Below are positions 1-64,000 of a stretch of 64,000 nucleotides of DNA, piece after piece. The notes below the pieces were generated by a model. It was given only the letters and a program-made list of their open reading frames with translations. It was not told the DNA's origin and searched no databases. Every line of letters begins with the position of its first letter. The stretch's first letter is position 1. This stretch comes from Cenarchaeum sp. (lineage in GTDB: Archaea > Thermoproteota > Nitrososphaeria > Nitrososphaerales > Nitrosopumilaceae). Both the position numbers and the translations under genes were made by a program. The stretch is from contig CBDESU010000002.1 of the NCBI GenBank assembly GCA_965242695.1, positions 800,001 to 864,000 on the forward strand. Direction: 5' to 3'.

Positions 1-2
1 TC

Positions 3-497
3 AGCAGGGCCTGGCGCGAGGCGATGTACGGGCTGAGCGCGTACTGGGTCGAGCCGGAGCAGGTCAAAAAGTCTGCCCCGTCCGGGCAGTTCCTGCCAAA
101 GGGGTCGTTTACGATAGAGGGCCGGCGCAACTTTGTGCGAGTGCCCGCGCTGCGCCTCGCCGTCGGGATCGCGCCGGCAGGCGACGGGCGGGGCGGGCCG
201 GCCCTCGCGTGCGGGCCGCCGCAGGCCGTGCGCGAGTTCTGCACGGCGTACGCGGTTGTAGAGCCTGGCCCATCAAGCGCAAGCGATGCGGCCAAGCGCC
301 TGCGCGGCGAGCTTGCGCGGCTCGACGAGACGGCCGCCACCGCCCTGCCGCTCGACGAGTACGTGAGGGTGCTGCCTGCCGGCAAGACCCGCGTTGCAAG
401 GGCCGAGCGGGGGCGGGCAGATGCCGCAGCCGTCGATGCTGTCGACGATGCTGCCGCAGATCCGGACGTCGGCAGCGGCAGCGTGCCGCCCGCGTAG
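3..497 (+). CDS. Rqc2/NFACT family ribosome quality-control protein, C-terminal part (5' truncated by window edge)
   Basis: SRAW...AYWVEPEQVKKSAPSGQFLPKGSFTIEGRRNF matches the archaeal NFACT-R/C region; frame is open to the window edge. Confidence 0.85.
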   Translation, partial: SRAWREAMYGLSAYWVEPEQVKKSAPSGQFLPKGSFTIEGRRNFVRVPALRLAVGIAPAGDGRGGPALACGPPQAVREFCTAYAVVEPGPSSASDAAKRLRGELARLDETAATALPLDEYVRVLPAGKTRVARAERGRADAAAVDAVDDAAADPDVGSGSVPPA

Positions 498-552
498 GGC
501 GCGCACGCCCGCATTCGGGAAGTTTTTAACGCCCGCGGACAAGCCGCGGCCG

Positions 553-1095
553 ATGCAGCGCGGGGCGAGCAAGGACGGCCGCAGCGGGGCCCCCGGCCCG
601 TTCATGGTCGATGCAATGCTCGGGTCGCTAGCCCGCAAGCTCCGCATGCTCGGCTTTGATGCAGAGTATGCCAGGCAGGGGAATCTTGGGCGCAGCGAGC
701 TTGCCGCCCTGTCGGCAGAGGGCCGCGTGCTGGTCACCAGGAGCAGGGCCCTTGCAGAGATGGCCCGCGGCGCGGGCGCGCAGGCCGTCGTCCTGCCGCA
801 TGCCGGCAGTGTAGAGGCCAAGGGCGCCGCGGCATCGGCCGACGAGTCCGACCTGGCCGAGGTGGCCCGGCAGTCCGGCATTGCACAGTTCAGTGTCGAC
901 CCCGGTCGCTCCCGCTGCGCCGCATGCAACGGCACACTCGCCCGCGTCGAGGGGGATGCCGCCCCGGCGGGGGTACCGCCGCGCGTGGCCGAGGCGTGCA
1001 GCGAGTTTTGGCGGTGCGGCAGCTGCTCAAAGGTGTACTGGGACGGGACGCACATGCGCAGCCTGGCCCTCTTGGCGGCGAGGCTCAATGGCTAG
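553..1095 (+). CDS. Mut7-C RNase domain (PIN-like) protein with C-terminal zinc ribbon
   Basis: FMVDAMLGSLARKLRMLGFDA, LVTR, RCAACNG...CGSCSKVYWDGTH. Confidence 0.88.
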   Translation: MQRGASKDGRSGAPGPFMVDAMLGSLARKLRMLGFDAEYARQGNLGRSELAALSAEGRVLVTRSRALAEMARGAGAQAVVLPHAGSVEAKGAAASADESDLAEVARQSGIAQFSVDPGRSRCAACNGTLARVEGDAAPAGVPPRVAEACSEFWRCGSCSKVYWDGTHMRSLALLAARLNG

Positions 1096-1726
1096 CGCGG
1101 GCGGGAGCGCCGCAAGCGGCGGCCGCAGGAGGAGGCTGGACGCGTCCGACGGCGAGCGCCTGGTGGGGGCCGCCCGGCGGGCCCTGACAGAGGCCGTCGC
1201 CGGCGGCAGGCCGGGGCCGGATGCCGCGCTCGAGTCCAGGTTTTCGTTCCGCTCGGGCGTGTTCGTCACCCTCACGACCGAAGGCCGGCTCCGCGGGTGC
1301 ATCGGCCACCCCGTCCCGGACATGCGCCTGTGCAATGCCGTAGTCGACTCGGCAGTGTCGGCGGGCACGTCCGACCCGAGGTTCAACCCCGTATCGCCGT
1401 CCGAGCTCGGCAAAATCGCCGTAGAGGTGACCGTCCTGTCCGAGCCCGAGGAGATTCGCGCAAGCCCCGAGGATCGCGTCCGGCACGTGCGGGTCGGCCG
1501 CGACGGCCTGATCGTCCGCTCCGCGCGCGGCTCGGGCCTGCTCCTCCCGCAGGTCGCGACCGAGTACGGATGGGGGCCGCGCGAGTTCCTGGAGCACACG
1601 TGCGAAAAGGCCGGCCTCGGCCGCGACTGCTGGATGGACCCCTCCGTCTCGGTCGAGCGGTTCGAGGGGACTGTATTCGCCGAGGACGGCCCGAACGGGC
1701 CCGTCTCGGAGCGCCCTCCTACGTGA
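1088..1726 (+). CDS. AMMECR1-family protein (AmmeMemoRadiSam protein A)
   Basis: GVFVTL..LRGCIG, DPRF, GLLLPQVA, CEKAGL motifs. Confidence 0.92.
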   Translation: MASAGGSAASGGRRRRLDASDGERLVGAARRALTEAVAGGRPGPDAALESRFSFRSGVFVTLTTEGRLRGCIGHPVPDMRLCNAVVDSAVSAGTSDPRFNPVSPSELGKIAVEVTVLSEPEEIRASPEDRVRHVRVGRDGLIVRSARGSGLLLPQVATEYGWGPREFLEHTCEKAGLGRDCWMDPSVSVERFEGTVFAEDGPNGPVSERPPT

Positions 1727-2117
1727 TGCGCCGCAGCGCGCCGCTCCCGGCCGACGCGTCGACCTCGGCCCTGCCCCCGTCCACTAGCAGGCCGTACTCG
1801 GCCCCGCCTGCGACGACAAGCGGGATTCCGGCCACGGCGCACCCCGATGCGACCGTAAGGTCGGCCTCCCTGCAGACCATTGCCGCAGGCGCCGCGCCGC
1901 ACCTGCCGAGCGAGTATATCGTGTACGCGCCGACGCTGCTGCCCGACCCGCGAGGGAACGCGAGCACCGTCCCGGCCACCGACCTGCCGAACAGCGGGTG
2001 CCCCCTGTCGCGCACGACGCCCGTCCCCTTGTCGACTGCGCCGAGAAAGTTGATCGGCTCGGGCGAGAGCGCGACCGTCCCCGTCGCCCTGCCCCGGACG
2101 ATGACCCTCACGCTCAT
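1719..2117 (-). CDS. Aconitase X swivel subunit (DUF126) / phosphomevalonate dehydratase small subunit
   Basis: INFLGAVD..TG, LAFPRGSGSSVG; overlaps the large-subunit stop. Confidence 0.9.
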   Translation of the reverse strand: MSVRVIVRGRATGTVALSPEPINFLGAVDKGTGVVRDRGHPLFGRSVAGTVLAFPRGSGSSVGAYTIYSLGRCGAAPAAMVCREADLTVASGCAVAGIPLVVAGGAEYGLLVDGGRAEVDASAGSGALRRIT

Positions 2118-3316
2118 TCCGTCTCATCCCTTACGATGTCGGCGAGCGGCTTTAGATTCACGCCGACGCCGGTCGCGTTGTTCAGGTAGTAGGCGCCCTT
2201 TATGCTGTTGGTCGTGACCGCGTCGACCTCTAGCCCGCCCCTGCTGCCGCCCCCCTTACCGCAGATCAGCGGCGTGAGGCACGCGCAGCAGTCGTACAGC
2301 ATCTCGCCGCCGGCGCGCGCAATCTCGGCTGCGTGCCCGAGCCGGACGGCATCGGCCTGCGCGGCCCTCGGGCAGAACACCAGGCACCTCTTTGCAAACC
2401 TCCTGCCGCGCAGCATGCCGGCCAGGTCCGCAATCTCGCCGGGGCCGAGCTGCGGGCTGCCGAGCACCACGATATCGCCCGACTCTGCAGTGTCCAGCTC
2501 GCCGCGCACCCCTTCGGCCTCCTTTTTGCCAAAGTCGATCCTCTCGCCCTCCTTTTCGCCCCCGTCCTCGCCCTCGAGCACGAACCTCGCGCACGTGCCG
2601 GACGTGCCCATCCCGCCGCACAGCGACTTGCAGCTGCGCATGTCCGGCCTGTTATGCACCCCCGATATGCCCACCGACGCCCCCCTCACCTGCCTGCCGG
2701 CAAAGAACCCGAGCAGGCCATAGTCCATCTCGGTCGGGCGTTCGATGCCCATCCTCACCGTCGCCTCTGGGGCGGCCGGCTCCTCTTCGCGCAGGTCCGA
2801 CGCGGGGCTCTTGCCGGTGAGCGCGCTTGCAAGCGCGCTGAACGCGCTCTCCTTGTTCGTCCTCATGCCGCCGAGCGAGTTTGCGTATATGGCCGCGTTG
2901 CTCTCGGCAAATGCGACCTGCGCGCCGTCCCCGGCGCCTTGGTAGATCTCGTACGGCACGCACGAGTACGACGGCTCTACGCCCATCGCACGGTACGACC
3001 GCCGTATGCTCTCCTGCCCGGCCAGGAACTCGCCGGGCAGGCCGTACCCGGCCACGCTGTCCGCATCGTACCCCATCGGGTTGAGCGTGGCCCTCACGGC
3101 GACCCTCGCGCCCGTGCCTGCCATCTCTTCTAGGAACTCGCGCCCGGCCTCGCCTATCGTGTTGTAGTTGACGCCCGACAGGTGGGCCCACCGCACCGGG
3201 ACGAGCCGGTCGGCGCCGGCCGCCTCGCCGGTGGCGAGCAGCACGCGGTATGCGGTCTGCATGGCCTCGCCGTCCTCGCCGGCTAGCGCCCTCTCCTCGT
3301 CCCTTGCCAGCTCCAC
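2114..3316 (-). CDS. Aconitase X catalytic subunit (DUF521) / phosphomevalonate dehydratase large subunit
   Basis: AHLSGVNY, TLNP, SCVPY, AESNA..AN..G.RTN, TNSIKGAYY. Confidence 0.9.
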   Translation of the reverse strand: MELARDEERALAGEDGEAMQTAYRVLLATGEAAGADRLVPVRWAHLSGVNYNTIGEAGREFLEEMAGTGARVAVRATLNPMGYDADSVAGYGLPGEFLAGQESIRRSYRAMGVEPSYSCVPYEIYQGAGDGAQVAFAESNAAIYANSLGGMRTNKESAFSALASALTGKSPASDLREEEPAAPEATVRMGIERPTEMDYGLLGFFAGRQVRGASVGISGVHNRPDMRSCKSLCGGMGTSGTCARFVLEGEDGGEKEGERIDFGKKEAEGVRGELDTAESGDIVVLGSPQLGPGEIADLAGMLRGRRFAKRCLVFCPRAAQADAVRLGHAAEIARAGGEMLYDCCACLTPLICGKGGGSRGGLEVDAVTTNSIKGAYYLNNATGVGVNLKPLADIVRDETE

Positions 3317-3369
3317 GCGCCTGCGCGCGGCGCGACGGATATAAGCCTGATCTGCGCGCGCCCCGGCGC

Positions 3370-4074
3370 ATGAGGCGGATACTCGACGGCATGATGCGGA
3401 CGATGAACGAGCAGAGGCCGCCGCGCATGACGGCCCTGCGCGAGCTGCACGAGGCCGAGACCGGCGGGCCGTTCAGCATACTGATCGGGACCATACTGTC
3501 GGCGCGCACGCGCGACGAGAACACGACAAAGATCGTAAAGAGGCTGTTCGCAAGGTACCCCGACGCGGCCTCGCTTGCCGGCGCGCGCCTGCGCGACGTA
3601 GAGAGAATCGTAAGGCCGATCGGCTTCTACCACGTAAAGGCGCGGCGCATCATGGAGGTGGCCCGCATAATACGCGACGAGCACGGCGGCACGGTCCCCG
3701 ACGACCTCGAGACGCTCGTCGCGCTGCCCGGCGTGGGCCGCAAGACGGCCAACTGCGTCCTCGTGTACGCCTTTGAAAAGCCGGCCATACCAGTCGACAT
3801 ACACGTGCACCGCATATCGAACCGGCTCGGCCTGGTCGACACGAAGACGCCCGAGCAGACCGAGCAGGCGCTGCTCGCAAGGGTGCCCAAAAAGTACTGG
3901 CTCGAGATAAACGACACGTTCGTCATGTACGGGCAGAACATCTGCAAGCCCGTGTCGCCGATGTGCGGCGTGTGCCGCATACGCGGCAGGTGCGGGTACT
4001 ATGCGGAGCGGGGGGCGGCAGAGGCGGCGGCGGGAAAGGGCGGCCGCGGCCCCGTCTCTTCCCGCGCCGGCTGA
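3370..4074 (+). CDS. nth: Endonuclease III (HhH-GPD, 4Fe-4S)
   Basis: LPGVGRKTAN helix-hairpin-helix, VDIHVHR, C-x6-C-x2-C-x5-C. Confidence 0.95.
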   Translation: MRRILDGMMRTMNEQRPPRMTALRELHEAETGGPFSILIGTILSARTRDENTTKIVKRLFARYPDAASLAGARLRDVERIVRPIGFYHVKARRIMEVARIIRDEHGGTVPDDLETLVALPGVGRKTANCVLVYAFEKPAIPVDIHVHRISNRLGLVDTKTPEQTEQALLARVPKKYWLEINDTFVMYGQNICKPVSPMCGVCRIRGRCGYYAERGAAEAAAGKGGRGPVSSRAG

Positions 4075-4358
4075 CCGCGCGGCATGCGTTTGCTTTGCTC
4101 GGCCTGGGCCGGCTGTGCCGCGTCCCCTTCGGGCCGGCTGGTCTGGGTCGGTATAGATCCGCCCTCCCCTCCCGCGTTCGCAGCGGACAGCCTGACAGCC
4201 GGCCGGACGGCACGAACGACGGCATGTGCCCGCCCTTCCAAGCTGCCGCCGATGGGGCCTGCTCGCCTGTGCGGCAGGACTTTGAACCTGCCGCCCTCTC
4301 CCGTCTGCCTGCCACTGCGCATACGGAATGCCTGCCTGCTGTTGCCGCCTGCCGCCGC

Positions 4359-4455
4359 AGGGTGGATGCCGCACCTGCCGCCCCCCCTGCTCTCAGCCGA
4401 CACGAGGGCTGCCCGACGTTGGCTTGAGGGTGGATGCCGCACCTGCCGCCCCCCC
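4359..4455. repeat. Two-copy direct repeat (~29 bp, period 68) at the left edge of the island
   Basis: AGGGTGGATGCCGCACCTGCCGCCCCCCC at 4359 and 4427. Confidence 0.85.
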
Positions 4456-4552
4456 CCGCTGGCCCGCGTGCCTGCCTTTGTCCACCTCCCCCTGCCCCCG
4501 GCCGCCCGCTGACAACCATGGGCGCCTGCGACGTGCCGCGCCCGTCGGGCGT

Positions 4553-4575
4553 TATAACAACTCGGGGATGTTATA
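4553..4575. promoter_or_regulatory. Palindromic site upstream of GHKL-AbiEi copy 1 (putative operator)
   Basis: TATAACAA-CTCGGGG-ATGTTATA; same arms and 7-bp spacing as 11173-11195. Confidence 0.65.
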
Positions 4576-4657
4576 TCGGCGGCAGGATTCGCGCCCCAGA
4601 TGTTAATTCTGGCAAAAGGCTTTTATTCCAGCCTTAACTTCACGCCTACGAACAGGC

Positions 4658-6577
4658 ATGCTAGTCGACATCACCCCCGACAAGTCGCTCGTCAAAAAGC
4701 TGGGCCTCTCGGGGTACAGGACCGAGCAGGCCTTGGCCGAGCTGGTCGACAACTCCATTGACGCGCGAATCGATGGCGTCAAAGGTACTATTACGGTACG
4801 GCTGGACTTTGATGATCGCAGCCTCGTCGTCTCGGACGACGGCCACGGGATGAACGGCAAGGAGCTCGCCGGCGCCATGGTCATAGCCAAGAGCGACAAG
4901 GATGGCGGCAAGCTCGGCAGGTTCGGCATTGGCCTGAAGGGGGCCTGCACGGCCCTGGGAGATCGCTTTGAGATAGTCACGTCGCCCGTGGGATCGAAAA
5001 AGTGGTACCGCGCCCGGTACAGCGAGTCCGAGTGGATCAGGGACGAGTCAAAGGGGTGGAAGAACTTTGAGATCAAGACGACGGGGCCCGACCGCGGGCA
5101 GGAGGACTGGCACGGCACGCGCGTGACGGTGGACCTGCTGAATGTCCCGCTCTACCCCAACCAGGTCTCGCGGTTCAGGGAGCGGTTCGGCGTGAGGTAC
5201 TCGCCGTACCTTGAAAGCGGGCAGATCGCGATTCGGGTCAACACGGTAGAGTGCAGGCCGTCCGCCCCCGAGCTCGACGATGCGCACGGCTGGTCCAAAG
5301 TAGACATGGATCTGGAGTTTGGCAACCGAGTCCGCGGCCGGCTCGGACTGCTTCGAAAGAGATCGGTAGGCGGCCAGTACGGCATCCACCTCTTCAAGAA
5401 CGGCAGGTTGATACGGGCGTTTGAAAAGTTCGGCTTTTCGGCGCACCCGGAAAACTCGAGGCTGATAGGCGAGCTGCACCTAGACCACGTCCCGGTCAAC
5501 TTCAACAAGAGCAGGTTCATAGAGGAGAGTCGCGAATACCGCAAAACCTTGGACAGGTTCACAAAGTCCCCCGACCTGCGCCGGCTCCTGTCGTCGTCCC
5601 AGTCCAGGGCCCGGGTCCCCGCGCCGGTGGGCTCGCTCATGGACTACTTTAAGGGAAGCGGCCCCGCGCAGCGGCTGGATCGGCGCGTGCGCCAGTCCGA
5701 GGCGGCAAGGCTGCTAGGCGAGGCGGCCGGAAAGTCGTTCACGATAAGCGCCGACGGCGGCGTTCCCGTCCGGATGCGAGCCGGGCCGGCCGAGGGCAAG
5801 CCGCTGTACACGATTGGCACGGGGAACGGCGCAGTATCCATCGACGTCAATACGGGCAGCCCCCTCTTCGGGCTCGTTGGCAACCCCCTGCTACTGCTGG
5901 GCCTGGCCGCCTCCGAAGCCGAGATGGTGTCTAGGAACCCGAAGAGCGCCGCCGCCCTAGTGGAGCGCAACGCAAGGCTGGAGGGCTTTGTGCGCGAGTG
6001 GACGCCCAAGGCGCCACTGGGCCCGCTGCGCGACAGGGAGGCGCCCGTCCCTCGCACCTACGGCTACGGGCTGTACAGCGACATAATAGAGGTCCACGAC
6101 TATCTAAAGGAGAATCTCCCGATGAAGTTCCAGTTTACCGCCCTGTCGACGCTGCGGCCGTACCTGCACAACGTGCTAGGCAGGGCAGTGTACACCGTGC
6201 ACACGATGCCGGGAAGCGGCGAAGATGCGGCGGGGCTCATCATGGACAGGTTCAGCGACGAGATCGTGGCGGCGGACAGGCCCAGCCGCGAGGTGCTCAG
6301 CGCCATGTTCAACAAGGAGCGGACCCGCACCGTGGTGGCGGTTCGGGAGTACATGAACATCCCGGGCCCGTCCGTGGCCCCGCCCGCCAAGGCCTTTGTC
6401 GATCTGATCATCGAAAAAGACGTCCACAAGTCCCTCATACGCGACGACGAGCCGAGGATGGTGCTGTACAGCTTGTTGCGGCACGAGCTGGTCGACCTGG
6501 ATGAGGTGCGCAGGCAGGCCCGCCGCGTAAAGCAGACGAGGCGGCTTGAGCCTATGATCGAGGCTGGTCCCGCATGA
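4658..6577 (+). CDS. MORC/GHKL (HATPase_c_3) ATPase fused to a C-terminal AbiEi-like antitoxin domain, copy 1
   Basis: ELVDNSIDA, DDGHG, GRFGIG, GTRV GHKL motifs; S5-like GIHLFKNGRLI; C-terminal APPAKAFVDL...VDLDEVRRQARR resembles AbiEi; stop overlaps the AbiEii start (ATGA). Confidence 0.75.
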   Translation: MLVDITPDKSLVKKLGLSGYRTEQALAELVDNSIDARIDGVKGTITVRLDFDDRSLVVSDDGHGMNGKELAGAMVIAKSDKDGGKLGRFGIGLKGACTALGDRFEIVTSPVGSKKWYRARYSESEWIRDESKGWKNFEIKTTGPDRGQEDWHGTRVTVDLLNVPLYPNQVSRFRERFGVRYSPYLESGQIAIRVNTVECRPSAPELDDAHGWSKVDMDLEFGNRVRGRLGLLRKRSVGGQYGIHLFKNGRLIRAFEKFGFSAHPENSRLIGELHLDHVPVNFNKSRFIEESREYRKTLDRFTKSPDLRRLLSSSQSRARVPAPVGSLMDYFKGSGPAQRLDRRVRQSEAARLLGEAAGKSFTISADGGVPVRMRAGPAEGKPLYTIGTGNGAVSIDVNTGSPLFGLVGNPLLLLGLAASEAEMVSRNPKSAAALVERNARLEGFVREWTPKAPLGPLRDREAPVPRTYGYGLYSDIIEVHDYLKENLPMKFQFTALSTLRPYLHNVLGRAVYTVHTMPGSGEDAAGLIMDRFSDEIVAADRPSREVLSAMFNKERTRTVVAVREYMNIPGPSVAPPAKAFVDLIIEKDVHKSLIRDDEPRMVLYSLLRHELVDLDEVRRQARRVKQTRRLEPMIEAGPA

Positions 6578-7722
6578 GCAGCGCAGCGCATTTTGAAAGG
6601 CATCTAGACCGTGTCGCAATCGAGGCCATAGCTAAAAAGTACGGATTTGCCAGCAAGTCTACCGTTGAAAAATTTCTGATCGACTTTGAGGTTCTCTACC
6701 ACATGCAGAAGGCAATACCGGACTGTGTCGTCCGGGGCGGCATGGCCGTTCCATTTCACCTAGGCCGTGACGACGCCGTCAGGCTTAGTATTGATGTCGA
6801 CGCTGTGACGGGGCTGGATGCCGAAGGCTCGAGCAAGGCCATGTCCGCAGCCTTCGAGAACATGAGATCCACGATCACTCATGTAAAGCCGCACAAGCCC
6901 CGCTCCCCGAAAAAACTCCTTCCGCTCCACACATACTATTGCAAATATGATTCAGTCTTTAGTGACGAAGGTGCGGATATAAAAATTGACTTGTTTTACG
7001 GTGGGCGTCCCGCCGCGCAGACGACCTCCTTTCAACCTCCTACCACGTTGCTGGGAGTCGAGGTCGATTTTGGGGTCACTGCGTACGGCCATTCGCAAAT
7101 GATTGCCGACAAGCTCAGCACGCTGGCGTTCGGCACAATGGGGCTGGACGCTGCGGATCCGGGCGTGCCCAAGCATGTGTACGACATAGCGTCACTGGTC
7201 ATGCACGGCAGGGACAAGATCGAGATGTCCGAGATTCTTGCCTCGTTCGAAATAACTTGCCGCGAAGAGGCCTCCTACACGCAGGGGCGCCCCGCGGCTG
7301 ACGAGGATGTCTGCGACAGCCTGCGGACCTTCTATCGACGCCTACTTGTGGACGGCACCGGCCTGGAGCTCAACAAGTCGTATGCGGGCAGGTTTAGAAC
7401 CTTTGCAACAAACATGCTCGGTCGCGGCAAGTCGAAGAACCGCCTCCACGTCACGGATGTCATGCTCGCCGGCATCCTTGCGGGGATGCTCGCGGATGTT
7501 CGCATGTCCAAGCTGGAGGCAAAAGAGGCGACCTTAACGATCAACCAAATACGGGAAACGCTCAGAAGAATCGATTTGATGTCCGTTGCCAACGGAAACA
7601 AAATGGCAAGGGAACTGCGGCAGGCCTACCCGAAGGACGGCCCTGACTACAACTTGGTGAAGACCATGTGGGCTGATCAGGCGTACCTGTACGGCTTTCT
7701 GCAAGGGCGGGGCCGATCCTGA
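6574..7722 (+). CDS. AbiEii/AbiGii-family nucleotidyltransferase (type IV TA toxin)
   Basis: VVRGGMA, RLSIDVD, IKIDL, IADKLSTL, KHVYDI motifs; lower GC than the flanking core genes. Confidence 0.85.
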   Translation: MSSAAHFERHLDRVAIEAIAKKYGFASKSTVEKFLIDFEVLYHMQKAIPDCVVRGGMAVPFHLGRDDAVRLSIDVDAVTGLDAEGSSKAMSAAFENMRSTITHVKPHKPRSPKKLLPLHTYYCKYDSVFSDEGADIKIDLFYGGRPAAQTTSFQPPTTLLGVEVDFGVTAYGHSQMIADKLSTLAFGTMGLDAADPGVPKHVYDIASLVMHGRDKIEMSEILASFEITCREEASYTQGRPAADEDVCDSLRTFYRRLLVDGTGLELNKSYAGRFRTFATNMLGRGKSKNRLHVTDVMLAGILAGMLADVRMSKLEAKEATLTINQIRETLRRIDLMSVANGNKMARELRQAYPKDGPDYNLVKTMWADQAYLYGFLQGRGRS

Positions 7723-7873
7723 GGGATCGATGCGGCCGGCCGCCGTTTGTGCCTTGCAGAGGCACCGCATGCCTTGTCGGCTGCCGCGCGGAACGGCCGA
7801 GGGGCGAAAAGGTAGCAGGACAAGTGCCAACGCTAGGCATGGACCGTGGCTTGACTGTGATGCGGACGGCAGG

Positions 7874-10800
7874 TCATGGGACGCTCCCATGCCTGCCCGC
7901 TTTCCGCATGCGCACCATCTCCCCCAGGTTTTTCACAATGGAGCCTGCCGCCCTCTTGCCCACGCCGAGCGCCGCAAACACCTCGCCGTCGATCTGCGGC
8001 CTGTTTGCGGCCGGGTCGCCGCCGTACCTGCCCCACGCGTCGCCCATCCTCTTGACCGCTGCCTTTGGCATGTCGTCAAAGTCGGGAACCGGCGACTCCC
8101 CGTAGTTGAACACCTCTAGGCTGAGGGCGCCCCCTCCCATCTCCGTGCCGACGGCCTCTAGGTGGTGCTGGTACAGCGACGACGCAAAGTATGCGAGGAA
8201 CGCGCGGGCGTGCCCAGGGTTGTCCGGCGTGAAGTTTGCCAGCGTGTTGGTCGTAAAGAACCTCCCGTCGTTCTCCCACACGTCGAGCGCGTCGTTGACT
8301 ATCCTTCGCAGGATTATGGGGGGCGGGTCGGACAGCCCTAGCGAGTACCAGAACTTCCTGCCCTTCATTGCGGTGCCCTCCGACAGGGGCCTCTCCTCCC
8401 TGTTCTTGCCGCGCGTCGGCCTTTGCGTCTTCTTTTCCCCGTCCAGTATGTACTGGAGAACGCCGCGCCCGTCGGAGCGGCCCCTTAGGTCCCGCTTGGA
8501 CGCGTTGACGTTGAGCAGCCATTCGGTCGCCTTGCCGGAGTCGAGGCGGCCGGCCGGGGTCGACTTTGATACGGTCGGGCACAGGTACCTCTTGTCGATC
8601 CCGTACTCGTCGACGTCCCTCCTGGACAGAACAAAGAACCCCTTGCTGCCCGTGATCTTGCCGTACGTGATCCTTCCCGTCTCGCCGAGCGTCTTGGTCA
8701 GCGCCCGCACGCGGGGAAGGGCGGGCTTGAAGTGGGCGGCCCAGTTGCCCGGCTCGATCCCGCCCTGCCTCATCGACCTTGAAAGCCCAAAATCGCCACC
8801 GGCCAGATCGCTCTTGGCGCGCGCGTAGTTGAGGCGCACGGTGCCCCCGCCCGCCTTCTTTCCCCTGGCCAGCACGACGATGGCGGCCCTTGTGTCGGCA
8901 TCGTCGAAAAACTTGAACGCGGCGCGCGTTATCTCCCTGATCGACGAGTTTTCCAGGAGGGTCCGCTGGAGCGGCTTCCCATACTTTGAGTTCATCCATG
9001 TCTCGCTCGAGATGTACCCGAGCATCCCGCCCTCCCTGAGGTAGCGGAACGCGTGGTAGAAAAAGTAGCCGCTCAGGTCGGTCGTTCCGTCTATCTGGAA
9101 ATCAGCGGGGATGGATAACCCCGAGTGCCTTGGCAGCTGTATTTCGTCCTTGTACGCTATGTCCTGGTGCTTGACGTACGGCGGGTTGCCTATGACTATG
9201 TCGAACCCAAAGTCGGGGCGCCGCCCGGCCGACTCGTCCTGGACCATGCCCGTCCTGGGGAACACTTCCGGAAACTCCCTCTCCCATGCAAAAGTGGCAT
9301 GCTCGCCGTTGGTGCGCGACACGAGGCTGTTGCCGACCCTTATGTTGTCGGCCAGATCGGGGAGCTTTTCGTGTAGGGACGCCGTCAGCAGGAACATGGA
9401 GAGCTTTGTAATCTCGACGGACTGGCGGTTTATGTCGATTCCGTATATGTTGTCCCTGATGACGCTCCTGACCAGCGCGTCGGCAAGGATGGGCTCCAGC
9501 GTCGGGCGGCCCTCCCCGCCGGCTACTCCCTTGCGCGCCTGCACCTCTTCGTGCACCTCGAGCAGCGTGCTGGCCGCCTCGATGAGAAACGCGCCCGAGC
9601 CGCACGCGGGATCCAGTATCCTGATCGAGCGCAACCTGCCTTCCAGCGCGGGCAGGTCGCCGGCGTACTCGTCGACCAGCCCGTCAGGCGTGCTGGCCGC
9701 GCCCGTCCTTGAGAGGTACGGAATTATGGTGTTCCTGCAGATGTACCTCGTCACGTACTCGGGGGTGTAGAAGACGCCCTCTTTCTTGCGCCTGGACGTC
9801 CTCGCGCCGAGCAGCTCTTCTAGGTCTCCTATCGAGTTCTCGAATATGTGCCCGAGCATGTTGACCCTTATCTGGCTCTGAAAGTCGTACGACGACATGG
9901 CGAGCAGGTTCTTTATGATGGGGCTGGTGTCGGCGTGGCGCCTGACGGCCGCCTCCACCGAGCTCTTGAACTCCCACGACCCGCGCCTCGTCCTCGCGCC
10001 GAGCTTCCCGAAGAACCCGGCGCCCCTCCTGTCCCTTACGGACACGGAGTCGGGGATGGGCTCGCTGAAGAGGCCCCCGTTGAACCCGAATATGGCGGGG
10101 TCGTCCGATCCCTTGTTGAACCCCGCAAACAGCTCCCCCGTGATGTAGTTCCACACGCGCGTCGTATTGGTCGTCAGGTTGCCGCGCAGTATGTCGACAA
10201 CCCCGTCCTCGAGCATGGTCCTGCTGCGCACCAGCCCCGCATCCTGCGCAAAGAGGACGAAGATGAGCCTGTTGAGAAAAGTCTGGGCAAATTCCACAGC
10301 ATCGGGCCGGCTTGCCCCCGACGACTCGAACTCCTTGACCAGCATCAGCCTGGTGCGCCCGTATATGCCGTAGAACTCCATGGTGAGCTCCCTTTCTGCC
10401 TCGTCGGCTCTGATCCTAATTTTTTCGGCAAATCCCGCCTCCAGCCTTTCTCTCGAGAAGACGCCGATAAACTCGCGCAGCTTCTCGGGATTGTCCCTTA
10501 CGTCCTCAAAGTCGAACTCGTGGCACTTGCGGTATCCGTGGTCGCGCATGATCAAGACAAAGCGCCTGTAGTTTGTGCAGATGCCGTACCTTGCGCCGGC
10601 CTTTCCCATGTAGTCCCATGTCTGCCTTATTGGCGTCGAGTGCTCCGTCCTTGAGCGCCTCTGTGTTGCGAAGAGGTCGGAAGTCGATGTTCCCTTTGCT
10701 TCGATGCACACGAGGACCTGGTCGCCGTCTACACAGAACTCGAAGTCAACGTTGTCGTGTTCGTGATCCACCTGCATTGCGGGGTAGTCGAGAATCTCCT

Positions 10801-11044
10801 CAAGCATGACCTTGACAAACTTTGGATAGTTGCGCCTCTCGTCCGCCAGCTTGCCTTGGCCCAGCAGGTTGAGCCACTCGGCGGCGGCCTGCGCCTGTCC
10901 TGCAGTCGGCATCACGCCACTACACATTTCCTCAAGTGTGCCCGCTGGGAACAGCTCGCCGTATGCGCTCCTGCCTCTGCTGCCTACGCCGCGGCTTTGC
11001 CGCCCTTTCTTGGTCCGTCCCGCACCGCCTGCTCCTGCGCCCAC
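7874..11044 (-). CDS. Type IIG-like restriction-modification enzyme (endonuclease + N6-adenine methyltransferase + target recognition domain)
   Basis: N-terminal VDFEF..IEAK and GICTNY (PD-(D/E)xK); GVFYTP; ILDPACGSGAF (motif I); IGNPPY (motif IV). Confidence 0.88.
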   Translation of the reverse strand: MGAGAGGAGRTKKGRQSRGVGSRGRSAYGELFPAGTLEEMCSGVMPTAGQAQAAAEWLNLLGQGKLADERRNYPKFVKVMLEEILDYPAMQVDHEHDNVDFEFCVDGDQVLVCIEAKGTSTSDLFATQRRSRTEHSTPIRQTWDYMGKAGARYGICTNYRRFVLIMRDHGYRKCHEFDFEDVRDNPEKLREFIGVFSRERLEAGFAEKIRIRADEAERELTMEFYGIYGRTRLMLVKEFESSGASRPDAVEFAQTFLNRLIFVLFAQDAGLVRSRTMLEDGVVDILRGNLTTNTTRVWNYITGELFAGFNKGSDDPAIFGFNGGLFSEPIPDSVSVRDRRGAGFFGKLGARTRRGSWEFKSSVEAAVRRHADTSPIIKNLLAMSSYDFQSQIRVNMLGHIFENSIGDLEELLGARTSRRKKEGVFYTPEYVTRYICRNTIIPYLSRTGAASTPDGLVDEYAGDLPALEGRLRSIRILDPACGSGAFLIEAASTLLEVHEEVQARKGVAGGEGRPTLEPILADALVRSVIRDNIYGIDINRQSVEITKLSMFLLTASLHEKLPDLADNIRVGNSLVSRTNGEHATFAWEREFPEVFPRTGMVQDESAGRRPDFGFDIVIGNPPYVKHQDIAYKDEIQLPRHSGLSIPADFQIDGTTDLSGYFFYHAFRYLREGGMLGYISSETWMNSKYGKPLQRTLLENSSIREITRAAFKFFDDADTRAAIVVLARGKKAGGGTVRLNYARAKSDLAGGDFGLSRSMRQGGIEPGNWAAHFKPALPRVRALTKTLGETGRITYGKITGSKGFFVLSRRDVDEYGIDKRYLCPTVSKSTPAGRLDSGKATEWLLNVNASKRDLRGRSDGRGVLQYILDGEKKTQRPTRGKNREERPLSEGTAMKGRKFWYSLGLSDPPPIILRRIVNDALDVWENDGRFFTTNTLANFTPDNPGHARAFLAYFASSLYQHHLEAVGTEMGGGALSLEVFNYGESPVPDFDDMPKAAVKRMGDAWGRYGGDPAANRPQIDGEVFAALGVGKRAAGSIVKNLGEMVRMRKAGRHGSVP

Positions 11045-11171
11045 GGGCCGCGCAGGGATGCGGACTTTTTAAACAAAATCGTGGCCCGCCTGTTATCTTG
11101 ATCCCGCTTCTAGTGGACGTCTAGTCGTAGCCACCGGCAAGCACCCGCGCCCCCTCGCCACGCGTGGCCGA

Positions 11172-11196
11172 CTATAACATTCTCAAGATGTTATAG
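11172..11196. promoter_or_regulatory. Perfect 9-bp inverted repeat between the divergent RM and GHKL-AbiEi copy 2 genes (putative operator)
   Basis: CTATAACAT-TCTCAAG-ATGTTATAG; TATA-like TTTTTAAA near 11066 and TTATAT near 11253 on either side. Confidence 0.7.
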
Positions 11197-11288
11197 CGGG
11201 GCTACCTTACGCCTAGATTTCATAGTCTAAGAGCTTATTTACAGAATTAGCCTTATATTCTAGGATTAAGTTCGCTGTCCCGAGTGGC

Positions 11289-13229
11289 ATGCTAGTAGAC
11301 ATCACCCCTGACAAGTCCCTGATCAAGAAGCTGGGCTTGTCAGGGTACCGGACAGAGCAAGCCTTGGCCGAGCTTGTAGACAACTCGATAGACGCGCGCA
11401 TTCCCGGCCGCGTGGAGCACATTAATGTCCGCCTAGACTATGAGGCGCGCCGCATCAGTGTCACGGACGACGGCCATGGAATGGACAGCAAAGGTCTGGC
11501 AGAGGCCATGATAATAGCTCGAAGCACCAAGGACGAGGACAAGCTCGGGAAATTCGGCATAGGCATGAAGGGAGCCTGCTCTGCCCTGGGCCGCCGATTT
11601 GAGATAGTCACATCACAGGAAGGCTCTGACGTGCAGCATTGCGCAAAGTACGACGAGGAAGACTGGCTCGGTGATGCGTCCAAGGGTTGGGACAATTTTG
11701 AGGTCGAAGAGCTGCGGCCGCCCCTCAACGAGAAGGGCTGGCACGGCACACGCATAAGCATAGACCCCGTCACGGTTCCGATGTACTCCAACCAGACGGC
11801 CCGGTTCAAAGAGAGGTTCGGCACACGCTACTCGCCGTACCTTGAGTCTAAGCAGGTCGACATCTGTGTCAATACGCTGGTGTGCCGCCCAGCCGTTCCC
11901 GCACTAGCAGACACGACAGAATGGGTTCCTGTGAACATCCCCCTCGCCCCGAGAAAACGCATCTCGGGCCGCTTGGGCCTGCTCAAAAAAAGATCTGTTG
12001 GAGGCGGATACGGGATACACCTGTTCAAGAATGGCCGGCTGATAAGGGCATTTGAAAAATTTGGCTTTATGGAGCATCCAGAAAACTCACGGTTGATCGG
12101 CGAGCTTAACCTGGACCACGTTCCGGTTAATTTCAACAAAAGCCGATTCATTGAGGAAAGCGAGGCATATACCGAAGCTCTGTTCGAATTCGGCAGGTCC
12201 AGCGTATTGTCTCAAATGCTGCGCTCGTCCAAGCCGGCCAGAAAGCCTGCCGCGTCGGTCACCTCCGTCATGGACTATTTTGGGGGGCAAGGCCCCGCCC
12301 AGCGCATGGAACGGCGAATCAGAGCCTCAGAGTCGGCCAAGACACTCGGAGCGGCTACAGGGAGAGAGTTCACGATAAAGATCCCCGGCGGCACCCCCGT
12401 CTCGGTTCGCTTTGAGCAGTCGCCGGGCGGTCCATTGTACGCAACAAACGCCAGGGGCAAGAAGGTGCAGGTAAGCGTCAATGCTGGCAACCCCGCGTTC
12501 GGGCTAGTCGGCAACCCCGCGTTCCTGATCGGCCTGATAGCTTCCGAGGCTGAGATGATCTCAAAATACCCAGAACACGCCGCCCGGATGCTTGGGGAGA
12601 GGAATGAAAGGGTTGAGGGGTTTGTGCGCGAATGGATGGCGGCGCCCCCCTTGGCAGGAGGGGCGGCTCGCGAAGACTGGCGCCACAGGGAGCCGTCTCT
12701 TCCCGACATCCATGGCTACGGACTGTACCTCGATCTGCTTGAAATTCACGACCACCTTAGGAGCACATACCCAATGAAGTTCCAGTTTACCGCCCTGTCG
12801 ACGCTGCGACCATACCTGCACAACCTGCTTGGCAGGGTGGTGTATACGGTCCACGCCCTGAGGGGAAACGGCAACGAGCTGGCAGGACAGATTATGGACG
12901 AGTTTAGGGGGCGGGTCTCGGCGGTAGATCGCCCTACTCGAGATACCATTCAGGCGCTATTTTACTCGGGGCCCGCCGACACCGTGATAGCGGTCAGAGA
13001 GTACGCGAACGTCTCGAATTCAACGGTTGCCCCGCCGGCAAAGGCACTGGTCGACTTGGTTATTGAAAAGGACGTGTACAAGGTGCCCATACACGGGGAC
13101 GAGCCGAGAATGGTGCTACATGCCATGTTGCGGCACGGGCTAGTCGACCTTGCGGAGGTGCGCAGGCAGGCCCGACGCGCAAAACAATCTGCCCGGATTG
13201 AAGAGATAATCAAGGCGGGCCCCGCATGA
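11289..13229 (+). CDS. MORC/GHKL ATPase fused to an AbiEi-like domain, copy 2 (no toxin gene downstream)
   Basis: Collinear with 4658-6577 end to end (MLVDITPDKSL..., PMKFQFTALSTLRPYLHN, ...AGPA*). Confidence 0.75.
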   Translation: MLVDITPDKSLIKKLGLSGYRTEQALAELVDNSIDARIPGRVEHINVRLDYEARRISVTDDGHGMDSKGLAEAMIIARSTKDEDKLGKFGIGMKGACSALGRRFEIVTSQEGSDVQHCAKYDEEDWLGDASKGWDNFEVEELRPPLNEKGWHGTRISIDPVTVPMYSNQTARFKERFGTRYSPYLESKQVDICVNTLVCRPAVPALADTTEWVPVNIPLAPRKRISGRLGLLKKRSVGGGYGIHLFKNGRLIRAFEKFGFMEHPENSRLIGELNLDHVPVNFNKSRFIEESEAYTEALFEFGRSSVLSQMLRSSKPARKPAASVTSVMDYFGGQGPAQRMERRIRASESAKTLGAATGREFTIKIPGGTPVSVRFEQSPGGPLYATNARGKKVQVSVNAGNPAFGLVGNPAFLIGLIASEAEMISKYPEHAARMLGERNERVEGFVREWMAAPPLAGGAAREDWRHREPSLPDIHGYGLYLDLLEIHDHLRSTYPMKFQFTALSTLRPYLHNLLGRVVYTVHALRGNGNELAGQIMDEFRGRVSAVDRPTRDTIQALFYSGPADTVIAVREYANVSNSTVAPPAKALVDLVIEKDVYKVPIHGDEPRMVLHAMLRHGLVDLAEVRRQARRAKQSARIEEIIKAGPA

Positions 13230-13290
13230 GCCGCATTTCCGCATCGTGGTTACCGCCCTGCGCGCCGAGTGCGCCGCCGCGCTCTCCCTG

Positions 13291-14775
13291 CTACGCCCTG
13301 CCCCGGATCCGCCTGGATATGGCCTCGGGCAGGTCGGGTATGGCGACCCTCTCCTGGCCCATGCTGTCCCTGTCCCTGAGGGTCACGGCCCCGTCCTTCA
13401 GCGTGTCGTGGTCTATCGTCACGGCGAGCGGCGCGCCGACCTCGTCCAGCCTCCTGTACCTCCTGCCGATCGCGCCCGAGTGGTCCAAGAACGCCTCAAA
13501 GTCGCCCCTGAGCAGCCCAAACACCTCGTCTGCCTTTTCGCGCAGGCCGTCCTTCTTGACCAGCGACAGCACGCCGACCTGGACGGGGGCCAGGTGCGGC
13601 CTGATCGACAGGACCGTCCTGTTGTTGGCCTCGTCTTCGCGCAGCGAGTGCTCTAGTATGGCGTACAGGCTGCGGTCGATCCCCATCGATATCTCGAACA
13701 CGTGCGGCAGCACCTTTTCGTTGCCGTCCATCACCTCGAACTTTTCGCCGCTCTTGGCCGCGTGCCCCGACAGGTCGTGCCCCGACCTGTAGTTGCACGC
13801 CACCAGCTCTAGCCACCCCGTAGACGTCTCGACCTCAAAGTCGAACGCCGCCTCGGCGTAGAACGCCTTTTCCTTCTCGCCGAGCCTGCGGAACCTCGTC
13901 CTCTCCATGTCTATCCCCGTCTTTTCGTAGAACTCGGAGAGGAGCGCAAGGTAGTACGCGACGAGCCTGCTCGGCACCGCGCCGGACGAGGCGGCCTCGC
14001 CGGCCGTCGTCCTCTTGACGTCGGCCTCGCCGCCGAGCGTGCCGCCCTCCTGCAGCCTCAGGACCGTCTTGTCGACCTCTCCGAACCCCTCTACGCTGTC
14101 CAGCCTCGACGGGTTGCAGAACACCTCTATCTCTGCCTGGTAGAACTCCCTGAGGCGCAGCAGGCTCTGCCTCGGCGATATCTCGTTGCGAAAGCTCTTG
14201 CCGACCTGCGCGACCCCTAGCGGCAAGCGCCCCCTCATGGTCTTGTACAGCCTCGGAAAGTCCACGAATATAGACTGGCACGTCTCGGGCCGCAGGTACG
14301 CCGGCTCGCCGTCCGGCCCAATCCCGACGCTGAACATCATGTTGAACTTCTTGGCAGGCCCGAGTGCGCCGCCGCACCCCGGACAGGCCACCTTGTTGTC
14401 CCGCACGGCCCCGTCGAACTCGGCGAGCCCTGCGCTCTCGGGTATCTCGACGCCGGCGACCTCGGCCACGAGCCGGTCGGCGCGGTGTGTCGCGCCGCAC
14501 TTTGTGCACTTTACGACGGGGTCGGCAAAGCTGGCCAGGTGCCCCGACGCCTCGAACACGGACGGCGACATTATCTGCGAGCCGTCGATCTCCATCATGC
14601 GGTCCCGCCTGACGAGCTCGCGCCGCCACAGCTCCAGGAAGCGGTTCTTTAGGGCCACGCCGTTCGGGCCGTACTCCCAGAACCCGGCGTGCGCATCGCC
14701 GTACGGCCCGCAGCTCGGAAAGTAAAACCCCCTCTCGAGGGCCAGCTTCATGACGGCATCGTACTGAGCGGGCAT
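13291..14775 (-). CDS. glyS: Glycine--tRNA ligase (alpha2 type)
   Basis: YLRPETCQ, FRNEISPR, LRLREF, FEISMGIDR, IGRRYRRLDEVG. Confidence 0.96.
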   Translation of the reverse strand: MPAQYDAVMKLALERGFYFPSCGPYGDAHAGFWEYGPNGVALKNRFLELWRRELVRRDRMMEIDGSQIMSPSVFEASGHLASFADPVVKCTKCGATHRADRLVAEVAGVEIPESAGLAEFDGAVRDNKVACPGCGGALGPAKKFNMMFSVGIGPDGEPAYLRPETCQSIFVDFPRLYKTMRGRLPLGVAQVGKSFRNEISPRQSLLRLREFYQAEIEVFCNPSRLDSVEGFGEVDKTVLRLQEGGTLGGEADVKRTTAGEAASSGAVPSRLVAYYLALLSEFYEKTGIDMERTRFRRLGEKEKAFYAEAAFDFEVETSTGWLELVACNYRSGHDLSGHAAKSGEKFEVMDGNEKVLPHVFEISMGIDRSLYAILEHSLREDEANNRTVLSIRPHLAPVQVGVLSLVKKDGLREKADEVFGLLRGDFEAFLDHSGAIGRRYRRLDEVGAPLAVTIDHDTLKDGAVTLRDRDSMGQERVAIPDLPEAISRRIRGRA

Positions 14776-14827
14776 CCCTACTTCCGCCTCCCTTTCGCGC
14801 GGATGCCGCCGCGCCGGGCCGCGCCGC

Positions 14828-15670
14828 TCACTTTAGTAGCCCCCTTGCGACCCTGACGTTCTCAAAGTCGTCGCGCTCGGCGTTGATCGGCGTCTCTAGC
14901 ACGACGGGCACGTCCCTCCTGTTCGCCTCGGCCACGACGGCGGCCATGCCCTCCTCGCCGATCTGCCCCAGGCCGATGTGCTGGTGCCTGTCGAGCTTTG
15001 AGCCGATATCGCCCTTTGCGTCGTTGAGGTGCAGTATCCGCACGTTCTCGCCTCCGACCGTCCCGTCGAGCTCGGCAAACGCCTTCTTGACGGTCCCCTT
15101 CGTGCGCAGGTCGTACCCGTACACGAACGCGTGGCACGTGTCGATGCACACCCCGAACCTCTTGGCCGGCCTGAGCTTTGAGAGTATCGACCCGAGCTGC
15201 CCAAAGTCCGAGCCGACCGAGTTCTTCTGGCCTGCCGTATTCTCGAGCAGGACTACCACGCCGTTGTCGACCTCGGCGGCCTTTCCGTACGCGGCCACCA
15301 GCCTCTTGATCCCGCTCTCCTCGCCGGCCCCGAGGTGGCTGCCCAGGTGCGTCACCAGGTACGGCACGCCCAGGCTGCCGCACCTCTTTACCTCGTCGAC
15401 GAGCGTAGACACCGACCTCTTGTAGGTCGCATCGTTGTTCGACGACAGGTTCGGCAGGTAGGGCATGTGCGCGCACGTCGCCGACGGGTCGATCCCGCTG
15501 TCCTTGAGCTTTGACCTGTACGCCTCGACCTTGCCGCCGTCCAGCTCCTTGGCGTTCCACATCTGCGGGCTGCGCGTGAATATCTGAAAGGCCGTGCACT
15601 CGCGCTCTACGGCGTTGTCGACTGCCTTGTCGACGCCGCCCGAGATCGACACGTGGCACCCCAAGCGCAA
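14828..15670 (-). CDS. nfo: Endonuclease IV (AP endonuclease)
   Basis: GCHVS, HMPY, LENTAG, DTCH, HLND, DRHQH, ETP. Confidence 0.95.
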   Translation of the reverse strand: MRLGCHVSISGGVDKAVDNAVERECTAFQIFTRSPQMWNAKELDGGKVEAYRSKLKDSGIDPSATCAHMPYLPNLSSNNDATYKRSVSTLVDEVKRCGSLGVPYLVTHLGSHLGAGEESGIKRLVAAYGKAAEVDNGVVVLLENTAGQKNSVGSDFGQLGSILSKLRPAKRFGVCIDTCHAFVYGYDLRTKGTVKKAFAELDGTVGGENVRILHLNDAKGDIGSKLDRHQHIGLGQIGEEGMAAVVAEANRRDVPVVLETPINAERDDFENVRVARGLLK

Positions 15671-15725
15671 CGCCGCGCGGCCCGGCGGCGATAATTTAAG
15701 TCAGCGCGCGTGACGGCATGCGGCA

Positions 15726-16804
15726 TGGCGGTGACGGTAGGCGACGACGAGTGGGCAAAGTACCCGTTCCTGGCCGGCTCCGGCGAGTACCTGCGCGACA
15801 AGGGCTTTACGCTCGAGCAGTTCGGCACAGACCCCGACCTGAAGGTGGTCGTCAGCCGCGCCCTCGAGCGGGTGATGGCCGCCGCATCCGGCAAAGTCTA
15901 CCGCTCCGGGATGGACGGCGGCTCAAGGGTTAGCGACCACGATCGACAGATCGAGATATTCTCGTTCCTGCTAGCCGTCGTCCTGCTGCGGCTCAGCGGC
16001 ATGGACACGCTAGTGCGCAGGTTCGCCCTCGCCGAGTCGCGCAGGGCCGAGGCGCACCTGGAGAGGGACCTGGGAGGCGGGGGCGGGGGAGGAAACCGCC
16101 CGCCCGACCCGTCAAAGACCGACCTGGCGGTCCGGCTGATCGGCGAGCTCTTCTCCGTGCCAGTCTCGCAGGCCGGCGGCGGCTTTGCCATATCCGTGCC
16201 CGACTACGTAAGGCATGCCGTAAAGTTCCACGAGGTCGAGTGGAAGCTCGTAAACCGGCGCGTCAGCGGAGGCCTTGTCCACCTGACCCGGCACGAGGTC
16301 ATCAGGCTCGTGCGCAGCGAGCTTGGCGACTACATACTGAACCGCGTAAGGTCGGCGCCCGTGCCGGACATGCTGCCGCACTTCGAGGCCCCCGTGGCCG
16401 AGCTCGTCGCCGTCGCCAAGAGGCTAGAGCCGGCCCCGCCGCCGCAGGCCGGCGCCGACGACGAGCCGCCCCCCTGCATCAAGCACGCCATGGCCGTGCT
16501 AGAGCGCGGCGAGAACCTGCCGCACTCGGGCCGGTTCATGCTCGCCACGTTCTTCATCAACCGCGGCTGGCCCATCGACAGGATCGCTCCAATGTTCAAG
16601 GGCGCGCCCGACTACAACGAGCGCATTACAATGTACCAGCTGCGGCACCTGTCCGGCGAGGGCTCGTCGGGCGGGACAAAGTACTCTTGCCCGTCGTGCA
16701 AGAAGCTGCAGGGCCAGGACCTGTGCTTTCCCGTCCCCGCGTGCGATGGAATATTCAGCCCGATGCAGTTCAAGGGGGAGGCCAAGGGCGATGCGTCCCC
16801 TTGA
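15726..16804 (+). CDS. priL: DNA primase large subunit
   Basis: AKYPFL, WKLVNR, PPCI, NLPHSGRF, YSCPSC Fe-S domain. Confidence 0.93.
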
Positions 16805-17984
16805 CGACGCGAGCGTACGCGCCGCCGAGGCGGCCTTCAAGGCGTACTACTTTGAGAACCTGGCCCGCATCCGCGCCCCCGTTCGGTCGCCGGAGCGCGA
16901 GTTCGGCTACCAGCGGTTCAACCTAGGGGGGATGATCCGCCACCAGCGCGCAAGGGACGACAAGGAGCTCCGCCTGCTCATAATGCGCAGCGCGCCGTCG
17001 GACATGTACGTCTCCAACGGCTACTACTCGTTCCCAGACCTGCCGATGAAGGAAAAGGACTGGCGCGGCGCCGACCTCATATTCGACATCGACGCAAAGG
17101 ACCTGGCCCTGCCGTGCCGCCCGTCGCATACGGCGCTCGTGTGCGGCGAGTGCGGGCTGGCGCGCATGCAAGGGGAGGGCGGAGGAGGCGGCGCCCCCGC
17201 CGGCGCGTGCCCCGGATGCGGCTCGGCCCGCCACGAGTCCGTCTCGCTTCCGTGCGCCGCGTGCGTCGACGGGGCCAAGAAGCAGGTGCGCCTCCTCGTG
17301 CGCCTCCTCGGCGAGGACCTCGGCGTGCCGCGCGAGTCCGTCACGGTATACTTTTCGGGCAACGAGGGGTTCCACGTGCACGCCGCCTGCGACCCATACG
17401 AGCCGCTCGGCACAAAGGAGCGCGGCGAGATCGCCGACTATCTCATGTTCAAGGGGGCCAAGGCAGACTCGTACGGGTTCAAGCGAAGCTCGAGGCCCGG
17501 ACGGGACGACCTGCCGGGCCACGACGAGGCGGGCTGGAGGGGGCGCGTGGCAAGGCACATCCTCGGGCCAAAGTCGGCGAGGGCAAAGTCCGCAGCCGCC
17601 GCAGCCCAGGCCGGGTACGCCGCGTACCAGGCGCGCCTCGAGGCCGCCTCGCAGGCCGTCGGCGCGCGCCTCGACAGGGCCGTCACGGCCGACGTCCACC
17701 GCATATTCCGCATGCCCGGCTCGCTCAGCGGCAAGTCGGGCCTGGCAAAGGCCGAGTGCGCCGACCTTGACGCGTTCAGCCCGTACGCCGACGCCTGCCT
17801 CATCGACGACGAGCCGGCCGACATCGTAGGCTTCGCGCCCGGCGTGCAGTTCCGGCTGCGAGGCAGGCGGTTCGGCCCCTACAAGCAGGGCGAGGAGGCC
17901 ACCGTCCCGCGCTACGCCGCCGCCTACATGATCTGCAAGCGCCTGGCGCGGGCGGCCCCTCCACCGCCCTCCCCCGCCTCCTAG
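16791..17984 (+). CDS. priS: DNA primase small subunit
   Basis: EREFG, DLIFDID, FSGNEGFH, DVHRIFRMPGSL. Confidence 0.93.
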   Translation: MRPLDDASVRAAEAAFKAYYFENLARIRAPVRSPEREFGYQRFNLGGMIRHQRARDDKELRLLIMRSAPSDMYVSNGYYSFPDLPMKEKDWRGADLIFDIDAKDLALPCRPSHTALVCGECGLARMQGEGGGGGAPAGACPGCGSARHESVSLPCAACVDGAKKQVRLLVRLLGEDLGVPRESVTVYFSGNEGFHVHAACDPYEPLGTKERGEIADYLMFKGAKADSYGFKRSSRPGRDDLPGHDEAGWRGRVARHILGPKSARAKSAAAAAQAGYAAYQARLEAASQAVGARLDRAVTADVHRIFRMPGSLSGKSGLAKAECADLDAFSPYADACLIDDEPADIVGFAPGVQFRLRGRRFGPYKQGEEATVPRYAAAYMICKRLARAAPPPPSPAS

Positions 17985-18070
17985 CCCGCCCTCCTAGCCG
18001 CGCTCGCGCGGGGGCGCCCCGCACCGGCCCCCCTAAGGCATTAAATTGCCCGCACGGGCGCGAGCGACCG

Positions 18071-20941
18071 TTGTATAGCGCCTCCACCGGCGAGTCGCGG
18101 CCCACGGACGCCGGCAAGTACGTCCGCTGGGGCATCGTCGGCGTCATCGCCCTGATCATAGTCGGCATCGTCGGCAACCAGGGCATCATGCTGTCGATGA
18201 ACGTCGGCGAGTTCGACGAGCAGTTCACGCGGCCCCTCTTCTACTCGGTCGCGTCCGCCGGCATCCTAGCGGCCATCGCGCTAGTCCGCGTCAACATCGC
18301 CTCGCGCTCGTCGATGCTCTGGTACACGATCACGACGGCCATCGTCGTCATGGGCAGGGGCGCCTCGAACGAGCCCGTCTCGAACAGCGTGGGCAGCTTC
18401 CGCTCGTACCGCATGGGCCCAGCCCAGTTCGTCCTGTGGCAGATCACAAAGGTGCTGCTGTTCGGCGCCTTCTTCACGAACGTCCTGTTCGGCTTTGCTG
18501 CCATGGAGGTCCTCGACGGCAACATGCTCGGCCTAGAGAACCTCCCCGCCCTGTTCTCCCTCCCGTTCGTCACGCCGCCGACCGACTCTGCGTACGCGGT
18601 CGACACCGTAATCCCGATGATGCCGGCCCTGCTCGTCCTCATACCGCCCATACTCGCCGCCGTCGGCCTGCGGCTCGTCCTGTACGTCGGCCTGCACTCG
18701 ATAATCGGCGTCATTACGTCGTACATCTCGGACACGTCCAGCGGCAAGCCGCGCTACCTAAACTACGTCTCGACCATAGAGGCCGTCATCGGCATCACCA
18801 TACTGTGGTCCGCCTTCAACATGTTCTTTACCGACCAGATAGACTACAACACGCGCTACGTCATCGCCGGCACCCTCCTCGCGGGGTTCGCGATGATCGC
18901 CTTCTCGCTGACCGACCGCTACCGCGCGCGCGTCCTCACCCACATGCTAAAGCGCGACGTGTGGGTGCGATTCCTGACGCTCATCGCCGTCGGCATCATC
19001 GTCCTTGCCATAGTCTCCGTAAACGACAGCATTGCGGATGCGCGCAAGATAGAGTACCTCGGCCCCTACACGGCGCAGCAGATCGGCGTGAACCGCTACC
19101 TTGCCGAGCTCGACAACGTCGTAGAGCACTCGCACGACGTAGAGCTCCACTCGATATCTGCCAACGCCATCTCGTCGTACGTCGACCAGAACGCCGACCT
19201 GCTCGGAGCCATACGCGTGTGGGACTGGGAGGCCGCGTACGCAAAGCTAAAGCCCGAGATCGGGCTCATCCCGTACGTCGACTTTGAGGACAACGACATA
19301 CTCCGGTTCAACGACTCGCTGTACTGGACCGCATCGATGAAGCCCATACTGCCGCCGTCGGTCGCCGCCGGCGACCAGTGGTACAACGAGCACCTCGTGT
19401 ACACGCACGTTCCCAACGGATTCTTGACGCTCGACGCGACCGAGGGGCAGATCGTAGACAGCGCCGAGTTCTTCTCGCAGCGGGCCATATACTACGGCGA
19501 GGGCGGCCTGCTCGACGAGCAGTGGTCGGCGTACCCCGAGAACCGCGGGGCCGAGACGGACGAGGTCGACGACGCGCAGTACGACGGGGCCGGCGGGCTG
19601 ACGCTGCCGCCGCCGATGAGCTGGGTCTTCGAGCCGAACTTCCTCGTCTCCTACCCCGGCGAGCCGGTCCACATCATGCGCTACAAGGACATCAACTCGC
19701 GCATGGAGGCGCTCTACCCGTACTTTGTCTACAACTTCTTCGACAAGGAGCTCGACTCGTACCCCGTCACGGACGGGACCGACTCGTACTGGCTCGTACC
19801 GCTCATATTCGGCGTGCGCGCCGACGCCGTGCCGTGGGCGTCAAACAACCACTACATACGGCTTGTCGGGTACGCGCTCATCGACACGTACGACGGCGAC
19901 ATCACGCTGCTAAAGGTCGGCGACGACTTTTTCACCGAGATGTTCGAGAGCCAGTACGGCGAAAAGTTCGAGGAGATACCCGCCTGGCTCGGCAGCCAGA
20001 TGAGGTACCCCGCCGAGCTGTTCAACTGGAAGACGAGCATGTACAACTTTTACCACGTCACGGACGTAGAGACGTACATACAGGCAAACGAGTTCTACGA
20101 GATACCGCGCGGGCTGGACACGTACTACATCGAGGCCAAGCCGCCGGGGTTTGAAGAGTCCGAGTTTGTCGGGCTGCTCTCGCTCGAGCTGAAGGGATCG
20201 CAGGGGCGCAACCTCGCCGGGTTCATGATCGTGCAGAACGACCAGCCCGACCTCGGCCAGATGCAGTTCTACGAGGTGCCGCTCAACTCTTCGACAAAGC
20301 TGATCGGGCCGACCGCCGTGCGCGAGGCGCTCGACCGCGACCCCGACTTTGCGCAGCTAAAGACGCTCCTGCGCAACCCGCGCATCGGCGACAACATACT
20401 GTACAGGGTCGGCCAGCACGACACGTACTTTATCCCCGTGTACACGGCCGGCGCCGGCGGCGTAGTGGCCCAGCTCGGCACTATTGCCGCCGTCGGGGCC
20501 GCGTTCACCGGCGAGTACCACGTGGGCCTCGGCGAGACGCAGCAGGAGGCGTTTACGGCGTACCTGCAAAAGCTCTCCGGCGTGCCGCCGTCGATGACAT
20601 TCTCGAACGGCGGCGCCGGCGCGCCCGACGAGCTGACGCGCGACGAGCGCATCGAGATCGTCCGGTCGCTGTTCGACGCAGAGGGCGTCGACGTCGCCGA
20701 GCCCACGTCCATACGGATACCCATATCGTTCAGCGAGGGCGAGACGTTCTTCTTCACGGACGCCGAGCGCGAGGATGCAGAGGAGCTCGTCGCCGGGTTC
20801 ATCGACGACTTTGTCCAGCCGCGCGCCGACCGCGTCTTCATGTGGGAGGACGAGGGCGAGAACACGTTCAACTTTGGGACCGTGGTCATCCGCGACAGCA
20901 TAGCCCAGATGCACTACATTACGGTCGAGATCGGCAGCTAG
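18071..20941 (+). CDS. UPF0182 family integral membrane protein
   Basis: Multiple N-terminal TM helices; WYNEHLVYTH, IYYGE, IDTYDG, RYP motifs. Confidence 0.88.
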   Translation: MYSASTGESRPTDAGKYVRWGIVGVIALIIVGIVGNQGIMLSMNVGEFDEQFTRPLFYSVASAGILAAIALVRVNIASRSSMLWYTITTAIVVMGRGASNEPVSNSVGSFRSYRMGPAQFVLWQITKVLLFGAFFTNVLFGFAAMEVLDGNMLGLENLPALFSLPFVTPPTDSAYAVDTVIPMMPALLVLIPPILAAVGLRLVLYVGLHSIIGVITSYISDTSSGKPRYLNYVSTIEAVIGITILWSAFNMFFTDQIDYNTRYVIAGTLLAGFAMIAFSLTDRYRARVLTHMLKRDVWVRFLTLIAVGIIVLAIVSVNDSIADARKIEYLGPYTAQQIGVNRYLAELDNVVEHSHDVELHSISANAISSYVDQNADLLGAIRVWDWEAAYAKLKPEIGLIPYVDFEDNDILRFNDSLYWTASMKPILPPSVAAGDQWYNEHLVYTHVPNGFLTLDATEGQIVDSAEFFSQRAIYYGEGGLLDEQWSAYPENRGAETDEVDDAQYDGAGGLTLPPPMSWVFEPNFLVSYPGEPVHIMRYKDINSRMEALYPYFVYNFFDKELDSYPVTDGTDSYWLVPLIFGVRADAVPWASNNHYIRLVGYALIDTYDGDITLLKVGDDFFTEMFESQYGEKFEEIPAWLGSQMRYPAELFNWKTSMYNFYHVTDVETYIQANEFYEIPRGLDTYYIEAKPPGFEESEFVGLLSLELKGSQGRNLAGFMIVQNDQPDLGQMQFYEVPLNSSTKLIGPTAVREALDRDPDFAQLKTLLRNPRIGDNILYRVGQHDTYFIPVYTAGAGGVVAQLGTIAAVGAAFTGEYHVGLGETQQEAFTAYLQKLSGVPPSMTFSNGGAGAPDELTRDERIEIVRSLFDAEGVDVAEPTSIRIPISFSEGETFFFTDAEREDAEELVAGFIDDFVQPRADRVFMWEDEGENTFNFGTVVIRDSIAQMHYITVEIGS

Positions 20942-21288
20942 GGGAGGCCGTCCTGGCGGCCGGAATAGCCGGACGACATCTAGAATGGGGGCCTCTTGCC
21001 GCCCCGGCTGCGATGGGTGGGGGGGGGGGGGGCTGTGCATGCTGCTCATGGCCGAGGAGGGCGCGCTCGACGCAATGGCTGAGATGCTTGGACGCGCAAT
21101 GCGCCGCGCCACCGGCCCCTGTCCAATGAACGCGGTGGCAGCCCCGGGGAAGGGCGCCTTCCCGCCCTGTGTCCGCCCGCCTGCACGCAGAATGCCCGCC
21201 CCTGCGCGGCCGGAGCCGCTCCCGGCCCCCTGTTTGCGCGCGGCCGGGCGATGAAATCTAAATAGGGAGCGCCCCCCGCCCGCCCGCG

Positions 21289-21777
21289 ATGGGCAAAGGC
21301 GGCGGCAAAAAGAGCAACCCGCTCCGCGACATGGCCGAGATGCTTGCGGCCGCCAGGGACAGCCACAATCTAGCGGCCGAGGCGGTGCTCCGGGCCTACA
21401 AGGATGCCGACGGCGCGGATCCTCATTCCGTAGCGGCCGGCGCGGCCGTCGCATGCGCCCACATGGAGGCCGCGTCGAGGTACATGGAGGCGGCGAGCCT
21501 GCTGACGCGCGGCATAGGGCTGAGCAGCTGCGGCAATCTGCACACGACCTACCTCCGCCGCATCGCATCGCTCGTCGGCCGATCCGCATCGCTCTCGGCC
21601 AAGTCGTCCAAGATCATGGGGAGCCTGCCCGACGTTGACCAGGACGAGCACGAGGAGATTGCCGACAGCATGCGCCTGGCCAAGAGGCTGGCGGCAGAAA
21701 GCGCGGGGCGGGCCCGGGCGGCCTACGATGGCATGCGCACGATGAACGACACGGACAAGGGCCGCGCCGCCGACTAG
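21289..21777 (+). CDS. Hypothetical Ala-rich helical protein (paralog of 24127-24660)
   Basis: TATA-like TAAATA upstream; shares AHMEAA.RY..A..LL.R and R.I..L.GRSA.LSA..S.I with the paralog. Confidence 0.6.
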   Translation: MGKGGGKKSNPLRDMAEMLAAARDSHNLAAEAVLRAYKDADGADPHSVAAGAAVACAHMEAASRYMEAASLLTRGIGLSSCGNLHTTYLRRIASLVGRSASLSAKSSKIMGSLPDVDQDEHEEIADSMRLAKRLAAESAGRARAAYDGMRTMNDTDKGRAAD

Positions 21778-22527
21778 CCGGCCGGCCGGGAGCGGGCTGG
21801 CGCCCCTGCACATGCATGGCCGCATGCGGGCGTCCGCGCAGGGCAGCGCCGAGAATGCCGCCCGCCTTGGACTTGGGGACGGCGCCCGCCGCGCTTGAAA
21901 CGGCCGGCCGAGGCGCTTCCTGTCGTGCACATGCGCAGGGAACGGCGCGCGCCCCTGCGGTGGCGCCATGGGGGACACCTGACGCGGCCCGGCCGCGCAG
22001 CCCGGCGCGCCGCCGCTTCCGCCGAGACATGCGGCATCTCAAGGCCGTGCGGAGCAGCCTCGCCGCATGCCCGTCCCGCCGCCGCCTGCCGCGACGCGCC
22101 CGCGACGCCCTGCCTAGATGCCGATCTTACTCTCGGTGGCCTAGTGCTACAGGCCGGCCGCTCGGGCCGGCGCCGCTGTGTCGACTTGGCGCCGCCGGAT
22201 CCGCTCCTGCAACCCCGCCGCACGGCTTTGGGGACGCTGGCGGGGAGCTTTAGCGCCCGAACCGCCATAGGTTGCGACGGGCCGCATGGCAGGCACTGCC
22301 CTAGATGGCACGGCGGTGGGGTGGCAAGGGGGATAGCAAGCTGAACAATGTATAGTCCGCCTTTTATACAAAAAGGTGGGCGCTGGATCAAGGACATGGC
22401 ACACGAAAAATTCGCACTGATTGCGTTGCTGGCCGCATCGGCCCTTGCGCCGCCGGCCATGTCGCTGCACAACGAAGAACGTGCTGGAAAACAGCGCGCC
22501 GGACGCCAATCTTGCATTTCTTAACCA

Positions 22528-24098
22528 TGCTTGCCTTGATGCTGCTGGCTGCGGCAGCGGCCGTGGCCGGCGGAGGGGGCGAGGCGGCCGACGGGCTGGC
22601 CGAGTCGTGCGCGGGCGTTCAGGCCCGGGCCCCGCCGACGTACGAACAGAACAGGCGGCCCAGCTTTTGCGAGACCGCCGTGTGGATAGCCGCCGCCGGC
22701 CTGAACGGCCGGGCGCTGGAGGATCCCGGCTTTTGGTCCGCGTTCGCGTCCGACAGGGCCGCGCGCCTTGTCGAGGGAGGAGGATTCTACGGGCACCGCG
22801 TAGACCTAGACACGGTCGAGATCGTCCCGTCCGTGTCTGATCCCGCCGCCTCTTTCCCGCCCAGCGTCAACGTCACGATCCGGTTCGACCACGGCCCGCC
22901 CACCGGCAGGGGACCCTGCCCCGAGGTCGTATGGCCCGCGTCCTGCGGCGGGGGCGGCAGCTTCGAGCAGACCTACACGATGAACGAAGACTACAACTTT
23001 GACTTTTGGACGCAGCCGTACCTAGTCGACGGCAGGTCCGCCCTCGGCTCGACGGTCACGTGCATCGCGGGGTTCTACTTGGACACCGACGCCAGCGCCT
23101 GCCTGCCCCTTTCCAGGTGCCCGTCCGGCTCTGCTCTGTACGACGGCGTGTGCATTACGTGGAAGGCATGCAGGGGAGAGCGCGATGCGTACGTCATTGA
23201 CGGCGAGAGATGGGAGTGCCCGCCCGACCAAATCCGCGACCTGCTGATCGATAGTTACGTGCACCCCTCGCACAGCCTGCCGGTCATCACGGGCCATACG
23301 CCCGCCGAGTGGGTCGCCTCGTGCGTTGACGCGGCGGCCCACCCGCCTCCCGCCGGAGACCTGGCATCCGATCCAGCCTACGTCTTTTGCGGCTCCGTCG
23401 CCGCCCACGGCATAACCCCGCCGGACGCGCAGCGGATAGCCTCCGAGGTCGACTGGGCCGCATACGCGGAGCAGGACGCGCTGCACTTTGTCGACGGGTG
23501 GGGGTTCTACCAGCACTACGGCGAGAAGGGCACGCTGGAGGTAGTCCCAGCCGTGGCCGCGGGCGGCAGCGAGGGCGCCGTGCCCGAGATGTCCGCCACG
23601 GTGCGATTCGACTATCGGGACCACAGGCCCTATCTGGATGGCGGGCTGGATGCGGGCACGTTCGAGTATACGTTCGATGTGCGCATGCCCCCGGGCGACC
23701 GCACACTACCCGCCATGATCGACGGGGCGGAGGCGCCGGGCGCCGACATAGAATGCCCCGACGACTACACCAACATCTTTGATCCCACCGGGTGCTCGTA
23801 CCTTGACGACTGCTATGACGGCACCATGCACGATGGAATTTGCGAGTATATTATCGTATGCGACTACATGCACGATGGTTCATGGGTGCTCTGCCCCGCG
23901 ACTGCGGAAGAGCGCGACGAGCTGATCAGGCAGTACACCGGAGTGTGGAATCCAGACATTCTGCCGGCGCTGAGGGGGCTGTTCTTCCTTGCCGCAATTG
24001 TCTCGCTGCCCGTCCTGCTCTGGCGCTGGCGGAGAAAGAGGCGGCGGCAGCGGCGCGAGGCGGCATCTGCGGCCGGCCGGCCGGCCGGCGCTACCTAG
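22528..24098 (+). CDS. Secreted, C-terminally membrane-anchored Cys-rich protein with two internal repeats
   Basis: Hydrophobic signal MLALMLLAAAA; C-terminal TM followed by WRWRRKRRR; duplicated V(E/D)G.GFY.H...EIVP/EVVP...T(I/V)RFD...FE.T module. Confidence 0.75.
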
Positions 24099-24126
24099 AT
24101 TAGGCGCCCCTCGAGGGCCCGCCCCG

Positions 24127-24660
24127 TTGAATGCAGGCGATAGCGCGCCAGGCGGCATCCATCCCCTCCCCTCCCCGCCCAAGCTTGCCCCGCTGCTTGC
24201 CACCCTTGGGTCCTCCCACCGGAGTGTGGCCGCGCTGGCCCACTCTACGCACAAGGTGGCCGTCGCAACGGGCGCACACCTTGTCGCCGCCGAGATGGCC
24301 GTCGCTAGCGCCCACATGGAGGCGGCAGCGCGGTACGACCGCGCAGCGCACCTGCTGGCGCGCCGCATCGACTCGAGCACCATCAGCCGTAGCGCCCTGT
24401 CCGCCGCATACGGCCGGCGCATCATGGCGCTGCTCGGCCGGTCCGCCGCCCTTTCGGCCAGGACGTCGAGGATCGCGGCGCGCATGTCGAGGCGCGTTCC
24501 CGACGGCGGGTTAGCATCCGCCTGCGATATGCGCGATACCAGTAGCGCAATAGAGGAAAACGCGCGCCTGACCCGCGAGACTCGCGAGTCTACCCGCGAA
24601 AACCTCTCCTTACGGGCCAAGATTGTCGCCCTCCGCGAGCGGACTGCCCGCCCGGCTTGA
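24127..24660 (+). CDS. Hypothetical helical protein (paralog of 21289-21777); start uncertain
   Basis: VASAHMEAAARYDRAAHLLARRI...YGRRIMALLGRSAALSARTSRI. Confidence 0.5.
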   Translation: MNAGDSAPGGIHPLPSPPKLAPLLATLGSSHRSVAALAHSTHKVAVATGAHLVAAEMAVASAHMEAAARYDRAAHLLARRIDSSTISRSALSAAYGRRIMALLGRSAALSARTSRIAARMSRRVPDGGLASACDMRDTSSAIEENARLTRETRESTRENLSLRAKIVALRERTARPA

Positions 24661-24713
24661 CCGCCGCCGCCCGCTGCCAACACGGTAATATGGCTCCCAA
24701 TATTCCGCGCCGC

Positions 24714-24881
24714 ATGGGCGGATGGGGCAGGTGCCCGTGCTGCAAGGCAGGCAAGGATCTCACCGAGCACCACGACAAGGATGTGGGGAAAAAGTTCCTG
24801 CTCTGCCGTGAGTGCCACGACGTCGTTGAGGCGTACATACGGCTCGTTGACGGCTACAGGGACTCTGCCGAAAAGGAGTGA
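24714..24881 (+). CDS. Small Cys/His zinc-binding (HNH-like) protein
   Basis: MGGWGRCPCC...LTEHH...LCRECH; TAATAT ~25 bp upstream. Confidence 0.65.
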   Translation: MGGWGRCPCCKAGKDLTEHHDKDVGKKFLLCRECHDVVEAYIRLVDGYRDSAEKE

Positions 24882-24985
24882 CCCCGCCGCCCCCGGGCGC
24901 CGGCGGGCCCCCGCCCCTGGGATCGGCACCTCCCGCATCCCCCGCCCCCCAAGCTTAATTTCCGCCCGCCGCCCCACGCGCCCCC

Positions 24986-25543
24986 ATGCTCCTCGTGCTC
25001 GACAACGGCTCGGAATTTACGCCCGAGATCGCCGGCGCGCTGTCCGCCGCCGCCGTGCACTTCGAGTCTCGTACCGCCGCCGACCCGAAAGCCTGGGACG
25101 CCGCCCTCTCTGCAGCCTCCTACGTGCTGTCGGGACGCCGGCGCAACGACAGGCGCATGAACGCGTTAAACTCGCGCATCATACGCCACGCCATATCGTC
25201 GCGCCGCCCCCTTCTCGGCATCTGCTACGGCGCCGAGATGCTCGCCCTGTCCGCGGGCGGGACGATCCGCCGCATGCCCGAGCCCCACCGCGGCACCGAG
25301 ATTGTCGAGGCCGTCCGTGACAGCCCGCTGCTCCCCGCCGGCTCTGCAATAGGGGTCCGCGAGCAGCACCGCTACGAGATCGCCCGGCTCGGCTCGCTGG
25401 AGCGGCTTGGCGGATCCGCAAGGTGCGCCAACGAGCTCGTCCGGCTCGGCCGCACGCACGTCTACGGCGCGCAGTTCCACCCCGAGGCGACGCCCGACGG
25501 CCGCCGCATCCTGGAGCGGTTCGCCGCGCTCAAGGGTTATTAG
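24986..25543 (+). CDS. Class I glutamine amidotransferase (GMP synthase subunit A-like)
   Basis: LDNGS, PLLGICYG, QFHPE. Confidence 0.88.
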   Translation: MLLVLDNGSEFTPEIAGALSAAAVHFESRTAADPKAWDAALSAASYVLSGRRRNDRRMNALNSRIIRHAISSRRPLLGICYGAEMLALSAGGTIRRMPEPHRGTEIVEAVRDSPLLPAGSAIGVREQHRYEIARLGSLERLGGSARCANELVRLGRTHVYGAQFHPEATPDGRRILERFAALKGY

Positions 25544-25567
25544 CTTGCCTTGCCCCGCCCCGCCCGC

Positions 25568-26539
25568 ATGGCTACCGAGCGCGAGCTTGTACTGCCCCCC
25601 GTCCGCGACGAGAACGCGTGCCTCCCGCTCGCCGTAAACGCGGTCGCATCGTACTGGGGGATAGGGCTGCCGGCCGACGAGGCGGCCGCGCTCTGCTCAA
25701 AGTACCCCGGAACGGCCGGAAGCATACTGATCGAGGGGATCGAGCTTGCCGAGCGGCACGGCCTGTCCGCGGCAGTCCTGCGCTCGGACATGGCCGGCCT
25801 CCGCTCGCTCGTCGACTCGGCCGTCCCTCCCATAGTGATCATACCCGGCGTGAAGAACGTCGTCCAGCACGCCTCCGTCATATCGGGCTACGACGACTCG
25901 TCCGGGCGCGTAATGCACTACATCCCCGACCAGGATCCCGAGGGCGACGGGTTCCGGGTCGGCATGATCCCGTACGGCCAGTTCGACTCGATATGGTCCG
26001 AGGACGGGCGCATCGCCGTCGCGCTCGCCCCGCCGGGCGCATCGCCCGAGATCGACTCGGCGCTTTCCACGGCGGAGGCGCGCTCGAACCGCCTGTGCTT
26101 TGCATCCGAGCGCGCCTCGCTGCTCGGCGACCAGGAGGGGGCCGTCCGCATGCTCTCCGAGGCCGTCGCGCTCGACGGGGACAGCACGGTGGCCCACTCT
26201 CTGCTCGGCTCGGCCCTCAACGCGCAGGGCTCGGCAGACTGCGTCGCCTCGTACGAGAGGAGCATCGAGCTCAACCCGGGGTCGTTCCTCTCGCACAGGG
26301 GCCTCGGCAACTACTACCTAAAGGCCGGCAGGCACGCCGACGCCGAGCGCCACTACACGGCGGCCCTGGACATCAACCCGTCCCGGTACGCGCCGCTCTA
26401 CAAGAACAGGGCCGTCGCGCGCTCTAGCCTGCCCGGCAGGGACGCCCTTGCCCGCGACGACCTCAAGGCGTACCTGAGGCGGATGCCGGACGCGGCCGAC
26501 TCGGACTCCATCCTGAGGGCCATCGACGAGCTGTCCTGA
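25568..26539 (+). CDS. C39-like cysteine peptidase domain plus TPR repeats
   Basis: ENACLPLA (Cys), QHASVISGYD (His), DQD; C-terminal TPR pattern. Confidence 0.8.
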   Translation: MATERELVLPPVRDENACLPLAVNAVASYWGIGLPADEAAALCSKYPGTAGSILIEGIELAERHGLSAAVLRSDMAGLRSLVDSAVPPIVIIPGVKNVVQHASVISGYDDSSGRVMHYIPDQDPEGDGFRVGMIPYGQFDSIWSEDGRIAVALAPPGASPEIDSALSTAEARSNRLCFASERASLLGDQEGAVRMLSEAVALDGDSTVAHSLLGSALNAQGSADCVASYERSIELNPGSFLSHRGLGNYYLKAGRHADAERHYTAALDINPSRYAPLYKNRAVARSSLPGRDALARDDLKAYLRRMPDAADSDSILRAIDELS

Positions 26540-26548
26540 CTGTAGTAT

Positions 26549-26625
26549 TGGTGCGGAGTGCGGGATTCGAACACGCGATACCCAGCTTGGGAAGCTGGTG
26601 TCATACCAGGCTAGACCAACTCCGC
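26549..26625 (-). tRNA. tRNA-Gly(CCC), CCA encoded
   Basis: GCGGAGT acceptor stem, CCAGC-TT-CCC-AA-GCTGG anticodon arm, GTTCGAATC T-loop, ends ACCA. Confidence 0.95.
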
Positions 26626-26678
26626 GCGCGACGGCGCGGCTAGCTTGCGTTATATACCTTGAACCGCCCCGGCCCGGC

Positions 26679-26852
26679 ATGGACGCGCGGTGCCCCAAGT
26701 GCGGCAGCGTCGCATCCGTCGACGACGCGATGGAGCGCGTGTGCTGCCCGCACTGCGGGTACGAGGACACGTACGACGGGTACCTGGAGACGATGAAGCA
26801 AGAGGCCGTCAACATGGCGGCCGACTACATCCCCGACCGGCCGGGCATGTAG
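26679..26852 (+). CDS. Small zinc-ribbon protein
   Basis: CPKC...CPHC; TTATATA box ~25 bp upstream. Confidence 0.75.
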   Translation: MDARCPKCGSVASVDDAMERVCCPHCGYEDTYDGYLETMKQEAVNMAADYIPDRPGM

Positions 26853-26946
26853 CGCGTGTCCCCGCCGCCTCCGGGCATGGCGGCCTGTCCCAGGCCGCCG
26901 CGCGCCGGCCGCTCAGGTAATATGGCCCGCCCCCGCGGGGCCGCCG

Positions 26947-27810
26947 TTGGCATCGCGGACCAGGGCCGCCGCCGCCCCGAGCCGGGGCATCACCGGCGTG
27001 TACAAGAACTTCAGGGTCGACCCCAAGCTCCAGGCCGCGATCGACAGCACTGTACACGAGTCGTTTGCGGTCAGGGTTCGGGCGATGCGGATTCTCGAGA
27101 TGGACGCGGGGCTGCCCGAGCGCGAGCGGCTGGGAATGGACCAGATCGCGTCGATATTCGCCGTCGGCAGGGACGATCTGGACGGCTGGTGGAGCGCCTA
27201 CCAAGAGGGCGGCGTCGACGCCCTTCGGAACTATGCGGGGGAGCGCCGCGGGCGGCCGCGGGCGGCCGCGGATGCGCCCGAAAAGGCAGAGGGCGGAATG
27301 CCGGCGCGCGGCGCAAAGTCCGTGACATCCGAAGAGGCCGGCCGGCGCGGAGGCAAAACCAACTGGGAAAGAGTCTGCCTGGCCTGCGCGATAAAGGCGG
27401 GCCTGGTGCGGCCCGTCAGGTGGCACTACGGGAGCGGCAGGGTCCCCCTGCCCGGCCGGCGCGGCCAGAGCGTGGATATGGCCGATTTGCCGCCCCGGCC
27501 GCCGCAGCGCAGGTTCCGGTGCAAGTGCCGCGGAAACTGCAGGACGGAGGACCTGGTAAAGATACGCAACTGCGGGTGCGAGCCGTCCAGGCCGTGCAGC
27601 TGCCCCTGCTGCGAGCCCGTGCGCCTTCCGCCGTTCGGCCCGCCGCACGCGCCGGGGTGCCCCGCGGTGGAGGTGTCGAATACACTGCGGGTCGTAGCGC
27701 CCGCGGATCTGCACAGGGCGATCAAGGAAAGGTCGGGCATCGACTACTCGCCGGGCCAGCTGCGCGCCTTGATGGAGAGCCTTGAGATGCTACCAGAGGG
27801 CGCCGCTTAG
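26947..27810 (+). CDS. IS630-transposase-derived HTH / winged-HTH protein with a Cys-rich insertion, no DDE domain
   Basis: W..AYQEGGVDALR...GRPR and IKERSGIDYS...LRALM motifs; stops right after the wHTH. Confidence 0.65.
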   Translation: MASRTRAAAAPSRGITGVYKNFRVDPKLQAAIDSTVHESFAVRVRAMRILEMDAGLPERERLGMDQIASIFAVGRDDLDGWWSAYQEGGVDALRNYAGERRGRPRAAADAPEKAEGGMPARGAKSVTSEEAGRRGGKTNWERVCLACAIKAGLVRPVRWHYGSGRVPLPGRRGQSVDMADLPPRPPQRRFRCKCRGNCRTEDLVKIRNCGCEPSRPCSCPCCEPVRLPPFGPPHAPGCPAVEVSNTLRVVAPADLHRAIKERSGIDYSPGQLRALMESLEMLPEGAA

Positions 27811-27875
27811 GCAGCTGCGGTGTTGCCGCGAGAAGGGGAATGCCTTCAGACCCTCGCCGTGCCTGCCGCACTCCG

Positions 27876-28019
27876 CTACCAGAACGTCCCCTTGTCGGAG
27901 CAGTCCAGGTTTGCGCCGCACCGCGTGCAGAGCAGGTGGCAGGCCTGTATGCTGATCATGCGCTCGCCGCACCGCGGGCACTCGACGCCCTTCTTGTCGT
28001 CCTTGTTGCCTTCGTCCAT
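27876..28019 (-). CDS. Small zinc-finger protein (47 aa; not in the ORF track)
   Basis: MDEGNKDDKKGVECPRCGERMISIQACHLLCTRCGANLDCSDKGTFW; TTAAATA upstream. Confidence 0.75.
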   Translation of the reverse strand: MDEGNKDDKKGVECPRCGERMISIQACHLLCTRCGANLDCSDKGTFW

Positions 28020-28296
28020 GCCGGCGCCTCCGCGGCGGCCTATTTAAGCCGCAACTGGGGCCTTGCGGCGCGGAGCGGGCGGATAGCCGCATCGCCTCCG
28101 CTTGGCGGCCGGCCCCTTGCAACCCGCGCGCCCCATCCTGCCCGCCTGCGGTCGTGTACCGCATGGGGAGCGGCTCGCCGTTGCGCACCTGTAAGCCCGC
28201 GCGCCCCACCCTGCCCGCCCGCGGAGCGGCCGATCCAGGCGCGGCAGCGCCGGCGCCGACGCGTGCTCTTGCCGGCTATCTCGGGGATCTTGCCGG

Positions 28297-28929
28297 CTAC
28301 CCCGGCATGTCCCTCTCCTGCTGGAGCTGCTCGCGCTTGCTGATCGCATCCGCATCCAGCGGCACCCAGCGCACGACGGGGCTTTGGGGAGCTGGCTGCG
28401 TGTACCCGCAGTACGTCGTGTTTCCGTCCCGCACCTGCGTGCACGATGCCCAGGCGCACTGCTCGCGATCCTCCAGGCTGCACGGAAGCGCAATCGGCGC
28501 GTGGACGGGGTCGCACGATGTCCGGTTCCACCCCTGCAGTATGCACTGCCAGTAGCAGTCGCTGTCGGTGCGACTGAAGGGAGGCGACGCAAACCATGCG
28601 TTGGCCAGCTCTATGGCCCTGTCCACGTCGCCGCCGCCCTCATGCAGAGCGTTCTTTGCCTCGCCGACGTAGACGGCATGGGAGCGACATGCCACGTATA
28701 TCTCGTCCAAGGAGTGGTCCGGCAGCAGGCCGGGATACTCCACGTAGTCGGGCAGGACTTCCCTGACATCGTCCGGCAGGTAGGGCTGGCGCATGTCCTG
28801 GCTGGGCGGCACCGCGCTCAGAGGCTTAGGCGTAGGGGGCACTTCGGGCTCCAGCCAGGCCAGGGCGGCAAGCGCAACAGCGGACAGGCAGGCGGCCGCT
28901 ACGATTGCCGGCACAATTGCTCTTTTCAC
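28297..28929 (-). CDS. Secreted Cys-rich protein (paralog of 29214-29780)
   Basis: Signal peptide MKRAIVPAIVAAACL; DSDC.W.CI..G.NRTSCDPV.API.LPC. Confidence 0.75.
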   Translation of the reverse strand: MKRAIVPAIVAAACLSAVALAALAWLEPEVPPTPKPLSAVPPSQDMRQPYLPDDVREVLPDYVEYPGLLPDHSLDEIYVACRSHAVYVGEAKNALHEGGGDVDRAIELANAWFASPPFSRTDSDCYWQCILQGWNRTSCDPVHAPIALPCSLEDREQCAWASCTQVRDGNTTYCGYTQPAPQSPVVRWVPLDADAISKREQLQQERDMPG

Positions 28930-29213
28930 GCTGGCTGTGATGGATCGGCATATTAGTACCTACCTGCACTGATCTGCGCACATATGGGTTGGCATGGGCG
29001 TCGCTCGATAACTTGCATCTCTGAAGAATCCTGTCCGGCGCATCCGGCGGCGGACGGAACACACAATCACTTGCAAAAGAGGCTAGGCCGATTGCATGTC
29101 ATACCCGGTGCTCCGCGGAACCGGAGCCGGGAGTGCAACAGTGCGGCGCGCAGCGCCCCTTGCCGCAGCGTTGGCGCCACTCGACATCCGGCGGCGGGCG
29201 CGTTGGCGCAATG

Positions 29214-29780
29214 TCACTGATCGTAGCGTGTCCACGATCCGTCCGTAATCACGTGGGTGTGCCCCGTGACGTTGCCGCGGTAGCCGCAGTGCATCCTTTC
29301 CCCGTCCCACACTGGCCTGCACTTGAACGACTGGCAGGTGTACTCGGACTCTGGGTCGCAGGGCAAGACAATCGGCGCATAGACGGGATCGCACGACGTC
29401 CGGTTCAGACCGTGCACTATGCACTCCCAGTGGCAGTCGCTGTCGGGGGCAAAGTCGGGCACCATCGAGATCCACAGGTCTGCCAGCTCTGCGGCCTTGT
29501 CCAGATCGCCGTCGGCGTGGCTTATTACATCTCTCGCAAGGCGCTCTCCGTCCGACGCCGACCTGCACTTTAGGTACGTGTACGGAGAGGTATCCGGCCC
29601 GGTGACAGCGGACTGCTGGCGCGCTGTACTGGGTACGGGCGCGTCCCGCCCGCCGTCCGGCTGCCCCGCGAGGATATCTGCAAGGGCCACCGGGGCGACC
29701 ACCGCCGCAACCACGGCCGCCGCTGTCAGCGGGACGCATCTGTTCACGCAACCAGTGCGATCGCCTTGCATAAAAGCCAT
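29214..29780 (-). CDS. Secreted Cys-rich protein (paralog of 28297-28929)
   Basis: Hydrophobic N-terminus; same Cys spacing as the neighbour. Confidence 0.7.
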   Translation of the reverse strand: MAFMQGDRTGCVNRCVPLTAAAVVAAVVAPVALADILAGQPDGGRDAPVPSTARQQSAVTGPDTSPYTYLKCRSASDGERLARDVISHADGDLDKAAELADLWISMVPDFAPDSDCHWECIVHGLNRTSCDPVYAPIVLPCDPESEYTCQSFKCRPVWDGERMHCGYRGNVTGHTHVITDGSWTRYDQ

Positions 29781-30091
29781 GCCGGCGGCAACGACGCCTA
29801 CGATATTCTCGTCCTAGACCAGGCGATCCAGCCCGCACGGTCGCGACCGGCAGATGGCAGAGACGAGACAGACAATGCTTTCCAGTTTAGATGCGGACAG
29901 GATGCCCGCCCACACGTATCGGACTAGGGGACGGAGTAGGGGCAGGAACCATTTTGACTCAAAACTTGTCTTGAACTGCCTAAAACACACCAACGCTTGC
30001 CCGTGCTTGCCCGTGTCCTGTGTGTCTTGTTGCTTATTGGTCGGCAACCAACACGATGCGACGTGACAAAAAATAAAAAAGATGGGATTGT

Positions 30092-31108
30092 CTAATTCCA
30101 GAGCGAAGATTCAACTCGGCTCCACGGGCTAAACACTCTCATTTCCCACTCTTCTTCTATGTTGTATAGAGGGGTTCGATCGCCATCGAAATTCACGCGA
30201 TCTGCCCTCCCTACGTGTTGTCCAAGCAGAATCGCAGAGGATGCTCCTGTGATCTTGAAGACGGGCGCCCCACTGTCGCCATTATCGCTACGGTAGTTTG
30301 CCAGCACTTGGTCGAACAACATTCCGCCGCCATCGCGCGTTGTCACACCGATGTGGAGAATTTTCCCTGAACTCTGTGTGGTGATCCCGGACATGTACAC
30401 TCTGTCAAGTCTAGACAAGTCGCGATCCGTTCCGTATGATACCCCATAGTTCCTGGATAAATAGCGGATGGAGTCTTCGACAAAGTTGTTGCACTGGCTA
30501 TTGGGATTTCTGTCTTCGCCGTACGCTGAGTCGGATCGAAGTGGTTCTATATGTGGGCGTTTTAAGATGTACACTTCTGCGCATTGGTTGTCAGGGTACC
30601 CCACTGTCAGGGTATTTCCTACACGCATGCCATGGCCAGTTGTGACGATCTTCCCGTTTTTAATGACTGTAATGGTTGACACTGCTTCCGACGAATCAGT
30701 CCCGATGCCCTCCCCGCCCCTGACGGCGGCTTCGCGCTCCAGCCTGTAGTACACCACGTCGATGTCTTTGTCGGTGTCAAGATCCTTCTTGATGTCCTCT
30801 TCCGTGTACGCCTTCCTGAACTCGAGGGCCTTGTCGGGGTCTATCCCGACCACCAGCTTGCCGTCCTTCTCAAAGACCATGTTGTATGGGATGCCGTACT
30901 CTTTGGCCCCGTATGTTGCATGTCCGCTTTTTTCGTCCAGATCCTTGTCGTACAGGTCCCCCATCTTGTCTTCAATGAGGGCCTTGAGCTCTGCCTTTTC
31001 CTGCTCTTCTTGCATGGCCGCCTCTGAAAACCCCACGGTCGCGGTCGATGCGATCGACACGCAGACCAGTGACACGATCAGTGCGGCGCTGCTTTTGCTC
31101 ATATGCAT
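30092..31108 (-). CDS. Secreted trypsin-like (S1) serine protease with pro-region
   Basis: Signal peptide; TTGH (His), DSA (Asp), GDSGAP (Ser); lower GC than the flanks. Confidence 0.82.
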   Translation of the reverse strand: MHMSKSSAALIVSLVCVSIASTATVGFSEAAMQEEQEKAELKALIEDKMGDLYDKDLDEKSGHATYGAKEYGIPYNMVFEKDGKLVVGIDPDKALEFRKAYTEEDIKKDLDTDKDIDVVYYRLEREAAVRGGEGIGTDSSEAVSTITVIKNGKIVTTGHGMRVGNTLTVGYPDNQCAEVYILKRPHIEPLRSDSAYGEDRNPNSQCNNFVEDSIRYLSRNYGVSYGTDRDLSRLDRVYMSGITTQSSGKILHIGVTTRDGGGMLFDQVLANYRSDNGDSGAPVFKITGASSAILLGQHVGRADRVNFDGDRTPLYNIEEEWEMRVFSPWSRVESSLWN

Positions 31109-31424
31109 TGAATCCAGCGGCCTTTTTCTGGTATTAAAGAAATCCTATACAATGTTCAGTATGGGCCTAAAGTGGAAATCTAGGTCGCTGCCCGCGCACC
31201 ACGCCTGCGGCTCGGACTGGCGCAGGCCTCTTCCAGAGCAACCGTCTCGGAGCTGCCGGCATCCTTGGGGGCCTAGGCAGCAGCGGGATGCGATCGCAGC
31301 CGTAGCGCCTGCCGGCGGGCCGGGGGCAGCGCGGCCGCCGCCAGCCGGCACGCCGCTCGGCGCCCGGGCGCGCGCAGGGCGCCCCCGGTTGGTTTATAGA
31401 GTCGCAATGCGGCGGCCGCGCGCA

Positions 31425-31817
31425 GTGGCCAACTTCAAGCTGAACGTCTCGGACACGGCCGGCAGGTCCGTCTCGAAGGAGCTAAAGGACGCCGAGGCCG
31501 TCCCGCTGCTCGGCCTAGAGATCGGCTCGGGCGCCGATGCGGCCATGCTCGGCCTGCCAGGCACCATCACGATAACGGGCGGCAGCGACAAGTCGGGCGT
31601 CCCGATGCGCTCGGACGTGCACGGCGCGGCCCGCAAGCACGTCCTCATGTCGAGGGGCGTCGGGCTGCGCGACGCCGAGCGCGGCGGGCGCGTGCGCAAG
31701 CTCGTCCGCGGCAACCAGATATCCGAGGAGATCTACCAGGTCAACTGCCTGCTAGACGGCAGCCTGCCCGAGCCTGACAAGCCCGAGGACGCGGCGGCAG
31801 GCGACAAGAAGGCCTAG
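31425..31817 (+). CDS. rps6e: 30S ribosomal protein S6e
   Basis: ITGGSDKSGVPMR..V.G, RKLVRGN; GTG start after TTTATA. Confidence 0.93.
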   Translation: MANFKLNVSDTAGRSVSKELKDAEAVPLLGLEIGSGADAAMLGLPGTITITGGSDKSGVPMRSDVHGAARKHVLMSRGVGLRDAERGGRVRKLVRGNQISEEIYQVNCLLDGSLPEPDKPEDAAAGDKKA

Positions 31818-31894
31818 CGCCCCGAGCCCGCGCCGGATCCGGCTAGGCGGCAAAGCTAGACATATACCCGCCCCCCGCCCGGCGCCGCCCATCG

Positions 31895-33178
31895 ATGCAC
31901 TGGAAGGAGACCCTCCCCGAGTGGTACGTCTCAAAGTACGGGTACCAGCCGTGCGTCAACGTCGGCACGGCAGGCCACGTCGACCACGGCAAGACGACCC
32001 TCATACAGTCGCTCACGGGCGAGTGGACGAGCGTGCACAGCCAGGAGCTAAAGCGGGGCATTACCATCCGCGTCGGGTACTCGGATGCGGCCTTCTACAA
32101 GTGCCCGTCGTGCGAGCCGCCCGGCGGCTACTCTGCCGACCCAAAGTGCCCCGGCTGCGGCGGCGAGTCCGAGCTGTCCCGCGTCGTGAGCTTTGTCGAC
32201 AGCCCCGGCCACGAGAGCCTCATGGCCAACATGCTCTCCGGCGCGGCCCTCATGGACGGGGCCCTGCTCGTCGTCGGGGCAAACCACAAGGTGCCGCAGA
32301 TGCAGACCGAGGAGCACCTGCTTGCGCTGCAGATACTCGGCATAAGGCAGATCGTCGTCGTCCAGAACAAGGTCGACCTGCTCTCGTACGAGCGCGCCCT
32401 GGAGAGCTACGACCAGATCGCAAAGTTCCTAGAGGGCGCCGGCGACGGCATGGCAAAGTCCCCCGTGGTGCCGGTCTCGGCGCAGGCGGGCCTGAACACG
32501 GACGCGCTCGTGAGGGCAATAGAGGAGTCGATCCCGACGCCCGAGCGGGACAACGCGTCCGACCCCGTAATGCACGTCCTCCGCTCGTTCGACGTAAACC
32601 GGCCGAGCACCCCCATACAGGACATCAGGGGCGGCGTCGTCGGCGGATCGCTAGTGCAGGGCTCGTTCAAGGCCGGCGACGAGGTCGAGATACGCCCGGG
32701 CATACTCAACGAGCGCCGCAAGGAGTACGAGCCGGTCTCGACCGAGATCGTCTCGCTCGGGACGGGCGCCGGGATAGTCGACGAGGTGCATCCCGGCGGG
32801 CTCGTCGCGATAGGGACAAAGCTGGACCCGGCAATGTCCGGCGGCGATGCGTTCATCGGGTCGGTCGTCGGCCGCCCCGGGACGCTGCCCGAGAACTCGG
32901 ACCGCGCAAGGCTGCAGGTAAGCCTGTTCGACTCTGCCGTCGGCGCGTCCGGCGCCGAGGCGGCAAGGGTGACGCCGCTCGCCGAGGGCGAGGCGCTGCG
33001 CCTCAGCGTCGGGACGTCGCCGGCGCTCTGCTCGGTCGCGTCCGTAAAGGAGGGCGGCTCGCTGGCCGACGTCAGGTTCCGCCGGCCCATGTGCCTGTTC
33101 GAGGGCGGCAGCGTGGCCATCAGCCGCAGGATATCCGACAGGTGGCGGCTCATCGGGGCTGGCACGGTCCTTGGCTGA
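31895..33178 (+). CDS. eif2g: Translation initiation factor aIF2 gamma subunit
   Basis: GHVDHGKT, RGITI, DSPGH, NKVD, WRLIG. Confidence 0.96.
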   Translation: MHWKETLPEWYVSKYGYQPCVNVGTAGHVDHGKTTLIQSLTGEWTSVHSQELKRGITIRVGYSDAAFYKCPSCEPPGGYSADPKCPGCGGESELSRVVSFVDSPGHESLMANMLSGAALMDGALLVVGANHKVPQMQTEEHLLALQILGIRQIVVVQNKVDLLSYERALESYDQIAKFLEGAGDGMAKSPVVPVSAQAGLNTDALVRAIEESIPTPERDNASDPVMHVLRSFDVNRPSTPIQDIRGGVVGGSLVQGSFKAGDEVEIRPGILNERRKEYEPVSTEIVSLGTGAGIVDEVHPGGLVAIGTKLDPAMSGGDAFIGSVVGRPGTLPENSDRARLQVSLFDSAVGASGAEAARVTPLAEGEALRLSVGTSPALCSVASVKEGGSLADVRFRRPMCLFEGGSVAISRRISDRWRLIGAGTVLG

Positions 33179-33587
33179 CGTCCTCTGCGACACGAGCTTT
33201 GTAATGCACGTGGCCACGGCGCGCATCCGCAACGAGGGCTCGCTCGACACCGAGATCGGCGAGCTGCGGTACGTGGTTCCGCCCGCCGTAATGGCCGAGC
33301 TAGGCCGCCTGCGCAGGGAGGGCGAGCCGGCAAGGGCGGCCGCGGCGGCCGCGGCGCTCGGCTTTGTAGAGAGGAGGGCCGTCGTGGCCGATCCCGCGTC
33401 GGGCGATGCGGCCGCGGCTACCTCCGCGGCATCGGCAGAGACGGCCGACGAGGCGATAGTCGGGTACGTGCGGGACGGGGCCGCATCCATCGTGGCGACG
33501 ATGGACGCGGGGCTCAAGCGGGCCGTCAAGGGCGCCGGCGGGTCCGTCCTGTCCGTGGCGGCGGACCGTATCGTGCTGGAGCCGTAG
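33171..33587 (+). CDS. PIN-domain protein (Fcf1/Utp24-like)
   Basis: VLCDTS, V.AEL, AD..I, VATMD; usual position after aIF2-gamma. Confidence 0.85.
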   Translation: MADVLCDTSFVMHVATARIRNEGSLDTEIGELRYVVPPAVMAELGRLRREGEPARAAAAAAALGFVERRAVVADPASGDAAAATSAASAETADEAIVGYVRDGAASIVATMDAGLKRAVKGAGGSVLSVAADRIVLEP

Positions 33588-33605
33588 CCCGCGGCCGCCG
33601 CTGCC

Positions 33606-34049
33606 CTAGTACCCCTTTTCCTGCCGCTCTATGTTGATGCGGTTCTTGCGCTTGTACTCGTCGAGGACGTCGGCCGGCGACAGCCCGAGCTCGATCGAGG
33701 CCTGGACGACAAAGTGCCATATGTCGATGAGCTCCTCCCTTGCGCTCGCCTCGTCGAACTCTGTCCGCCGCTTCCACCACTTCCAGTTCGTCGTAGCCTG
33801 CAGCTCGGCCGCCTCTTGTATTATCGCGGTGCACAGAGCCGACACCCGCTCCTGCCTCTCGCGGGGGTACCTCGTGTCGTCGACGTACGCCGAAAAGCCC
33901 CTCTGCAGGCCGAATATGGTCTCTAGCGTGTCTGCGCCGGCTGCGGCCGCGCGCTGCCCGGCGTCCCGCTGCGCCGCTGGAGCCTGAGCCGGCGCCTGGT
34001 CCTGCCGCGCGGCGGCCTTTTCCATCTGGGCCTCGGCTACGGCAGACAC
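33606..34049 (-). CDS. Dimeric all-alpha dUTPase (dUTPase_2/MazG-like)
   Basis: EAAEL, WKWWK, EELIDIWHF, Y.RKN.IN..RQ..GY. Confidence 0.85.
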   Translation of the reverse strand: MSAVAEAQMEKAAARQDQAPAQAPAAQRDAGQRAAAAGADTLETIFGLQRGFSAYVDDTRYPRERQERVSALCTAIIQEAAELQATTNWKWWKRRTEFDEASAREELIDIWHFVVQASIELGLSPADVLDEYKRKNRINIERQEKGY

Positions 34050-34288
34050 GGGCGCGCCGCGCGCCGGCCCGGAAATAAGAGTTTGGCAGGCGTGCAAGGC
34101 GGGCGGGGGCAGGGACGGGCCGCGAGCCGTCATGCCGGACGTGATCCGCCGGGCCCGGCTGGGGTGGCCGCGACCGCAAGCGCCACGGCGACGGGGGCCG
34201 CGGCAAGCGCCGCCGCCATGCGCCGCCCTCCTGGCCGCCCCGCCTTTCGCATGCTGCCTGCCATCAATCCACCGCGGAACAGCGGCGA

Positions 34289-35206
34289 CTAAAGCCTTGT
34301 CATCTCGCGGTATTTCTTGACCCGCTCGCGTATGGCCGCATCCGTGAGCCGCTCGAGCCCGCGCGTGCTTCGCCCCTCGACCGCGAACGACCCCATTGCG
34401 TTGCCGTACGCTGCCGCCCGCCTGACGGCCGCCGGCGATACCCGCCCGCCCCCGCTGGCGAGCCGCCCGATCAGCCCGCCGGCGAACGAGTCGCCTGCGC
34501 CGGTCGGGTCGACGGGCCTCTCGAGCGGGTACCCCGCTGCCGGAAACACCTCGTCGCCGTGGAACAAAAGCGAGCCGTGCTCGCCCTTTTTGATTACAAC
34601 GTACGAGACGCCCCACTGCCGCATCATCTTGCGCGCGCACCTGACCAGGCCGTCCTCCCGGGCGAGCAGCCTGGCCTCCTCGTCGTTGAGGACCATCGCG
34701 TCGACCGACCTTGCGAGCCTTGCCAAGTCGTCCCGCCGGTTCTCTATCCAGTATCGTATCGTATCGCACATCGAAAATCTGACCCTGCCAAACTCGGAGA
34801 GGGCCTCGCGGGCGTGCGCCGGATCGCCGGTCGCCAGGTACACGCACCCCGCATCCCTGAATGCATCGGGGACGGGGGGGCGCGGGCCGGCTGCCACGTT
34901 GAGCTCGACCCTCAGGTCCTCCCTCGAGCCGAGGGCGCGGCCGTACCTGCACTCGTACCGGAACGTCGGCCCCTCCCTCACGTCGAGGCCGCGCAGGTCC
35001 ATGCGCGAGGCGAGCATGCGGCGGTGCCTCCGCGCAAGGTCGCTGCCGGCGACGGCGACGAGCCCCGTCCTGGCAAAAAAAGACGCCGAGATTCCGGCGT
35101 ACGTGGCGGCGCCGCCGAGCACGCCGGCGGCCGACCACGACGGCGTCCGTATGGTGTCGAGCACCACGGTGCCGGAGACCGCAAGCTGCACGCCCACGGC
35201 CCTCAC
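34289..35206 (-). CDS. PfkB-family carbohydrate/nucleoside kinase
   Basis: GGAATY, NDEEA, KKGEHG, DPTGAGDSFAGG. Confidence 0.92.
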   Translation of the reverse strand: MRAVGVQLAVSGTVVLDTIRTPSWSAAGVLGGAATYAGISASFFARTGLVAVAGSDLARRHRRMLASRMDLRGLDVREGPTFRYECRYGRALGSREDLRVELNVAAGPRPPVPDAFRDAGCVYLATGDPAHAREALSEFGRVRFSMCDTIRYWIENRRDDLARLARSVDAMVLNDEEARLLAREDGLVRCARKMMRQWGVSYVVIKKGEHGSLLFHGDEVFPAAGYPLERPVDPTGAGDSFAGGLIGRLASGGGRVSPAAVRRAAAYGNAMGSFAVEGRSTRGLERLTDAAIRERVKKYREMTRL

Positions 35207-35673
35207 GTCCTGTCGATGAACGCCCTTGCCTGGTCCTCGGTCGGGTGGTACACGAACGGCACGTCGATCGTAGTGAACAGCGCCTCGTACGTCGTGACCC
35301 CGACGATCCTCACCTCGGGCACGCTCCCGGCCTCGGCGTACTCTTCGCTGCCCGGCTCGGCCGTGAACGTGCCGTGCACGACGGCGCTGTCCATGGCCGG
35401 CAGGACGAACGCCTCTATCCGGCCGTCCCCGATCATGTCCTCGCCTGCCCTGACGGTAAACTCGGTCTCGCCGGCCGACAGGTACAGCAGGGACGGGTTC
35501 TCGAACTCTAGCTCTAGGCCGTACGACGAGCCGCGCGCCGTCTCTTCGAGCAGCTCGCTGCCGGTGACGGCCACGCCTATCTGCGAGGCCGACGCGTACT
35601 GCGAGTACCCAAAGATGCCCGCGGCCGCAACGACGCCGACTACGATGGCAATGTTCCTTCTGGTCGCTTCCAT
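35203..35673 (-). CDS. Membrane-anchored LEA_2-like beta-sandwich protein
   Basis: N-terminal TM; LEFENPS motif; beta-rich. Confidence 0.65.
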   Translation of the reverse strand: MEATRRNIAIVVGVVAAAGIFGYSQYASASQIGVAVTGSELLEETARGSSYGLELEFENPSLLYLSAGETEFTVRAGEDMIGDGRIEAFVLPAMDSAVVHGTFTAEPGSEEYAEAGSVPEVRIVGVTTYEALFTTIDVPFVYHPTEDQARAFIDRT

Positions 35674-36029
35674 GCCCCCTGTGGGCGGGCGGGGTATTGC
35701 CGGCGGGGGTCTAAAGGATCCGACACGGGGTCTACTTTTCTTGAGCTGGGGCCGCCGGCGCGCCCGTGCGAGACCGGGAGGCGGCGCCCGAAGGCGCCTC
35801 CGGCTGTCCCCGTGTGGAGGGATGCGGGCGCATGGGGGGGGGGCTGTGGGCCGTGTACTGCGCACCCTTCCCCGTCGGGGCCGTGCCTGCGCCTGCCGTA
35901 GCCCGCGCGCCGCCCCTGCCGGGGGGGGGGGGGGGGGCGGCGGCGGAGGTGTGCGGCGAGTCGCACTTCAGATGTAGCGGGCTGTGTCATGCCAAGGAAC
36001 TTTTTATGCGCGGGCCGGGCAACCGAGCT

Positions 36030-39000
36030 ATGGGCGGAACGGCGGCTACCGCTGCATGCTTGGCGGCAGTAGCGGCCGCCATTGCGGTGATCGCTCCCGC
36101 TGCGGCGGCCGATTCCGGCGCGCCGACCCCCCTCAAGCAGGCGGAGGCTGGGGTCGAGCCGGGCGACATACTGTGCAATGCGGGCAGGATCCTCGTGGTC
36201 TCACCCGGAGGAGCGCCGGCATGCGTGTTTGCCGGGTCGCTCGGCGCGCTAGCGGACCGCGGCTGGCTGGAGGCTCCCGTGGAGAGTGGCGGCCAGGGCT
36301 CGGGGGCGCGCCCGGATGCGCCTAGCGTGGCCTCTGCTATTCCGAGCGCCCAGGAGCCTCGCGAGGCCGGGCAGGGCCGCATTGCCGACTCGGTAGCTCG
36401 CCCTGTCACTCACCACAACACCCTGACAGTCTCAAAGTACCCCGTGGTCGGCGAGGTCGCCGAGATGACGTTCACCGTGACTGCGATCCATGACCCGATT
36501 GAGTTTGTCACACATCCTACCTACGCAAAGCTTGTGGTGGGAACCATCCCGTCCCAATCGCACCGCGTCTTTGACGTGATTTCGAACATTGGCACCGGCG
36601 ACCCCAGCGTTTTCAGGCCCTACGACTACAACAACGTGACGACGATGGCGCAACCAGGCGAGACCTATACTGTAAAAGCAAAGTTTGAGATATTGGAGGA
36701 AGGCGTTATAGGTGTTGGTGCCCGCGGACTTCATGGCGATGTTGTAGCAATATACATAGCGGCATCGAAAAACAAGTCCATGCCCCTGGTCGAGTACGAT
36801 GCGACGGGACAGACATACATAGACCATACACGGGTTACGGGACAGGAGGATGCCCTGCATGTTGAACACGACATGGGACTATCGGTTCCAGATTACACGC
36901 TTAGCAGAGCCACGCTGCTGGGAGAGCGCCATTCAATGTACTTGTCGTTTGCCGAGGGGTACATCGAGCTCAACTACACAGAAGACCAGATAGTAGACGA
37001 GCTGTTCTACTGGGGCTACCTTCGCAGCGACATACGCGAGTTCTTTGTGCACATCATGAACTACACCGAGGAGCAGGCAGACAAGGTTCGCATGGGCGAC
37101 GACCTGCTTGCCGCGGCGTACAGGTGGGGCAACGGCGACACAGACGAGATCGTCGACGACATGCTCACGCGTAGGAACTATACCGCAGCCGAGGTGCGCG
37201 ACTTTTTCAGGGAACACATGTACTACACGGACGACGAGGTCGTCGCGGCGATCCTCAACGCGACGACGACGGCGCGCACGCAGGCAGGGACAGCCGGCCA
37301 ACAGCAGCAACCGCGGACGGGCCTGTTCAGCGTGTCTGGAAAAGTGTACGCGCAGGGGTACTTTTCCACGCCAACCATGCCCATACACGGGATCAGGGTG
37401 TGCGCATACGATCATGACGCGTCCACAATGCAGGCAAGCGTATAGTCCCGAGCATAAGTTTCTGACACTTTTACGTGCATCGATTAGGCGTCGATGCGGC
37501 AAAAAAAGCGTCGAGAACACGTGCTCGTGACTATACTGCGCACGTCTGGGTCGGGAGAGGCCTGCACGTTCACTGCCCAATCAGGCGCATACGTCATCCG
37601 CGGGATCCGAAACGACGATCCCAACGATGCGACAAGCGTCGATCTCTTGATACGTGTTTTGTCAGAGGGAAACAGGCTGACCATAGCGGGGACATCTGCC
37701 ATGCCGTACAGCCACGACGAACCCGTGATCAACAATTTCGCCGGACTTAGCCTTGACAGGGATATTACACTGTCGTGGCCCACCGAGGGGGCGGGGAGGA
37801 TCATAGACGCGATAAGCGATGGCCGACAGTTTTTTGACGGCTACGGGATAGACGCGGCACCCCTGACTGTAAAGTGGCAACACGATGACGGCACCAGCGC
37901 CTTTGTCGGCAGGGAGCATGATTCGGCGTCGTACGTAATATCCGGAAACATCATCTGGCTCAACGGCAATGGAATAATGGCAGAAGACCACTCACACGAA
38001 AGATTGACGATACTACACGAGTTCGGGCACCATGTGATGGATATTGCGGGAGTGTTTCCGACCAGCTGGATCTGTCCCTCCCCGCACTACCTTCACAACC
38101 AGAGCAGTGCAAGCTGTGCGTGGACGGAGGGGTGGGCCGGTTTCGTCCCCCATATGGTGGACAACAGCGCCAGGCTGAGATGGACAAATGTAGCGTACGT
38201 AGATCTGGAGCAAGACAGGACCGAAAACAGCGGGGGCGGGGTGCGGACGAGCTTTGCCAGGACGGGGCCGTCTGGCGACGAGGGGCACCTTGTAGAGGGG
38301 CAGGTCGCCGCCGCCCTGTGGGACATAAAGGACTCTCTCGTTGATACAGAGTTCGACCGGGCCGGCCCCCACCCGCGGAGCAGGACGCTCGACGACCTGG
38401 CCATGGGCGACGACGAGATCATCGGCACGGTCAAGGCGGCGACATACGCCAGCTTTGAGGATGTTTACACGGCCTGGGAGTTGGGCAGGGCGCCGGCTCA
38501 CTCGGCGCGCAACATAATGGAGTTGCACGCGATGGGGTTCGTCGACGACGCGCGGCCGCTGGCCGACGGGTTCAGCGGGCTTGACAGGTGGGCCGGATCG
38601 GGAAACCAGAACTGGCGATCTGGGGCTCCCCTCGAGGGCGGGCAGCCGCCAGACCACCCGGCCGGCAACACCGTCGCATTGGCACGTCACTGCGCTTCCG
38701 AGTGCGTCCTGACGCTCAGGGACGGCATCGACCTGTCGGGGTACGATGCGGCAGGGCTGTCGTTCTGGCGGTTCCTTGACAACTACGTCCGCAGCGGCGA
38801 CTACCTGAGGGTCGACGTCTCGCCCGACGGCGGCTCAAGCTGGAGCACCGTGTACACGTGGGGGCGTGGATCGGGGAACGACGACAGGTGGCACCGCGAG
38901 ACGCTCTCGCTTGCACCCTACCTGAACAGCACCGACTTCAAGGTAAGGCTGGCGGCAAGGCTCTCCTATGCCACCTCGGATGCGGCCGTCGACGACGTCG

Positions 39001-41150
39001 TGATCAACGGCACGGCGCGCGCTAGGGCCGGCGGCACGGTCGCCGTGCTGTCTAGCGGGTTTGCAGACTCGCTCGAGGGGTGGGCGTACCGGCAGATCCC
39101 CGACATGAACGGCAACCGCATCTACTGCGGCGGCCGAAACAACACGGCATACTCGCTATCGCACTCGCAGGAGCACGGCGGGTCGGCCTACGTGAACCAT
39201 GTCCGTACCTGCTGGTTCGGCAACGCCGGCGCGATCAAGACGTTCGACGTGCCCGCGTCCCTGAACGGGACAGACCTCAACGTGACCGCCCGGTTCCAGA
39301 GCTTCACAGGGCTTAGGTACTCGACGGGCGGCCAGACAAACAACCTGCACGTGCTGGTCAGCGACTCGGCCGGCAACGTGCTGGCCAGCGGAGCCCTCTT
39401 CCAGGGCCTCCGCGACACCGTGGTGCGGGACACGGGCCTGCGCACTGCCACGCTCACCGTGCCATCGTTCGACTCGGGGCGGTGTCCGTGCACGGTGTCC
39501 GTGCACCTGCACGACCACTGGCTAACCAACTGGAGCCAGCGGTTCTACCTTGACGACCTAAGGATAGAGGGGCAGGTGCCCAGCACGTGCGGGGTCAGGC
39601 TGGCAAAGAGCATCATGGACGTGGGGTCGATGTCCCGGTACACGGGCATAAGCGGGTTCGACACCCAGACCGTGCACAACGACGGAAACCTGCCAATCTC
39701 GTCGCTTTCGGTCGCATACTCGAGGATTACGGGCTACGACTCGCGGGGCAGTCCCACATCGTTCACCCTCCCGCCATCGGGCGCGCAGCTGCGGTCCGCC
39801 GCGGCGGGGCTTGCATCATGGACGCCAGCGTCAAGCCTGGTGCAGTTCGGCGCGATCCCCGTGGGCGGCTCGCTCGACATACAGTACAGGTTCAACCTTG
39901 GCAGCGCGACCGTGATTCCGGCCGCCGTGACCCAGCTCCACCAGACGGCGACGTACAATGCAGTGTGCAGCGCTGCCGCCGCGCCTAGCGGCGCCGCGGG
40001 CGGGGCGGCGCCGGTCCACGCCGACGCCCACACCTCTGCGTCGCGGGCCCTGATCCTGCCCGTCAACTCGACGTCCCAGCCGCGGGACGGGCCGCAGGGC
40101 CCCGCGCCACCCGTTCCGTTCCCGCCGGCGCACCCGCTGCCACTTTCGACTCCGGCCGCGGCGGGGCCCGGCATCCGGGATCTGCTGGCCGGCGCGCCGC
40201 CGGCGGTGCACAGCACCCTAAAGGTGCACGAGCTGCTCGAAATGCATGCGTCGAACGGCACCAGGATCATCGTAACCGAAAAGTACGCGTACGACGCGGA
40301 CGTGGTCGTCGACTGGGACGACCATCCCGGGGCCGACCGCTACAAGGTGGTAGTGCACAGGGCGGGATCGCCGCAGAACCGCACCGCCGATGCGAACGTG
40401 ACCGAGTCGCGCTACCGGCTGACGGGCCTAGAGCCGTCGACCGAGTACGTCGTGCGCATCGGCGTCAGGGGAGACGACTCGACGCAGAGCGCGGTCCGGG
40501 CAGTCACCCTCCCGCGCGGCTCTGCGACCCTCCCGCCGGGCCTGCACCTGGAGGCGTCGCTGCGCGCCGCCTCGGACGCGATAGACCTGCGGTGGGGCGA
40601 CACGAACGGGGTCGGAGGGCTGGCCGGCGACGGCAGGTACCGCCTCGAGATGTCGATCGACGGCGGGCCGTTCGAGCCGTCCGGCGCGCGCCGGGACCAG
40701 GCCACAGGAGCGGAGCAGACGATCCGGCCCGAGTGGCTCGGCTCGACGCTCGCGTACAGGGTGTCCGAGCGGGTAGGCCCGCAGCAGCTGTTCTCGGGCA
40801 ACGCGACTGTGCAAATCCCGGACACCCTCCTGGCCCCGTCGAACTTGGCTGCCAGCCCCTCGGCTGGCGGCGGAGCCTCCCTGTCCTTGGGATGGGACCA
40901 CGCCCCGCTGTTCCGGCACTACGTGGTCGAGATGCAGGGAGCAGACGGCTCGTGGGAGCGCATCGGCCGCACGCAGGACAACTCGCTCGAGTACGAGCCC
41001 CCGCGGGGCGGCGGGAGTGCCGAGTACGTGTTTCGCGTCTATGCGCAGCTCGGCGCGGCCGCCTCGCCGCCGTCCGACGCGGCGGCTACCCGCATCGGCC
41101 CGCCTGCGCCGCCCGGCGGGGGCGTGACGGGGGCCGCGTCGGCCCCCTAG
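36030..41150 (+). pseudogene. Large secreted zinc metalloprotease / surface protein (~1675 aa when repaired) interrupted in frame by a MITE
   Basis: Signal peptide, thaumarchaeal PLKQ..C..PACV..RGW domain, HEFGH plus WTEGWA, C-terminal FN3-like domains; ORFs 35766-37445 and 37494-41150 share one frame and are separated by the insertion. Confidence 0.8.
37441..37535. mobile_element. MITE (91 bp plus TA duplication), IS630/Tc1-mariner type
   Basis: Imperfect 32-bp terminal inverted repeats (24/32 identical) TATAGTCCCGAGCA.../...TGCTCGTGACTATA; TA on both sides; removing it restores the reading frame. Confidence 0.85.
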
Positions 41151-41280
41151 GACGACCCGGCGGATCGAGCCGCCGCGGCGCCTCCTGCCCCCCGCGCCGC
41201 CCCCTTGTCAACACTTTTTGATCCCCCAGTGCGGAAAGCTTGACCCTGCAGGTAAAACCTGGCGGCCGGTAGGGGCGGGC

Positions 41281-42045
41281 ATGGCCAAGATCCGGCTGCG
41301 AATGGGACCGTGCGAGGTCGAAATAGAGTCTGGGGATTTTTACGTCGACAACGATACGGCATCCGCTGCCATCGACCGCATAGCAAGGTCGATGCAGAGA
41401 GTAGCGGCCCCGCGCGCCCAGGTCCTGGCTGCCCCCGAAGAGGCCGCCGCCACCGCCACCGCCACCGCAGCTGCAGGCACCGCCGACGCAGGCAGCAGCG
41501 GCTACAACGGCAACGGCGGCGGCTACAGCGGGCGGGCAGCCGGGCGTGCAGGCGGATCTAGGCCGCTGCCAACCCCCGCGGCCGCGGCATCCACAGCCGC
41601 GGCCGCACCTCCTATTGCAGAGGCGCCGCCGATCCGCCGCGCAGCAAAAGCGGGGCAGGCCGCGCCTCTCCCGCAGCGCCGGCAGGAGTGCCCCGACCTG
41701 TCGTCCGTCCTCGACTGCCTTGACGAGGCCGAGGTCTTCGAGCCAGAGTTTGACGAGCCGCGCCGCGTGCCCCCCTCCGAGGTCGCATCCCGGCTCAGGG
41801 TGCTGGCGTCCGGCGGGTTCTTTGTGGAGCCGCGGACGGTGACGGAGGCGGTCGAAGGGATGGCCGAGCGGGGATGGCTCGCGGGGCCCCTCGACGTGTC
41901 AAAGGCGCTCGCGCGCATGTCCATGGGCAGAGAGATGCGGCGCGAGACGCGCGGGTACAAGACGTACTATTGCGGGGCGCAGGCGGCGGGGCCCGCTTCC
42001 CCTCCTCCCCTTGCCGGGCCCGCGCCCGTCCCCGTTCCCTCGTAG
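41281..42045 (+). CDS. Hypothetical protein (N-terminal beta domain, low-complexity linker, C-terminal wHTH-like)
   Basis: MAKIRLRMGPCEVEIES...FFVEPRTV.E.V..M...GW.....DVSKAL. Confidence 0.7.
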   Translation: MAKIRLRMGPCEVEIESGDFYVDNDTASAAIDRIARSMQRVAAPRAQVLAAPEEAAATATATAAAGTADAGSSGYNGNGGGYSGRAAGRAGGSRPLPTPAAAASTAAAAPPIAEAPPIRRAAKAGQAAPLPQRRQECPDLSSVLDCLDEAEVFEPEFDEPRRVPPSEVASRLRVLASGGFFVEPRTVTEAVEGMAERGWLAGPLDVSKALARMSMGREMRRETRGYKTYYCGAQAAGPASPPPLAGPAPVPVPS

Positions 42046-42248
42046 CCGCACGTATCGCACGCGTCGAACGCGACGCCCTCTAGGTGGTCAAAGTGGGCCC
42101 CGCACGCGCCGCACGTGTGGTGCATGTCGTAGTACCCGTCTGCATCGACGTTCCCCACGCGCGTCGACAAAAGGTCGGCGCTCTTGCAGCGGATGCAGCG
42201 GCAGCCGCATGTCGCCCTCGCCGCCTTTGGCGCATCCCCGTCCCGCAC
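41967..42248 (-). CDS. Small Cys/His zinc-binding protein
   Basis: CIRC...HHTCGACGAHFDH...CDTC; GTG start inferred. Confidence 0.6.
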   Translation of the reverse strand: MRDGDAPKAARATCGCRCIRCKSADLLSTRVGNVDADGYYDMHHTCGACGAHFDHLEGVAFDACDTCGYEGTGTGAGPARGGGEAGPAACAPQ

Positions 42249-42366
42249 GGCCGGCGCACTTTTTACTCCCAATATAGCGGCACCCGCATGTCGCCCTCGC
42301 CGCCTTTGGCGCATCCCCGTCCCGCACGGCCGGCGCACTTTTTACTCCCAATATAGCGGCACCCGC
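42205..42366. repeat. Exact tandem duplication of a 79-bp unit covering a divergent promoter
   Basis: CCGCATGTCGCCCTCG...AATATAGCGGCAC at 42205 and 42284. Confidence 0.92.
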
Positions 42367-42368
42367 CG

Positions 42369-42584
42369 ATGGAGTCGGGAGGCGGCGAAAGCGGCGGCAG
42401 CCGGGACGGGGACGGCGCCGCCGGCCCGCCGCCGGCCCCGCGCGAGATACCCGAGGAGATCGACGACCACTACCGCATGTTCGGCAAGGAGCCGTGGGAG
42501 GTCGACTACAAGGAAAAGTGCGCGCTGTGCGATGCGTGGATAGACGAGTACGGGCTGTGCGCGTGCGACTCGGGCGGGGAATAG
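42369..42584 (+). CDS. Small Cys-containing hypothetical protein
   Basis: EIPEEIDDHYRMFGKEPWE...CALC...IDEYGLCAC. Confidence 0.7.
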   Translation: MESGGGESGGSRDGDGAAGPPPAPREIPEEIDDHYRMFGKEPWEVDYKEKCALCDAWIDEYGLCACDSGGE

Positions 42585-42597
42585 CGAGAACAGCCGC

Positions 42598-43731
42598 CTA
42601 TCGGGGGCTCCGCCGCCGCCGCGCCCATGCCAGGTACGCCGCCGCGCCGCCGCCAGCAGCTGCGATTCCCGCCGCAACGGCCAATATCACAGGGTCTGCG
42701 GCAGCCTCCTCCTGCCCGGGGGATGCGCCGCCGGACTCGTCCCCGTCCGCCGCAGTCTCCTGCCTTGATTCCCCTCCGTCCTTTTCGTCCCCTGCGCCGG
42801 GCCCCGCCCCGGCCCCCGCCGCCGCGCTGCCGAAGATGCGGACCGTCCCGTCCTCGGCCGGCCTGGCGCTCACGCCGATCATTCCGCCGCCGGCATCGAA
42901 CGTCGTCACCGGCGCACTCTCTCCGCCGATCTCGGCCCGGTACGGCGGGCCGAGCAGCCCAGGCGGGACGACGAGCGTGACCCACCTGCCGCCCGCATCG
43001 GAGACGCCGCCGGCCTCGTATGCTATGGACCCCGAGGCGGGATCGAACGCAAGGGGCCCCACCTCGGCGGCCGTCCACACGCCGACGTCGATCCGCTCCT
43101 TTTCCCCGCCGCCGCCGCCCATCTCGAACGTCTGCACGCCCCTCGGCTCGTCGACAGTAAACTCTAGCTCCATCTGGCAGCCGTGGCAGGTAAAGGCCCT
43201 GGCGCCCGTAAAGTGCACCGCCTGCCCGTTGACGAACGCCACGTCGACCCCGTCGGGGAGGGTGAACGAGGTGGTGGCCCTGTACAGGAACGACCAAGAG
43301 TAGGTGCTCGGCTCGGACAGCCGCATGGCCCCCTCGAGGCCGTACCTGACGAGCAGGCTGCCGCTGCCGGCCGGCACGACCGCATGCGAGCCGTCGCCCG
43401 AGACCTCGATGCCGCCTATTTCGCCGCCGTCCCCGCCGGCGCCGACCGCCCTGACGTCGACGAGCCTTGCCCCCTGGCTCCCGAGCAGCGGCACCCTCCT
43501 GGCCTCGCCTCCCCCGGCCACCTCGTGCTCCACGCTGACCGTCCCGTTCCCGAGTATTGCGACGGATGCAGACGGAACCCTGGCCTCGGGCAGCGGGGCC
43601 CTGACGGCGGCGGATGCCCCTGCCTCTTCCTGCCCGCTCGCTTCCGCGGCTCCCCCCGCGGCGGCAAGCACCGCCGCCGCCGCAGCCAGCATGCAAAACG
43701 CCGCGCCGCCGCGCCGCCCGTTCGCCGTCAT
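42598..43731 (-). CDS. Secreted membrane-anchored protein with a CHGC motif
   Basis: Signal peptide, FTCHGCQM, C-terminal TM plus RRRR. Confidence 0.75.
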   Translation of the reverse strand: MTANGRRGGAAFCMLAAAAAVLAAAGGAAEASGQEEAGASAAVRAPLPEARVPSASVAILGNGTVSVEHEVAGGGEARRVPLLGSQGARLVDVRAVGAGGDGGEIGGIEVSGDGSHAVVPAGSGSLLVRYGLEGAMRLSEPSTYSWSFLYRATTSFTLPDGVDVAFVNGQAVHFTGARAFTCHGCQMELEFTVDEPRGVQTFEMGGGGGEKERIDVGVWTAAEVGPLAFDPASGSIAYEAGGVSDAGGRWVTLVVPPGLLGPPYRAEIGGESAPVTTFDAGGGMIGVSARPAEDGTVRIFGSAAAGAGAGPGAGDEKDGGESRQETAADGDESGGASPGQEEAAADPVILAVAAGIAAAGGGAAAYLAWARRRRSPR

Positions 43732-44207
43732 TGCGAGATCGTAACCTTGAGCATGCGCGCCTCGGAGAGCGGGCAGTCGTTCGCGTCCCTCTCGAGCGCG
43801 ACTATCTTGTCGGCCACGTCCATTCCCTCGACGACCTCGCCGAACGCGGTGTACTGCCTGTCGAGGAACAGGCTGTCCGTGGTGACAATGAAGAACTGCG
43901 AGCCCGCGCTGTCCGGATCCGACGCCCTTGCCATCGAGACGGCGCCTCGCTTGTGCGGCCTAGGGTTGAACTCGGCCCTTATCGTGTAGCCTGGCCCCCC
44001 GCTGCCCCACTTCGACTTGTCGCCGCCCTTTGAGTTGGGATCGCCGCCCTGTATCATAAAGCCCGGAATGACCCTGTGGAAGAGGGTCCCGTCGTAGAAC
44101 CCCGACCCCGCGAGCTTTTCAAAGTTGCGCACCGTCTCGGGCGCCGCCTCTGGATCCAGCCTGAAGCGTATCGTGCCGTGGTTTGTCTCGATTACGGCCG
44201 TGGACAC
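43728..44207 (-). CDS. Cyclophilin-type peptidyl-prolyl isomerase
   Basis: FHRVIPGFMIQGGDP, SAGSQFFI. Confidence 0.95.
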   Translation of the reverse strand: MSTAVIETNHGTIRFRLDPEAAPETVRNFEKLAGSGFYDGTLFHRVIPGFMIQGGDPNSKGGDKSKWGSGGPGYTIRAEFNPRPHKRGAVSMARASDPDSAGSQFFIVTTDSLFLDRQYTAFGEVVEGMDVADKIVALERDANDCPLSEARMLKVTISQ

Positions 44208-44269
44208 GCCGGCGCGCCCCCGCCGCCCCTTATAGCCCTTGCGCGGCCGCCCTCAGCCGGGAAAGTCCC

Positions 44270-44379
44270 GGCCCCGCCCCCGCCCCCGAAACCCGCCCGG
44301 ACCGCCCCCCGCGCCGGGGCGGCGCGGGCGGATTGGCGCCTAGGCCCCGCCCCCGCCCCCGAAACCCGCCCGGACCGCC
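44270..44379. repeat. Two-copy 37-bp direct repeat (period 73) in a divergent intergenic region
   Basis: GGCCCCGCCCCCGCCCCCGAAACCCGCCCGGACCGCC at 44270 and 44343. Confidence 0.85.
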
Positions 44380-44507
44380 TCCCCGCCGGGAAAGACCCAG
44401 GCCCCGGCAGGCCCCAAACGGCCCTTCCGGCGGCCCTTTTTCCCGCCCCGAGGCCCCCTTTTGCGCCCCGCGAATTAGTTATATACAACGCAAATCGGAA
44501 AACCGGC

Positions 44508-44831
44508 GTGAGCTTCAAAGCGACAAAATCTACGGGCAGTGTAGACATCCAGACGCCGCCGCTGGAAGCGGGGGCCTTGACGGCCCCCGACGCGGCCGGG
44601 GATGCGCCCGAGCTGCGCAAGACAAGCCTGGTCAAGACGGCCATCAACACGTACCTCGAAGAGGGCATGACCGACAAGAACGCGCTGTACACAAAGGTCG
44701 TCAGCGAGCTAGGCGTCCCGCGCCCGTCCGTGAGGCGGATTGCCCGGGACATGCGGCTGCGCGACGAGCTTTTGGACAAGGTGAACGTGCTCCGGCCGGC
44801 CGTAGAGGCGCGAGCCGGCGCGCAGGCCTAG
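44508..44831 (+). CDS. Small HTH-like hypothetical protein
   Basis: TTATATA box at ~44479; LYTKVVSELGVPRPSVRRIAR. Confidence 0.65.
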   Translation: MSFKATKSTGSVDIQTPPLEAGALTAPDAAGDAPELRKTSLVKTAINTYLEEGMTDKNALYTKVVSELGVPRPSVRRIARDMRLRDELLDKVNVLRPAVEARAGAQA

Positions 44832-44883
44832 GCGGAGGCCCCTTTCTCTATTTTTTGGACATGCCCCGCGGGGATGCCGCCCG

Positions 44884-45582
44884 CTATTTCCAAGCCCTGT
44901 CGTCGCCGGTGTACCCGCACATGCCCATCCTCGGCGAGTTGACCACGGGCAGGAACGTCCCCTCGTCCACCTCGCCCTGGCCCTCGTCGTGCTCGTGCTT
45001 TTCGGCGCACTTTTTGCACAAGAGGCACTCCTTGTCCATCCACATGCACGACGTGCACACCTCGGCGGCCTTTCCCTTTGCGCCGCATATCCCGCAGTCG
45101 TGCGGGACGTCGTTGTTCCTGGCCACCACCTCTACGTCGTCCTCGCCGAGCCCCTCGCCGGGGCACGGGCAGACCATCTTGACGGTCAGGGAGGTCGGGG
45201 TGCCAAAGTCGTACTCGTAGCCGAGCGGCCCCTCACTGGACAGGACACTTATCGCATTGGCGTCCATCGACTTTGACTCGAGGTCACCCGAGTATCCTCC
45301 GCCGGGCTCTGCCGAGTCGTACGACGCGGTCTTTGACGTGAACGCGCTCAGGTGCTGGCAGCACTCGACCCACGTGTCCCTGATGAGGGTGTCCAGGTCG
45401 TCGAGGCTCGCCTTGCTGCCGACCCTGACGTACATCCAGTAGACTACGGACCCGCTGTTTGTGACCCTGACAAGGCCGGCGTCCCCGCCGCCCCTGCCCT
45501 CGAGGTGCCCCAGCACGTGGGCTCGCATCTTTTTTGCCGGCACGGCCTCCTTGCAGATCGCGCACGTGCCGTCCACGGCCAT
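44884..45582 (-). CDS. pRiA4b ORF-3 / TnpR-like family protein with zinc fingers
   Basis: LDDLD..IR..W.ECC.HLSAF, YEYDFG, NSPRMGMCGY. Confidence 0.8.
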   Translation of the reverse strand: MAVDGTCAICKEAVPAKKMRAHVLGHLEGRGGGDAGLVRVTNSGSVVYWMYVRVGSKASLDDLDTLIRDTWVECCQHLSAFTSKTASYDSAEPGGGYSGDLESKSMDANAISVLSSEGPLGYEYDFGTPTSLTVKMVCPCPGEGLGEDDVEVVARNNDVPHDCGICGAKGKAAEVCTSCMWMDKECLLCKKCAEKHEHDEGQGEVDEGTFLPVVNSPRMGMCGYTGDDRAWK

Positions 45583-45699
45583 GCGCCGTCCCGGCCGCGC
45601 CGGGATATAACCTGTCCGTATGGGAGGGAGAGCCGCGGCCGGGCGCGGCGAGCCGCGGCCGGCCGTCCGGGCGGCGCCGGCGGCGGCGCAGGGGCGCCC

Positions 45700-45791
45700 C
45701 GCCGCCCCGCGCCCCGCGACCCGGCAGCCTGCCCGCCGCTCCGCACGGCCGCCCGCCCCGCGCCCCGCGACCCGGCAGCCTGCCCGCCGCT
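45700..45791. repeat. Two-copy ~38-bp GC-rich direct repeat
   Basis: CGCCCCGCGCCCCGCGACCCGGCAGCCTGCCCGCCGCT twice; ends next to the palindrome CCGTTATAACGG. Confidence 0.8.
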
Positions 45792-45824
45792 ACCGTTATA
45801 ACGGCCGGCCGGCGGGGGCGCCGC

Positions 45825-46313
45825 GTGGGATACCTCTACAACCACCTCGCGACGGTCGTCTGCGGGGCGTTCGCCGCCGCCCTGTCGATCACGTGGGCCC
45901 TGATGGTCCCAGAGTACCCGCTGCTCAACTTTGTCTTCATAATGGCCGTGCCGATTGCGTGGTTTCTTGTCGCCATGTGCTGGCTGGCCCAGAAGAGCAC
46001 AGACTATGCCCACTCTGCCCACGGTGAAAAAAAAAGCTTGACTAGCGCCGCCGCGCAGGCCTCCTCTTCCGGCGGCCAGGTAGTCGCTACCGTCGAGGGG
46101 GGCGCCGGCGGCAGCGGCGGCCCCGAGGCGGAGCTGGCCGCGGCCAAGGAGAAGCTCTCGCGCGAGCTTGACGCGGTAAAGGACGACGCAAGGCTAAAGG
46201 ACACCGAGATTGCCCGCCTCAAGGGAGAGATAACCGACCTGCAGACGCTCGTGCAGATCGAGTCGCTAAGGGCCGAGCTTGCCAACCTAAAGGCGCTTGC
46301 GGCGAAGCGGTAG
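45825..46313 (+). CDS. Two-TM membrane protein with a C-terminal coiled coil
   Basis: Two hydrophobic helices, heptad-like tail; TTATAA ~25 bp upstream. Confidence 0.75.
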   Translation: MGYLYNHLATVVCGAFAAALSITWALMVPEYPLLNFVFIMAVPIAWFLVAMCWLAQKSTDYAHSAHGEKKSLTSAAAQASSSGGQVVATVEGGAGGSGGPEAELAAAKEKLSRELDAVKDDARLKDTEIARLKGEITDLQTLVQIESLRAELANLKALAAKR

Positions 46314-46534
46314 CGTGCCCTTAATGGATCGCGCAGTGCGGGCATGCGCGGTGCCCGTCCGCACCCCTGTGCATCTCCTTGCAACCGGGGCAGCTGATGG
46401 CGCCGCCGTAGTGGCACCTGCACGGGCACGTCTCGCCGTCCCTCCCGCCGGGCATCGCGGAACCGCCCGTACGGCCCCCTAAATACCGCGCCGCCCGGGC
46501 GAATGCGCCTGCGTTCCGGGATATCCTGCAGGGG

Positions 46535-47065
46535 CTAGCCGCGCAGCTTGGATGCCAGGTCTAGCGTGCCGTCGACGAGTTCCCTGAGCCTTGCGCGCGC
46601 ATCCTCGTCGGCGACGGCGCCGCCCGAGATCATATTGGCCGTCATGTACACGGCCTTTGGGTTCGGGTGTATCCCATAGTACACCATCATCTTTGAGAGC
46701 ATCACCTGCACGTCCGAAAAGCTCTGCTCGCTCGACGCCATCAGGGCGATGCCGGCGACCTTGCCCGAGTTTGCCTTGTAGTCGAGGAACTCGAAGAGGT
46801 TCTTGAGGGCCGAGCTGTACGACCAGTTGTACACGGGCGAGCCGATCAGCCACACGTCGGCCTCGCCGAGGTCCCTGATCGCCTGGCGCGTGGCCTCGCC
46901 GATCTCCCCGGGCGCCTGGCCTGCAAACCTGTCGATCGTCCCGTCGGCCAGGTTCAGGTACACGGTGTCGGGGTTTTTCGCCCTTGCGTGCTCGTACGCC
47001 TCGCGCATCATGTACTGCGTGTTGGCGCCCTTTCTGGGGCTCGCGGACACGACGACGACCTTCAC
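46535..47065 (-). CDS. NADPH-dependent FMN reductase
   Basis: SASPR..ANT, SPVYNWSYSSALKN. Confidence 0.9.
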   Translation of the reverse strand: MKVVVVSASPRKGANTQYMMREAYEHARAKNPDTVYLNLADGTIDRFAGQAPGEIGEATRQAIRDLGEADVWLIGSPVYNWSYSSALKNLFEFLDYKANSGKVAGIALMASSEQSFSDVQVMLSKMMVYYGIHPNPKAVYMTANMISGGAVADEDARARLRELVDGTLDLASKLRG

Positions 47066-47120
47066 GGCGCGCCGCGCGGCGGCCGCTATTTAAAGCCGCC
47101 CCGCGGCCTTTCGAGTTGGG

Positions 47121-47213
47121 CGGGCTCGGAGGGCTTCGATCCCTCGACCTGTAACTTAGGAGGCTACCGCGCTATCCATACTTCGCGCCTTTGCGGCTCT
47201 GCGCTACGAACCC
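47121..47213 (-). tRNA. tRNA-Arg(CCT) with an ~18-nt intron in the D-loop
   Basis: GGGTTCG/CGAGCCC acceptor, GTAGC-CT-CCT-AA-GTTAC anticodon arm; extra AGCCGCAAAGGCGCGAAG (47181-47198) in the D-loop. Confidence 0.88.
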
Positions 47214-47243
47214 GGCGCCCCGCCGCGGACGGACAATTTAAGC

Positions 47244-47975
47244 CTAGTCGGCGCCGCCGCGCCGCCCCTGCGGCGCCCCGCCCGCATCGGCCATCGACTC
47301 CCAGTCGGACTCCCCCCTGCGCCCCCACCTGTCCGAGTGGACGACCTGCCCGAGTCCGAGCCGCGGTAGCCACCCGGCCTCCTCGAGGCCGGGCCTTGGG
47401 GCAAATTTCTCGACGTGCCCCAGGCACAGGTACGCGACGGGCAGCACGCCTGCCGGTATGCCGAGCGCGCCGCGGACCGCATCGTTGGACAGTATGCTGA
47501 CCCACCCGACGCCGACGCCCTCGGCCCGGGCAGCCAGCCACAGGTTCTGCACTGCGCAGCACACGCTGTACACGCCCGTCTGGGGCATCGGACCGCGCCC
47601 GATGACGAACGGCCCGAACCGCGCCTCGTCGTACGTCACGCACACGTTGACCGGCGCATCGAGTATGCCCTCTAGCTTTAGCGACAGGTACAGGGCGCGC
47701 CGGTCGGGGTCGCCCTCCAGGTCGGCCGCCGCGGCCATCCTCTCCTCGTCGAACGACGCCTTGATCCTCTCGCGCGCCTCGCGGTCCCTGACTACGACAA
47801 AGTCCCACGGCTGCGAGAAGCCGACGGACGGGGCGTGGTGCGCCGCGTTGAGTATGCGCGCAAGCGTCGCGTCGCCCACGGGCCTGCCCGTGAACCCCGA
47901 CCTCACGTCGCGGCGGGCAAAGACGGCCTTGTACAGCCCCGCCCTTTCGTCGTCGGTGAGCTCGTTGCCGCCCAT
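47244..47975 (-). CDS. bluB: 5,6-dimethylbenzimidazole synthase
   Basis: RRDVR..F, APSVGFSQPW, LKLEGI, AVQNLWLAARAEGVGVGWVS. Confidence 0.93.
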   Translation of the reverse strand: MGGNELTDDERAGLYKAVFARRDVRSGFTGRPVGDATLARILNAAHHAPSVGFSQPWDFVVVRDREARERIKASFDEERMAAAADLEGDPDRRALYLSLKLEGILDAPVNVCVTYDEARFGPFVIGRGPMPQTGVYSVCCAVQNLWLAARAEGVGVGWVSILSNDAVRGALGIPAGVLPVAYLCLGHVEKFAPRPGLEEAGWLPRLGLGQVVHSDRWGRRGESDWESMADAGGAPQGRRGGAD

Positions 47976-48091
47976 GCCCTAGGCGCGGGGGCGCGGCCTT
48001 TTCTGCCTTTCGGCCTGCCCGCGCCCGCGCCCGCGCCGGGGTCGCCCGCCCGCCCGCAAGGTTAATAACGCCCGCCCGCCGAGGCGCCGCA

Positions 48092-48168
48092 GGGCCGGTA
48101 GTCTAGTTGGTCAGGACGTTGCCTTGACATGGCAAAGACCGTGAGTTCGAATCTCATCCGGCCCACCA
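48092..48168 (+). tRNA. tRNA-Val(GAC), CCA encoded
   Basis: GGGCCGG acceptor, TTGCC-TT-GAC-AT-GGCAA anticodon arm, GTTCGAATC. Confidence 0.96.
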
Positions 48169-48261
48169 CCACACTACCATCGCGCGCGCTGCCGCCAGCG
48201 CCGCATGCCGCCGCGCATCTGGCCGTCTCTTCGATGATCGACCGGGGCGCCCCGCCCGCGG

Positions 48262-48774
48262 TCATTCGCAGATCTCGTAGGGCGGGCGCGGCAGGGGGCA
48301 CTCGACTATAGACCAGGACGTCTCGACCATGATCGTCCCGGTCGCGTCGTACTCTACGCCGCCCTGCCCGGACACGATGGCATCGTACAGGCCGCCGTCG
48401 ACCGTATCCCTTGCCAGCACGAACGTGTTCTTGAGGGGTATTTCGACGCCGGCGTAGAACGCCGCGCGGCCGGGCATCGAGACGTCCTCGGTCGAGTACA
48501 CGCCGGCCCCGATCGGCTCGCCGTTGGCGTAGAGGTCGTACTTTATGACCGGGACGGTGAACGTCTTGTCCGACGGGTTGGCCACGAGGAACGACACCTC
48601 TAGCTTTGCCGTGTCGGATATGGTGTCGACGTCGACGACCCTGACGCCGTCCAGGTCGACCTCGACCTTTTCAAGCTCGGGGTTGTCGAGGCTCGCATAG
48701 TAGACGAACCCGCCCATCATGGCGAGCAGCGCGGCGATGGCGGCGAACACGGTCGCCCGGCTCTGCAGGTTCAC
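48262..48774 (-). CDS. Membrane-anchored LEA_2/WHy-like protein
   Basis: N-terminal TM; F.V.NPS, I.YDLYANG. Confidence 0.72.
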   Translation of the reverse strand: MNLQSRATVFAAIAALLAMMGGFVYYASLDNPELEKVEVDLDGVRVVDVDTISDTAKLEVSFLVANPSDKTFTVPVIKYDLYANGEPIGAGVYSTEDVSMPGRAAFYAGVEIPLKNTFVLARDTVDGGLYDAIVSGQGGVEYDATGTIMVETSWSIVECPLPRPPYEICE

Positions 48775-48865
48775 GCGCCGGCGCGCCGCCGGGGCCGATA
48801 AAAAGCGTTGGGCGCGCCCCTGCGCCCGCGAACAGATAATATCGAACCGCCGCCCCACCGGGCGC

Positions 48866-49375
48866 GTGGGCATCGAGCAGGCCGTCATCACATGGGTGCA
48901 CCTCGTCTCGGCGGCCATCTGGGTCGGAGGCGGCCTGTTCCTGGGCGTCGTCCTCGCGCCCGTTCTGAGGCGCACGTCGATGCCGCTGCACGAGCGGATA
49001 GGCCTCATGGTCCGCGTCGGGAGGCGCTTCAACCGCATCGCCGTCCCGTCCCTGGTCGTGCTGATCGGGACGGGCCTGTACAGCGCGCACGGCATCCTGG
49101 GGCGCCCCGACCTGCTGCTCGAGAGCAGCTACGGGACGTTCCTTGTCATCAAGATGGCCCTTGTCGCCGCCGTCATTGCCGCCTTTGTCGTGCACGTGCG
49201 GGTGGTCGGGGGAGGCGTCGACGAGAGGATCGCGTCGGGCGAGATGACCGACGGCGAGGTGCGCCGCCTGCGCCGCCGCATAATCATACTAGGCGAGGTC
49301 GTCACGGTCCTGTCCGTGGCCATACTGTTCATGGCTGCCCTGCTAGACTCTGGCTTTAGCCCGACCCGTCTATGA
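48866..49375 (+). CDS. CopD-family copper resistance membrane protein
   Basis: WVHLVSAAIWVGG, RF, TGLY, YG..L.IK. Confidence 0.82.
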   Translation: MGIEQAVITWVHLVSAAIWVGGGLFLGVVLAPVLRRTSMPLHERIGLMVRVGRRFNRIAVPSLVVLIGTGLYSAHGILGRPDLLLESSYGTFLVIKMALVAAVIAAFVVHVRVVGGGVDERIASGEMTDGEVRRLRRRIIILGEVVTVLSVAILFMAALLDSGFSPTRL

Positions 49376-50462
49376 TGACCTCGTAGGCGCCGCCCCCCGT
49401 GCGGCCCGCGCCGTACCTGCAGCCGGTCATGTCGGCGGCGACGCGCAGGTTCGTCTCCAGGTGGCCGGTGATCACTGGGGCCACGAGCCTGGACCTGCCG
49501 CGGGCCAGGGCCGCCGGCACGACGAGCATGTCGGCCAGGTTGGCGTCGGCGCCGATGCCTGGGGCCGAAAAGCGCTCTGCCATGCCGTCTGCGTCAAAGC
49601 CGCCCTTCCTGTACAGCGAGTCGGCGCCGACGACCGACCCCGCGTCGGCCGCGAACGCGACCGCCGCGGCCCCGCCCCTTCTCCTGCTCCGATGCCGGCC
49701 GGGCCGCGGCCCTGCCTGGCCCTCCCCCTCCTGCAGTTCCTCCTCTTCTTCTACCTCCCTCTCCCATCCGGGTTCCACGGGGCAGCCGGCCTCCTCGAGC
49801 CTGCCGGCGACCCTGCCTAGCGATTCGCGCACGCGACCTGCCGGCAGGCCCGCGTGAGAGCAGTGCAGCGTAGCGCGCATCGAATGGCGTCCTGGCAGCG
49901 ATGCCGCCCGCGGCCGCCCGCCCTCGCACGCCTCGATCGCAGCGCGGACGATGCCGCCGCCCTCTGGATAGTACCCGCGCCTCTCGACTTCCATCGAAAA
50001 CTTGATGCCCATTCGCGAGAGCGCCTCGCGCAGCGCAAGCGACGTGTAGCCGGCCGTCGGGCTCCACGCCACGTCCGTCCCGCCGGTCAGCACGGCCTCG
50101 AGCGGGCGGCCGCGCAGCGAGGCTGCGACCGCAAGGGCCGACAGGATCAGCGTCGTGCTGCCGGCGGTGCCCACGTCGCACCGGATCCTGTTGCCTGCAT
50201 GTTTGCCGCCCTCCCCCGCCCCGCCTGGCTCGAACCGCATCTCGGTCGAGCCCACCCGAACGCCGCTCGTCCGGGCCCCGCACACGGCGGCCAGGGCAGA
50301 GGCGGCCGCGACATGCTGCGCCCTCATGCCCGGGTTGGGGCGGCCGGCCCTGATCCTGTCGATCCTCACGGGCCTGCCCGTAACGCACGACACGGTCAGC
50401 GCCGTGCGGAGTATCTGCCCGCCCCCCTCGCCGGCCGAGCCGTCGATTGCGGCCTCCTCCAT
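49356..50462 (-). CDS. rtcA: RNA 3'-terminal phosphate cyclase
   Basis: IDGS.GEGGGQILR, GGTD, RGYYPEGGG, LAD, TGHLETN. Confidence 0.92.
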   Translation of the reverse strand: MEEAAIDGSAGEGGGQILRTALTVSCVTGRPVRIDRIRAGRPNPGMRAQHVAAASALAAVCGARTSGVRVGSTEMRFEPGGAGEGGKHAGNRIRCDVGTAGSTTLILSALAVAASLRGRPLEAVLTGGTDVAWSPTAGYTSLALREALSRMGIKFSMEVERRGYYPEGGGIVRAAIEACEGGRPRAASLPGRHSMRATLHCSHAGLPAGRVRESLGRVAGRLEEAGCPVEPGWEREVEEEEELQEGEGQAGPRPGRHRSRRRGGAAAVAFAADAGSVVGADSLYRKGGFDADGMAERFSAPGIGADANLADMLVVPAALARGRSRLVAPVITGHLETNLRVAADMTGCRYGAGRTGGGAYEVIIDGSG

Positions 50463-50525
50463 GCCTCCCCCGCCTCCCGCGCGCCGTTATGATGGTTTTT
50501 AGCCGGATGCCGCCCGTTCGGCGCG

Positions 50526-51041
50526 ATGGACGACGGGGTCCTTGTCGGCCGCTTCCAGCCGCTCCACCTCGGGCACCTCGAGGCGTTCGCGTTCGCCCTG
50601 TCCAAGGCGCGCATGCTCTGGCTCGGCATAGGCAGCTCGAACCGCCCGCCCGACGCGGACAACCCGTTCACGGCGGCCGAGCGCGAGCGGATGGTCTCGC
50701 TGTCGCTGCCGCCGGCCCTGGCCGGGCGCATCCGCACGTACCGCATACCCGACTTTGGGGACCACCGCCTGTGGGCCGAGCACATCGACCGGACCGTCCC
50801 GCCGTACGGCCTCATATTCACCAACGACGGGGCCACGGCCGCCGCGTACGGCCCGAGGACGGCAAGGGCCGTGCCGGTCCCGCACGTGCGGCGCGGGTCG
50901 CTGTCGGGGACCAACGTGCGCCGCCTCGTAAGGGAGGGCGGCGAGCGGGCGTGCGCAGGCCTGGTCCCCGCCGGCACCCTGTCCGTCCTAGAGTCGGTCG
51001 GGGCGGCGGCCCGCCTCCGCTCGCTCGCCGTAGGGTTATAA
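50526..51041 (+). CDS. Nicotinamide-nucleotide adenylyltransferase
   Basis: GRFQPLHLGH, NPFT..ER, SGT.VR. Confidence 0.9.
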   Translation: MDDGVLVGRFQPLHLGHLEAFAFALSKARMLWLGIGSSNRPPDADNPFTAAERERMVSLSLPPALAGRIRTYRIPDFGDHRLWAEHIDRTVPPYGLIFTNDGATAAAYGPRTARAVPVPHVRRGSLSGTNVRRLVREGGERACAGLVPAGTLSVLESVGAAARLRSLAVGL

Positions 51042-51071
51042 GTGCGGGCGGCGCCGACCGGATCGACCGGA

Positions 51072-52217
51072 ATGGAGTACCTCTCGATGCTGCCCGGCCC
51101 GACGAACGTGCCAAACCGCGTCATGCGGGCCATGCTCGCCCCCATAATCAACCACCGCAGCGACGACTTTGTAGAGCTGTACACCGATGTCGTCTCAAAG
51201 ACGCAGCGGGTCTTCGAGACGTCCGGCGATATCGTCGCCCTGTCGGCGTCCGGCACGGGGGCCGTCGAGGCCGGCGTCGTCAACATGGTCAAAAAGGGCG
51301 ACAAGGTCATCGTGCCGGTCAACGGCGAGTTCAGCGGCCGCCTGGCCACGCTCATCGAGTGGCAGGGCGCAAACGTGGTGAGGCTGGAGACGCCGCCCGG
51401 CACGAACGCGACGCTGGACCAGGTGCGCGAGGCGTTCGACAACAACCCCGACGTGCGGGCGTTCTACGTCGTCCACAACGAGACGTCGACCGGGACGATG
51501 GTGAGCTACCTGGACAGGATATCCGACCTCGTGTCGCGCAACGACGCGTTCTACGTCGTCGACTCGGTCTCGCTGCTCGGCGGCGCGCCGCTGCGCGTCG
51601 ACAAGTGGGGCATCGACGTGTGCATGACCGGCGCGCAAAAGGCGATCGCCGCCCCGCCGGGCATATCGCCCATATCGGTCAGCCCGAGGGCCAAGCGGCA
51701 CATGATCGAAAACCCGCCGAACACGATGTACCTAAACCTGGCGCGCTACTTCAAGTACTACGAGGAGTCGAGGCACACGCCGTTCACGCCGTCCCTCCCG
51801 CTCATGTACGCCTACCGCGAGGCCCTCGACATCCTGCTCGAGGAGGGGCTGGAGAACGCGTTCCGCCGGCACAGGGCGTGCTCGGACGCCCTGTACACCG
51901 GCCTGAGCGCCATCGGGCTGACGCCGTTTGCAAAGGAGGAGGACAGGTCGATCTCGATAGTCGCGCTCAACTACCTCGAGGGGCTCGACGACAAGACGTT
52001 TCGGGGCACGCTTGCGGACCGGTTCAAGGTGCTCGTGGCCGGCGGGTTCGGCAGCCTCAAGGGCAGGGTGTTCCGGGTCGGCTGCATGGGCGAGGTCGGC
52101 GAGTACCACGTAATGAGGACGATATCGTCGATTGCATCGACGCTCGCCATGATGGGGTTCGAGGCCGACGCGCGCGCCGGCCTCGGCGCCGCGGCGGAGC
52201 GGCTCGGGAGCGCCTGA
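51072..52217 (+). CDS. Class V PLP aminotransferase (alanine-glyoxylate/serine-pyruvate type)
   Basis: PGPT, HNETSTG, VDSVS, GAQK. Confidence 0.93.
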   Translation: MEYLSMLPGPTNVPNRVMRAMLAPIINHRSDDFVELYTDVVSKTQRVFETSGDIVALSASGTGAVEAGVVNMVKKGDKVIVPVNGEFSGRLATLIEWQGANVVRLETPPGTNATLDQVREAFDNNPDVRAFYVVHNETSTGTMVSYLDRISDLVSRNDAFYVVDSVSLLGGAPLRVDKWGIDVCMTGAQKAIAAPPGISPISVSPRAKRHMIENPPNTMYLNLARYFKYYEESRHTPFTPSLPLMYAYREALDILLEEGLENAFRRHRACSDALYTGLSAIGLTPFAKEEDRSISIVALNYLEGLDDKTFRGTLADRFKVLVAGGFGSLKGRVFRVGCMGEVGEYHVMRTISSIASTLAMMGFEADARAGLGAAAERLGSA

Positions 52218-52277
52218 TCCCCTCCCCCCGCCCCAGGCCCGCCTATCTTAAAATAGCCGCCCGCGGCGGCCGCGCCG

Positions 52278-53804
<1,527 letters not shown>

Positions 53805-53955
53805 TTCGATCTTTGTCCAAGATCGGCTGGGTGTGGACGGCCCGGCTGTTGTACGCTCCTTGGCCGCCTGCACAGCGCGGCCAGCCCCGTCTTGGCGGCG
53901 GCCGGCGGCCGGCATACCCGCCTTCCTGCCATGAGCCGCCCAAGGCCGCCCGACT

Positions 53956-54603
53956 ATGACCCTGTGGCATGGCCGTCCCTCTTCCTGCGTGCGTACGTGC
54001 TGGCGGGGCTTGTCGAGTCGTACACTGTGGCTACGGCAGGGGCGGGCCTGGATTTTGCCGCCGAGAGGGGAGTACAGAACCTTGGCCGCTGGCCGGCGCG
54101 GCGCCGCCGGCAGCCGGCGCGGCTCTGTCGGCGCGCTGCGCGCCCGCGCGCGCCCCGCCTTCGCGGCCTGCCGCGATTATCGCACAGGATATCCGATTTT
54201 AGCCGACCCCGCGGGTCAAGTACCACTCCGGCCACAGGGTGGCAAGAGGCACGAACCGGTCTCGCACAAGGAGCTGGACGATGCCATAGAAGCGATACGG
54301 CACATGCCGCGCCTACGCATATTTGCGGTCAAGGCGGAGCTGGTGGAGCAGGAAAAGGAGCACAGGGACATCAGGCAGGAGGCACTCGTGGCGATATTCG
54401 GGGCCGACCAGCGCATTCTCCTGATATGGACGGGGTGGCTCAAGGAAGAGGGCATCGAGGGCCTCAGGATGCGCGGCGGCCAGGGGCGCAAGCCGTCCGT
54501 GCCCTGCGAGGGCACGGAAAAGGCGATCAAGAATAGGCGGCGGGCGGGACGCCTGGCGCCGCGCGAAAAAAAGACGCTCGCGGCCGGGGCCCGAATGAGC
54601 TAG
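53956..54603 (+). pseudogene. IS630-derived HTH fragment (start uncertain, truncated before the wHTH)
   Basis: IFG....L..W....KEEGIEGLR...GQGRKP; aligns by eye with the 26947 and 63555 proteins. Confidence 0.5.
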
Positions 54604-55781
54604 ACCACGCCCGTGCTCTTTGCAAGCTCGAGGGCCTTTCCCTTTGTCATTGCCGCCTCGCTCAGGATCGTGTACCTCTCGGGCCGCAGCGACTGCGCCA
54701 CGGCCATTGCCTCGGCCAGGCTCCCGCCGGACAGCCCGATCTGGCGCGCCGTCGTCGGCGCGCCGCACATGCCAAGGGCCCGCCGGACGCCCCTCCAGTC
54801 CTGCCCCTGCAGCTTTGCCATCATTATGGCGCCGATGCCGCACTTTTCGCCGTGCAGGCCGGCGCGCGGCTCGATCCGGTCCAGCGCGTGCGATATCAGG
54901 TGCTCGGCGCCCGAGCACGGCCTGCTGCTGCCCGCTATGCACGAGGCGACGCCGGCGCTGATGAGCGCCTCTACGATGATCCTCGCGTCGGGCCCGTCGC
55001 GCGCGAACGACTCGGCGCTCTCCATTACGATGCGGGCGCTCATCAGGGCCAGGCTGGCGGCGTACCTGCCGTAGTACTCGCCCGTCCGGTCGCGGCCGAT
55101 CTCCCAGTCGCGCACCGCGATGATGTTGGCGATCAGGTCGCCGCAGCCGCTCGCAAGGAGCCTTGCCGGCGCGCCCTCGATGACGTCGATGTCGACGTAT
55201 ATGCCGAGCGGCGCCGATGCTACGACCGAGTGCGGCCGCCCGCCGCCCCTGACCGAGACGAACGGGCTCGCTATGCCGTCGTGCGAGGCGGCCGTCGGGA
55301 CGCTCACGAACGGCATGCCAAGCCCGAACGCGGCCATCTTTGCGGCGTCGACCGACCTGCCTCCCCCGACCCCGACGACGAGCGAGCCGCCGGCGTCCGC
55401 TATGCTCCTCCGCAGGCGCGCAATCGACCTGGCGCTGCCGCTGCCCGTCCGGTGCCACGCGCTCGCAATGCCGGCCTCGCCGAGCGACTCGCCGATGCGG
55501 CCGCCGACCTCCTTTTTCACGCGGGGCCCGCACACGACCGAGACGGAGGGCCGCTGCCGTCGCGCCCCCCTCCCCCCCCTGCCGCCTCCGCCGATCAGAG
55601 ACCCTAGGAAGGGCCCCAGGCCGCCGAGGTTGCCGCGCCCGACCGCTATGAGGCGAGGGAGCTCCATCATGTGCGACGGCTCGGCGGCGCCAGGCGCGGC
55701 GCCAGGCGCGGCGCCAGGGGTGCCCTTCGCGCCCCGCGCCCCCCTCTTCGCGCCCCTGCCGGCCCCCTTGACGCCTGCCAC
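54600..55781 (-). CDS. egsA: sn-glycerol-1-phosphate dehydrogenase
   Basis: GGGRSVDAAK, PTAASHDGIASP, SRPCSGAEHLISHALD, LHGE. Confidence 0.95.
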   Translation of the reverse strand: MAGVKGAGRGAKRGARGAKGTPGAAPGAAPGAAEPSHMMELPRLIAVGRGNLGGLGPFLGSLIGGGGRGGRGARRQRPSVSVVCGPRVKKEVGGRIGESLGEAGIASAWHRTGSGSARSIARLRRSIADAGGSLVVGVGGGRSVDAAKMAAFGLGMPFVSVPTAASHDGIASPFVSVRGGGRPHSVVASAPLGIYVDIDVIEGAPARLLASGCGDLIANIIAVRDWEIGRDRTGEYYGRYAASLALMSARIVMESAESFARDGPDARIIVEALISAGVASCIAGSSRPCSGAEHLISHALDRIEPRAGLHGEKCGIGAIMMAKLQGQDWRGVRRALGMCGAPTTARQIGLSGGSLAEAMAVAQSLRPERYTILSEAAMTKGKALELAKSTGVV

Positions 55782-55847
55782 GCCGCGAGGGGCCGGACAA
55801 GTTATTTAAAAGGGTGGCCGCTCGGCGGCCCATCTAGGTGGCAGTTT

Positions 55848-56483
55848 TTGGCCGGGACAAGGGTAGAGGAGAAGATACTGCACGGGACGACCACGGTCGG
55901 CATCAAGGCGGCCGACGGGGTCGTGCTGTGCGCCGACATGAGGGCGAGCGCCGGCTACTTTATCGCCAACAACAACACGATGAAGATCCAGCAGGTCGAC
56001 GACCACGCGGGCCTCACGCTCGCCGGCGGCGTGGCCGACGCGCAGAACATCGTCGACATCCTGCGGTACCACGCCGGCCTGCACCGCATACAGAGGCGCC
56101 GCTCGATCCCCGTCAGGTCGCTCGCGCGCCTCACGTCGCTCATATTCCACCAGAACAGGGGCTACCCGTTCATAGCCGACATACTCATGGCCGGCTACGA
56201 CGGGGACGGCCCCGCACTGTTCAACATCGACATGTTCGGCTCGGTCGAGGAAAAGTCGTACGTCACGACGGGCAGCGGCTCGCCCGTCGCGTACGGGGCC
56301 CTCGAGGAGGGCTACTCGGACGGCCTCGGCATCGACGATGCAAAGGCGCTCGCCATGCGCGCCGTCAAGGCCGCGATCCTAAGGAACAGCGGCACGGGCG
56401 ACGGCATAAACACGGCCATAATAGACTCGGGCGGGTTCCGCCTGCTCGTCGGCGAGCGAAAAAAGGCCGTCATCCCCCTGTAG
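55848..56483 (+). CDS. psmB: Proteasome beta subunit
   Basis: HG-TTTVG propeptide cleavage site, GSGS, GDG. Confidence 0.95.
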   Translation: MAGTRVEEKILHGTTTVGIKAADGVVLCADMRASAGYFIANNNTMKIQQVDDHAGLTLAGGVADAQNIVDILRYHAGLHRIQRRRSIPVRSLARLTSLIFHQNRGYPFIADILMAGYDGDGPALFNIDMFGSVEEKSYVTTGSGSPVAYGALEEGYSDGLGIDDAKALAMRAVKAAILRNSGTGDGINTAIIDSGGFRLLVGERKKAVIPL

Positions 56484-56490
56484 TGATCAG

Positions 56491-58482
56491 ATGCAGCGCA
56501 GACACCAGCAGCAGCGGCCAAGGCAGCGGCAGCAGCAGCACCAGCAGAACCGAGGGCGGCCGCGCCGGGAGCCAAAGTCCAACCAGAGCATAATGGCCGT
56601 CATACTCAGGAACATATCAAAGGAGGCGGCCGTCACGAAGATCGAGTACGAGGGGCCGCGCATCGCGCTGTACACCAGCGCGCCGCGCCACCTCCTCGAG
56701 AACGGCGACCTCGTCGCCGCCCTCGTCAACACGATCAAGAAGAGGATTGTCGTGCGCACCGACCCGTCGGCGCGCAAGCCCGAGGACGAGGCGCGCAAGA
56801 TACTCGCCGAGATGGCGCCGGCCGACGCCGGCGTGCAGAACACCGTATTCGACGAGGCCACGGGCGAGGTCTCGGTCGAGGCCAAGAGGCCGTGGCTGCT
56901 TCAGCGAAACTCGTCGGGGTTTGGGCACGCAGAGGCGGCCGAGCGGACCGGATGGATACCGCGGATACGCAAGGCCCCGACTAGCCAGTCGAGCACGATG
57001 CAGGCGATAAACTACGCGCTGCGAATATCGGCGGCCGAGCGGGCAAAGCAGCTGCGGCAGATCGGCGACGACATATTCCGGCCCCGCCTCGGGGGGCGCT
57101 CCGAGGTCTCGCTCACGACGCTCGGCGGGTTCGGGCAGGTCGGCCGCTCGTGCATGCTGCTCTCTACGCAGGAGAGCAAGGTGCTCATCGACTGCGGCGT
57201 CAACCCGGGCGCGTCCGGACCGTCCGAGACGTACCCCCGCCTGGACTGGGCCGGAATCACGCTCGACGAGCTGGACGCCGTCGTCATCGGGCACGCGCAC
57301 CTGGACCACACGGGGTTTCTGCCCGTCCTGTGCAAGTACGGGTACAGGGGGCCCGTGTACTGCACCGAGCCGACCCTGCCGATGATGAACCTCATACAGC
57401 TCGACGCCATAAAGGTCGTCACGGCGCAGGGCAGGGCCCCCGTGTACGCCGAGCGCGACGTCCGGCAGATCATGAGGCAGGCGATCACGCTCCCGTACGG
57501 GACAGTCACGGACATCTCGCCGGACATCAAGCTGGTGTTCGCCAACGCCGGCCACATACTCGGGTCGGCCCTGTGCCACTTCCACATCGGCAGCGGCGAC
57601 CACAACTTCGTCTACTCAGGCGACATAAAGTTCGGCAAGAGCATACTCTTCGAGGCGGCGGCGAGCAACTTTCCTCGCGCCGAGACGCTGCTCATCGAGA
57701 GCACGTACGGGGCAAAGGAGGACATACAGCCGTCCCGGCAGGAGGTCGAGTCGGCGTTCACGCGGGCCGTCAACGGGACGCTCAGGGGCGGCGGCAAGGT
57801 CCTCATACCGATACCGGCAGTCGGCAGGGCGCAGGAGATCATGATGGTCATAGACCACTACATGAAGTCCGGCGCGATGGTAGAGGCGCCCGTGTTCACC
57901 GAGGGGATGATCTCCGAGGCGTCGGCCATACACGAGGCGCACCCCGAGTACCTCGCAAGGTCGCTGCGCCAAAAGATACTAGAGACCGACGACAACCCGT
58001 TCGACTCGGAGTACTTTACAAACGTAGAGAGGTCCGACGGCAGGGAAGAGGCGCTGCGCGAGGGCTCGCCGTGCATCATACTCGCCACGTCGGGAATGCT
58101 CGAGGGGGGCCCCGTCCTGGAGTACTTTAGGAACATCGCCCCCGACGACAACAACAAGATGCTGTTCGTCTCGTACCAGGTGAACGGCACGCTCGGCCGG
58201 CGCGTACTCGACGGCGCCCGGCAGGTGTCCATGCTCGGGAGGGACGGCAAGGTCGAGGTCGTCACGATAAACTGCGGGATCGAAAAGCTCGACGGGTTCA
58301 GCGGCCACAGCGACTACAACCAGCTGCTAGAGTTCGTCAGGAGGCTGCGGCCAAAGCTTCGGCGCGTCCTCGTAAACCACGGCGAGAGGCGCAAGAGCGA
58401 GAACCTCGCCGGCGCCATACGGCGCATGTACAAGCTGCCGGCGCAGTACCCACAGGTGCAGGAGTCGGTGCGGCTGTTCTGA
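56491..58482 (+). CDS. aCPSF1/FttA beta-CASP ribonuclease (KH-MBL-beta-CASP)
   Basis: KH N-terminus, HAHLDH, AGHILGS, GRAQE, FSGHSD, NHGE; downstream of psmB. Confidence 0.95.
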   Translation: MQRRHQQQRPRQRQQQHQQNRGRPRREPKSNQSIMAVILRNISKEAAVTKIEYEGPRIALYTSAPRHLLENGDLVAALVNTIKKRIVVRTDPSARKPEDEARKILAEMAPADAGVQNTVFDEATGEVSVEAKRPWLLQRNSSGFGHAEAAERTGWIPRIRKAPTSQSSTMQAINYALRISAAERAKQLRQIGDDIFRPRLGGRSEVSLTTLGGFGQVGRSCMLLSTQESKVLIDCGVNPGASGPSETYPRLDWAGITLDELDAVVIGHAHLDHTGFLPVLCKYGYRGPVYCTEPTLPMMNLIQLDAIKVVTAQGRAPVYAERDVRQIMRQAITLPYGTVTDISPDIKLVFANAGHILGSALCHFHIGSGDHNFVYSGDIKFGKSILFEAAASNFPRAETLLIESTYGAKEDIQPSRQEVESAFTRAVNGTLRGGGKVLIPIPAVGRAQEIMMVIDHYMKSGAMVEAPVFTEGMISEASAIHEAHPEYLARSLRQKILETDDNPFDSEYFTNVERSDGREEALREGSPCIILATSGMLEGGPVLEYFRNIAPDDNNKMLFVSYQVNGTLGRRVLDGARQVSMLGRDGKVEVVTINCGIEKLDGFSGHSDYNQLLEFVRRLRPKLRRVLVNHGERRKSENLAGAIRRMYKLPAQYPQVQESVRLF

Positions 58483-58503
58483 GAGGGCCGCGAGCAGGAC
58501 GAG

Positions 58504-58782
58504 CTACTTCAGCCCGTACTCGGGCTTCCAGATCTTTACGCTGGAGGGCGAGACGATGATGCGCTCCTCGCCGAGGCGCGCAATGTCGGCGTCGTGGGTC
58601 TTGGCGAGCTCGTACAGGTCCTCGACGACCTTGCGCAGCGCGTCGACGTCCTTCTGGGCTAGCGGCGTGACCCTGAGGATCAGCAGCATGCCGCGCTTTA
58701 TGTCCTCCTTGATGGCGTGGACGTCGCTCGGGTCGCGCACGGTCATGGCCTTGAGGTACGTGACGGTCTCGTGCTTTTGCAT
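58504..58782 (-). CDS. sepF: Cell division protein SepF
   Basis: I.EDIK.G..LILRV..L...V..L...DIA.LGE..IIVSP..VKI. Confidence 0.8.
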   Translation of the reverse strand: MQKHETVTYLKAMTVRDPSDVHAIKEDIKRGMLLILRVTPLAQKDVDALRKVVEDLYELAKTHDADIARLGEERIIVSPSSVKIWKPEYGLK

Positions 58783-58843
58783 GCGCCCCGTGTGCGATCG
58801 GGTTACTCTAAAACCATTCTATTTGAGCGGCCGGATTCCACGC

Positions 58844-59953
58844 CTAGGCGAGCCTGTAGAGGCCGAATGCCTCGTCATCGGCCGCCGCGGCGACGACCTC
58901 TGTTTCCACTGTAAGCGACTCGCCGTCCCCCCCGGCCCCGTCGCGCACCGCCACGGCGCAGTCCTGGCCTGCCGGCGCGTCCGAGTACCTGACGGTCACG
59001 GCGGCGGCGAGCTCGACGTGCCTGGATGCGGGGCCGGTCCCAGAGTCCTCGGCGGCCCCGCGCACGCGCAGCATCGAGGTGGGGCCCATGTGGCCCTTCG
59101 CCTCGAGCAGGGTGTCGCCGGGCAGGGCGAGCGACCGTATCACCGCGTTCTCGTCGCGGTTGCGGCCGACGACGAGCTTTGTCGAGTCGTCGAGCCTAAA
59201 GTGCCGCCCGACCTTTAGCAGGTCGATGTCGTTGATGGTCGGATCCTCGACGTGCGCGAACAGGTCCTTTGCGCGCCTCCCGAACGCGGGGTCGGTCAGC
59301 AGGCACCCGCCGCCGGCGTTTGGGGGATCTACAATGCCGTACTCGGACGCCATCGCAAGCTGCTTTCTGCGGCTGCGGCCGCGTATAGTGCCGAGGTCCT
59401 CGCGGCGTATCAGCCCGTCCCGCTCGGGGCCCGTCTTTGGGAGCAGGGCCGCCGAGAGGGGGCGGACGATCTTGCCGTCCAGGCCCGACTCGCGCTCGAT
59501 CGTGCGCAACGCCGGCCCGTGCTGGCTCATCGGGCGCTGCCCGAGCACCTCGCCGGATATGATGAACTCGGCGCCGATCTCGTCCATGCGCTTCTTTGCC
59601 GCCTCGAACATCATCGCGCGGCAGTCGATGCACGGGTTCATGCCGGCCCCGAAGCCGTGCTTTGGGCTCTTTAGCATCTCGATGTACTCGTCGCCCAGGT
59701 AGACGGTCTTGAGGTCGACTCCGAGCTCTTCGGCGCGGCCGCGTATCTCAAAGCCGCACCCCCTCCCGCAGTCAAAGTCGCAGAACGGGGTCTTGATGGC
59801 GACGGCCGAGACGTCGAACCCCTGCCTCTGCATCATGCGGACGGCGAGCTGGCTGTCCAGGCCGCCGGAGAGGAGCGCGACGACCTTTTTCTTGCCCGGC
59901 TCGCCGGCGCCGTCTCCTGCGCTCGCCGCGCCAGCTTCCGCCCCGCCGTCCAT
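58844..59953 (-). CDS. PP-loop tRNA sulfurtransferase (ThiI/MnmA-like, DUF814-associated)
   Basis: LLSGGLDS, NPCIDC, GEVLGQRPMSQ, PNAGGGCLLT, GRHFR. Confidence 0.85.
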   Translation of the reverse strand: MDGGAEAGAASAGDGAGEPGKKKVVALLSGGLDSQLAVRMMQRQGFDVSAVAIKTPFCDFDCGRGCGFEIRGRAEELGVDLKTVYLGDEYIEMLKSPKHGFGAGMNPCIDCRAMMFEAAKKRMDEIGAEFIISGEVLGQRPMSQHGPALRTIERESGLDGKIVRPLSAALLPKTGPERDGLIRREDLGTIRGRSRRKQLAMASEYGIVDPPNAGGGCLLTDPAFGRRAKDLFAHVEDPTINDIDLLKVGRHFRLDDSTKLVVGRNRDENAVIRSLALPGDTLLEAKGHMGPTSMLRVRGAAEDSGTGPASRHVELAAAVTVRYSDAPAGQDCAVAVRDGAGGDGESLTVETEVVAAAADDEAFGLYRLA

Positions 59954-60046
59954 GGGGGCGCCGCGGCAGTGCGATATACAAACCCTACGGGCGCGGCGCG
60001 CAGCGCCCCTCCGCGTCCTCTCCCCGCAGCCGGCTGGGGCGGCGCC

Positions 60047-60253
60047 CTAGAGCAGCCTGGCCTCGCCCCAGTGATGCCCGCAGTCGTGGCAGGTCTGGGC
60101 GGGGTTTTCGGGGCCAACGCAGCAGCCGCCAAGAACCATGCGCCCCTCTTCAAGCTCCTTCTCCAGCTCCTTGTCCATCAAGACGTACCCGTAGATGATC
60201 GAGGCGACGTTCCTGCCCTTGCAGCGTGGGCACGTCTTGCGCAGCCTGGCCAT
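60047..60253 (-). CDS. Small zinc-ribbon protein
   Basis: CPRC...IIYG...LGGCC...CHDCG..W. Confidence 0.7.
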   Translation of the reverse strand: MARLRKTCPRCKGRNVASIIYGYVLMDKELEKELEEGRMVLGGCCVGPENPAQTCHDCGHHWGEARLL

Positions 60254-60432
60254 GCGCATGCGCGCGAGCCGCAATATTTAAGGATGTTCTATATAGAATC
60301 GCGTTCTTGGCATCTAGATCTAGGCACGCGGGCGGCGGCCGCTGCACTCAATCCGCATTTGGGCCCGCAGCTGGCTTGGAACGTGTCCGCGCCGTGGGCG
60401 GACATATTAAGACCCTGTCGCGCGGCGGATGC

Positions 60433-61311
60433 GTGGATATACCCCGCGCCGCAATCTGCGCGGCGGCCATGGCGGCGGCAATATCGTCAGTCTCGGCCTA
60501 TGGCGAGGCCCATGCCCAGGCCGAGCTGGTGCCGCCGTGGGTCAAGCAGGTGTTTGCATACTATGTAGACGGCCAGATAGCCGAGTCCGAGCTGCTAGAC
60601 ACCGTTGGCTACCTCATAGAGAAGGGCGTCATCAAAGTCGACTGCGCGTGTGATGCGGGCCAGGTCGCCATGTCGATCACCGGCATAGAGGAGAGAAAGG
60701 CGACAATCAAGACATGGCTGGCCGTCCTTGACAGCGGCGCCGCAAACATGGAGGACTACGCCACGATAGCCGAAGACGACAGCGAGTATATCGAGGAGGT
60801 AGTCGACGAGAACGCCGAGATGCTCAAGGAGATCGAAAGGGCGGCCGCCTACGCGGCGGAGTCTGCGAAGGCGGCGGAAGCGGCGGCCGAGCTCGGACTC
60901 CCCGCCGAGGCGGCGGAAGAGGCCGAGTGGGTCGAGTACTATGCGGAGTATGCCGAGCTCGGCTCCGCCGTGTTCATCGACTTTGCCTACACGCTGGATA
61001 GCGACATAGAAAGGATGGCGTGGCAGATCGGCATTCAGAAGGCATCCCTTGGGCGCATGGCAGAGAACCTGGAGATTCTCAGGCCGCACGAGGCCGCCTA
61101 CGGGGTCGAATTCATAGAGGATTTCGAGGCGCAGATCAAGCGCATAGACGATGCCGTCGAGCGCATAGAGATCGGCATCAAGCGCATGGAGGTGAGCGCT
61201 GAGCGGGCCGCGGAGCAGGCCGAGCGGGCGGAGCAGGCCGAGCGCGCCGTCGCGCTGGCAACCGAGCGCGCCGAGCGCGCCGTCGCGCTGGCCATAGCGG
61301 AGTACGGGTAG
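60433..61311 (+). CDS. Secreted protein with a thaumarchaeal VPxWVK domain and an acidic coiled coil
   Basis: Signal peptide; VPPWVKQVFAYYVDGQI.E.E....V.YLIEKGVI; AERAEQ repeats. Confidence 0.75.
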   Translation: MDIPRAAICAAAMAAAISSVSAYGEAHAQAELVPPWVKQVFAYYVDGQIAESELLDTVGYLIEKGVIKVDCACDAGQVAMSITGIEERKATIKTWLAVLDSGAANMEDYATIAEDDSEYIEEVVDENAEMLKEIERAAAYAAESAKAAEAAAELGLPAEAAEEAEWVEYYAEYAELGSAVFIDFAYTLDSDIERMAWQIGIQKASLGRMAENLEILRPHEAAYGVEFIEDFEAQIKRIDDAVERIEIGIKRMEVSAERAAEQAERAEQAERAVALATERAERAVALAIAEYG

Positions 61312-61415
61312 TGATGCCGGCCATGATCCGCAACAGCTTTCGCGCGGGCGCTGCCTGGGCGGTGGGCTTGAGATTCTGCGTAGTGATGCCGGCCATGATC
61401 CGCAACAGCTTTCGC
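61308..61415. repeat. Exact 36-bp direct repeat x2 separated by 36 bp
   Basis: GTAGTGATGCCGGCCATGATCCGCAACAGCTTTCGC at 61308 and 61380. Confidence 0.9.
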
Positions 61416-61588
61416 AGGGGGAGCTGCAAATGCGTGTCCGGCGAACCTGGGTCGTCACCGAGCGGGCGGCCAACGCGGCACGCGGGAGGGGTGGCTCCTT
61501 GAGGCGGGGCGGCGGCGGCGCCTCCGCGGAGGCCCGAACGGATGCTCCGCCTGCAGCGAGCCGCACTCCGAGGGCGGCAGGGGTGCAA

Positions 61589-62686
61589 ATGGCCGCCCGC
61601 CGCGACATTCTGGCCAAGCGCGCTAGGGCCCTGGGCTTTGACATGGTGGTCACTACCGAGCCGGAAAACCTGTTCTATTTGACGGGGTTCTGGGGCGAGG
61701 CGTACGGCGTCATGGACGCGCGAGGCCGCGGGGGCCGCGGCGGGGGCCGTCGCGCGACGATCATCGCGCCCGCGCTGGAGGCCGGCAGGGCCGCATCCGA
61801 GGCCGCCGGCGCCGATATAGTCCCGGCGGACCGCGGCTCCGAGCTGGTAAAGTCGCTGGCCGGGATGGTAAAGGGGACAAGGGCGTGCGCCGACTGCCAG
61901 AGCTATCCGCTGATGATGTCGCTCAAGAAGGCCGCCCCGACCCTGCGCCACTCGTCCGAGCCGTTCACCCGTTCTCGCACGGTCAAGGACGCCGGCGAGA
62001 TATCGACCATCAGAAAGGCCTCGAGGATAATCGACGGCATGTTCGAGCTGTGCGCATCCGAGATCAAGGCGGGCATGAGGGAGACCGAGCTCCAGGCCGT
62101 CCTGATGGCGCACGCGACCGAGCGCAGCATGTTCGACACGGGGTACCGCTCGACGCTGAACCCGCTGATCGTCGCCGGCGGCCCCAACGGGGCCCTGCCG
62201 CACGCGCAGGTCACGGGGCGCCGGTTCGCCGACGGAGACCTAATCGTCGTGGATCTGACGCTGCGCCACAGGGGATACGTTACGGACGCGACGCGAACGT
62301 TCGGGCTTGGCCGCGTGCCGCAGCGCGCAAGGGACGCGTACGAGGCCGTAAGGGCGTCGCAGGAGATGGGCCTGCGGGTAGCCAGGGAGGGCGCGACGTG
62401 CGCCAACGTCGATGCGGCGTGCAGGGACAGCCTCCGCGGGGACGGCTGGGCCGAGTACTTTGTCCACTCGACGGGGCACGGCGTCGGGCTCGACGTGCAC
62501 GAGGCGCCGGCCGTGTCGGCAGGCTCCAAGGCCGTGCTGGAAAAAAACATGGTCGTCACCGTCGAGCCGGGCGTGTACGTGCCCGGCAGGTTCGGCGTGC
62601 GCATCGAGGATACCGTCGCGGTGCGCGGCGGGGGAACGGCGCCGGCCGTGCTGCACCGCTTTGGAAAGGACCTGATCGTGCTCTAG
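61589..62686 (+). CDS. Xaa-Pro aminopeptidase (M24)
   Basis: NLFYLTGF, ALPHA, VD, DATRT, HSTGHGVGLDVHE, TVEPG, GVRIED. Confidence 0.94.
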   Translation: MAARRDILAKRARALGFDMVVTTEPENLFYLTGFWGEAYGVMDARGRGGRGGGRRATIIAPALEAGRAASEAAGADIVPADRGSELVKSLAGMVKGTRACADCQSYPLMMSLKKAAPTLRHSSEPFTRSRTVKDAGEISTIRKASRIIDGMFELCASEIKAGMRETELQAVLMAHATERSMFDTGYRSTLNPLIVAGGPNGALPHAQVTGRRFADGDLIVVDLTLRHRGYVTDATRTFGLGRVPQRARDAYEAVRASQEMGLRVAREGATCANVDAACRDSLRGDGWAEYFVHSTGHGVGLDVHEAPAVSAGSKAVLEKNMVVTVEPGVYVPGRFGVRIEDTVAVRGGGTAPAVLHRFGKDLIVL

Positions 62687-62774
62687 GGCCCCGAACGGCG
62701 GCGCTGGCAAAGACTGGCGGCCGCGGGGGCATCCAAGGATGCCACTAATATGGGCCAGCCCTGCGCGCGGCGGC

Positions 62775-63473
62775 ATGGGGCGGCAGCCAAGGCTCGCCGA
62801 CGGGTCGTTCCTGCCCGGGCTGACGCTCGGCGGGATCAAGAGGATGCGCGATGCGGAGGGGAGCAAGAGGAATGCCATGAAGATGCAGGTCGCATACCTC
62901 TACAAGTCCGGCAGGACGGTCAGGGAGGCCGCCGATGCCGCCGGCACAGGGTACGTGAACGCCTGGCGCTGGATAGGAGAGATGTACGAGAGGGGGCCCG
63001 ATGCGCTGTCGCACCGCAGGCCCCCGGGCGCGGCCAGGTGGCTTACGCGCGACGAGTACATCCAGATGGCCATAGACGTGTACAGGGGGCCGCGCGCCTG
63101 CGGGTACGAGACCGACGCATGGTCGTACGCCCTCATCCACAAGCATGTCTGCAAAAAGTACAGGGTCGATATTGGCTACAGTACCCTCGTCCACAACCTG
63201 CACGAGCTGCGCATCGTGATCAAGCCGACGCAGGCTGCCCGTCACGGCAGGGCGCCCGCGGGGAAGCGCGCCGGACTTCGGAGGGAGGCTGGAGGAGCGA
63301 TCCTCGTGTGCACGGGTAGCGGCGGCGGACGCCCGCCCGCGGGCGGGGCCGGGGCCAAAAGAAGGGGGGCGCCCGACCCCGAGATTCGCAGCAGGCTTCC
63401 GCGCCGGCTTGCCAGCTCGGGCCTTCCCGCCGAGTACCTGGCGGACCCCCCGGAGATCCTGCTGAAGCGGTGA
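62775..63473 (+). CDS. IS630-derived HTH + winged-HTH protein, no DDE domain
   Basis: AWRWI...ERGPDAL..R..PG....L, P...GY....WS...I......Y.V...YSTL...L. Confidence 0.65.
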   Translation: MGRQPRLADGSFLPGLTLGGIKRMRDAEGSKRNAMKMQVAYLYKSGRTVREAADAAGTGYVNAWRWIGEMYERGPDALSHRRPPGAARWLTRDEYIQMAIDVYRGPRACGYETDAWSYALIHKHVCKKYRVDIGYSTLVHNLHELRIVIKPTQAARHGRAPAGKRAGLRREAGGAILVCTGSGGGRPPAGGAGAKRRGAPDPEIRSRLPRRLASSGLPAEYLADPPEILLKR

Positions 63474-63554
63474 CTGGGGCGCACCGGGATCTGCCGCGGC
63501 GCGGCCGCATCGCTAGGCGGGGGCGTCGCAGCAGCTCGCCTCTGCATCCCCCTG

Positions 63555-63998
63555 CTACCTCTCTAGTGCGGCCAGCAGGGTGTACAGGTGGCCCCTAGAG
63601 TAATCCACGCCCGTCCTCTTCTTGATTTCCTTGCCGAATTCCTCGGCCGACAGCCTCTTTGCGCCCTTGGCATTCCCGGCGCCCGGCGCCTGCGCATTGC
63701 GCGCAAGGAGCGCATCCCTTGCCTCTGCAAGCACTTCTGCGCCGACCCTTGCCTCCCGCCCGCGGTTTCCCTCGCTGCTCCGGAGCGCATCGACGCCGCC
63801 ACTTTCGTAGGCGGCGCACCACTCGTAGAGGGTCTTTTTGGTGACGTGAAACAGCCACGCAATCCTCCTCATTCCGAGCCGCTCGTACTTGGGCAGCGTT
63901 CGGTCTGCCCTGACAACGCTCACGGCCCGCACCTTGACATCGAACATGTCGCCGCGCTCGTCCAGGGCGCCCTGGAGCTTGGCCCCGGGCCTGTACGT
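63555..63998 (-). CDS. IS630-derived HTH + winged-HTH protein, no DDE domain (5' end beyond the window)
   Basis: TLYEW..AYESGGVDALR...GR, IKKRTGVDYSRGHLY.LL; frame open to the window edge; paralog of 26947-27810. Confidence 0.65.
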   Translation of the reverse strand, partial: TYRPGAKLQGALDERGDMFDVKVRAVSVVRADRTLPKYERLGMRRIAWLFHVTKKTLYEWCAAYESGGVDALRSSEGNRGREARVGAEVLAEARDALLARNAQAPGAGNAKGAKRLSAEEFGKEIKKRTGVDYSRGHLYTLLAALER

Positions 63999-64000
63999 CT

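Follow-up and report, generated by a model that had tools for sequence, protein, structure and literature searches.

A putative AbiE-family toxin-antitoxin module whose predicted antitoxin carries a MORC-like ATPase head, in an archaeal genomic island

Results

Organization of the locus

In the 64-kb window, i.e., the whole stretch of DNA analysed, a 9.2-kb genomic island is inserted between nth and glyS (Table 1). Its GC content is 57-65%, as compared to 67-73% in the flanks, and the site is empty in two genomes of the same genus (G152 and G147), where nth and glyS are separated by ~66-100 bp without intervening genes. In another genome of this genus, G153, the order is nth, ~1.2 kb, the restriction-modification (RM) gene, an orphan ATPase gene, ~600 bp, and glyS. 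The stop codon of P0001 and the start codon of P0002 overlap in an ATGA (6574-6577), P0003 converges on P0002 across a gap of 151 bp, P0004 is divergent from P0003 with a spacing of 244 bp, and glyS starts 61 bp past the stop codon of P0004, which is not accompanied by a toxin gene. All the sequence features listed in the preliminary description (the motifs, the ATGA overlap, the AbiEii gene, the RM gene, and the second copy) are present. The bracketing of the RM gene proposed there holds in that two ATPase genes flank it, but the arrangement is asymmetric, with one full module and one toxin-less orphan. The emptiness of the site in two genomes of the genus, together with the presence of five ATPase and three toxin copies in the source genome, indicates that the ATPase-toxin module is a self-contained mobile unit, which resides in the island beside the Type IIG RM gene and P0004.

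Table 1. Features of the island and its flanks (window coordinates)
Feature	Coordinates	Strand	Basis or remarks
nth	3250-4074	+	left flank of island
Inserted genomic island	4075..13290	.	between nth and glyS; GC drop and empty sites
Palindrome TATAACA-N9-TGTTATA, candidate operator	4553..4575	.	centred 94 nt upstream of P0001 start
AT-rich box CTTTTATT, putative TATA-like element	4620..4627	+	~34 nt upstream of ATG; by eye
P0001, GHKL-S5-middle-DUF6577 fusion, antitoxin-like ATPase, 639 aa	4658..6577	+	
P0001 GHKL (~residues 20-165) and S5-like transducer (~166-300) domains	4715..5557	+	Pfam, AF2, Foldseek
P0001 middle domain, ~residues 305-450	5570..6007	+	AF2 model, pLDDT 84.5
P0001 DUF6577 / predicted AbiEi-class antitoxin domain, residues 467-637	6056..6568	+	hhalign
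P0002, AbiEii/MenT-type nucleotidyltransferase, putative toxin, 382 aa	6574..7722	+	Pfam, PADLOC
P0003, single-chain Type IIG RM enzyme, 1056 aa	7874..11044	-	Pfam, PADLOC
Second palindrome TATAACA-N9-TGTTATA	11173..11195	.	between the RM gene and P0004; centre 105 nt before P0004
P0004, orphan paralogue of P0001, 646 aa, no toxin gene	11289..13229	+	alignment, Pfam
glyS	13291-14775	-	right flank of island

ATPase half and middle domain of P0001

The N-terminal half of P0001 contains the GHKL motifs AELVDNSIDA, DDGHGM, LGRFGIGLKG, and WHGTRV and matches Pfam HATPase_c_3 (6e-18), while its match to Morc6_S5 (4.8e-5, 23.9 bits) is slightly below the cut-off of 26.2. The best Foldseek matches of the AF2 model of residues 1-322 (pLDDT 85.4) are SMCHD1 (6mw7, 9e-18), then MORC4, MORC3, and MORC2 (PDB; E-values of the four from 9e-18 to 1e-16), and then Hsp90. 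Judging by the modelled fold, the ATPase half is MORC-like, with SMCHD1 and the MORC proteins as the closest folds, in agreement with the identity initially proposed for it. Eight residues (E28, N32, D60, G64, G87, G90, G92, and K284) are invariant among 45 sequences; they represent the ATP site and one lysine of the S5 domain. The middle domain is modelled as helices followed by a four-stranded sheet and two long helices. It has no match at E<=0.001 to PDB or viral folds, the protein atlas assigns it to no named cluster, and no alignment of it with the winged helices (wHTH) of standalone relatives was obtained. A retained winged helix was not detectable in the fusion.

The C-terminal domain of P0001

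[quoted passage not shown] The latter are short proteins picked from the listed matches of the domain profile, which reached 195 cluster representatives at E<=0.001; among the matches listed (150 of 195), 27 are proteins of 619-698 aa that end in this domain, and most others are of 218-311 aa. DUF6577 is present in 54 of the 60 sampled short proteins, where it sits behind an AbiEi-type winged helix (AbiEi_4 in 17 of 60, other wHTH families in others), and the PADLOC AbiEi model PDLC02235 also matches 54 of them (best 2.1e-48). Within the family of full-length fusions, Pfam DUF6577 is matched by 20 of 38 members (best 2.6e-6) and PDLC02235 directly by 21. The C-terminus of P0001 itself gives no single-sequence match in Pfam or PADLOC, its link to AbiEi being one of profiles. 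The C-terminal half has no match among solved structures at E<=0.001, and a PDB sequence search with the antitoxin half returned nothing below E 0.19. The AbiEi likeness noted in the preliminary description is thus borne out at the level of profiles but not by comparison with the crystallised AbiEi or MenA antitoxins, and the profile matches support the prediction of an AbiEi-class antitoxin domain.

The putative toxin and the conserved gene pair

P0002 matches AbiEii models of both Pfam (5.1e-13; 49.9 bits vs. a cut-off of 22.5) and PADLOC (2.2e-14). Its catalytic-type motifs are intact; residues G55, G56, R70, S72, D74, D76, D179, K180, K200, and D204 are invariant in 26 sequences. In 31 of the 38 full-length ATPase relatives, almost all from Nitrosopumilaceae, a P0002 homologue lies directly downstream and starts where the ATPase gene ends (at least 360 aa in 27 cases, a fragment in four); the ATPase-toxin gene pair is thus conserved. 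The same toxin subfamily follows standalone wHTH-DUF6577 genes: both of those in one genome, and 63 of 80 in metagenome loci (HMM E-values between 1e-9 and 1e-63; of the 17 loci lacking it, 10 have less than 400 nt of downstream DNA). An HMM of fusion-linked toxins matches 63 of the 67 ORFs that follow standalone DUF6577 genes, and a tree of the toxins divides 26 fusion-linked from 37 standalone-linked sequences with one change (SH-aLRT 100). The homology of the P0001 C-terminus to DUF6577, whose standalone form comprises a wHTH, is called as AbiEi, and is followed by the same toxin, supports the earlier proposal that the winged helix has been replaced by the ATPase.

The family is taxonomically narrow, and toxin-less orphan ATPase copies are frequent in it. 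One of its toxin copies carries an in-frame stop, and a DDE_3 transposase interrupts one antitoxin gene. Since the toxin is missing in seven of the 38 relatives and in two of the five copies of the source genome, the ATPase protein must have a role without a toxin in cis. The orphan P0004, announced in the preliminary description as a second fusion copy divergent from the RM gene, is identical to P0001 in 389 of 646 residues (60%) over its full length, and its four-part architecture is the same; its residues 577-642 give a weak PADLOC AbiEi match (0.0063). It is under purifying selection, as indicated by comparison with its G153 orthologue (dN/dS 0.21, dS 1.08; 0.23 for the C-terminal domain), and its probable role is one in trans, either regulatory or that of a spare antitoxin.

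Palindromes and promoter-like boxes

The sequence TATAACA-N9-TGTTATA occurs exactly twice in the window (vs. 0 expected, 100 shuffles), once before each ATPase gene, and is also found upstream of the G153 orphan copy. The locus of the preliminary description began at position 4553, the first base of the first palindrome. Related CTATAC...GTATAG palindromes precede the three other ATPase copies of the source genome, and each of the six high-GC copies examined has a palindrome upstream. Among the 38 Nitrosopumilaceae loci, the CTATA...TATAG type is upstream in only one, while perfect palindromes of any kind with 8-nt arms are enriched upstream (10 of 38 loci vs. 198 of 2917 background windows). 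The AT-rich box of P0001 has a counterpart, CCTTATATT, at the same spacing before P0004, and likewise one before the G153 copy; going by the archaeal promoter consensus, these boxes may be TATA-like elements.

Discussion

We lean slightly towards the view that P0001 and P0002 form an AbiE-family, type IV-like two-gene toxin-antitoxin, or abortive-infection, module of an archaeon; the SSU rRNA of the source genome is archaeal, and the proteins have their relatives almost exclusively in Nitrosopumilaceae. P0002 would be the toxin, a nucleotidyltransferase of AbiEii/MenT type, and P0001, encoded upstream and translationally coupled to it, the cognate antitoxin. The DUF6577 C-terminus of P0001 would act as the AbiEi-class neutralising domain, with the MORC-like GHKL and S5 ATPase and the uncharacterised middle domain standing in place of the N-terminal winged helix. 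P0001 may dimerise through its ATPase heads, an arrangement that would be consistent with the invariance of its N-terminal strap and with the palindrome preceding each copy. Binding and hydrolysis of ATP would switch its C-terminus from neutralising the toxin to permitting its action and back. The ATPase and middle part would sense a cue, for which invading nucleic acid is the most plausible candidate, and the toxin thus released would arrest growth, from which we infer a possible role in defence. The palindromes persist upstream although the winged helix is gone, and we count this against the above explanation, together with the ATPase copies that lack a toxin, the narrow distribution of the family, the rarity of CTATA...TATAG palindromes in the related loci, and the failure of the C-terminus to match solved structures or, as a single sequence, Pfam and PADLOC models.

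Among known systems, the closest is the AbiE subfamily of wHTH-DUF6577 and AbiEii proteins (PADLOC AbiEi PDLC02235 and PDLC02243), which shares with P0001-P0002 the toxin subfamily, a homologous antitoxin C-terminal domain, the gene order, and the overlapping stop and start codons. It differs in its AbiEi_4 winged helix, in place of which P0001 has ~450 residues (GHKL, S5, and a domain of unknown kind), whereas the fusion is hosted almost wholly by Nitrosopumilaceae archaea and its toxin-less orphans are frequent. MenA/MenT of Mycobacterium tuberculosis similarly combines an AbiEii-type nucleotidyltransferase toxin with an upstream antitoxin, but the antitoxin half of P0001 matches no solved chain, and its ATPase head has no MenA/MenT counterpart. 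Prokaryotic MORC and paraMORC proteins, as presented by Iyer, Abhiman and Aravind (2008, PMC2292703), share with P0001 the GHKL and S5 domains, intact ATP motifs, and a family-specific C-terminal extension, as well as the proximity of an RM gene seen in the window. The extension of P0001 is, however, of predicted AbiEi class, and its conserved partner is an AbiEii-type putative toxin rather than a helicase, nuclease, or methylase; neither "nucleotidyltransferase" nor "toxin" occurs in the main text of their paper. For the N-terminal ~120 residues of P0001, the best named match in PADLOC and NCBIfam is MzaB, from the MZA anti-phage system; this assignment was rejected (44.9 bits vs. an equivalog cut-off of 850), the match covering the ATP-binding core only. 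No named system was matched, the hits in PADLOC, NCBIfam, and Pfam being confined to single domains, and our full-text literature search found no paper describing an ATPase-AbiEi fusion, consistent with the initial impression that it is not a named system.

The preliminary description coupled the module to RM. In such a back-up system of four genes, both ATPase-AbiEi proteins would monitor the Type IIG enzyme or the DNA escaping it, and failure of restriction would free the toxin. P0003 is a Type IIG enzyme by its matches (Pfam Eco57I 1.2e-31 and MmeI_Mtase 2.6e-17; PADLOC REase_MTase_IIG 6.8e-56). Its gene lies between both ATPase genes, and the divergent RM/orphan-ATPase pair is conserved in G153 with the shared intergenic palindrome. 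C5-methylase or Eco47II neighbours accompany two of six CPR relatives of the ATPase module, and Iyer et al. (2008, PMC2292703) place prokaryotic MORC and paraMORC genes mainly in RM operons. Outside this genus, however, a P0003 homologue is near none of the 38 full-length relatives (phmmer at 1e-3). The 130 ORFs within 2.5 kb of the relatives include no family found more than three times and no RM methyltransferase among the 25 families listed, and their nine largest (SNF2, subtilase, Cache, AAA_13, AAA_5/EVE, UPF0182, or unassigned) include no RM protein. The adjacency is confined to one site in the source genome and G153, and is of single ancestry; moreover, G153 keeps the RM gene and the orphan without a toxin at this site, which places the toxin outside the conserved RM-linked unit. 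P0003 is therefore a neighbour rather than a conserved partner of the pair, and we consider the coupling improbable.

It is unlikely, in our estimate, that the pair is a selfish addiction module that only stabilises itself and the island, with the ATPase head as an autoregulatory DNA clamp at the palindrome and no part in defence. The family is multi-copy, patchy, and island-borne, its interrupted toxin and antitoxin genes and antitoxin-like orphans are typical of toxin-antitoxin turnover, the high-GC copies have their upstream palindromes, and in CPR bacteria, this ATPase clade occurs in fusions with DNA-binding HTH domains. Evidence to the contrary is weak: an energy-consuming part of 450 residues under purifying selection (dN/dS 0.17-0.28) is costly in comparison to a 60-residue repressor head, and some neighbours are of defence type (AAA_13, AAA_5/EVE, DndB, RM). 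This reading overlaps the AbiE-family explanation except in the trigger. The GHKL superfamily includes protein kinases, and the ATP-binding head might instead modify the toxin in an ATP-dependent manner, in the way of a type VII-like antitoxin, rather than act as a clamp. Antitoxin mechanisms vary among AbiE relatives, and phosphorylation is reported, in PMC7205606, to neutralise the AbiEii-type toxin of M. tuberculosis Rv1044-Rv1045. Such an enzymatic role is nevertheless distinctly improbable for P0001, as the top fold matches listed are S5-bearing ATPase clamps (SMCHD1, MORC, Hsp90) with no kinases among them, and an ATP-binding domain is missing altogether from the standalone DUF6577 antitoxins that go with the same toxin subfamily. 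MORC-like proteins act on DNA, and ATPase orphans are retained with no transferase beside them, as might be expected if the ATPase and a non-toxic nucleotidyltransferase acted jointly on nucleic acid. We regard this as highly improbable, given that P0002 scores above the Pfam AbiEii cut-off and belongs to the very subfamily that lies downstream of classical wHTH-AbiEi genes.

Genomic island and its host

The genes analysed here lie in one island between nth and glyS (see table). P0001 is a fusion of a GHKL-S5 ATPase, a middle domain and an antitoxin-like DUF6577 domain, P0002 a putative AbiEii-type toxin, P0003 a Type IIG restriction-modification (RM) enzyme, and P0004 a second, toxin-less (orphan) copy of the ATPase. 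This layout, proposed in the preliminary description, is confirmed in the sequence. The stop codon of P0001 and the start codon of P0002 overlap in an ATGA at 6574-6577.

Features of the island and its flanks (positions in the window)
Feature	Position	Strand	Match or remark
nth (endonuclease III)	3250-4074	+	left neighbour of the island
Island, four genes between nth and glyS	4075-13290		
Palindrome TATAACA-N9-TGTTATA, P0001 copy	4553-4575		~95-105 nt upstream of start
P0001, 639 aa	4658-6577	+	HATPase_c_3 6e-18
P0002, 382 aa, AbiEii nucleotidyltransferase	6574-7722	+	Pfam PF08843 49.9 bits (cut-off 22.5); PADLOC 2.2e-14
P0003, 1056 aa, Type IIG RM enzyme	7874-11044	-	Eco57I 1.2e-31; PADLOC REase_MTase_IIG 6.8e-56
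Palindrome TATAACA-N9-TGTTATA, P0004 copy	11173-11195		~95-105 nt upstream of start
P0004, 646 aa	11289-13229	+	60% identity to P0001 end to end
glyS (glycine-tRNA ligase)	13291-14775	-	NCBIfam 1.5e-145; begins 61 bp past P0004

In the GC profile of the window, the four island genes have 57-65% GC vs. 67-73% on either side. Since nth and glyS are adjacent in two genomes of the same genus (G152 and G147), the whole 9.2-kb block is an insertion. A third genome of the genus, G153, carries at this site the RM gene and an intact orphan ATPase gene without a toxin, and neither tblastn nor HMM searches detected a toxin remnant in the flanks (1.2 kb and 600 bp either side of the RM and orphan genes). 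The arrangement in the window is thus that of a complete module (P0001 and P0002) beside an RM-plus-orphan pair. The RM gene does lie between two copies of the fusion, as had been described, but the four genes do not form a symmetric system in which the fusions bracket it.

A perfect 29-nt direct repeat, AGGGTGGATGCCGCACCTGCCGCCCCCCC, with copies at 4359-4387 and 4427-4455 (68 nt apart), is present at the island's left edge, within the 583 bp of GC-rich spacer that separate nth from P0001. It may be the scar of an insertion or a repeat of the attachment type.

The SSU rRNA of the genome is matched best, and over its full length, by the archaeal Rfam model (1450.5 bits, clan competition). In named genome records, the full-length relatives of P0001 come almost exclusively from Nitrosopumilaceae/Thaumarchaeota MAGs, with one from a Dehalococcoidia MAG. 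Runs labelled as sponge metagenomes contain 42-71% of the sampled words of the window.

C-terminal and middle domains of the fusion

As a single sequence, the C-terminal domain of P0001 has no match in Pfam or PADLOC, and that of P0004 has weak ones (PADLOC AbiEi, 0.0063; DUF6577, 0.051). Among the 38 full-length relatives of P0001, 20 match Pfam DUF6577 (best 2.6e-6) and 21 match, with their fusion domains, the PADLOC AbiEi model PDLC02235 (best 1.8e-7). A search of 1.84 billion cluster representatives with a profile covering the final ~185 residues yielded 195 proteins at E<=0.001. The 150 listed include 27 of 619-698 aa that have the domain at their C-terminal end, and most of the others, of 218-311 aa, have it behind a short N-terminal region. 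Sixty of these 150 proteins, which we selected by length (218-311 aa), were aligned. Pfam recognizes DUF6577 in 54 of them (best 1.7e-46), the AbiEi_4 winged helix in 17, and other winged helix-turn-helix (wHTH) families in a few; PADLOC assigns AbiEi to 54 (best 2.1e-48) and a second AbiEi model to 53 (best 2.1e-77).

The comparison of the fusion domain with the 60 short proteins by hhalign gave a probability of 99.9% (E 5e-35) over 167 columns, corresponding to P0001 residues 467-637. With the query lengthened at its N-terminal side as far as residue 305, no alignment to the winged helix of the standalone AbiEi proteins was obtained, and Pfam found no AbiEi_4-type or other wHTH match in P0001 and P0004. 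The family-level DUF6577/AbiEi matches, combined with the lack of a winged-helix alignment, therefore support the view, put forward in the preliminary description from the appearance of the C-terminus, that the AbiEi C-terminal domain has been kept and the winged helix replaced by an ATPase. At the family and profile level, the assignment of the P0001 C-terminus as an AbiEi-class antitoxin domain is thus supported.

The middle and C-terminal half of P0001 can be modelled confidently (pLDDT 84.5). The middle domain, approximately residues 305-450, corresponds only to unnamed clusters in the protein atlas (0.92-0.93). A Foldseek search with the predicted model of the C-terminal half revealed no similar solved antitoxin structure, there being no PDB match at E<=0.001, and no match among viral BFVD structures at the same threshold. 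Sequence searches of the PDB with the alignments of the middle and C-terminal half and of the C-terminal domain, and with one standalone DUF6577 protein, returned chance-level rows only, and no relative was found in viral contigs searched with the alignment of the 60 short proteins.

ATPase half of the fusion

All four GHKL motifs quoted in the preliminary description are present in the P0001 translation, and the Bergerat motifs ExxxN and DxGxG, as well as the G-rich lid, are invariant in the family alignment. The Pfam Morc6_S5 match is sub-threshold (23.9 bits vs. cut-off 26.2). The AlphaFold model of residues 1-322, obtained from a 45-sequence alignment (pLDDT 85.4), is most similar among PDB folds to the ATPase module of SMCHD1 (9e-18), followed by MORC4, MORC3, MORC2 and then Hsp90/TRAP1. 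An S5-fold transducer follows the GHKL domain, with 364-403 columns aligned to the SMCHD1, MORC2, MORC3 and MORC4 modules at a query-normalised TM of 0.61-0.70.

Residues E28, N32, D60, G64, G87, G90 and G92 of the ATP site, K284 of the S5 domain, and P7 and D8 of the N-terminal strap are invariant in the 45 sequences, and I5, T6 and K14 of the strap are nearly invariant. GHKL clamps dimerise via their N-terminus. By analogy with them, the residue conservation fits an active ATPase that would dimerise in the same way.

Relatives in CPR bacteria that belong to this ATPase clade share 31-37% identity with P0001 over residues 1-319. At four of their loci (L038, L041, L045, L047), the GHKL-S5 module ends in Sigma70_r4 and Bac_DnaA_C HTH domains, without the antitoxin domain. 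Because the CPR forms carry HTH domains in place of the latter, the ATPase module has been tethered repeatedly to a second functional domain. Neighbouring genes encode a 1004-aa RelA_SpoT protein (L045), a C5 methylase and an Eco47II endonuclease (L041), and a C5 methylase (L047). A search of viral contigs with alignment A1 gave 38 loci, all matching the N-terminal ATPase part only, with no full-length relative.

The putative toxin and the conserved gene pair

P0002 has the motif pattern GG...RxSxDxD, DK and KxxxD, the functions of which we take to be those of the nucleotidyltransferase motifs of AbiEii/MenT toxins. In 26 sequences its motif residues G55, G56, R70, S72, D74, D76, D179, K180, K200 and D204 do not vary, and both other toxin copies of the genome have them too.

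A scan of the genome collection yielded 80 loci, of which we counted the 38 with an ATPase ORF scoring >380 bits against P0001. Excluded were L030, L032 and L033, where the contig ends inside the gene, the fragment L048, six CPR loci (residues 3-319 only), and L049-L080, which match the ATP-binding core weakly. ORFs were called with a simple ORF caller of our own with a greedy overlap filter, and the neighbourhood counts do not include the closest relatives of P0001 (P0006-P0033, 60-98% identity). A P0002 homologue begins where the ATPase gene ends in 31 of the 38 relatives, being at least 360 aa long in 27 and a fragment in four (L004, L013, L034, L043); the toxin gene is missing in L009, L018, L021, L024, L027, L028 and L029. 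The association of the fusion with AbiEii, suggested earlier for the window, hence extends to its homologues, and the ATPase-toxin gene pair is a conserved unit.

The same toxin subfamily accompanies the standalone wHTH-DUF6577 genes. It follows both such genes in one genome of the same phylum and is encoded next in 63 of 80 metagenome loci (E 1e-9 to 1e-63), some of which are near-duplicates, as detected with an HMM built from fusion-linked toxins alone; in 10 of the 17 loci without a match, <400 nt of sequence is available downstream. In a quick, unrooted maximum-likelihood tree, one branch (SH-aLRT 100) separates 26 fusion-linked from 37 standalone-linked toxins, and the architecture label changes only once. 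The fusion side comprises the window toxin and 25 of the 27 intact fusion-linked toxins (L001 and L031, with longer ORFs, were omitted), and the standalone side comprises 37 of the 63 toxins, complete, non-identical and 340-430 aa long, sampled from relatives of the proteins nearest the fusions.

The RM gene as a local neighbour

P0003 is a single chain with a gamma-class N6-adenine methyltransferase core, which in addition to Eco57I matches MmeI_Mtase (2.6e-17) and N6_Mtase (8.4e-14). Its N-terminus contains a D...EAK string, compared by eye with the PD-(D/E)xK nuclease motif; Pfam gave no nuclease family match. The methyltransferase core (window ~9320-10710) has at least five DNA matches of 65-69% identity elsewhere in its own genome and more in G153, and both genomes therefore carry several Type IIG paralogues.

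The preliminary description coupled the module to RM and regarded the whole as a candidate new defence system in which the toxin backs up the RM enzyme. No P0003 homologue is present near the ATPase gene at any of the 38 related loci. The ORFs of 180 aa or more that lie no further than 2.5 kb from the module number 130; no Pfam family occurs in more than three of them, and the 25 families listed include no RM methyltransferase. The nine largest neighbours encode SNF2, subtilase, Cache, AAA_13 (two), AAA_5/EVE or UPF0182 proteins or are unassigned. An RM neighbour of the ATPase gene is seen in this genus only. The link is thus local, which argues against the RM back-up model, and the claim of an RM-coupled defence system is not upheld.

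Orphan copies, paralogues and their turnover

The genome contains five ATPase copies and three toxin copies. The G153 orphan (643 aa) is 67% identical to P0004; dN/dS between them is 0.21, and 0.23 for the antitoxin-like domain, at a dS of ~1.08, which is near NG86 saturation. By this comparison, the P0004 orphan is under purifying selection. The G153 orphan (L222, 3015-4946, minus strand) is overall about equidistant from P0001 and P0004, with its C-terminal domain nearer to P0001 than to P0004 (dN 0.168 vs. 0.292); these domain-wise distances hint at recombination between paralogues.

A second cluster is located just beyond the window, at C2:875-883 kb (L096, G000:C2:868000-887000, locus 7587-14826). 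It consists of a 577-aa ATPase gene without most of the C-terminal domain, an opposite-strand DDE_3 transposase, a toxin gene and a full-length ATPase gene (700-aa ORF). All motif residues of its AbiEii gene are intact. The cluster looks like the result of an insertion-sequence hit on the antitoxin gene that left the toxin intact. The fifth ATPase copy, a 666-aa ORF at C1:1.466 Mb (L097, G000:C1:1458000-1475000, locus 7626-16063), precedes an AbiEii gene that a single in-frame TGA interrupts; ~3 kb further on lies a gene for a 709-aa DndB-domain protein (1.5e-109). In a Cenarchaeum-titled record, a toxin-less ATPase copy (L029) has AAA_13 proteins on both sides, 4384-6798(-) and 10500-12845(+), and a second family member (L031) lies ~20 kb away on the same contig. 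The pattern of copies and their turnover suggests that antitoxin-like copies may act in trans.

An ORF at 13226-13792 (+), ATGA-coupled to P0004, was considered as a gene and rejected, being of low complexity and antisense to glyS; it is probably not a gene. Its junction mimics that of P0001 and P0002, the similarity of the copies extending 5 nt past the stop codon, and it may be what remains of the start of a toxin gene now lost.

Relation to known systems and a possible mechanism

With AbiE, the P0001/P0002 pair shares the AbiEii toxin family and its motifs, the antitoxin gene directly upstream in one operon and the AbiEi-type C-terminal domain; it differs in that P0001 lacks a detectable N-terminal AbiEi_4 winged helix, the autoregulation head of AbiE. 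With MORC/paraMORC proteins, P0001 shares the GHKL motifs and the S5-fold transducer, but the 38 loci lack a conserved neighbourhood of RM, SF-II helicase or nuclease genes. A signature motif of their own sets MORC proteins apart from paraMORC proteins (Iyer 2008). The match to MzaB of the MZA system (44.9 bits vs. an equivalog cut-off of 850) is confined to residues 18-139 and is not full-length. PADLOC, Pfam and NCBIfam name P0001 and P0002 only as separate domains, in accordance with the preliminary description, which did not recognise the fusion as a named system. Among the papers listed by full-text literature searches, judged by title or abstract, none describes a GHKL/MORC-type ATPase-AbiEi fusion with AbiEii, and the words "nucleotidyltransferase" and "toxin" are absent from the main text of the MORC/paraMORC survey by Iyer 2008 (PMC2292703). 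Given the domain-only names and the lack of a literature description, we rate the pair as a variant of the AbiE kind, conserved in a narrow archaeal group.

We favour the following model, in which the anatomy and the comparative pattern are observed and all functional steps are inferred. P0002 would act as an AbiEii/MenT-like nucleotidyltransferase toxin. The C-terminal domain of classical AbiEi keeps the toxin inactive, and the DUF6577 domain of P0001 would do likewise, with the MORC-like head serving as an ATP-driven dimeric switch that sets the availability of this domain. The switch would respond to a cue, of which foreign nucleic acid is one example, upon which the released toxin would halt growth. 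In its most specific form, which we put forward tentatively and consider rather unlikely to hold as a whole, the clamp would sense infection for a toxin-antitoxin system of the abortive-infection type in ammonia-oxidising archaea: invading DNA would cause withdrawal of the AbiEi-type domain from the nucleotidyltransferase and a block of translation, and toxin-less orphans, such as the RM-side copy in two genomes, would be trans-acting sensors or antitoxins networking several loci.

Besides the RM back-up model, several other, less likely explanations of the same pair can be considered. The module may be a purely selfish addiction module, its ATPase head serving autoregulation. Alternatively, P0001 may be an antitoxin that works as an enzyme and modifies the toxin. 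It may also be that P0001 and P0002 are not a toxin-antitoxin pair at all.

AbiE/MenAT modules are widespread, and to our knowledge their sensing of triggers is poorly understood. Should the sensor model be true, the pair would be the first AbiE system gated by an NTPase, and MORC/SMCHD1-type ATPases that sense nucleic acids in immunity would have a precedent in prokaryotes. One toxin subfamily and one neutralising domain are found here with either of two heads, a winged helix that is small and binds DNA or a MORC-like ATPase of ~450 residues, and this natural experiment makes the contribution of the head, and the gating of toxin release by ATP turnover, directly testable. The pair also adds a defined, conserved toxin-antitoxin/defence candidate to the Nitrosopumilaceae and connects the eukaryotic silencing ATPases MORC/SMCHD1, through their fold family, with a conflict system of prokaryotes that is not RM.

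Upstream regions of the ATPase genes

The palindromes preceding P0001 and P0004 are the only two of their sequence in the 64-kb window, with 0 expected by chance. The same palindrome precedes the G153 orphan copy, and related palindromes of the CTATAC...GTATAG type are found upstream of the three other ATPase copies of the genome. The motif is not conserved in AT-rich relatives (1 of 38 loci vs. 4 of 5316 background windows). Perfect palindromes with 8-nt arms, whatever their sequence, are enriched ahead of the ATPase genes (10 of 38 loci vs. 198 of 2917 windows). Each ATG is additionally preceded, at a distance of ~34 nt, by an AT-rich box, CTTTTATT or CCTTATATT.
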